Source of the DNA: Promethearchaeota archaeon
Lineage (GTDB): Archaea; Asgardarchaeota; Lokiarchaeia; Sigyniarchaeales; SOKP01
Assembly (NCBI GenBank): GCA_016926735.1
Contig: JAFGOA010000238.1
Span: forward strand, 1-31,983
Length of the DNA: 31,983 bases
Reading direction: 5' to 3'
The notes under the pieces were generated by a model. It worked only from the letters and a program-made list of their open reading frames with translations. It was not told where the DNA came from and searched no databases. Every line of letters starts with the position of its first letter. Position 1 is the stretch's first letter. Shown one piece after another: positions 1 to 31,983 of the stretch. Position numbers and translations under genes: made by a program.

Positions 1-498
1 AATATCACATAGAAATATAGAAGCGTAATAAATCTATTTATATAATGTCCAGATTTGTCTAAAAAATTCTCAACTATGAAATAACACCTGTTATATTTAA
101 AATAAAAAAGGATTGTCTAATAGATTAATAGTTTTCAGTTAAAATAAAAATCATCACGTTCATATATATGGGGAGAAAAACAAATGTTTCTATAGTCCAA
201 TTAATTGTTAATAAAATCATTCATAATTCTCTATAAATTTAAATTCCTTTTTTCAATCAAATGAAGAAATTTATTATTTTTAAAGATATTTTTTTCTTGA
301 TTTTAATATTATGAATTTTAATTCAGAAAAATACAATTATAATAAAACCGCCCAAATTACAATAAATAAGTGTATAATCATATAGATGCACGATATAATT
401 ATGAAATTTACCTCATAAAATTGGACTCTAAATCTTTTATATAATAATAAGGATTTAGAATAAAATAAAAGATTGACCCATGAAAAGGAAATTAAAAT

Positions 499-1110
499 AT
501 GGATAAAAATGAAAATTCTGAAATACAAAATCCTTTTTTTTTAAAGAATTGTAGAATGATTAAACAATTATTTATTCTAAGTTTAATCGGAACAAGTTGT
601 ATAATTATTTATCTGCTAATTAATATTCTAATATGGTTTAAATTTTATGATTGGAATATTCCTAATGTATTCATCAGAATCTTTAATTTAATTATTCAAT
701 CTCCATTAAATCTCATACTAGGGACTGGAATAATAATATTTGCTATTATTAATTTATCTAAAATAAGTTCACAATTCTCTTATACCTATGATCAAAATCA
801 TCAAATAAAAAATATGATCACAAATGGTTATTATTCAAAAGTTCGACATCCAATGTATTCCATGTTTATGATTATTATTCTTGGTGTTTTTTATATTTGG
901 GAATCTATTATAATTCCATTTTTTGCTTTTATAGTAATGAGTTCAACTGCTCTCAATGGAATATATGAAGAATATAAAATACTTATTCCAAAATTTAAAG
1001 CAGATTATTTAAAATATATGGATTCTGTTCCTAATCGTTTTTTTCCACTATCCTACAAATGTATATTATCTATTTTTATTAGCGTTTATATTATTGGATT
1101 ATTCTTTTAA
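499..1110 (+). CDS. Isoprenylcysteine carboxyl methyltransferase/PEMT-family membrane methyltransferase
   Basis: Several hydrophobic segments, the family motif ITNGYYSKVRHPMY, and a C-terminal EE..L...F...Y..Y...VP.RF pattern. The true start may be the Met at 556. Confidence 0.8.
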   Translation: MDKNENSEIQNPFFLKNCRMIKQLFILSLIGTSCIIIYLLINILIWFKFYDWNIPNVFIRIFNLIIQSPLNLILGTGIIIFAIINLSKISSQFSYTYDQNHQIKNMITNGYYSKVRHPMYSMFMIIILGVFYIWESIIIPFFAFIVMSSTALNGIYEEYKILIPKFKADYLKYMDSVPNRFFPLSYKCILSIFISVYIIGLFF

Positions 1111-1298
1111 AAATTCAAACCTTATATTTAGAAATAATCATTAGTTAATGAAAATTTAGAAAAGAACAATTTCTTTATATCTTCTAATAGCGGATAAACA
1201 TATTGAAAGATGATAAAGATGTACTTATAATCATTTTAGAATCGTTATAATTATTATCAAAAAATTATTTCGAATAATACAAATGATTCATAGATATG

Positions 1299-2456
1299 TT
1301 ATTTTTTCATTGATTCCACTATATAGTCTAAGATATATTTACTACCCTTATCCATTTGATTTTTATAATTAACATATTTAAAATTAAATATACATAAAGG
1401 ACAAGAAGATACTATTTCTTTAGTTTTCATTTTATCAAACAATTTTTTTCCGATTTTTATACATAAATTACTATCAACACCTCTAATTCCCGAACCAGCA
1501 CCACAACAAGGGCATTTTTGAGGTTCATTTGAAAGCTCGTTTATTTCTAAAATACATTTTTTTAAAAGTAATCGCGCTTTTTCAATAAGAGAATTATTTT
1601 TATATTTTCTTCCAAGCCTACAGGGATCATGATATGTTATCGATTTATTCAGAGGTTTGAGTTGTATTTTGCCTTCTTTCTCTAATTCATAAATTACATC
1701 TATAATATGTCTGATCCTAATATCATAATCATCAAAATATTTACGATAAACAGAATCAAATGCATACAAACATCCTCCGCAAGTGACAATTATATTGTTT
1801 ATGCCTAATCTCTTAAATAATTCAATATTTTCTTTAAATATTTTTTTAGCTACATCTAATTTTCCTGCTGAATATATATATTCTCCACAACAAGGTTCTT
1901 TTTTTAAAATTTTAAAATTAAAATTAGCCTCTTTTAATATTTGGTAAGATTTAGTTGCACTTTCTTTAACTTTAAATGATGACATACATCCAAAAAATAA
2001 AAGGGTATCAGAATCTTTTTTTTCAAATAACTCATTTTTCTCATACTCTTTTGGTAACCAATTTAGTCTCTCTTCAGGATTTCCTCCAACAGAATTATTT
2101 TTTTCAATAATTCCTTGAATGATTTTTTCATGAATCTTTAAAGGTCCTATATTATTATCAACTAATCTGACTTTGGATGCGTGTATAATATCACTAATGT
2201 TAATGTTTTGTGCGCAAATTAAGTCACACATTGCACATAAAGTACAAGTATAAATACTTATAAGCTCATTCTCTGAGATTTTCTTATTTAGAAAAATACT
2301 TTCAGCTATTTTCAATCTTCCATTAGGTGATTGAACTTCATTTTTTGTAATAATAAACGTATCACACTTTTCTATACAATTTTTGCAATCTATGCAGGAT
2401 CTTATATCTTTTAATATCTCATTATCATCCATAATTAAGTTCCATAAGTAAATCAA
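1299..2456 (-). CDS. Fe-S oxidoreductase (GlpC/HdrD-like) with 4Fe-4S dicluster and two CCG domains
   Basis: CIDCKNCIEKC and CTLCAMCDLIC ferredoxin motifs, plus FFGC...EPCCG...VTCGGC and YHDPC...CCGAG...SSCPLC CCG-domain motifs. The true start may be MDDNE at 2432. Confidence 0.85.
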   Translation of the reverse strand: MIYLWNLIMDDNEILKDIRSCIDCKNCIEKCDTFIITKNEVQSPNGRLKIAESIFLNKKISENELISIYTCTLCAMCDLICAQNINISDIIHASKVRLVDNNIGPLKIHEKIIQGIIEKNNSVGGNPEERLNWLPKEYEKNELFEKKDSDTLLFFGCMSSFKVKESATKSYQILKEANFNFKILKKEPCCGEYIYSAGKLDVAKKIFKENIELFKRLGINNIIVTCGGCLYAFDSVYRKYFDDYDIRIRHIIDVIYELEKEGKIQLKPLNKSITYHDPCRLGRKYKNNSLIEKARLLLKKCILEINELSNEPQKCPCCGAGSGIRGVDSNLCIKIGKKLFDKMKTKEIVSSCPLCIFNFKYVNYKNQMDKGSKYILDYIVESMKK

Positions 2457-2588
2457 TTTGTTTAATATTTAATAATATAAGATTTATCAAGATTTTATAA
2501 TTTTAATTTTGAATAATATAATAAATAACACTAAATTATAAAATAGTATGAACTTTAATTGATAACAAATAATTTATAATTTTTATAT

Positions 2589-3200
2589 ATGACAGACTAT
2601 ATTGTAAAACCAATTGGTATTGTAAAAAGTAAATTAGATAAAGAAATCTTAAAATATGCAAATAAAGATATAAAAATAGATATAGATACAGCTATAGAGC
2701 AAGGAAGCGATTTTAGTATTTCTAAGATAATAATAAATGAAGAATATTTAAAATGCTTGGATGGGATTGAGGATTTTTCTCATATTATTATCTTTTTCTG
2801 GACTCATACTATTCCCGATAAAGCCCGTCAAATTCAAAAAGTACATCCTGCAGGATTAAAGGATATGCCAATGAAGGGTATTTTTGCTACACGTTCGCCA
2901 GTAAGACCTAATCCAATTTGCATAACTACTGTTAAACTAATTGAGAGAAAAGGAGAAACCCTAATTGTAGAGGGGTTAGATGCAATAAATAATACCCCTG
3001 TGGTTGATATAAAACCTCATATACCATTTTATGACTCTCCTCTTAATATTAAATTAGCAGATTGGATGTATATTTTAATGGATAAATTAAAAAAATTAAC
3101 AGATAAATCAGAGCATAATAAATATTCGACCCCATATTCTTTTGATATACGTGCTCATCCCTGTATACATTCTGATCAAAAAAATATAAATAATAATTAG
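2589..3200 (+). CDS. trmO: tRNA (N6-threonylcarbamoyladenosine(37)-N6)-methyltransferase TrmO/TsaA (YaeB family)
   Basis: Signatures KPIGIV, LDGIEDFSHI, GIFATRSPVRPNPI and GLDAINNTPVVDIKP. Confidence 0.85.
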   Translation: MTDYIVKPIGIVKSKLDKEILKYANKDIKIDIDTAIEQGSDFSISKIIINEEYLKCLDGIEDFSHIIIFFWTHTIPDKARQIQKVHPAGLKDMPMKGIFATRSPVRPNPICITTVKLIERKGETLIVEGLDAINNTPVVDIKPHIPFYDSPLNIKLADWMYILMDKLKKLTDKSEHNKYSTPYSFDIRAHPCIHSDQKNINNN

Positions 3201-3230
3201 AAATCTTTTGTTAATCTTTGTAAAATAATA

Positions 3231-4304
3231 TTAAAGTATTTTCGAGAAAAATAGCTTTGCTTTTTTATATATTGGCAACAAGTCTAAATACTTATTTACT
3301 AATTTTAATATTTTGTCATAACCATTAAGTTGTTTAAGATTTTTTTCACCATTAATCAATTCTGATTTAATATTCTTAAATTCCTCTTCCCATTTCATAA
3401 TTTCTTTTAAAGAATTAAAACCTGACTGTAGAAAAGAATTATGAATAGAAGTCATAGAGTAAAAAATTTGTTTTTGTTGTTTTTTTGGAATTAAATTTCC
3501 ATATTCATTCTTATTTAATTTTTCTATAAGTTGCTTTTTTACAAGGGAATTTATTACTTGTGATACTTTCCCAAATGATAAACCTGTGAGTTCTCTTATT
3601 TTCTCTTGAGTTAAAACTTTTCTTGTAATAAAATATACATAAATAATTAAAAAAAATTCATTTAAAGTAGAGTAGACAGATTCATAAAGATAAAAATCAA
3701 TTATCTCTTGTTCTATTTTCTTTATACTAGGATCAAATTCTTGGTATATATTTTTTATATCATCTCTAGTTATGGATTTTTGTGGAATTTTTTTGTTATC
3801 AATATCTATTGGACTTGCCGGATCTTGAATAATATCTAATATTTCATGATATAATTCGAATATTTCCACAGCATCCTTTAATCTATTAAGAAGTAGATTA
3901 TAACCATTTATATTTTTAATACTAATATTCTCTAAAGCATTTATTTTCTCTTTAAAAAACCTAATTTCATTTGTCACTCTTCCAAGAGTCTCATCTATTG
4001 ATTCTTGGGTAGGAAAGGCTGAAAAATAATTATATTCTCTTGATTTGAGAATTTTTTCTTTTTTTATATATCCAATATTGATTAAATTGGATAAGCTAGT
4101 TGAAATAGTTGAACTCGAAAATTTAGTTAATATTTTTAGCTTTTTTTGTGTTAAATTTCCATAAATATTTAAATATGCTAAAATTTTGGCTAATACTCTT
4201 GATTGTTCATTAAAATTTGCTTGTTCAATATAGTATCTAAGTACTATTCTTTCAAAATCACGAATTCTTCCTTTAAAAAGAAAATTTTCATCTTTTTCTT
4301 TCAT
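3231..4304 (-). CDS. Transcriptional regulator with two tandem MarR/GbsR-like winged HTH domains
   Basis: Two homologous halves: LTQKKLKILTKFSSSTISTSLSNLINIGYIKK and LTQEKIRELTGLSFGKVSQVINSLVKKQLIEK. Confidence 0.75.
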   Translation of the reverse strand: MKEKDENFLFKGRIRDFERIVLRYYIEQANFNEQSRVLAKILAYLNIYGNLTQKKLKILTKFSSSTISTSLSNLINIGYIKKEKILKSREYNYFSAFPTQESIDETLGRVTNEIRFFKEKINALENISIKNINGYNLLLNRLKDAVEIFELYHEILDIIQDPASPIDIDNKKIPQKSITRDDIKNIYQEFDPSIKKIEQEIIDFYLYESVYSTLNEFFLIIYVYFITRKVLTQEKIRELTGLSFGKVSQVINSLVKKQLIEKLNKNEYGNLIPKKQQKQIFYSMTSIHNSFLQSGFNSLKEIMKWEEEFKNIKSELINGEKNLKQLNGYDKILKLVNKYLDLLPIYKKAKLFFSKIL

Positions 4305-4351
4305 TTATTATATAAAAATATGTTTTTAAAATATTTATACTTTTTTTATAA

Positions 4352-4432
4352 TTCGATTTTAGTGAAAACACTTAAATAGTAAGTTAAATATATCTTTTAT
4401 AGAGCTTTTCTATATTTCGAATTTCATGAAAA
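4352..4432. promoter_or_regulatory. Two putative operator boxes in the divergent promoter of the wHTH regulator
   Basis: ttcgattttagtgaaaa (4352-4368) and ttcgaatttcatgaaaa (4416-4432) form a 17-bp direct repeat with 3 mismatches. Each has TTC...GAA dyad ends. Confidence 0.45.
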
Positions 4433-4458
4433 GTTAATATTATTAATAATCAATAATA

Positions 4459-4752
4459 ATGATAAAAATGGAACCAATAGAATGGATATTTACAATAATA
4501 TCTTTTGCTTCATTTTACTTTTTTATAAGTAAGAAAGCAGGTGAAGCCAAATTTAGAATTATAGGACTAATATTATCTATAGTTATAAGCATATTAGTTT
4601 CTATTTTTAGTTTTTCAATTGGTGTATTAAGTATAGGAATTATTAATGTTTGCTATGTCTTTTTAACAAGTATTGGTATAATAAATTGTTATTTGGAAAT
4701 TAAAAATAATAGAATTAAACTAAAAAGTGAACTACAACGCCCTAAACAGTAG
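4459..4752 (+). CDS. Small membrane protein (about 3 TM helices), hypothetical
   Basis: Hydrophobic 97-aa ORF transcribed divergently from the regulator and filling the gap between genes. Confidence 0.65.
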   Translation: MIKMEPIEWIFTIISFASFYFFISKKAGEAKFRIIGLILSIVISILVSIFSFSIGVLSIGIINVCYVFLTSIGIINCYLEIKNNRIKLKSELQRPKQ

Positions 4753-4780
4753 TTTGTAAAAATTTTATACTCATCCAAAA

Positions 4781-5659
4781 TCATATTTTATTACTGTTAA
4801 CATTTATTGCACTGACTATTTTTTCTAATATATCGCGAGGTAAACTATGTCCCATTCCATCTAAAATTATTAGTTCTGCCCCAGGTATTGTTGATGCAAT
4901 TTCTTTCCCTGCTTCAATATTGTGTAATGGATCTTCTTTCCCATGAATAACAAGTGTTGGTGCTTTTATTGCGGAGATTTTCGGCTGAATATTACCAGGT
5001 ACTGCTGTTGCTGCCATTTGGCGAACTATACCTTCAGGATAGTAACATCTATCATATTCATTTGTTCTATATTCTCTTACTCTGTTTTCCTCAAAATCAA
5101 AATTCCCATAAATTAATCGATCACGTTTTACCATTTCTTCAATATATGCTTCTCGTTCAGAAGGAATTGGTGCAAAAAATTGAGCTAAGACCTCTGGATT
5201 TCCTTGTGGTAAAGAGGGATTTCCCGTAGTACTCATAATCAAATTTAGTGACAGTACATAAGAGGGATACATATAAGCTATAATTTGGGCGATTAATCCT
5301 CCCAAAGAAGCTCCACATATATGTGCTTTATCAATATTCAAAGCATTTAATAGACCAATGGCATCATCTGCCATGTCTTCTAAAGTATATGGAAGATTGG
5401 GTTTCTCTCCACGAGTATAAGCATTTGCTATCTCCATCATATCTGGTACACCTGCATTATCAAATTTTGTTGATAATCCAGCATCTCTGTTGTCAAACAT
5501 AATGACAAAAAAGTCATTATCGACAAGTTTTTTACAAAATTCATCTGGCCAAGATATTAATTGACTGCCCAAACCTACTATTAATAGAATTGGTTTTGAC
5601 TCAGGATTCCCTAAGGTTTCATATTCAATTTCTATTAGATTAACTTTTGCTTTTGGCAT
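4781..5659 (-). CDS. Alpha/beta fold hydrolase (esterase-like)
   Basis: FDNRDAGLS, nucleophile elbow GASLGG, PTLVIHGKEDP (Asp) and GMGH (His). Confidence 0.9.
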   Translation of the reverse strand: MPKAKVNLIEIEYETLGNPESKPILLIVGLGSQLISWPDEFCKKLVDNDFFVIMFDNRDAGLSTKFDNAGVPDMMEIANAYTRGEKPNLPYTLEDMADDAIGLLNALNIDKAHICGASLGGLIAQIIAYMYPSYVLSLNLIMSTTGNPSLPQGNPEVLAQFFAPIPSEREAYIEEMVKRDRLIYGNFDFEENRVREYRTNEYDRCYYPEGIVRQMAATAVPGNIQPKISAIKAPTLVIHGKEDPLHNIEAGKEIASTIPGAELIILDGMGHSLPRDILEKIVSAINVNSNKI

Positions 5660-6056
5660 TATATCATTCTGCTTTTTTTCTTAAAAATCACATTTTACAA
5701 ATATCTGATATAGTAAAAATGAAATATGTATTATTATATTTATTTTAAAAATTTAGTATTTATTTTGAAAATTTATATACATTCGAGATCTAATTTAGTT
5801 TAAAGAACCACAACCATCAATTTATTTCTGGTAATTATCCTTTAAATCGGAATTAAGACCAATTGAATGCTAAGATTCTTCCATCAAGATTGAAATCAAT
5901 AATAAAGGTGAATTAATCTCAGTTTAATGTTGGAATGGCTTGGAGAAAAAGAGATAAGAAAAAATGATTTTATAAAAATATATAATACATCAAATGAATT
6001 ATATGTTATAGATTTCTTTTATATGGATCTTATTTTCCAATTCAATTTTAATAAAC

Positions 6057-8354
6057 TTGGGTAATATTATTATGACTTTATTAAATAAGAATGATAAATT
6101 CGTGTTTTTAGTTGGTGCGGGATGCTCGATGGATCCCCCTAGTCGATTACCTTCAGCTTTAGAGTTTGTACGCGAGATAGTGACTTTTTGTGCTCCTCCT
6201 GAAGAGTTTGAGACAATAATGAACCTTAATAGCTTAAAGTATGAGGCAATCGTAGAAATTGTAGAGAAAAGAATTGATAGAGATCTTATATTCTTGGATT
6301 ACTTGGAAACGAAAAAACAGCCAAACATCATTCATTTTTTCTTAGCAAATAATATCCTAAATAATAACAATGTGATAACTACTAATTTTGATTATTTGAT
6401 TGAAATAGCCTTGATTGAACTCCTCCCCAAAGGAGAAGAGCATGTAATAAGTCCCATAATAACTCAAGAACAATACTTAAACTTCCAAAAAGATGAAAAG
6501 ATCAATAATGTTAAAGATGCACATTTGTTTAAAATACATGGGTCAAAAAAAAATATAATCACTGGACAGGACACTTCTAGCTCTCTCGTGACCACCTTGT
6601 CAGCATTAGGAAAAAATAAAGAAGAAGGTAAAACATTTTCCATTGAGGCTTATAAGAAAGCTGCTTTGGAAAAAATAATTAATCAAAGAAATCTCATAGT
6701 ATTAGGATACTCCGGAAATGACGATTTTGACATTGCTCCGTTCATTAAAGAAGTAAAGACTTACAATAAAATTATTTGGATAGACCACGATAGATATAGG
6801 AACGATAAGGATAAAATTGAGATTGAACCTATTAGCTCAACAGTTAATAATAGTCCAAATGAGAAAATATCGAAGCAGGAACAATTCCTTAGAGAAATTT
6901 GCTCCTTACATGGCATTGAGATTATTAATGTTAAAGCAAATACTACATGGTATGTATCGGAGGTATTGTGGCCATCTTTATTGGAATCAACTCCTAAATT
7001 AGTCATTGAAAACGAAGATAATGCTGATGATCAAGACAACGCAAATATTAGTAGTTTTAGAGCTTATATGGAATCAATCTCCTCTTTTAACGAAATCGAT
7101 CAACTTACAAAACATCACTTTGCAATTGATGTCTATGACAGCGTAGGAGATTGGAAAAACGCTTTACATGTATCCAAAAAGGGATTAGAACTTGCGAGAG
7201 CAGAAAATAATGAAAAACAGATAGCAGAATTTATGATTCGGTTTGGTTATGAGCTAATAAACGATTCAAAATTAGAAGAAGCAATGAAAATGTTTTTAGA
7301 TGCTAAAATTAAATTTGAAAGGCTCAATGACTCCGAAGGTGTTGTTACTTCTTTATGTTCTTTGGGAAACATAGCTTTCTCCTTGTCTAATTATGAAGAA
7401 GCGAATAGGATATTCGACCAGGCTTATAACATGCGTGAGAGTATTAATAATCTTGAGGACTTAACTAATTTGTTGATTAATTTGGGTAAAACTCAACTTT
7501 TTTTGGGAAAATCCGAGTTAGCTTTATCAAAATATCGAGAAGCTTTGGACCTGGTGAATAGAACGGGAAATTTAAATACTAAAGCGTCTATTCTCAAGAA
7601 TATTGGCATTATCTATGAGGAAATTAAGGATTACAAAGATTCAATGCAATATCTTAAAGAATCATTTCAGATTCTAAAAATATTAGGAGATTCTAGAGGT
7701 TTAGTTGAATTATATCACATAATAGGAACACTCTGTTTGAATATGGAAGATTTTGATGGAACTCTTAACAATTATCTTGATGGAATAGCTTTGGCAATCA
7801 AGATAGGTCATGTGGATATGCAAGCCCAATTAGCAATCGAACTTGCAAAATACTACGACTCAATAGATGATGAAGATACTGCTACCCAATACTTTCAAGC
7901 TGCAATGGATCGATTTGATCAGGTTGGAAATATTGAGATTAAATTGTCCATTATAGGTGAAGTTGCGCTATCGTGTTATAACAAGGAAGCTTACGACGTT
8001 GCATTGGATTATTTTAATATGTGTTTAACAATGGCTCGTGAAGTTGATGATCTAATAAAAATAGTAACATATTTACATTGGATTGCTATGACTCATTCTA
8101 ATCTCACAGAAAACGAAAAGGCTTATAATATTTACTCTGAAATTGTAAGACTTCTTGAGAATACTAAGGATCTCACTCAAAAAGCGTATTTTTTACGACA
8201 AAAAGGAATAGCATGTTATAATGCCTCGAAAAATATTAATGAATCCATTAACCTACTCGAGCAATCTCTTTCTTTATATCAACAACTAAACTTAAAAGAC
8301 GCTGTAGAAGAATTGCGAGAGGACCTCAAGAATATAAAATCCGATTTAAATTAA
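6057..8354 (+). CDS. SIR2-family (SIR2_2-like) NAD-binding domain fused to a C-terminal TPR array
   Basis: N-terminal FLVGAGCS, ITTNFD, KIHGS and LGYSGND sirtuin motifs. The C-terminal half has repeated TPR-like helices (e.g. SLCSLGNIAFSLSNYEEA, LLINLGKTQLFLGKSELA, ILKNIGIIYEEIKDYKDS). Start is TTG at 6057 or ATG at 6072. Confidence 0.85.
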   Translation: MGNIIMTLLNKNDKFVFLVGAGCSMDPPSRLPSALEFVREIVTFCAPPEEFETIMNLNSLKYEAIVEIVEKRIDRDLIFLDYLETKKQPNIIHFFLANNILNNNNVITTNFDYLIEIALIELLPKGEEHVISPIITQEQYLNFQKDEKINNVKDAHLFKIHGSKKNIITGQDTSSSLVTTLSALGKNKEEGKTFSIEAYKKAALEKIINQRNLIVLGYSGNDDFDIAPFIKEVKTYNKIIWIDHDRYRNDKDKIEIEPISSTVNNSPNEKISKQEQFLREICSLHGIEIINVKANTTWYVSEVLWPSLLESTPKLVIENEDNADDQDNANISSFRAYMESISSFNEIDQLTKHHFAIDVYDSVGDWKNALHVSKKGLELARAENNEKQIAEFMIRFGYELINDSKLEEAMKMFLDAKIKFERLNDSEGVVTSLCSLGNIAFSLSNYEEANRIFDQAYNMRESINNLEDLTNLLINLGKTQLFLGKSELALSKYREALDLVNRTGNLNTKASILKNIGIIYEEIKDYKDSMQYLKESFQILKILGDSRGLVELYHIIGTLCLNMEDFDGTLNNYLDGIALAIKIGHVDMQAQLAIELAKYYDSIDDEDTATQYFQAAMDRFDQVGNIEIKLSIIGEVALSCYNKEAYDVALDYFNMCLTMAREVDDLIKIVTYLHWIAMTHSNLTENEKAYNIYSEIVRLLENTKDLTQKAYFLRQKGIACYNASKNINESINLLEQSLSLYQQLNLKDAVEELREDLKNIKSDLN

Positions 8355-8659
8355 TTTCCTTTTCACATGTCCTTCTTATAATCAATTCATAATATACTAA
8401 CCTTTAAAAATAATCATATTCTTGAAAATTTCTTATACTTAAGTTAAATTTTTTAAATAAACACAAAATCCACTAAAAAAAATACATTTCTTCTGCAAAA
8501 AAAGAATTAGTAGAAATATTAAAAATTTAAGAAAATAAAAATTTTGACTAATTTTTTTTTTGTTTTTATAAGTAGTACAAAAATATTTTATCTTATCAAA
8601 AATAATAAAAAAAATTGGACTAAATAACTGATAAATTTCTTTTTAAACATTTTTCAATT

Positions 8660-9316
8660 ATGACTTTATTTGATAATTTATATCCAATTAATAAAAAACA
8701 ACTTAAGGAAGTTAGTCTTGTTCTTGCAGATGCATTTTCTGAAGATGAAATGTTCAAAATTATGAAATTTAAAATTGAAGAAATTGCATTGATATATGAA
8801 ATTCTAACTAGGATATGTCTAAGATATGGTAATGTATATTTAACATCCAAAAATCTTGAAGGAATAATTGGATTTACTCCAGGTAATAAACATGCAACTT
8901 TATGGAGAACCATCCGTAGTGGTGCTATATTTCCAGGATTGAAATTAATGAAGCTTTTTGGAAGAGAAATGAGGAAAATTATGCAAGTAATTGAAAAAGA
9001 GAGAAAAGAACTTAATATTGGTCCATATATCTATTTTAGTGTAATTGGAGTATCTCAAAAAAATCAAGGAGAAGGATATGGAGGTAAATTAATAAAAGCA
9101 CTTATAGAAAAAGCAGATATTGAAGGGAAACCAATTTATCTTGAAACTCAAAATGAACCAAATGTAAAGATGTATGAAAAATTTGGATTTGAAATATTAA
9201 AGAAAATAGATATGAGTGCAATAGATTTTGATATTGATATTGAAAAATATGATTTTATGGAAGATATATCAAAATTGAATCCACATTTATGGTTAATGCT
9301 CCGAAAATGCAATTAA
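8660..9316 (+). CDS. GNAT-family N-acetyltransferase
   Basis: Acetyl-CoA motif IGVSQKNQGEGYGGKL, YLETQNEPNVKMYEKFGF, and C-terminal LWLMLR. Confidence 0.9.
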   Translation: MTLFDNLYPINKKQLKEVSLVLADAFSEDEMFKIMKFKIEEIALIYEILTRICLRYGNVYLTSKNLEGIIGFTPGNKHATLWRTIRSGAIFPGLKLMKLFGREMRKIMQVIEKERKELNIGPYIYFSVIGVSQKNQGEGYGGKLIKALIEKADIEGKPIYLETQNEPNVKMYEKFGFEILKKIDMSAIDFDIDIEKYDFMEDISKLNPHLWLMLRKCN

Positions 9317-9421
9317 TGCTTTATTGGTGATTTGAATTGTGATCTTTTAGAAATTATCCAAATTTCTTTATAAAAAGAATTCTCAGAATTTCATTTTTTG
9401 GTTTTCACAAATAACACAAAA
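9293..9421 (+). repeat. Dispersed intergenic repeat, copy A (includes the last codons of GNAT)
   Basis: ttgtgatcttttagaaattatccaaatttctttataaaaagaattc...ggttttcacaaataacacaaaa aligns with the other copies and end-to-end with 12740-12870. Confidence 0.8.
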
Positions 9422-9534
9422 TTTTCATTGTTGTATTGCTTAGAAAAATATATTTAATAAAATCTAATCCTTCGAATAAAAATATTTTTAACTTCTAAAA
9501 TCAATTCTATTAATGACCATAAGTAAAATCATAC

Positions 9535-10914
9535 GTGAAATTAATGATTAAAAAGAAAAAGCAAATCCTAATAATGTCGTTCATTTTTATCATGAGCTTA
9601 TTAATTATAATATCATCACTATTTTTTTTGTTTCCATCTCAAAAAGAAGCTTTAATTAAAGGTTTTTCTTCTGTATGGGATACTAGAAAACCAGGTATAA
9701 GCAATGAAAATCAAATAAGTTTACCTTTGGAATCAAGCGGAACATACAATTTTACAGTAGATTGGGGTGATGGAACTCTTGAGGAGATCACAAGCTGGGA
9801 TCAACCAGAAACAATTCATACATATACTTCAGGAGGGATATATACTATCAGCATTAATGGAATTATTGTTGGTTGGAACTTTAATAATGGAGGTGATAGG
9901 CTTAAATTAAAAGAGATAAATAAATGGGGTTCCTTACGTTTAGGAAATTCAGGAGGATATTTCTATGGATGCGAAAACCTTATTATTAATACTCATGATA
10001 ATTTAAATTTAACTGGTACTATAAATCTCAATAATGCTTTTAAAGCATGCCTTAGCATTGAAAATATAGAAGGGATGAATAATTGGGATTTATCATGTGT
10101 AATAAATATGAATTCTATATTTTATGATGCTTCTTCCTTCAATCAAAATCTTGGTAATTGGAACGTGTCAAACGTAAAAAAGATGAGTCATATGTTCTGG
10201 GGTGCTTCTTCCTTCAACCAAGATATTTGTAAATGGAACGTCTCAAAGGTGACTAATATGAGCTATATGTTCTGGGGTGCTTCTTCTTTCAACCAAGATA
10301 TTGGTAATTGGGATGTATCGAATGTGATAGATATGAGCAATATGTTTTCATTTGCAAATAGTTTTAATCAAGATATAAATCTTTGGAACGTCTCAAAGGT
10401 AACTAATATGAGCTATATGTTCCTCCAAGCAACTACTTTTAATCAAAGTATTTGCAATTGGAATGTCTCAAGCGTGATGGATATGAAGTCTATGTTTTGG
10501 AGTGCCTATTCATTCAACCAGGATATTGGTAATTGGGATGTATCGAATGTGATAGACATGAGCAATATGTTTAGAATCTCTTCTTTCAACCAAGATATTG
10601 GTAATTGGGATGTATCATGTGTAAAAGATATGAATAGTATGTTCAGTTTGACAATTAATTTCAATCAAAATCTTGGTAACTGGAACGTGTCAAATGTAAA
10701 AGATATGAGTCATATGTTCAATGGTGTGACGTTATCAACAGTAAATTATGATTCTCTGCTAATTGGATGGGCGAATTTTTCGCCATTACAATATAATGTT
10801 AACTTCGACGCAGGTGGATCAACATTTACTTCTAGTGGAGCTGCTGAGAATGCAAGGAACGATATCCTCGTGAATATGTTTAATTGGATTATTTCAGATG
10901 GTGGGGGCGTTTAA
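9535..10914 (+). CDS. BspA-family (DUF285) leucine-rich-repeat surface protein with N-terminal anchor and PKD-like domain
   Basis: N-terminal TM/signal, YNFTVDWGDG...HTYTSGGIYTI PKD-like motif, and about 9 repeats of ~25 aa of the type FNQDIGNWDVSNVIDMSNMF. GTG start; ATG at 9544 is also possible. Confidence 0.9.
   Translation: MKLMIKKKKQILIMSFIFIMSLLIIISSLFFLFPSQKEALIKGFSSVWDTRKPGISNENQISLPLESSGTYNFTVDWGDGTLEEITSWDQPETIHTYTSGGIYTISINGIIVGWNFNNGGDRLKLKEINKWGSLRLGNSGGYFYGCENLIINTHDNLNLTGTINLNNAFKACLSIENIEGMNNWDLSCVINMNSIFYDASSFNQNLGNWNVSNVKKMSHMFWGASSFNQDICKWNVSKVTNMSYMFWGASSFNQDIGNWDVSNVIDMSNMFSFANSFNQDINLWNVSKVTNMSYMFLQATTFNQSICNWNVSSVMDMKSMFWSAYSFNQDIGNWDVSNVIDMSNMFRISSFNQDIGNWDVSCVKDMNSMFSLTINFNQNLGNWNVSNVKDMSHMFNGVTLSTVNYDSLLIGWANFSPLQYNVNFDAGGSTFTSSGAAENARNDILVNMFNWIISDGGGV
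10075..10720 (+). repeat. Intragenic ~75-bp tandem repeats encoding the DUF285 units
   Basis: Near-identical DNA blocks at 10138-10197/10660-10719, 10288-10347/10513-10572 and 10234-10272/10384-10422. Confidence 0.9.
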
Positions 10915-10971
10915 ATCTATTAATTATAATCATAAAAACTTATGAAAAATTGAAAAAATATTTCCTTTTAG

Positions 10972-11155
10972 TCATTTTTTGGAGATTCACATAATTTGTG
11001 AGTTTCCAAAAATAATCCAAAATTCTTTTTAAATATATTGATATTACGATAATCTATTATTTAAAATAATCCATAATTTTTCAAAAATAAGCTAAAAACA
11101 TTTATAAAGAGAATTTTTAAAATTTCATTTTTTGGTTTTCATAAATAATACAAAA
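10972..11155 (+). repeat. Dispersed intergenic repeat, copy B
   Basis: Palindrome tttttggagattcaca-taatt-tgtgagtttccaaaaa (10976-11012), then ~20-bp units ending in ttttcataaataatacaaaa. Confidence 0.85.
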
Positions 11156-11205
11156 CTATGATAAAAAAAAAAGAACTTTAGAAAGTTCTACATAATTACA
11201 TAAGT

Positions 11206-12366
11206 TTAATACATTCCAGGTCTTGCTAAGTTAGTTGACCAAGCACTTAATATTCCATCTTCATTTTCAGCAAGTACTCGATACCACCAACTTACACCTT
11301 GAGTTGCTAAATAGTCATCAAAATAGAAATCTATAAAAGTGGCATTAACTGAACCAATTCTGTTGTAAAGCAGATCCTCTATTTGCTCACTTGAGCGTTC
11401 AATATGATATAGCACCGCCCCTTGGACTCCTTCCCAGGAGACCCTGATCTTATCTGGATAATCCATGCTAGATACTTGAATTGGAACGGAATCTAATAAT
11501 CTGTATCCAAGTTTAACCTCTGAAAATTCACTTACAATTGTATTATCATATAAGGAAAGAATTCGCCCTTTGTAATAATATTTCTTTCCATTTTCAGCAG
11601 AAATATCGTCATATCTACTTATTGAATCAGTTTCATGAATTAAAGTATATTGACCATCAATTTCTGTAGCACGGTAAAATTGATATACATAATGATCCCA
11701 AAAGACTATATCTCCTAAAATAATAGTAACATAATCTGGAGAATTTGTAGTGCAATAAGTTAAAGTTGGAGTTGGTATTGACCTATATCCTGAATCTATA
11801 GAAGTTTCGAATTCACCATTGGTCGTAATAACATTTACTTTATAATAGTATTTTATTCCTGGAAATCTAAGTCCTATATCTTGTATGTCGGAATAATAAT
11901 TATTTGTAGTTTCCCCAATGTTTGTATAGACACCATTTTCATCTTCAGCTCTATAAATCTCATAAACATTTGCATCAGGAAAATTAGACCACTCTAAATC
12001 AATTGATGAAAGACTAGTTCCATCTGAAGCTTTTAATTGGGTAACAGGAAAGCTATCTATTACTCCAACATAGTATTGTGCTATAAGTAAAGCATCTACT
12101 ATAGTAACAGATCCATCTCCATTAACATCTGCTAAGGCAGGATTAAATCCTGCTGGATCTAATCCAACATAGTATTGACCTGTTAAAAGGGCATCTATAA
12201 TATTTACAGCACCATCTTCATTTGTATCACCAATAATTATAGCAGAACTCTTTAAATTATTGGAAGTAGTTGTAGAATCGGTAAATTTTATAAAAATAGA
12301 TGGGAAAAATACCAATAAGGCCAAGAATATACTAAATCTAAATTTTTTTAATTTTTGTTTATTCAT
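11206..12366 (-). CDS. Secreted protein with a dockerin (duplicated EF-hand-like) domain and fibronectin type III-like repeats
   Basis: Signal-like N-terminus, GDTNEDGAVNIIDALL...ADVNGDGSVTIVDALL dockerin duplicate, and three Fn3-like units (W...YEIYRA...Y.D...YYYKV). Confidence 0.8.
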   Translation of the reverse strand: MNKQKLKKFRFSIFLALLVFFPSIFIKFTDSTTTSNNLKSSAIIIGDTNEDGAVNIIDALLTGQYYVGLDPAGFNPALADVNGDGSVTIVDALLIAQYYVGVIDSFPVTQLKASDGTSLSSIDLEWSNFPDANVYEIYRAEDENGVYTNIGETTNNYYSDIQDIGLRFPGIKYYYKVNVITTNGEFETSIDSGYRSIPTPTLTYCTTNSPDYVTIILGDIVFWDHYVYQFYRATEIDGQYTLIHETDSISRYDDISAENGKKYYYKGRILSLYDNTIVSEFSEVKLGYRLLDSVPIQVSSMDYPDKIRVSWEGVQGAVLYHIERSSEQIEDLLYNRIGSVNATFIDFYFDDYLATQGVSWWYRVLAENEDGILSAWSTNLARPGMY

Positions 12367-12440
12367 ATAAATTTCATCCTTAAACCATTTTTATTGATTT
12401 TCTAAATTTAAATAGAATATTTTAATCAATTACATAAAAA

Positions 12441-12579
12441 AATCCTATTTATTTAAAAAGGATTGAGGTGTACTTTTTGAACTATAATTGAGCTACCAAT
12501 CCTTGAGGGGGAATAAATTCCTACTCCCTAATATATAATTAGGCAATACGGAATGGTTCTTCACCCTATATTATTATAG
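12441..12579. other. Multi-stem structured non-coding element (candidate cis-regulatory RNA or ssDNA structure)
   Basis: Nested complementary segments: aatcct/aggatt, ggtg/cacc, accaatcc/ggaatggt, gagggggaat/attcctactc, cctaat/attagg and ctata/tatag. It is more GC-rich than its flanks. No family recognised. Confidence 0.4.
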
Positions 12580-12739
12580 AGAAAATAAAATAAAAAATTA
12601 TTAGAGAGTATTGGTTTAATGAATTAATTTTGCATTCATCCCTACCCTAAAAGACATGGTATTCTACTATAAAAACAGTAAAGAGAAAATAAAATAAAGA
12701 AAAAAGAATAAGGATTTAGAAAAATACTTGATTACATAA

Positions 12740-12870
12740 TTAATGCTCCGGAAATGCAATTAATAATGGATTATTGATGATCTAAATTGTGATCTTTCAA
12801 AAATAATCCAATTTTCTTTAAAAAGACAATTTTTAAAATTCTATTGTTTAGTTTTCAAAATAAAACAAAA
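12740..12870 (+). repeat. Dispersed intergenic repeat, copy C, carrying a duplicate of the GNAT 3' end
   Basis: ttaatgctccggaaatgcaattaat matches 9293-9317 with one mismatch. Similarity continues to gttttcaaaataaaacaaaa. Confidence 0.8.
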
Positions 12871-12967
12871 TTAAGTTTATTATAAAAAATACCCAAAACA
12901 ATTTGAATTTTTTATACTATTTTTTGGAAAGAAAAATAATAAAAATATCAAGTCTATATATTATTCT

Positions 12968-14248
12968 ATGACAAAAAAAGAAGAATCAGCTTCTTTAGAA
13001 CAACAAAAGGGTAAGGAAGAAAAAGGTCGAATTTCACGTTTTTTGGCCTTCTATGTTATTGCTTATGTTATTGTAGATGGTTTTCTAACTGCTATGCCTA
13101 TTCATATAAATGATAACTTATTATTCGAGTTCGGACTCAATGAATCTCAATATTATGTAATTTTGAGTATCGCCTCCCTGGGTTTGATTGCTGTGTTTGC
13201 TCTTCAATATTTTGCAGATATTATTGGTCGAAAATGGGCAATTATAATTTCATTTATAGGAATGGCTGTTAGTGGATCTTTAATGGGATTTGCTTTAACT
13301 GCTGAGCAATTTACACTTTTCTTCTTCTTTAGTTTCTTCTTTGTATCTTCAGATGTTTGGGTTATATATGTAAGTGAGGAAGTAGCCCCCCAAAATCGTG
13401 GGCGGGCTATTTTTTGGATTACTATATTCACTGTAGCAGCTACATTTATAGGACCAATAGCACGTAGAATCGCAATGCAAGAACCAGTAGATATAGCTTC
13501 TGCAGCAACATGGAGATATCTCCCAATGATATTCATAGTTACAATTCCAATCGCTTTATTGGGATTTGGTATTAAAGAAAGTTCAGCTTATATAGAAAAT
13601 AAGAAAAACAGACCAATTGAATCAATTCAAGATAAAATTAAAAAACTCGGAAAAGTCTATAAAGGTGAATATAAAGTAAGGTTTTTAGTCTTTATCCTAT
13701 CAGGTATTTATCTTGGATTAGGATTTACATCAATTTCACTTTTTGATCCCTTTCTACATTCGTATTTTGGAAATACTGACCAAGTCACTACTTCGTGGAT
13801 AATAATGTCCATTTTTGCCATAGTAGCATTTTTTCTCATTGGTCCAATTACTGATAAATTTGGACGAAAATCCACTAGTTATGCGATTTGCATTATTGAA
13901 CTAATAAGTCTAATCCTATTAGTCCTAAGTGTGGAATTCTTAACTGTTATCAGTTTACCTTTAATTGCAGTACTGAGCGGTCTTACTTTTGCTGCATATT
14001 ATTCATTTTTAAGCTTGAATCGAGTTCATTGTGTTGAACTATTTCCAACAGAGATTAGAGGTACTGCACTCGCATGGCGTTCTTTTGCTTTCGCCATAGC
14101 AGTTACTGGAGGATCTGCTCTATCCTCATTATTAACAAATTTTATATCAGTGGGTACAGTATTTATTATTTACAGCTGCTTAATTCCATTTGTAATGTTT
14201 GCTATAAAGAAATATCTTCCAGAAACGAAAAATATCTCTATACGTTAA
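12968..14248 (+). CDS. Major facilitator superfamily transporter
   Basis: About 12 TM segments, motif-A copies ADIIGRK and TDKFGRK, plus SEEVAPQNRG and ELFPTEIRG. Confidence 0.92.
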   Translation: MTKKEESASLEQQKGKEEKGRISRFLAFYVIAYVIVDGFLTAMPIHINDNLLFEFGLNESQYYVILSIASLGLIAVFALQYFADIIGRKWAIIISFIGMAVSGSLMGFALTAEQFTLFFFFSFFFVSSDVWVIYVSEEVAPQNRGRAIFWITIFTVAATFIGPIARRIAMQEPVDIASAATWRYLPMIFIVTIPIALLGFGIKESSAYIENKKNRPIESIQDKIKKLGKVYKGEYKVRFLVFILSGIYLGLGFTSISLFDPFLHSYFGNTDQVTTSWIIMSIFAIVAFFLIGPITDKFGRKSTSYAICIIELISLILLVLSVEFLTVISLPLIAVLSGLTFAAYYSFLSLNRVHCVELFPTEIRGTALAWRSFAFAIAVTGGSALSSLLTNFISVGTVFIIYSCLIPFVMFAIKKYLPETKNISIR

Positions 14249-14418
14249 TTATATTATAGCGTTTAATAATTTCTAAAATCTTTTTTTTTTATTTTTTTAA
14301 AAAATCCAATTTTTTTTTCAATTCAATAAATTATTTGAGTATTTCTTATAATAATATATATCTAAAAATTGAATTTTTATGTTTAAATAATATCTCATCT
14401 TAGTGTAATTTAAAAAAA

Positions 14419-14625
14419 AATATCAAATCATTATATTTATCATTTCATTCTTCGAAACCTCAATTATTGTGGTTTTCCAAAAATCAACCAAAATCCTTTA
14501 TAAATAAATTAGTATTTTTTGACTCATTTTTCAAAATTATCCATAATTTTTCAGAAATAATCCAAAAACCTTTTTAAAGACAATTTTTAAAATTTCATGT
14601 TCTATTTTTCATAAATAATACAAAA
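14419..14625 (+). repeat. Dispersed intergenic repeat, copy D
   Basis: aatatcaaatcatt...tttatcatttcattcttcgaaacctcaattattgtggttttccaaaaatcaaccaaaatcctttataaa...ttttcataaataatacaaaa. Confidence 0.85.
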
Positions 14626-14708
14626 ATAAGAAAATTATCATATGAATATTTTTCTTTAGTCTCTTTAATTTTTTTATCATCAGTAATGTATTCCCTATAT
14701 CTGGTTTT

Positions 14709-17700
14709 TTACCAGTAGATTTTCTTTAATTTCTCATGATATTCATTAAGAGATGTAACTGAGACCTTTCTTCCCCTCATTTTCTCTATTGAATTAATCA
14801 ATGCTTCAGCCAGTTCTATATTTATGATTACAGGTATGTTAAAATCAACAGCTAACCTTCTGATCTTATACTCATCTTCTATAATTGTTCTAAATTTCTC
14901 TTTACCTTTAGAGGGTCTTGGAATATTGATAACTAAATCAATCATTGCATTTTGAAGACAACCTATAATATTAGGTTCTTGTCCAAATTCATGAATTTTA
15001 TACAGTCGAACAGTATAAATTCCATTCTCTTTAAGAATAGATGCTGTATCTTGAGTTGCAAATATTTTAAATCCCAATTTCTTTAATTTTATTGCTAGGG
15101 GTATAACTCGTTTTTTTAATTCTTCTCCACCAACAGTTATAAGAACATTTCCACCATTTATTGGTATATTTTGTTCTGTAGCTTCTAAAGCTTTAATTAA
15201 AGCATCTGATAAATCTTTACCAATGCAAGCCACTTCACCTGTACTATTCATTTCTACACCTAAGATTGGATCTGCATTATCTAAACGCATAAAAGAAAAC
15301 ATTGGAGCTTTCACTACGACAAAGTCACCATAAGGTAATTTTAAAAGGTTTTCAGGTATTTTATGTCCCATAATTACTTCTGCTGTAAGTCTCATTAAAT
15401 TAATACCTCGTGTTTTAGAGACATATGGCATACTCCTACTGGAGCGAAGATTACATTCAATTACATAGACGATTTCATCCTTTAATAAGTATTGTATGTT
15501 AAAAGGTCCTTTAATTTTTAATGCTAAAGCGATTTCTTTTGTATATTTTTCAATTTTTTGAATTACTTCATTTGAAATCGTTTGTGGAGGAATAGACATA
15601 GTTGCATCCCCACTATGAACTCCAGCATTTTCAATATGTTCAACAACTGCTCCAATGAATACATTAATCCCATCACAGATCCCATCACATTCTACTTCTC
15701 GTGAATTTATAAAAAATTTTGTTATTACTACAGGATATTCCTTAGAGACCGTTGCTGCAAGATCAAGTGTATCTATTAATGTTTTTTCATCATAAGATAC
15801 CCTCATAGCAGCTCCGCTTAAAACATAAGAAGGTCTTACAAGAACTGGATAACCTACTTTTCTTGTAAATTCCAAAGCTTCTTCCTTATTTATTAACATA
15901 CTCCAATCAGGTTGTTTTATATTCATTTGATCTAGTAGATTACTAAACTTTGCTCTATCTTCTGCCATATCAACGCGTGAACCATGAGTACCTATTATAT
16001 TAATTCTAGCCTTGCGATAAAATTCATTATATTTAGAAAATTTAGCGGCAAGATTTTGAGCAATTTGTCCACCTACAGAAACAACAATTCCTTCAGCTTT
16101 TTCAAGCTCACATATATCTAATACCCTTTCTCCAGAAAGCTCCTCAAAGTAAAGTTTGTCACATATATCATAATCCGTACTACATGTTTCGGGATTGTAA
16201 TTAATCATTATAGCTTGATTAATTCCTTGTTTTTGAAGTCCCCATAAACAATTGACACTTCCCCAATCAAATTCACAACTACTTCCAATTCTATAAGTTC
16301 CACATCCTAACACAATAATTTTTCTAAGTTTTTCTTTTTCTTCTTGTCCATAATTAATATCGTGTTTATTTCCCCAATAAGTTAAATATAAGTATTGCCT
16401 TTTAGGGATGCATTGTCCTGCTAGAGTATCAATTTGCTTTACATATGGTATAATTTTATATCTTTTTCGTAGTCTTCTTATAGTTGGTGTATCAACACCT
16501 ATAATTTTTGCTATTTGTCCATCTGAAAATCCATATCTTTTTGCTTCCTCTAAGCAATTTCCTTTTTCTTCATCAGATGATTTAAGAAAATCCAATCCAC
16601 ATAGTTTTTGTTCAATATCTATTATATTTTTCAATTTATATAGAAACCATTTATCTATTCTAGATCTCTCATAAATTTTTTCAATAGAAATACCTCGTTT
16701 TATTGCTTCACCAATTCTTAAAAATCTTAAATCAGTAGGATTTCTTAATTCATATAATAATTCATTTATATCTTCTATAGGTGTTAGGTTATTTACAACA
16801 AATCCTTTTAATCCAATGTCTAACATTCGAAGAGCTTTTTGACATACTTCTTCAAAACATCTACCTATACTCATACATTCCCCAACACCCTTCATTTGGG
16901 GCCCTATGCGACGATCTACCCTCTCAAATTTATTTAAATCCCATCGAGGATATTTTAAAACCATATAATCAGTAGCAGGCTCAAAATTTGCAGTTGTTTT
17001 AAGTGTAATTTGATTTAGTAATTCCGGCAAATGATATCCAATCGCAATCTTAGCTGCTATATAAGCTAGAGGATAACCAGTAGCTTTTGATGCTAATGCA
17101 GAAGATCTTGATAATCTTGCGTTTATTTCAATAGCTCTATGATTTTTACTAAAAGGATCTAATGCCCATTGTATGTTACATTCACCAACTACGCCCACCT
17201 TTTTAGTTGCTCGAATTGATGCTGATCGAAGTATTTGAAGCTCCTCATCTGTTAAAGTCTGAGCAGGAGCAACAACTATTGAATCTCCTGTGTGAATACC
17301 ACAAGGATCCACATTTTCCATACTACAATTTATGAAACAGTTATCATCTGCATCTCTAAGTATTTCAAATTCAATTTCTTTCCATCCCCAAACACTTTCT
17401 TCTATTAAAATTTGGTTAATTCTTGATTGAGCTAATCCTCTTTTTGCTAGTCTTTCGAATTGATCCCAACTATTTATAAAAGCTGATCCTTTCCCACCTA
17501 AAACATAACCAACTCTAAGCATAATTGGAAACCCTATTTCCTTAGCTGCTTTTATAGCATCTTTATAATTATTAACAGCGTAACTTTTGCATACTGGGCA
17601 ATTAGCACTTTTCATTGCTTTAGCAAATAAATCTCTATCTTCTGTTATTTGAATTGCTTTAATTGGAGTACCTAAAACTCTAACAGAATACTTTTCTAAA

Positions 17701-18020
17701 ATCCCAGATTCATAAAGCTCAACACCTACGTTTAAACCTGTTTGACCACCAAAGGCTAAACAAATTCCGTCAGGTTTCTCTTTCTTGATAATCTCCTCAA
17801 TATATTTAATTGTAATAGGTTCTAAGTAAACCTTATGAGCCATTTGAGGATCAGTCATAATTGTTGCAATATTTGGATTAACTAGAATTGTTTTTATACC
17901 CTCTTCATTAAGAGCCTTTAAAACTTGACTTCCACTATAATCAAATTCTCCAGCTTGTCCTATTCTTACAGCTCCAGAACCTATAATTAGTACTTTTTTT
18001 AATGATTCATCTAAAGGCAA
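14709..18020 (-). CDS. carB: Carbamoyl-phosphate synthase large subunit
   Basis: KKVLIIGSGAVRIGQAGEFDYSG, two ATP-grasp domains (GIHTGDS, GVHSGDA, EINARLSRSS, RPSYVLSG) and a C-terminal MGS-like domain. TTG start 4 bp after the carA stop. Confidence 0.97.
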   Translation of the reverse strand: MPLDESLKKVLIIGSGAVRIGQAGEFDYSGSQVLKALNEEGIKTILVNPNIATIMTDPQMAHKVYLEPITIKYIEEIIKKEKPDGICLAFGGQTGLNVGVELYESGILEKYSVRVLGTPIKAIQITEDRDLFAKAMKSANCPVCKSYAVNNYKDAIKAAKEIGFPIMLRVGYVLGGKGSAFINSWDQFERLAKRGLAQSRINQILIEESVWGWKEIEFEILRDADDNCFINCSMENVDPCGIHTGDSIVVAPAQTLTDEELQILRSASIRATKKVGVVGECNIQWALDPFSKNHRAIEINARLSRSSALASKATGYPLAYIAAKIAIGYHLPELLNQITLKTTANFEPATDYMVLKYPRWDLNKFERVDRRIGPQMKGVGECMSIGRCFEEVCQKALRMLDIGLKGFVVNNLTPIEDINELLYELRNPTDLRFLRIGEAIKRGISIEKIYERSRIDKWFLYKLKNIIDIEQKLCGLDFLKSSDEEKGNCLEEAKRYGFSDGQIAKIIGVDTPTIRRLRKRYKIIPYVKQIDTLAGQCIPKRQYLYLTYWGNKHDINYGQEEKEKLRKIIVLGCGTYRIGSSCEFDWGSVNCLWGLQKQGINQAIMINYNPETCSTDYDICDKLYFEELSGERVLDICELEKAEGIVVSVGGQIAQNLAAKFSKYNEFYRKARINIIGTHGSRVDMAEDRAKFSNLLDQMNIKQPDWSMLINKEEALEFTRKVGYPVLVRPSYVLSGAAMRVSYDEKTLIDTLDLAATVSKEYPVVITKFFINSREVECDGICDGINVFIGAVVEHIENAGVHSGDATMSIPPQTISNEVIQKIEKYTKEIALALKIKGPFNIQYLLKDEIVYVIECNLRSSRSMPYVSKTRGINLMRLTAEVIMGHKIPENLLKLPYGDFVVVKAPMFSFMRLDNADPILGVEMNSTGEVACIGKDLSDALIKALEATEQNIPINGGNVLITVGGEELKKRVIPLAIKLKKLGFKIFATQDTASILKENGIYTVRLYKIHEFGQEPNIIGCLQNAMIDLVINIPRPSKGKEKFRTIIEDEYKIRRLAVDFNIPVIINIELAEALINSIEKMRGRKVSVTSLNEYHEKLKKIYW

Positions 18021-18024
18021 TTAA

Positions 18025-19167
18025 TTATTCCTCCATAAATTTAATAAATTTACTAAATATTATATCCTTCAAATCTAATGATCCCGGAGATCCCTCTGGA
18101 TTAAAGGCTACAGAAAATATTGGTTTAGATTCATGGAAAAGTCCCTCATTTGTTTTATCATCTTTATCATAATATAATTCCTTAAAACCATTTTTTTCAA
18201 AATTTTTAATACAATATCCATGATTCTGAAAAGTAATATAACAGTAATTTGAGATTTTATCTACAGTTGTTCTTCCTCCTCTATGTTCAGAGACCATTTT
18301 ATAACACTCTCCCCCTGCAGCTAATCCAATTAACATATTTCCTAAACCAATCCCTAATGTAGGGATATTATTATCGATTAAATCTTTAACAAATTCGATT
18401 GTCTGTTTACATAAATAAGGATTTCCCGGACCATTTGTTAATATAACTCCATTGGGACATAATTGTGTTAAATTCTTATAAGAATATAAATTAGGAATTA
18501 ATATAATATCATATCCTTCATTTAACAAAATTCTTAAAATATTATTTTTTACTCCTAGATCTAATACTGCAATAGTTCCTTTTGGATTTGTTACTAAAAA
18601 TTTTTTAATTTTCTCTGTAGAAACGCTTTTTATTAAATCTTTATTTGAAGGATCCTTAATATTCTTTACTTCTTCTTTTAATTGTTCAATATTAGGTTTA
18701 TCTCCAATGTCAAATACCTGAAGTATCCCTAATTGGGTTCCTTTTTCTACTATCTTTTGTGTTAACATTCGAGTATCAATCCATTGAATACCTGGAATAT
18801 CTTCTTCAATAAGCCAATCTTCTAAGGTCATAACCATTTCATAATGACTAGGATTTTTACAATATTCGTTGATTATTATTCCCTTTAGTTTAATAGAATC
18901 TGATTCAAAATGTTTAGGTATTCCAAACTGATCTATATTTTTATCTGGAACACCATAATTACCAATCAAAGGATATGTAAAAACAAGTATTTGATCTTTA
19001 AATGTACTATCTGTAAGTACTTCAATATAACCTGATCCTGGAATTGTTGAAAAAGTTATTTCACCACATACTTTTTTGATAGCTCCTAATCCTATACCTT
19101 CGAAATACGTTCCATCTTGTAACATCAAAATGGCAGTTTTTTCCTTTTTATTAATCATGCTAAACAT
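18025..19167 (-). CDS. carA: Carbamoyl-phosphate synthase small subunit, glutaminase catalytic residues substituted
   Basis: LQDGTYFEG, TYPLIGNYGV, IPGIQWIDTRMLT, DLGVKNNILR, NGPGNP and QNHGY are present. It reads GIGLGNM instead of GICLGHQ and AFNPE instead of QF/YHPE. Confidence 0.93.
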   Translation of the reverse strand: MFSMINKKEKTAILMLQDGTYFEGIGLGAIKKVCGEITFSTIPGSGYIEVLTDSTFKDQILVFTYPLIGNYGVPDKNIDQFGIPKHFESDSIKLKGIIINEYCKNPSHYEMVMTLEDWLIEEDIPGIQWIDTRMLTQKIVEKGTQLGILQVFDIGDKPNIEQLKEEVKNIKDPSNKDLIKSVSTEKIKKFLVTNPKGTIAVLDLGVKNNILRILLNEGYDIILIPNLYSYKNLTQLCPNGVILTNGPGNPYLCKQTIEFVKDLIDNNIPTLGIGLGNMLIGLAAGGECYKMVSEHRGGRTTVDKISNYCYITFQNHGYCIKNFEKNGFKELYYDKDDKTNEGLFHESKPIFSVAFNPEGSPGSLDLKDIIFSKFIKFMEE

Positions 19168-19570
19168 TAAATTGATTATGATTTAAAATATAATAAATAT
19201 AAATAGTTAAACTATTCTATAAAATATAACAATCTTTCAATAATGTTATTAAATTTAAATTATTGATAAAGAGATTCTTAAATTATTTTTAACTTATTTT
19301 AGAAAATTTAGCCCTTTTTTCTGGAAATTATTAATATATTTGAATATGAGATTCAAGAAAATAGAGAAAATTATTAGAGATCTTCTTTTTACATAATTAT
19401 TATTTTTTAATCCCATTCTTCACCATTTATATCTGTAGAGAGAAATAATTTCTATATATTACTCTTTTTTTTTAGTGCTTAAAAAATAATGAGTTCGAAT
19501 AATAATAATGTTCAAGTACAATATTCTTGTATTAGGTATATTTAGATTTTAAGAGATTTGAATCAAATTT

Positions 19571-19632
19571 TGGTTTCGAAAAATGAAATGATAAATAAGC
19601 AAAAAATGAAATGATAAAATAAATGAAATGAC
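19571..19632 (-). repeat. Dispersed intergenic repeat, copy E (partial, with a triplicated aaatgaaatga motif)
   Basis: tggtttcgaaaaatgaaatgataaat (19571-19596) is the exact reverse complement of 20200-20225. Two more aaatgaaatga units follow. Confidence 0.8.
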
Positions 19633-19669
19633 ATTTTTTTTTTAAAAAAGAATTTCTTTTTATTTTTAG

Positions 19670-20087
19670 ATGAAAGAGAGTTAATCCATTCTATTGACTT
19701 TACTTCTATTATTTTTTGTTTTTGTTCTAACCATAGAGATGCATTATCTGGAGTCCATTCTTCAATAATTCCATCTTATCTTATATATTCAAGTTTTTTG
19801 TCTAATTTTTTACCAGTTACTGGAATTGATTGAGGTAAGTATAATAGTATATTTGGGTCATGCTCTTGTAATACCATTAAAGTATCTTCAAGGAAAGATT
19901 CTCCTCCTAATCGGTTTAAGTAGATTGTTTTCCTTGATTCACTATTTGGATAATATTCAAGAGCTATATTTTTCATATATTCCTTTTTAGAATACCTAAT
20001 TGTACGGAAAGAAACTAATGATGGTTTCACTTCTCTTAATTGCACTAAGTTGAGATTATCTATATAAGGAGATTTTAAGCTAATCAT
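19670..20087 (-). pseudogene. Disrupted gene of unknown function (premature TAA, probably 5'-truncated or frameshifted)
   Basis: The 103-aa ORF ends in TAA at 19776-19778, but the same frame continues with protein-like DGIIEEWTPDNASLWLEQKQKIIEVKSIEWINSL. Confidence 0.55.
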
Positions 20088-20120
20088 TCTGAGATTTTAT
20101 AATAATAGGTGAATTAATAT

Positions 20121-20317
20121 AATATCAAATCATTCCTTTATAAAGAATGTCAAATCATTAACTATAAATTATCTACAAATATAATATTTTTGAGAGTTAA
20201 TTTATCATTTCATTTTTCGAAACCACAATTCACATGTGAGTTTCCAAAAATAACCCAAAAACCTTTATAAAAAGAATTTTTAAAATTTTTATTTTAGTTT
20301 TCATAAATAATACAAAA
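20121..20317 (+). repeat. Dispersed intergenic repeat, copy F (one of the most complete)
   Basis: aatatcaaatcatt...gagagttaatttatcatttcatttttcgaaaccacaattcacatgtgagtttccaaaaataacccaaaaacctttataaaaagaatttttaaaattt...ttttcataaataatacaaaa. Confidence 0.85.
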
Positions 20318-20549
20318 CTATTATTTAAAAAAAATACAATTTTCCATTTCTTTTTTCTTCAATAAATAATTCAAAAAAAACCAAAGTGCTTTGATAAATT
20401 AAGGTAGATATTTTTTCCAAATATCTCAAATACTCAATAATCAATATAGTTATGTTAAGATATTTACATAATTATAGTAAACTAAACTCATTATAGAGAA
20501 ATTATACGTATAGAAAGAATAAAAATATAAAAAAAATTAAAAGTCGATT

Positions 20550-23351
20550 TCACATTAAATCTGTTTCATTTGTAATCTCAACATTATTTGAATTAAAAAC
20601 AAATCTCTCATAGAATTCTTGAAAAAATAAGATTGGAAATGCCGTAAGTAAAATCATGAGCCACTCCATTAGTCCTAATGGATATGTTCTGATAACAATT
20701 TGCATGAAAGGTACATATATAGCTAAAAATAATAATATTAGTGCTATGATAATTGCTATTATTAATATTTTATTCTCTAGGGTTTTTTTTGAGAATATAG
20801 TGGTATTCTGGCTTACCGATAGACATTGAAATGTCTGAAATATAACTAAAGCAGCAAAAATTATTGTTCTTTGTCGCATTAAATCTGCATTTTTGATATT
20901 AATTGCTAGATTAAAATCTAAACTCCACATAAACAAAAAAATACAACCAAGAGCATTTAATACTCCAAATAACAAAATAAAAATGAGTATTTCTTTATTA
21001 AGTAATGGTTCTTTTGGATCTCTTGGTTTTCTATTCATTAAATCCTCCTCCGCAGGACTAACCCCTAAGGCTAATGCTGGAAATGTATCAGTTACTAAAT
21101 TTATATAGAGTAACTGAATTGCTAATATAGGAAGGAATATAGAGTTAAAAAAGATTAATCCTATCAAAACTAACGCCATTACGGTTAAAATTTCTCCTGC
21201 ATTGGCAGATAAAAGGTAATTTATAAATTTCTTAATGTTATCATAGATTTTTCTTCCTTCCCCAACAGCTTCTATTATATTCGCAAAATTATCATCGACT
21301 AAAATCATATCACTAGCTTGCTTTGCAACATCAGTTCCAGTTATTCCCATTGCAACTCCTATGTCTGCTCTCTTGAGAGCTGGGGCATCATTTACTCCAT
21401 CTCCCGTCATAATAACGACTTCATTATGTTTTTTCAATACATTAATAATACGTAATTTATGTGATGGATCTACTCTAGCAAAAATCTCAGTCTTCTTAAT
21501 TATTTGTTCTAGCTCTTCATCTGATATTGAATCGAGCTTTGCTCCACTAACTGGCATTGTTGAAGCTGACATTCCGATTTCTCTTCCAATTGCTTTAGCA
21601 GTTAGCATGTGATCTCCAGTAATCATTATAACCTGAATACCTGCTTTTTTTGCTTTTAATAATGCAGGTTTCGAGGATTCTCTAGGGGGATCAATCATTC
21701 CTATAAATCCTACGAATGTTAAATTATCTTCTACTAGTTCACTTTTTTTCTCTTCGAGCAAAATCTTCGATTCTTCAGAATTAATTTCTCTTGAAGAAAA
21801 GCCCAAAATTCGATATGCAAAATCGGTTGAAAATCTCTCACTGACTTTATTAATTTTATCTTTTATTTCTGAAGTTAATGGCTTTTTTTGCCCAGCTTCA
21901 AGGTAGAAATCACATAGATCTAACATTATATCTAAGGCTCCTTTTACCATTATACAATACTCTCCTGTTTTTTTATTTTTTGAAATGATACTCATTCGTT
22001 TCCGGTTGCTGTCAAAAGGAAATAAATACTCAATTTTCCATTTCCTTTTAATATTTTCAACAGTTTGAGCTTTTTCTGCTAATATCAACAGAGCAATTTC
22101 AGTTGGATCTCCAAACACTTTATAAGGTTCTCCCTCAGTTTGAAATTCAATTGAAGCTTCATTAGCTAAAGCTCCAATCTCTATTAATGATTCTAATTCT
22201 AAATCATAATCAGATTCAACTTGTTTAGAAGTTTTAGCTTTCATAATTTGACCAAGATTTGTGAATCCCGTTCCAGAAATATTATACTGATTATTGAATG
22301 TCCAAATTAAAGTCACAGTCATTTCGTTTTTTGTAAGAGTTCCAGTTTTATCTGTGCAAATAATAGTACTTGCCCCTAGAACTTCGACAGCAGGGAGCTT
22401 TCGAATAAGAGCTTTTTGTTTTGCCATTCTAGTAACTCCAATTGCTAATGAAAGGGTCATAACTACGGGTAATCCCTCTGGTACAGCAGCCACTGAAAGA
22501 CCAATAGCAAAAATAAACAACTCTTTAAAATCTTCTAATCCAACAAATAAAATTTGTACTATAAATATTATTACCGCTATAATAATTATAAAGAATGTTA
22601 ACTGTTTAGCTAAAATTTTTAATTTTTTTTGAATAGGAGTATCTTCAGTTTTAATCCCCACTAAGGATGATGCAATTTTTCCGAGTTCCGTTCTTAAACC
22701 AGTAGAAGTGACTATTCCTCTTCCTGAACCACTAGAAATTGTAGTACCTTTATATATCATATTTTTTCTTTCAGCTAAAGGTGTTTTTGAGGGGATTTTT
22801 TTTATATCTTTTCGAATAGATAAAGATTCTCCAGTTAATATTGCCTCACTCACATTGATTTCATAACTTTTAATCAAGCGAATATCTGCAGGTATAAGAT
22901 TACCAGCCTCTAATATAACTATATCGCCAGGAACCAAGAATTCTGATTTCAACTTAAGTTTTTTGTTATTCCGAAGTACAATAACTTCACTTTTTGATAA
23001 AGACTTTAAAGCTTCAATTGCTTTTTCTGCGGAATATTCTTGATAAAAACCCAAACCTGCATTTAAAATTATAACGATATTTATTGCTATTATTTCAATA
23101 ATTACATTCTCATCATTTTCAATGATTCCAATAACTGCAGTAATAATTCCCGCAATAATTAAAATAAGCACCAATAGATTTTTGAATTGATTAAGAAATA
23201 TTTTATAAGGATTTGCTTTTTTACCTGTTTCTAACTCATTTTTTCCATATTTTTGTAAGCGTTTTTCAACTTCTTCAGAACTTAATCCATTCTGACTTGT
23301 TTCTAGAATATTGTATAAATCTTCTATTGATTTGTTATATGCTTCAATCAT
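20550..23351 (-). CDS. Cation-transporting P-type ATPase, P2A (Ca2+, SERCA/PMR1-like)
   Basis: TGES, VPEGLP, phosphorylation site DKTGT, KGA, DPPR, MITGD, TGDGVNDAPALK, M5 YLLSANAGE and M6 INLVTDTFPALALG. Confidence 0.93.
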   Translation of the reverse strand: MIEAYNKSIEDLYNILETSQNGLSSEEVEKRLQKYGKNELETGKKANPYKIFLNQFKNLLVLILIIAGIITAVIGIIENDENVIIEIIAINIVIILNAGLGFYQEYSAEKAIEALKSLSKSEVIVLRNNKKLKLKSEFLVPGDIVILEAGNLIPADIRLIKSYEINVSEAILTGESLSIRKDIKKIPSKTPLAERKNMIYKGTTISSGSGRGIVTSTGLRTELGKIASSLVGIKTEDTPIQKKLKILAKQLTFFIIIIAVIIFIVQILFVGLEDFKELFIFAIGLSVAAVPEGLPVVMTLSLAIGVTRMAKQKALIRKLPAVEVLGASTIICTDKTGTLTKNEMTVTLIWTFNNQYNISGTGFTNLGQIMKAKTSKQVESDYDLELESLIEIGALANEASIEFQTEGEPYKVFGDPTEIALLILAEKAQTVENIKRKWKIEYLFPFDSNRKRMSIISKNKKTGEYCIMVKGALDIMLDLCDFYLEAGQKKPLTSEIKDKINKVSERFSTDFAYRILGFSSREINSEESKILLEEKKSELVEDNLTFVGFIGMIDPPRESSKPALLKAKKAGIQVIMITGDHMLTAKAIGREIGMSASTMPVSGAKLDSISDEELEQIIKKTEIFARVDPSHKLRIINVLKKHNEVVIMTGDGVNDAPALKRADIGVAMGITGTDVAKQASDMILVDDNFANIIEAVGEGRKIYDNIKKFINYLLSANAGEILTVMALVLIGLIFFNSIFLPILAIQLLYINLVTDTFPALALGVSPAEEDLMNRKPRDPKEPLLNKEILIFILLFGVLNALGCIFLFMWSLDFNLAINIKNADLMRQRTIIFAALVIFQTFQCLSVSQNTTIFSKKTLENKILIIAIIIALILLFLAIYVPFMQIVIRTYPLGLMEWLMILLTAFPILFFQEFYERFVFNSNNVEITNETDLM

Positions 23352-23498
23352 TTTTTAAAAGCTAATTTATATATTTTATGTTAAAAAATTCACTTATTTT
23401 AGATATTTCGGTAATGATTTATAAATCATTAATTAAATCAAGAGTTTATCTTTATTTAAGAAAAATTTTAAAATTGAAATTAATTGTATAGAAAATAG

Positions 23499-23667
23499 TT
23501 TTTTGATTATTTTGGAAAATAAATTATCTCTCTATCAATTTATTTATAAAGGATTTTGGTTTAGTTTTAGAAACTTACAACAATTATAGGTTTAAAAAAT
23601 GAAATAACAAATTAACTTCTAAAAACTATATAATTTTACATAATATCTAACTAATGATTTAATATTT
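23499..23667 (-). repeat. Dispersed intergenic repeat, copy G (inverted)
   Basis: The reverse complement reads aaatattaaatcatt...agaagttaatttgttatttcattttttaaacctataattgttgtaagtttctaaaactaaaccaaaatcctttataaataaatt...ttttccaaaataatcaaaa, which aligns with copies D and F. Confidence 0.75.
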
Positions 23668-23715
23668 ATTTAATATAATTAATTAATCAAAAGGAATAAC
23701 CTCTTTATCTCAGAA

Positions 23716-24549
23716 TTAATAAAAATCCGGAGGAGTCCAACCTAGTGATATGTATCCTTCATTAAGAGCATCTAACCTTTTTATTATTTCATCATCGAGA
23801 TTAAAATCAAATACTTGAATGTTTTCCTTGATTCTTTTAGGTTTTTTTGATTTAGGTATAACCACAATTCCTTTTTGTAAAAGATAACGAATCATTACCT
23901 GTGCAGGGCTCTTCTCAACGGATTTAGCTATAGATTTTAAAATATGATTCGAAAATTTTTGAGCTCTTGCAAGGGGGGAATATGCTTCAAGTATTATACC
24001 CTTATTTGAGCAATATTCACCTAATTCTCTTTCTTGATTGAAAAGGTGAAGTTCAATTTGATTAACTGCAGGACTCCTATTAAATTTAGCAAAAAAGTCT
24101 TTTTCAAACCTTTTTATTGTAAAATTGCTAACACCAATTGATTTACATAGACCTTCTTTTTGTAAATCTTGAAAAGACTCCCAAGTTTTCAAATAATCTC
24201 CCACAGGCCAATGAACTAAGAATAAATCAATATAATCTGTTTTTAATTTATCAAGACTAATTTGCAGTTCTTTCCGAGCTTTATCAACATTATCTGGAAA
24301 GTATTTAGTGGTTATAAATATCTCAGATCTATCGACTGATGAGTTCTTTATTGCATTTCCTACAAATTCTTCATTGTTATATACTATTGCTGTATCAATA
24401 TGTCGATAACCCTCATCCAGAGCTACTTTGACGGATTTCTCACAAAGATTTTTGTCTGTTATTTCAAAAACACCAAATCCTATCTGAGGAATTAAATTTC
24501 CATCATTTAGAGTTAATGTTGTATTTGGATTTAGATCACTCATAATCAT
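23716..24549 (-). CDS. Aldo/keto reductase (DkgA/YvgN-like)
   Basis: IPQIGFG, GYRHIDTAIVY, FITTK, DLFLVHWP, IGVSNF, NQIELH, AYSPL and IPKS motifs. Confidence 0.93.
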   Translation of the reverse strand: MIMSDLNPNTTLTLNDGNLIPQIGFGVFEITDKNLCEKSVKVALDEGYRHIDTAIVYNNEEFVGNAIKNSSVDRSEIFITTKYFPDNVDKARKELQISLDKLKTDYIDLFLVHWPVGDYLKTWESFQDLQKEGLCKSIGVSNFTIKRFEKDFFAKFNRSPAVNQIELHLFNQERELGEYCSNKGIILEAYSPLARAQKFSNHILKSIAKSVEKSPAQVMIRYLLQKGIVVIPKSKKPKRIKENIQVFDFNLDDEIIKRLDALNEGYISLGWTPPDFY

Positions 24550-24658
24550 TATCTATTCGTTTTTATTCTTTTCTGATAAAATGTTTTTAAAATAAAATAT
24601 AATAATTTTTATTTTTTTAAATTACATCATAAAAACAAATAAAAGAGTAGAATAAAAT

Positions 24659-24810
24659 TTTTGTATTTTTTTTGGTAAACTTTGCATTTATTTGGAAAAT
24701 TTATCATTTCATTGTTCGAAACCACATGTAAATTTTCAAAAATAATCCAAAATCCTTTATAAAGAGAATTTTTAAAATCTCAATTTTTAATTTTCATAAA
24801 TAACACAAAA
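24659..24810 (+). repeat. Dispersed intergenic repeat, copy H (preceded by two inverted ~20-bp units)
   Basis: atttatcatttcattgttcgaaaccacatgtaaattttcaaaaataatccaaaatcctttataaagagaatttttaaaat...ttttcataaataacacaaaa (24699-24810). 24659-24700 holds reverse-oriented units. Confidence 0.85.
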
Positions 24811-24946
24811 TTCTAGTTAAATTGAACTAATGCAACTCATTCGACAAGTTCAATTTATATATTATTTTAATATATAATATTAAAATACCCTAAAGGAAGG
24901 TGTTTTCTTTTGCTGTAATTGATAAATTTTATAAATTATATACAAC

Positions 24947-25591
24947 CTAAAGGTTGTGTTTTCCTATAGAATGATTACTTGTTGACAGATTGAATTTTAA
25001 AATTTCACTTATTATTACATTTTTTAAAAACTCAACTAATTCTTCATCTTTAGAAAAAATAGGCATTACAAAAATATGGCGATGAGTATAAGCCTCTAAA
25101 GTATTAAATATTAATAATAAATCTGTTAAAAATTTAACTGGTGATATCTTTTTAAGCATTTTATTTGAATTTTGTATTTTAGTTCCATTAATTTTAAATA
25201 AATTAAAGATTTTTGAATTATATTCCTGTGAAAAAGATTTATCCGAAAGAATGGCTTGATTTAATGCATTATGGTATGATAATTCAAGATAATGAGAAGA
25301 TATATGTTTACGAATCATATTCTTAAGAACATTTTCAAAATTTGTTTCATTTAGATTTTTAAAACCTTCTAAATCTAAGATGGAATGAAATTTATTTTCA
25401 AGTATCTTCTTTAAAATAGATATTTTTCCTTTTGGAAAATAACGATATATAGTCCCAATACTGATTCCTGTCTTACTAGCTATTAAATTTGTTGTTAATT
25501 TATCATATCCTTTATCATTTAGTAAATTAAAAAAACATTCTATGATTTTTCTGACTTTTTCTGATTTATTACGATTAAATTTTTTTTGCAT
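24947..25591 (-). CDS. TetR/AcrR-family transcriptional regulator
   Basis: HTH motif KGYDKLTTNLIASKTGISIGTIYRYF. Start moved to MQKKF (25591) because the upstream ATG at 25621 lies inside an operator-like palindrome. Confidence 0.88.
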   Translation of the reverse strand: MQKKFNRNKSEKVRKIIECFFNLLNDKGYDKLTTNLIASKTGISIGTIYRYFPKGKISILKKILENKFHSILDLEGFKNLNETNFENVLKNMIRKHISSHYLELSYHNALNQAILSDKSFSQEYNSKIFNLFKINGTKIQNSNKMLKKISPVKFLTDLLLIFNTLEAYTHRHIFVMPIFSKDEELVEFLKNVIISEILKFNLSTSNHSIGKHNL

Positions 25592-25604
25592 AATATTTAT
25601 AAAT

Positions 25605-25646
25605 AAGTGAGCATTACTCATAAATGTGACTGAGCATTGCTCACTT
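25605..25646. promoter_or_regulatory. Tandem palindromic operators, probably bound by the adjacent TetR
   Basis: tgagcattactca (25608-25620) and tgagcattgctca (25631-25643, perfect 6-1-6 dyad) lie in the short divergent intergenic region. Confidence 0.7.
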
Positions 25647-25680
25647 ACTCTTTTAAAAATATAAAAAAAAGTGAAGTAAT

Positions 25681-26385
25681 ATGTTTAAAAATTATAATAA
25701 AAACACAAGAATATACAATTTAACCATACTTTTTGTACTTGTTTATATAGCTCTCTTGATTCTTGCAATGTTTACTTATACAGGAGGAAACGAAATAGAT
25801 ATCAATACGAAAGGATATTCATTCTTTAGTAATTATTTCAGTGATTTGGGAAGAATTAAATCTTATTCTGGAAATAATAATATTTGTTCTCTTTGTTTAT
25901 TTGTTACTGCATTGATAAGTATAAACATTATTTTGATATTTTTCCATAGAGAAATAATGCTGTTTTTTAAAAATAATCCAAGATTTAAATTAATAAGCTA
26001 CTTAGCTTCTATATTTGGTATAAGTTCTTCAATTTTTGCTATTTTCGTTCCACTTTTTCCTGAAGATATTTATCCTACTCAACATATTTTAGTGACTATG
26101 CTTTTTTCTAATCTTTTAGTAATCTCTTTTATTTTTTATGCATTTATAATTAGAAGAGATAAGTTAATTCCTAATTATTATTTTACATTGATTTTAGTCT
26201 ATATTATATGCCTTTGTATCTTTCTTTCTTTCATAATGATTGATTTTGGCTTTAGTTCTAATATATTGATATATATTCAAGCAACAGGGCAGAAAATAAT
26301 TATTTTCTTTGGTTTCATTTGTATTGCATGTCTTTCATATGGTATGCAAAATCGCATTAAATTGGAAATAAAAGAAGCTAATTAA
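25681..26385 (+). CDS. Multi-pass membrane protein (DUF998-like)
   Basis: About 6 TM segments with a YSFFSNYFSDLG motif and a His in a later helix. Divergent from TetR. Confidence 0.65.
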   Translation: MFKNYNKNTRIYNLTILFVLVYIALLILAMFTYTGGNEIDINTKGYSFFSNYFSDLGRIKSYSGNNNICSLCLFVTALISINIILIFFHREIMLFFKNNPRFKLISYLASIFGISSSIFAIFVPLFPEDIYPTQHILVTMLFSNLLVISFIFYAFIIRRDKLIPNYYFTLILVYIICLCIFLSFIMIDFGFSSNILIYIQATGQKIIIFFGFICIACLSYGMQNRIKLEIKEAN

Positions 26386-26590
26386 CAATACTATTTAGAA
26401 GAAATGTTAATAAAAAAGATTATTTCTCCAATTTAATATTATTAAAAACTAACTTTTTTTTTTAATCTCTTTTTAAATTATTATCTTATTCAAAATAATT
26501 GATTTCATTCAATATTTTAAAAATAAAGTTTGATTCTTTTAAATTTAGAATAAATCAAAATCTTTATGTGAAAATATATAAAAATAATAT

Positions 26591-26660
26591 TTTTGCATTT
26601 TTTCTGAAAAATTTTATATTATTTTGGAAAATTTTGGGTTATTTTTGGAAACTCACAATT
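26591..26660 (-). repeat. Dispersed intergenic repeat, copy I (inverted, abutting the msrB stop codon)
   Basis: The reverse complement aattgtgagtttccaaaaataacccaaaattttccaaaataatataaaatttttcagaaaaaatgcaaaa contains tgtgagtttccaaaaataacccaaaa, identical to the same stretch in copy F. Confidence 0.8.
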
Positions 26661-27051
26661 ATTTAAAATCTAAAGAGATTGAATTAATACAATATCTGCA
26701 TCCTGTTGGTTTCGGTCCATCTTTAAACATATGTCCTAGATGACCTCCACATTTTCCACATACTATTTCAGTTCTTATCATTCCATGACTTCTATCTTCG
26801 ATTTCCTTTACGCTATTTGAATGTATAGGTTCATAGAAACTTGGCCATCCTGTCCCTGATTTAAATTTTGTATCTGATTTGAATAACGGATTTCCACATC
26901 CCGAACAATAATAAACGCCCTCTTCTTCATGGTTCCAATATTTTCCTCTAAAAGGAGGTTCTGTTCCCTTCTCTCTTAAAACATGATATTGTTCCTTTGT
27001 TAATAATTTCTCCCAATCTTTTTCAGATTTTTCTACATTTTTAGACGCCAT
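26659..27051 (-). CDS. msrB: Peptide-methionine (R)-S-oxide reductase MsrB
   Basis: GTEPPF, CxxC zinc pairs, KFKSGTGWPSF, HLGHMFKDGP and RYCINS. Confidence 0.97.
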   Translation of the reverse strand: MASKNVEKSEKDWEKLLTKEQYHVLREKGTEPPFRGKYWNHEEEGVYYCSGCGNPLFKSDTKFKSGTGWPSFYEPIHSNSVKEIEDRSHGMIRTEIVCGKCGGHLGHMFKDGPKPTGCRYCINSISLDFK

Positions 27052-27193
27052 AATTATTTAAAGAAAAAATATTGTAAAAAAATTCTATATTATTTTATAT
27101 TTATAAAAACTGGTTTTTTAACTATAAATAATAAAGAGATAGACAAATATTTGAATAGTTTAAAATGATTAATTAAAAATAAATATTGAAAAT

Positions 27194-28000
27194 TTACACT
27201 TTCTGAGCTATAAGGAAAATTCGATTGAATAATAAATCGCCCACACCGTTTTCTAAACATTGATTCTTAAAAGAATTTTTGACAATTTCTTTAAAATCGT
27301 TAATATATCTGGGAGTAAGTTTAATTTTATAAAAATCTTGATTAAGATATCCTATTATTGCTCCAGATGAAAAAATAGAATAAATTTCTTCTGGTGTTTT
27401 CGTCATTTTGAATTCTATTATTTCTGATAAAATAATTTTAAATCCATATTTCCGAAATAATTTTGAATAATCTTCTGCAGTATCAAGAAAAAACCATGGG
27501 TTTTTAAAATGACGAAAAGTGAGTTTGGTTTTATCATTTTTTTTTATTTCATTAATAGCGTTAATAAACATGGGACAATAATTTTTCGTTGCTGGGGCCT
27601 GTATTCCAACTTTACCTTCTTTTTTAAGAGCTCTATAAAAATTCTCAATTGGAATATATGGAGGATTAAACCATTGAAATGCCGAACTTATAAAGATGAT
27701 ATTAAATTCAGAATTAAATGTGATATCTTTAGCAGATTTTACTTGAAAATCAATATTAAAACCACTATATTCTTTTTTAGCTTCATTTATCATTTCTATG
27801 GAAGGATCTATCCCTATAACCTTTCCATTAACTAATTCTCTAATTTCTTTGGTAATATGTCCAGGACCACATCCCACATCCAAAACATCTGATTCTAATT
27901 TTATTCCTAATAGTTTTATTAACCTTTCAGAATTAGTTTTTTGAACAATAGCCTTTTGTTTATAATCTTGAGAAATTTTAGAAAAATCATATTTTTTCAT
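27194..28000 (-). CDS. Class I SAM-dependent methyltransferase
   Basis: Motif I VLDVGCGPG, GIDPSIEMI, SSAFQW and LKKEG. Start set at MKKYDF (28000) to avoid overlap with hisI. Confidence 0.88.
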   Translation of the reverse strand: MKKYDFSKISQDYKQKAIVQKTNSERLIKLLGIKLESDVLDVGCGPGHITKEIRELVNGKVIGIDPSIEMINEAKKEYSGFNIDFQVKSAKDITFNSEFNIIFISSAFQWFNPPYIPIENFYRALKKEGKVGIQAPATKNYCPMFINAINEIKKNDKTKLTFRHFKNPWFFLDTAEDYSKLFRKYGFKIILSEIIEFKMTKTPEEIYSIFSSGAIIGYLNQDFYKIKLTPRYINDFKEIVKNSFKNQCLENGVGDLLFNRIFLIAQKV

Positions 28001-28013
28001 AATTATCAATAGC

Positions 28014-28424
28014 TCATTTGTATACATCTTTCGGATCAAAAATTTTCGTACCAATATCTTTGAATTTTCCATCTTCTAATTTGTTGAAAAAACAACTATA
28101 ATATCCTTTATGGCAAGCTGCTCCAATTTGTTTTACAATAATGAGAAGGCTATCCTTATCACAGTCTGTAATAATATCCAAAACTTCTTCTAAATATCCA
28201 CTTGATTCTCCTTTTTTCCATATTTTATTTCTTGAACGTGAGAAAAAGTGTACATAACCTGTTTCCATTGTTTTTCTTACAGCTTCTTTATTTGCAAAAG
28301 CTAAAATAAGAATCTCATTGGTTTCTGAATCTTGAGTTATTACGGGTATTAATCCACCTTCAATTTTAGAAAAATCGAGTAATTTGATATAATTATCAAT
28401 ATCATCTGAAGAGAATTGCTTCAT
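28014..28424 (-). CDS. hisI: Phosphoribosyl-AMP cyclohydrolase
   Basis: GLIPVITQD, FFSRSRNKIWKKGESSG, DCDKD and ACHKGYYSCF. Confidence 0.96.
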   Translation of the reverse strand: MKQFSSDDIDNYIKLLDFSKIEGGLIPVITQDSETNEILILAFANKEAVRKTMETGYVHFFSRSRNKIWKKGESSGYLEEVLDIITDCDKDSLLIIVKQIGAACHKGYYSCFFNKLEDGKFKDIGTKIFDPKDVYK

Positions 28425-28496
28425 ACTATATGAAAATTTATTATTTTGTTTATATTTTGTTAATTACATTAAAAATAAATAATACATAGAATTAAG

Positions 28497-29627
28497 ATGG
28501 AAAATAATGATTTTAAAATCGATCCTTGGAGTTCTACCAATATTTTAGAAGAGGACTATTTAAGATTGATCAAAGAGTTTGGAATTGAAAAAATTACAGA
28601 CATAACGTTAGAAAGATTTAAAAAACATAAATTCATAAGAAGAAAGGTTATTTTTGGCCATAGAGACCTTAACCTTATTTATAAGGCCATAGAAAGTAAA
28701 AAACCCTGGGCAGTTATGTCAGGAATAAAGCCTTCAGGCCCTTTTCATTTAGGAACATTAACAACAGCTTTGGAAATTGTGGAATTCCAAAAATTAGGAG
28801 CTAAAGCATATTATTGTATTGCAGATATAGAATCATGGGAAGATAATGGAATTAGTTATGAAGAAGCAGAAAATACTGCAGTTGATAATTTAGCAGATAT
28901 TTTAGCTTTGGGTCTAAATCCAGAAAATGCATATATTTGGAGGCAATCTAAAGAACCAATTGTAAAGGACGTATGTTTTAAGGTAAGCAGGTTAGTAACT
29001 CAAAATACTTTAAATGCGATCTATGGTGAAAAAACTTTTGGACTCTATTTAGCAGCACTTATCCAATGTGGTGATATTACACTTCCTCAAATACTTGATG
29101 GTCCTCAACCTGTAGTAGTACCTGTTGGAATAGATCAGGATCCTCATATGCGACTTACTAGAGATCTTACTCGTCGTTATTATAAACGTAGTGAGGAAGA
29201 TAATGATATTAATAAGACAGATTTTTTTCTCCCAGGAGCAACTTACCATAAATTATTAGCAGGCTTAGATGGATCTGAAAAAATGTCAAAAAGAAATCCA
29301 AATAGTTATTTTACATTTAATGAGCCAATTGAATCAATTGCTAAAAAAGTTAAATCATCGTTTACAGGTGGAAGAAAAAACAAAAAAGAACAACAAGAAC
29401 TTGGGGGAGAACCTCAAAAATGTATGATATACAAAATTCTAATGTATCATTTTGAAGATGATGATAAAAAATTAGCAGAAGAATTTAAGCAATGTATTAA
29501 AGGAGAATTACTATGCGGAGAACATAAAAGAGAATGTGTTGAAAAAGTCATTTCTTTTATAAAAGAACACAGAATAAAAAAAGAAAAACAAATAGACAAA
29601 GCTCGTGAAATACTGAAAGTTGACTAA
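28497..29627 (+). CDS. trpS: Tryptophanyl-tRNA synthetase (archaeal/eukaryotic type)
   Basis: IDPW, RRKVIFGHRD, HIGH-like PSGPFHLG, VPVGIDQDPHMRLTRD, KMSKR, FTGGR and LLCGEHK. Confidence 0.96.
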   Translation: MENNDFKIDPWSSTNILEEDYLRLIKEFGIEKITDITLERFKKHKFIRRKVIFGHRDLNLIYKAIESKKPWAVMSGIKPSGPFHLGTLTTALEIVEFQKLGAKAYYCIADIESWEDNGISYEEAENTAVDNLADILALGLNPENAYIWRQSKEPIVKDVCFKVSRLVTQNTLNAIYGEKTFGLYLAALIQCGDITLPQILDGPQPVVVPVGIDQDPHMRLTRDLTRRYYKRSEEDNDINKTDFFLPGATYHKLLAGLDGSEKMSKRNPNSYFTFNEPIESIAKKVKSSFTGGRKNKKEQQELGGEPQKCMIYKILMYHFEDDDKKLAEEFKQCIKGELLCGEHKRECVEKVISFIKEHRIKKEKQIDKAREILKVD

Positions 29628-29664
29628 TTATTTTGCAAATTTTCTTTTAATTTTCGATTTTTCA

Positions 29665-30606
29665 TTATTCTAATAATAGTTTTAAAATATCTTGTAGCTC
29701 TTTTAAAAAATCAGAGAATTTTTCCATAAATGCATCTTTATATTCTTCTTTAAGGATTGCTGAGATAAAAAACAGAGTACCTTTAACTTCAAATCCGTGT
29801 AAACAAGAAATAAATTCTTTCTCTATATTTAAAAAATCGTGTTCATGCTTATATTCTTCTTCTTCCATTCTTTTAAGAAGAAATAGATGTTCTTTAATTG
29901 ATTCAAGAAGATAGATATACATACCAGGTTCAATTTCTTCATTATAAAACTCACTTATAATTATTCCAGTTTGATCAAATAAAATTAACGAAGTACAATT
30001 AAAATCATTAAGAGATTTTTCAATTAGTAGAGATAATTCAAAAAATTTCTTATCAAATACTGATAATCCATAAGATACCAGTTGTACAATGGAAATTACA
30101 TCGTATATTGATGTTTGCTGAAATAAAATATTGAAATCCGAATATGCTTCTTTTATATTTTCTCTTATATGAGCAATATCTTCATTAATTTCTTCATAAG
30201 ATCTTATGTCAGGATCATATTTATGGAAAGTAATAATTACAGGAACATCAATGTTATTTTCAATGAAATATTTCATAACCATCTCAAAATAATTAAGTGA
30301 AGCCTCTAATTTTTCACTATCTTGAATATCTATAACATATATAAAAAGACTTGTTTCTGAGAAATACACATCTGGATCTTTTAAATACACATTTCGATAT
30401 TTTTCTTGACCACCCATATCCCAAAATACAGCAGGCATATTTAAAAAACGAGTTCTTCTATATTTGACTTTGATTGTTGGTTTAAGTTGCATAATCTCAT
30501 CTCTAAAGTCATATTTCTTATCTAATGCTGTAAGTATAGAGGTTTTTCCTGCATTATCTAATCCAGATATGATTACTTTAATCACATTTTCCATATTATA
30601 CATCAC
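29665..30606 (-). CDS. Small GTPase (Arf/Rag-like) with a C-terminal roadblock/longin-like domain
   Basis: G1 GLDNAGKTS, G2 PT, G3 WDMGGQ, G4 HKYD and G5 TSI. The C-terminal segment includes SLILFDQTGIIISE. Confidence 0.85.
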   Translation of the reverse strand: MMYNMENVIKVIISGLDNAGKTSILTALDKKYDFRDEIMQLKPTIKVKYRRTRFLNMPAVFWDMGGQEKYRNVYLKDPDVYFSETSLFIYVIDIQDSEKLEASLNYFEMVMKYFIENNIDVPVIITFHKYDPDIRSYEEINEDIAHIRENIKEAYSDFNILFQQTSIYDVISIVQLVSYGLSVFDKKFFELSLLIEKSLNDFNCTSLILFDQTGIIISEFYNEEIEPGMYIYLLESIKEHLFLLKRMEEEEYKHEHDFLNIEKEFISCLHGFEVKGTLFFISAILKEEYKDAFMEKFSDFLKELQDILKLLLE

Positions 30607-30820
30607 ATCGTATATTGCACTTTTGAAAAAATTACTAATATAATAAAGCTAGTTTAATTAAATATTTTGTAATAATTATAATGACTATGAAAAATTAATC
30701 TACTTTTATTCTTCAACTTTTTCCATAGAAGTTATATTCATGTAATATATCAATGATATTCATATTTTTTATAGAAATCTAATCTGATTTATTTAAAACT
30801 ACCATAAAAATAGGTGAGTA

Positions 30821-31036
30821 TTGTTGGTAAATCAAATAAATGAGTTTATAGAAAATTTAAAATTTCAAATAGAACGTCGAGAAAATTTCTTAAAAACTAT
30901 AAATGATTCGTTTAGAGGACAAACTCAAGACCGTTTTAAATATATAGTTGAAAAAAAATATCATGAAACATATACAGAATTATTAAATGAGTTTCTAGGT
31001 CTTATAAGAAAAAAAGAATCAAAATCAATCCAATGA
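30821..31036 (+). CDS. Small helical hypothetical protein
   Basis: 71-aa ORF with a TTG start preceded by an RBS-like aggtga. Confidence 0.5.
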   Translation: MLVNQINEFIENLKFQIERRENFLKTINDSFRGQTQDRFKYIVEKKYHETYTELLNEFLGLIRKKESKSIQ

Positions 31037-31182
31037 ATTTTCATTAAACTATATAAAAAATATTTTGACAAAATAAGCAGTATATTGCTTAAGATTGAAT
31101 TTTTTCAAGTATATTGATTAGCTCTATTAACACTAAAAGAATAAGAAATAAATTAAAATAAAAAAGTTTTATAGAATTTTCT

Positions 31183-31779
31183 CTATTTTTTCTTTTGGGC
31201 TTTCTTTTCTTCTTTCAATCTTTTCTTTTCTTCTTTAATTCTTCTTTTTTCTTGCCATTTACGTATATATTGTTCATTTTCATACGATGTTTTTAACCTC
31301 GACTCACAAGCTTTTATAAATCTTTTTTGTACATTTGGATCATTCTTTATTTTTTCGAGAAATTCAGTAGTTTTTTGAATTTGGATTAAATGAAATTTGT
31401 CATAAAAATTTAGTCTTCTTTTATAATATTGCTCTTTTGATTCATCTTTATTTAATTTATCGATCATAGGACGTCCAACATGATATATCTTAGAATTAAT
31501 CTCAGAATTCCACACATCAAGAACACCTTCACCTACTACTACATCATGCCATGGGGTAAAAAGATCTACCATTGGTTTAGTTGGATGCATATAATTTAAT
31601 AGTCTGCAAGTTACCCCACTAGTACTTACTAAAAGATGAGTATTCCATTTATAGATTCGATTTCCTATAGTTATTGTATTTGTTGCCAACGTACTGAAGA
31701 AAATATCATCACTTTCAGGAATTAGGTCTTTTAAAGTAGAAACAGAAATTGGAACTATAATATCACTAATTTTAATCAC
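31183..31779 (-). CDS. Hypothetical protein with a charged C-terminal coiled-coil tail
   Basis: 198-aa ORF with a GTG start, a beta-rich N-terminal half and a K/E/R-rich C-terminus. No family recognised. Confidence 0.7.
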   Translation of the reverse strand: MIKISDIIVPISVSTLKDLIPESDDIFFSTLATNTITIGNRIYKWNTHLLVSTSGVTCRLLNYMHPTKPMVDLFTPWHDVVVGEGVLDVWNSEINSKIYHVGRPMIDKLNKDESKEQYYKRRLNFYDKFHLIQIQKTTEFLEKIKNDPNVQKRFIKACESRLKTSYENEQYIRKWQEKRRIKEEKKRLKEEKKAQKKK

Positions 31780-31983
31780 ATCATTATTAGATAATTAAAT
31801 GATTTAATATTCAATATTTATTTTAAATCTATTGTTTCAACTATTTACTGAAATCTTATAAAGACCTATAATTATGTATAAAAATCTAAAAATCACTACT
31901 CTTTTGGGATTTAAATGTTCAAATCTCTTTAATAGTCTAAAAACAATGTTACACTATTATAGAAATTAATAAATGATACAAAC

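What the first reader, a model, noticed from the sequence alone, without database searches (positions are those of the whole stretch)
18025..19167. Full-length CarA with a dismantled glutaminase site: probable ammonia-dependent CPS
Seen in sequence: the nucleophile motif GICLGHQ reads GIGLGNM (codon GGT at 18348-18346, residue 274). The catalytic-His motif Q(F/Y)HPE reads AFNPE (codon AAT at 18102-18100, residue 356). The ORF is otherwise intact, keeps NGPG and QNHGY, and sits 4 bp before carB. Established: class I glutamine amidotransferases need the Cys-His-Glu triad (E. coli CarA Cys269/His353), and vertebrate CPS1 lost the Cys and uses free ammonia. Inference: several substitutions concentrated in catalytic and glutamine-binding positions argue against a sequencing error. 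They suggest a structural or channelling pseudo-enzyme subunit and an NH3-using CPS, convergent with CPS1, in a probable Asgard archaeon.
Basis: partly seen in the sequence, partly recalled or inferred. Interest (0 to 1): 0.82.

Follow-up and report, generated by a model that had tools for sequence, protein, structure and literature searches.

The report
Glutaminase-dead CarA paired with co-evolved CarB
An Asgard archaeon carries a second carbamoyl-phosphate synthetase whose small subunit has lost its glutamine-splitting residues but is well conserved, so the enzyme probably uses free ammonia, much like animal CPS1.

Summary
The carA ORF at 18025-19167(-) is intact. It reads Gly274 (GGT) where the catalytic Cys should be and Asn356 (AAT) where the catalytic His should be. 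It ends 4 bp before a complete carB.

This is neither an error nor decay. 102 other 90%-identity protein clusters, down to 54% identity, carry the same Gly and Asn. They form one clade that is sister to canonical Asgard CarA. dN/dS against the one available G-type gene is about 0.16.

In relative L001 a canonical carA-carB lies directly upstream of the dead-carA-carB pair, and 10 further contig lengths are shared between parts of the two systems.

The partner CarB keeps all checked catalytic and ammonia-gate residues. It differs from canonical CarB almost only in its CarA-facing N-terminal half, and not in its allosteric domain.

Best reading: a co-evolved, glutaminase-dead CarA*/CarB* pair that makes carbamoyl phosphate from free NH3 beside a glutamine-dependent CPS. 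Ammonia use is inferred, not shown. I found nothing in print on this. I rate it a new variant of a known kind.

The parts
18025..19167 (-). carA* (G-type CarA): full-length CPS small subunit of 380 aa as an ORF. The probable true start is Met4 at 19158, giving 377 aa.
   Evidence: ORF and translation. PF00988 4e-39 and PF00117 2e-32. TIGR01368 335 bits against a cut-off of 307; relatives are 377 aa. AF2 pLDDT 92.6. TM 0.89 to E. coli CarA and to the CPS1 N-terminal moiety.
18724..19128 (-). N-terminal CPSase small-chain domain (residues 14-148). It holds most of the predicted contacts with CarB.
   Evidence: domain limits. (interface residues 5-7, 22, 41-49, 64-74, 86, 100-110, 129-140).
18040..18567 (-). 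Class I glutamine amidotransferase domain (residues 201-376) with a dismantled catalytic site.
18346..18348 (-). Codon GGT = Gly274, at the position of the nucleophile Cys (E. coli Cys269, human CPS1 Ser294).
   Evidence: Gly in 103 of 103 G-clade sequences against Cys in 99% of 137 canonical Asgard sequences.
18334..18336 (-). Codon ATG = Met278, at the position of the Gln of GICLG(H/N)Q.
   Evidence: Gln in 99% of the canonical clade. Variable in the G clade (M, N, V, I, F and others; commonest residue 31%).
18106..18108 (-). Codon GCC = Ala354, at the position of the Gln of Q(F/Y)HPE.
   Evidence: Gln in 99% of the canonical clade. Ala 73% and otherwise variable in the G clade.
18100..18102 (-). 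Codon AAT = Asn356, at the position of the catalytic His.
   Evidence: Asn in 103 of 103 G-clade sequences against His in 137 of 137 canonical sequences.
18094..18096 (-). Codon GAG = Glu358, the triad Glu, retained.
   Evidence: Glu in 86% of the G clade and Asp in the rest.
18021..18024 (-). 4-bp spacer between the carA* stop and the carB* start, an operon-like junction.
   Evidence: L001 has the same 4-bp gap (10001..11134 then 11139..14444).
14709..18020 (-). carB* (G-associated CarB): complete CPS large subunit of 1103 aa with a TTG start.
   Evidence: TIGR01369 1380 bits against a cut-off of 1027. (all domains); relatives begin MPLD as here; catalytic and gate residues are invariant.
16341..18020 (-). 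CarB* residues 1-560 (carboxyphosphate domain plus oligomerisation domain). This is the CarA-facing, ammonia-accepting half and the only part that is differentiated from canonical Asgard CarB.
   Evidence: 45 of 50 clade-specific sites lie here; binomial p 4e-9; the G-associated clade is recovered only with this half (support 0.97); interface residues.
14712..15170 (-). CarB* allosteric (MGS-like) domain, about residues 951-1103, not differentiated from the canonical paralogue.
   Evidence: PF02142, residues 972-1065; 0 of 50 clade-specific sites; identity 73% G-G against 72.7% G-C.

Best explanation
Genes 18025-19167(-) and 14709-18020(-) encode a paralogous two-subunit carbamoyl-phosphate synthetase, CarA*/CarB*. 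It belongs to a Lokiarchaeia-type Asgard lineage.

CarA* keeps the CarA fold and, by prediction, its seat on CarB. It cannot hydrolyse glutamine because the nucleophile Cys is Gly and the general-base His is Asn. Two glutamine-site Gln positions have also drifted.

CarB* is a complete synthetase with both ATP sites and the ammonia gate intact.

I infer that the complex makes carbamoyl phosphate from free NH3. The NH3 would reach the carboxyphosphate site in one of two ways. One is through the vestigial, unblocked tunnel. The other is the interface path that has been proposed for CPS1.

CarA* would then serve as a structural or activating pseudo-enzyme subunit that has co-evolved with the N-terminal half of CarB*. 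In related genomes the pair sits beside a canonical glutamine-dependent CarAB. The likely role is therefore a second CPS for ammonium-rich conditions, not the cell's only CPS.

Shown: the residue losses, the clade-wide conservation, the paralogy, the tandem arrangement in L001, and the intact CarB* residues. Inferred: subunit binding, NH3 as substrate, and the physiological role.
For: Sequence.
- Gly274 and Asn356 are read directly and aligned to E. coli CarA and human CPS1.

Conservation.
- 104 of 121 sequences carry Gly plus Asn and 17 of 121 carry Cys plus His. These are the best 120 hits plus the query.
- The G clade has support 100 and a stem of 0.35. Its sister, the canonical Asgard clade, has support 96 and a stem of 0.12 (106 sequences).
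- 77 of 390 columns are invariant over 103 G-type sequences.
- dN/dS against L001 is 0.16 for carA* and 0.07 for carB*, with dS near saturation.

Paralogy.
- L001 holds carA(Cys)-carB-carA(Gly)-carB in tandem.
- In all, 11 contig lengths (L001's included) are shared between parts of the two systems.

CarB*.
- It scores 1380 bits on TIGR01369.
- R129, R169, E215, H243, N282, Q284, E298, N300, R302 and R305 are 100% conserved in 43 G-associated sequences. So are the gate residues C232, A251 and A313.
- The gate residues map onto CPS1 Cys648, Ala667 and Ala729 through and PMC4655335 (passages).
- 45 of 50 clade-specific sites lie in residues 1-560 and none in the allosteric domain.

Fold and complex.
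- pLDDT is 92.6. TM is 0.89 to 1jdb and 5dou.
- The complex score is 0.92 against a best control of 0.00. That mark was reached by 116 of 157 solved complexes and 2 of 215 mismatched pairs. The runs agree in at least 96% of contacts and the partner's pLDDT is at least 91. The E. coli complex is solved, so this may be memory of likeness.

Precedents from passages read.
- E. coli CPS variants with a blocked or perforated tunnel are normally active with external ammonia, and CPS1 takes ammonia from outside (PMC4655335).
- E. coli CarB alone works as an ammonium-dependent CPS, and Bacteroides is proposed to switch between CarAB and a lone CarB2 with ammonium supply (PMC8121099).
Against: - No activity data exist. 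NH3 use is inferred only from loss of the glutaminase.
- I recall that E. coli CPS has a poor affinity for ammonium. A useful NH3-dependent enzyme would need adaptations that I cannot demonstrate.
- Several pocket elements stay conserved: NGPG, Asn315, His316, Ser/Thr55 and Glu358. That leaves room for a ligand-binding role.
- Only one G-type locus besides the window could be inspected at DNA level. The other co-locations rest on equal contig lengths.
- The window's own contig has no canonical carAB, and the rest of that genome is not available.
- Among sites conserved in both clades, clade-specific CarA sites are not significantly enriched at the predicted interface (10 of 36 against 20 of 115, p 0.13). 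CarB sites are (11 of 45 against 34 of 327, p 0.011).
Confidence: 0.6

Rival explanations
1. CarA* is a ligand-sensing or regulatory subunit. Its vestigial pocket would bind glutamine or another small molecule without hydrolysing it and so tune CarB*. The nitrogen would still be free NH3, or NH3 handed over by another enzyme.
For: The pocket elements NGPG, Asn315, His316 and Ser/Thr55 stay conserved, and Asn356 and Arg299 are invariant in the G clade. That looks like more than scaffolding. I recall that glutamine binding to E. coli Cys269 mutants still affects the large subunit.
Against: The positions of the two Gln residues are variable in the G clade (278: commonest residue 31%; 354: 73%). 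Gly317 is only 47% conserved. This argues against a preserved glutamine site. The window and L001 share no neighbouring gene that could deliver NH3.
Confidence: 0.12
2. The duplication produced pathway-specific isozymes, one for arginine and one for pyrimidines, as in Bacillus or fungi. Loss of the glutaminase would then be secondary.
For: PMC8121099 (passage) says that other bacteria with two CPSs dedicate one to arginine and one to pyrimidines. Two complete carAB operons stand in tandem in L001.
Against: The allosteric domain holds 0 of 50 clade-specific sites and is no more different between paralogues than within them. No arg or pyr genes flank either locus. This idea does not explain why the triad was lost and then kept lost in 103 of 103 sequences.
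Confidence: 0.1
3. The pair works in reverse or in part. For example, it could make ATP from carbamoyl phosphate like a carbamate kinase, during arginine or other amino-acid fermentation, so it would need no glutaminase.
For: This is speculative. I recall that CPS catalyses ATP synthesis from carbamoyl phosphate and ADP as a partial reaction, and that cultured Asgard archaea ferment amino acids. Neither point was checked here.
Against: The differentiation lies in CarA* and the carboxyphosphate half of CarB*, not in the carbamate-phosphorylating half. Both halves and CarA* are under purifying selection, which a kinase-only role would not require.
Confidence: 0.05
4. The gene is an artefact or a decaying pseudogene, through sequencing error or relaxed selection.
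For: Each key change is one base away from the canonical codon (GGT from TGT, AAT from CAT).
Against: 102 other clusters from independent assemblies carry the same two residues. The ORF is intact, dN/dS is about 0.16, 77 columns are invariant, and the fold is confident.
Confidence: 0.02
5. CarA* still hydrolyses glutamine or another amide by means of a relocated nucleophile.
For: There are clade-specific gains of hydroxyl residues: Ser45, Thr38, Thr301 and Ser352.
Against: I could not place any of them at the nucleophile elbow, because the tools give no model coordinates. The general base is lost as well. No class I amidotransferase is known to me to work this way (recalled).
Confidence: 0.03

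Closest known systems
Bacterial and archaeal CarA/CarB (CPS II type, E. coli carAB; PDB 1jdb)
   Same: The two genes have the same order and operon-like junction, the same domain architecture in both subunits, and the same fold (TM 0.89). The predicted interface is the same. All checked CarB catalytic and gate residues are present.
   Different: The small subunit lacks the Cys and His of the triad and two glutamine-site Gln residues. It is a second copy beside a canonical pair. The CarA-facing half of CarB has diverged.
Animal CPS1 (ammonia-specific mitochondrial CPS; PDB 5dou, 6uel)
   Same: It has an ancestral glutaminase domain that is kept but inactive, and external ammonia as the presumed nitrogen source. 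It is the best PDB sequence hit for CarA* (4.7e-77 against 9e-52 for E. coli). CPS1's proposed external-ammonia entry residues Glu82 and His142 align with the conserved Glu49 and His108 here.
   Different: CPS1 is one fused polypeptide that depends on N-acetylglutamate. Its Cys is Ser, it keeps His and Glu, and Gln318 blocks the old tunnel. Here the genes are separate, the residues are Gly and Asn, and the tunnel Gly298 is kept. The origin is independent: the CPS1-like representatives sit among eukaryote-type fused proteins far from the Asgard clade.
Bacteroides thetaiotaomicron CarB2 (a lone large subunit proposed to be ammonium-dependent; PMC8121099)
   Same: A second CPS stands beside a canonical CarAB and is proposed to use NH4+ directly when ammonium is plentiful (passages).
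   Different: CarB2 has no small subunit at all. Here a full-length, conserved pseudo-glutaminase subunit is kept and has co-evolved with its CarB.
Archaeal ammonia-dependent carbamoyl-phosphate makers (Pyrococcus carbamate-kinase-like CPS; the small Methanobrevibacter smithii CPS)
   Same: These are archaeal and ammonia-dependent. I saw them only as cited in PMC8121099 and PMC6022934.
   Different: They have a different fold (amino-acid kinase) or a half-size synthetase. Neither has a CarA-like subunit.

Membership tests
CarA, CPS small subunit (TIGR01368 / PF00988 + PF00117) | Two-domain architecture and a profile score above the curated cut-off | tested here: met
   PF00988 (residues 14-148) plus PF00117 (201-376). 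TIGR01368 scores 335.1 bits against a cut-off of 307.35, while the canonical paralogue in L001 scores 429.8.
CarA, CPS small subunit (TIGR01368 / PF00988 + PF00117) | Cys-His-Glu catalytic triad for glutamine hydrolysis | tested here: not met
   Cys is Gly274 and His is Asn356. Only Glu358 is kept.
CarA, CPS small subunit (TIGR01368 / PF00988 + PF00117) | Encoded next to carB and bound to it | tested here: met
   There is a 4-bp gap to carB, and the same in L001. Binding is predicted only: 0.92 against a best control of 0.00, a mark reached by 116 of 157 solved complexes and 2 of 215 mismatched pairs. This may reflect likeness to the solved E. coli complex.
CarA, CPS small subunit (TIGR01368 / PF00988 + PF00117) | Glutamine-dependent activity | not testable with these tools
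   This needs an enzyme assay.
CarB, CPS large subunit (TIGR01369) | Full domain set, a score above the cut-off, and catalytic and ammonia-gate residues | tested here: met
   1379.9 bits against a cut-off of 1027. Ten catalytic positions and the gate residues C232, A251 and A313 are invariant in 43 G-associated sequences.
CPS I (ammonia-specific CPS of ureotelic animals) | Inactive glutaminase-like domain retained | tested here: met
   The comparison with CPS1 Ser294 comes from PMC4655335.
CPS I (ammonia-specific CPS of ureotelic animals) | Single fused polypeptide of about 1500 residues | tested here: not met
   Separate ORFs of 380 and 1103 aa.
CPS I (ammonia-specific CPS of ureotelic animals) | Descent from the animal CPS I/III lineage | tested here: not met
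   The G clade is sister to canonical Asgard CarA. The CPS1-like representatives P0131 and P0132 lie among long fused eukaryote-type proteins.
CPS I (ammonia-specific CPS of ureotelic animals) | Obligatory N-acetylglutamate activation, with ammonia as the only nitrogen donor | not testable with these tools
   This needs assays. The allosteric domain shows no clade-specific change.
Class I glutamine amidotransferase (PF00117) | Fold together with a nucleophile-elbow Cys | tested here: not met
   The fold is met. The elbow reads G-I-G-L-G with no nucleophile.

The most novel reading that the evidence does not exclude
Prokaryotes hold an unrecognised class of ammonia-specific carbamoyl-phosphate synthetases built on pseudo-glutaminase small subunits. 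In Asgard archaea an ancient duplication gave an insulated CarA*/CarB* pair that runs beside the glutamine-dependent enzyme and lets the cell switch nitrogen donor with ammonium supply. This would be an independent, two-subunit re-invention of the CPS1 solution. The same loss of the catalytic Cys appears in 28 of 129 other CarA cluster representatives, with at least 17 changes on the tree. The phenomenon would then be widespread and systematically mis-annotated as 'glutamine-hydrolyzing'.
Probability: 0.4. Interest if true: 0.75.

Novelty: new variant of a known kind. Interest (0 to 1): 0.6.

Why it matters
- It would be a clear prokaryotic counterpart of CPS1: a CPS that keeps a dead glutaminase as a conserved, co-evolving subunit. 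A 2021 paper still stated that all bacterial CPSs known were glutamine-dependent. It also stated that prokaryotic ammonium-dependent enzymes were limited to two unrelated archaeal types (PMC8121099, passages).
- It offers a natural experiment on what a pseudo-enzyme subunit is kept for. The sister pair in the same genome serves as a control.
- It affects metabolic reconstructions of Asgard archaea. Public records name these proteins 'glutamine-hydrolyzing' because they just clear the HMM cut-off.
- The hypothesis can be tested directly by co-expression and a glutamine-versus-ammonium assay.

Tried and rejected
- Sequencing error or decay: rejected.
- A special Asgard-eukaryote link, suggested by the better CPS1 hit: not supported. 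In the FastTree tree the eukaryote-type fused proteins group elsewhere.
- Taxonomy of those representatives by BLAST against the named loci: best identities were only 37-56%, so no assignment.
I could not make a census of co-occurrence per genome.
- Interface enrichment of clade-specific CarA sites: significant against all residues (p 0.007). It is not significant when restricted to sites conserved in both clades (p 0.13). CarB stays significant (p 0.011).
- Rfam and tRNA scans of the window: no hits.
- A shared neighbour gene that could feed NH3: none between the window and L001.
- A remnant of a second carA or carB in the window: none by tblastn.
- Literature: searches found no paper describing a Cys-less CarA in Asgard or other prokaryotes. 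PMC2748306, on the ammonia tunnel, is not held.
Full report
OBSERVATION

The ORF 18025..19167(-) is open for 380 codons. Reading the - strand gives ...ggg att GGT tta gga aat atg..., with GGT at 18348-18346 = Gly274. It also gives ...gcc ttt AAT cca gag..., with AAT at 18102-18100 = Asn356.

HMMER alignments to solved structures place Gly274 on the Cys of E. coli GICLGHQ and on Ser294 of human CPS1. They place Asn356 on the His position of HPE. PDB titles name that Cys as Cys269. The number His353 is recalled.

NGPG and QNHGY are present. The stop codon is followed by 4 bases and then the TTG start of a 1103-aa carB.

Relatives are 377 aa and begin at the window's Met4, so the real start is probably 19158.

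One detail of the finding needs correcting. The Asn of GIGLGNM is not a loss, because the canonical sister clade reads GICLGNQ in 17 of 17 sequences.

WHAT THE TWO GENES ARE

CarA matches PF00988 plus PF00117. It scores 335 bits on TIGR01368, just above the 307-bit cut-off. A canonical paralogue from a relative scores 430 bits.

CarB has every CPS large-subunit domain and scores 1380 bits on TIGR01369 against a cut-off of 1027.

An AlphaFold model of CarA is confident (pLDDT 92.6). It superposes on E. coli CarA and on the N-terminal moiety of CPS1 with TM 0.89.

The window is about 27% G+C. It encodes a Gtr1/RagA-type GTPase. Its CarA and CarB relatives are named Promethearchaeota, Lokiarchaeota, Hodarchaeota or Hermodarchaeota where a name exists. 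An Asgard origin is therefore well supported.

NOT AN ERROR, NOT DECAY

I tallied the 120 best protein clusters plus the query. Of these 121 sequences, 104 carry Gly at the Cys position together with Asn at the His position, and 17 carry Cys and His. The 104 include the window's own two entries. The G-type sequences go down to 54% identity to the window's protein.

In an IQ-TREE of 106 sequences with the motif columns removed, the G-type sequences form one clade (support 100, stem 0.35). That clade is sister to the canonical Asgard clade (support 96, stem 0.12), with joint support 100. A FastTree of 250 sequences agrees.

Across 103 G-type sequences, 77 of 390 columns are invariant, against 155 across 137 canonical sequences. 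Mean pairwise identity is 66% within the G clade, 79% within the canonical clade and 53% between them.

Against the one G-type gene available as DNA (L001), dN/dS is 0.16 for carA and 0.07 for carB. dS is 1.6-2.1 and so near saturation, which makes these values rough.

WHICH POSITIONS CHANGED

Thirty positions are conserved in both clades but differ between them. They include:
- Cys274Gly (100% Gly) and His356Asn (100% Asn).
- Ser55Thr. This aligns with E. coli Ser47, which I recall as part of the glutamine site.
- Lys299Arg, which lies next to the tunnel Gly298.
- Gly294Glu, Asn334Asp and Ile335Lys.

Three positions that are fixed in the canonical clade have become variable in the G clade. 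These are the Gln of GICLGNQ (278), the Gln of QFHPE (354) and Gly317.

Several positions are kept in the G clade: NGPG, Asn315, His316, Pro361, Gly362, Gly298 and mostly Glu358.

This is a functional shift centred on the glutaminase site, not a general loss of constraint.

IT IS A PARALOGUE (THE MAIN ADDITION TO THE FINDING)

Among their 81 CarA ORFs, 79 are canonical, one is cut off before the motifs and one is G-type. The G-type one is in L001, a Promethearchaeota MAG.

L001 reads carA(Cys/His) 5420-6556, carB 6553-9870, carA(Gly/Asn) 10001-11134 and carB 11139-14444, all on one strand.

I searched with L001's canonical CarA and with the window's CarB. I then compared the 'longest contig' values across those lists.
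- G-type and canonical CarA share contig lengths 49634 (L001 itself), 14943, 18703, 21607, 97095, 45088 and 33156.
- Length 33389 has a G-type CarA and two CarBs.
- Lengths 21291 and 81148 each have one CarB of each clade.
- Length 16478 has a canonical CarA and a G-clade CarB.

That gives 8 of the 31 G-type contigs of at least 14 kb. It is a lower bound because each list stops at 120 rows.

The 21607 contig holds P0004, the closest named-source relative of the window's CarA at 79% identity.

Equal length is an inference of identity. One chance match among short contigs (1571) shows the limits of this approach.

The window's own contig is the whole 31,983-bp record. It carries only the G-type pair and no remnant of another. 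Whether its genome has a canonical pair elsewhere stays unchecked.

THE PARTNER CarB

The 43 CarBs that group with the window's and with L001's G-associated copy keep ten catalytic positions of the carboxyphosphate domain at 100%. They also keep the three gate residues C232, A251 and A313. Through the alignment, these correspond to CPS1 Cys648, Ala667 and Ala729. PMC4655335 calls those the conserved gate of the ammonia tunnel (passages).

Fifty positions separate G-associated from canonical Asgard CarB:
- 45 lie in residues 1-560, the carboxyphosphate and oligomerisation domains (binomial p 4e-9).
- 5 lie in residues 596-668.
- None lie in the allosteric domain.

A tree of residues 1-560 recovers the G-associated clade (support 0.97). 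A tree of residues 561-1103 does not. In 2 of 5 same-contig pairs the C-terminal halves are more alike than expected, which hints at gene conversion.

So the divergence is confined to CarA* and the half of CarB* that faces CarA and accepts ammonia.

COMPLEX

A complex prediction of CarB* residues 1-560 with CarA* scored 0.92 against a best control of 0.00. That mark was reached by 116 of 157 solved complexes and by 2 of 215 mismatched pairs. The runs agree in at least 96% of contacts and the partner's pLDDT is at least 91. My own alignments were used, so the counts hold only roughly. The E. coli complex is solved, so the pass may show likeness and not binding.

Clade-specific sites are enriched at the predicted interface when compared with all residues (CarB p 0.005, CarA p 0.007). 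When the test is restricted to positions conserved in both clades, CarB remains significant and CarA does not. CarB gives 11 of 45 against 34 of 327 (p 0.011). CarA gives 10 of 36 against 20 of 115 (p 0.13).

MECHANISM

Without a nucleophile or a general base, glutamine hydrolysis by the class I mechanism is excluded. I infer this from established enzymology, and PDB entries for the C269S mutant and a Cys269 adduct exist.

The synthetase is intact, so the simplest reading is an NH3-dependent CPS. Precedents from passages read:
- E. coli variants with a blocked or perforated tunnel are normally active with external ammonia (PMC4655335).
- CPS1 takes ammonia from outside. The proposed route starts between Glu82 and His142 and runs along the interface of the two moieties (PMC4655335).
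- E. coli CarB alone is ammonium-dependent (PMC8121099).
- Bacteroides is proposed to switch between CarAB and a lone CarB2 according to ammonium supply (PMC8121099).

Here the equivalents of Glu82 and His142 (Glu49 and His108) are conserved, and they lie in the predicted interface. Unlike CPS1, where Gln318 blocks the old tunnel, Gly298 is kept. Either route is therefore open in principle.

The route, the affinity for ammonia and the physiological role are all inferred. The proposed role is a second CPS for ammonium-rich settings that saves the cost of making glutamine.

RIVALS

- A ligand-sensing pseudo-subunit is possible, but the drift of the two Gln positions and of Gly317 weakens it.
- An arginine/pyrimidine split is not supported by the undifferentiated allosteric domain or by the gene neighbourhood.
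- A catabolic, kinase-like role does not fit where the divergence lies.
- Artefact or decay is excluded for practical purposes.

COMPARISON AND NOVELTY

By homology this is a CarA/CarB pair. It fails the defining catalytic feature of 'glutamine-hydrolyzing' CarA, although public records give it that name.

It resembles CPS1 in keeping a dead glutaminase. It is not a member of that lineage and it reached that state by different substitutions.

Eight full-text searches found no description of it.

In passing, 28 of 129 other CarA representatives also lack the Cys, and two of those look like animal CPS1. At least 17 changes of state occur on the FastTree tree. Dead CarA subunits may therefore be common. 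The taxa of these representatives could not be established.

VERDICT

I rate it a new variant of a known kind, with interest 0.6.

Noticed in passing
protein representatives P0122-P0271: 28 of 129 CarA representatives with at least 300 aligned residues lack the catalytic Cys, and most also lack the His. At least 17 state changes occur on a FastTree tree. Two of them (P0131, P0132) look like animal CPS1. Dead CarA subunits may be widespread in prokaryotes.
   Followed up: partly
CarB paralogue pairs P0393/P0436 and P0399/P0440: The C-terminal halves of same-contig CarB paralogues are more alike (84-88% in residues 561-950) than pairs from different contigs (about 80%). This hints at gene conversion between tandem carB copies that spares the N-terminal half.
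   Followed up: partly
window 29665-30606 (-); L001 18185-18712 (+): A 313-aa Gtr1/RagA plus Arf-family small GTPase has no NCBIfam match. L001 has a Ras-family GTPase. These are eukaryote-signature proteins typical of Asgard archaea.
   Followed up: no
window 6057-8354 (+): A 765-aa protein has a SIR2-like domain followed by TPR repeats. It gives only weak PADLOC SIR2 and TPR matches. It may be a defence or signalling protein.
   Followed up: partly
window 20550-23351 (-): A 933-aa type II P-type ATPase is closest to the PMR1/SERCA Ca2+-ATPase models but falls below their cut-offs (647 against 798 bits).
   Followed up: no
window 9535-10914 (+) and 11206-12366 (-): A DUF285-repeat protein (310 bits) lies next to a protein with a dockerin type I domain. 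They are probably surface or secreted proteins.
   Followed up: no
L002 (DATKTW010000132.1): The record is titled Nanopelagicaceae bacterium. Its CarA is 56% identical to the window's and sits inside the canonical Asgard clade. The contig is probably mis-binned.
   Followed up: no
L014, L065, L074: These Bathyarchaeia, Bacteroidales and Nanoarchaeota loci each carry two carB-like ORFs beside a single intact carA. These are other forms of CPS duplication.
   Followed up: no
names (e.g. P0012, P0028, P0035): Public records name G-type proteins 'glutamine-hydrolyzing carbamoyl-phosphate synthase small subunit'. They clear the TIGR01368 cut-off by only about 20-28 bits, so the annotation is probably wrong.
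   Followed up: yes
window 27194-28072 (-) and 28014-28424 (-): The methyltransferase ORF and the PRA-CH (hisI-like) ORF overlap by 59 bases as listed. One of the two starts is probably mis-set.
   Followed up: no
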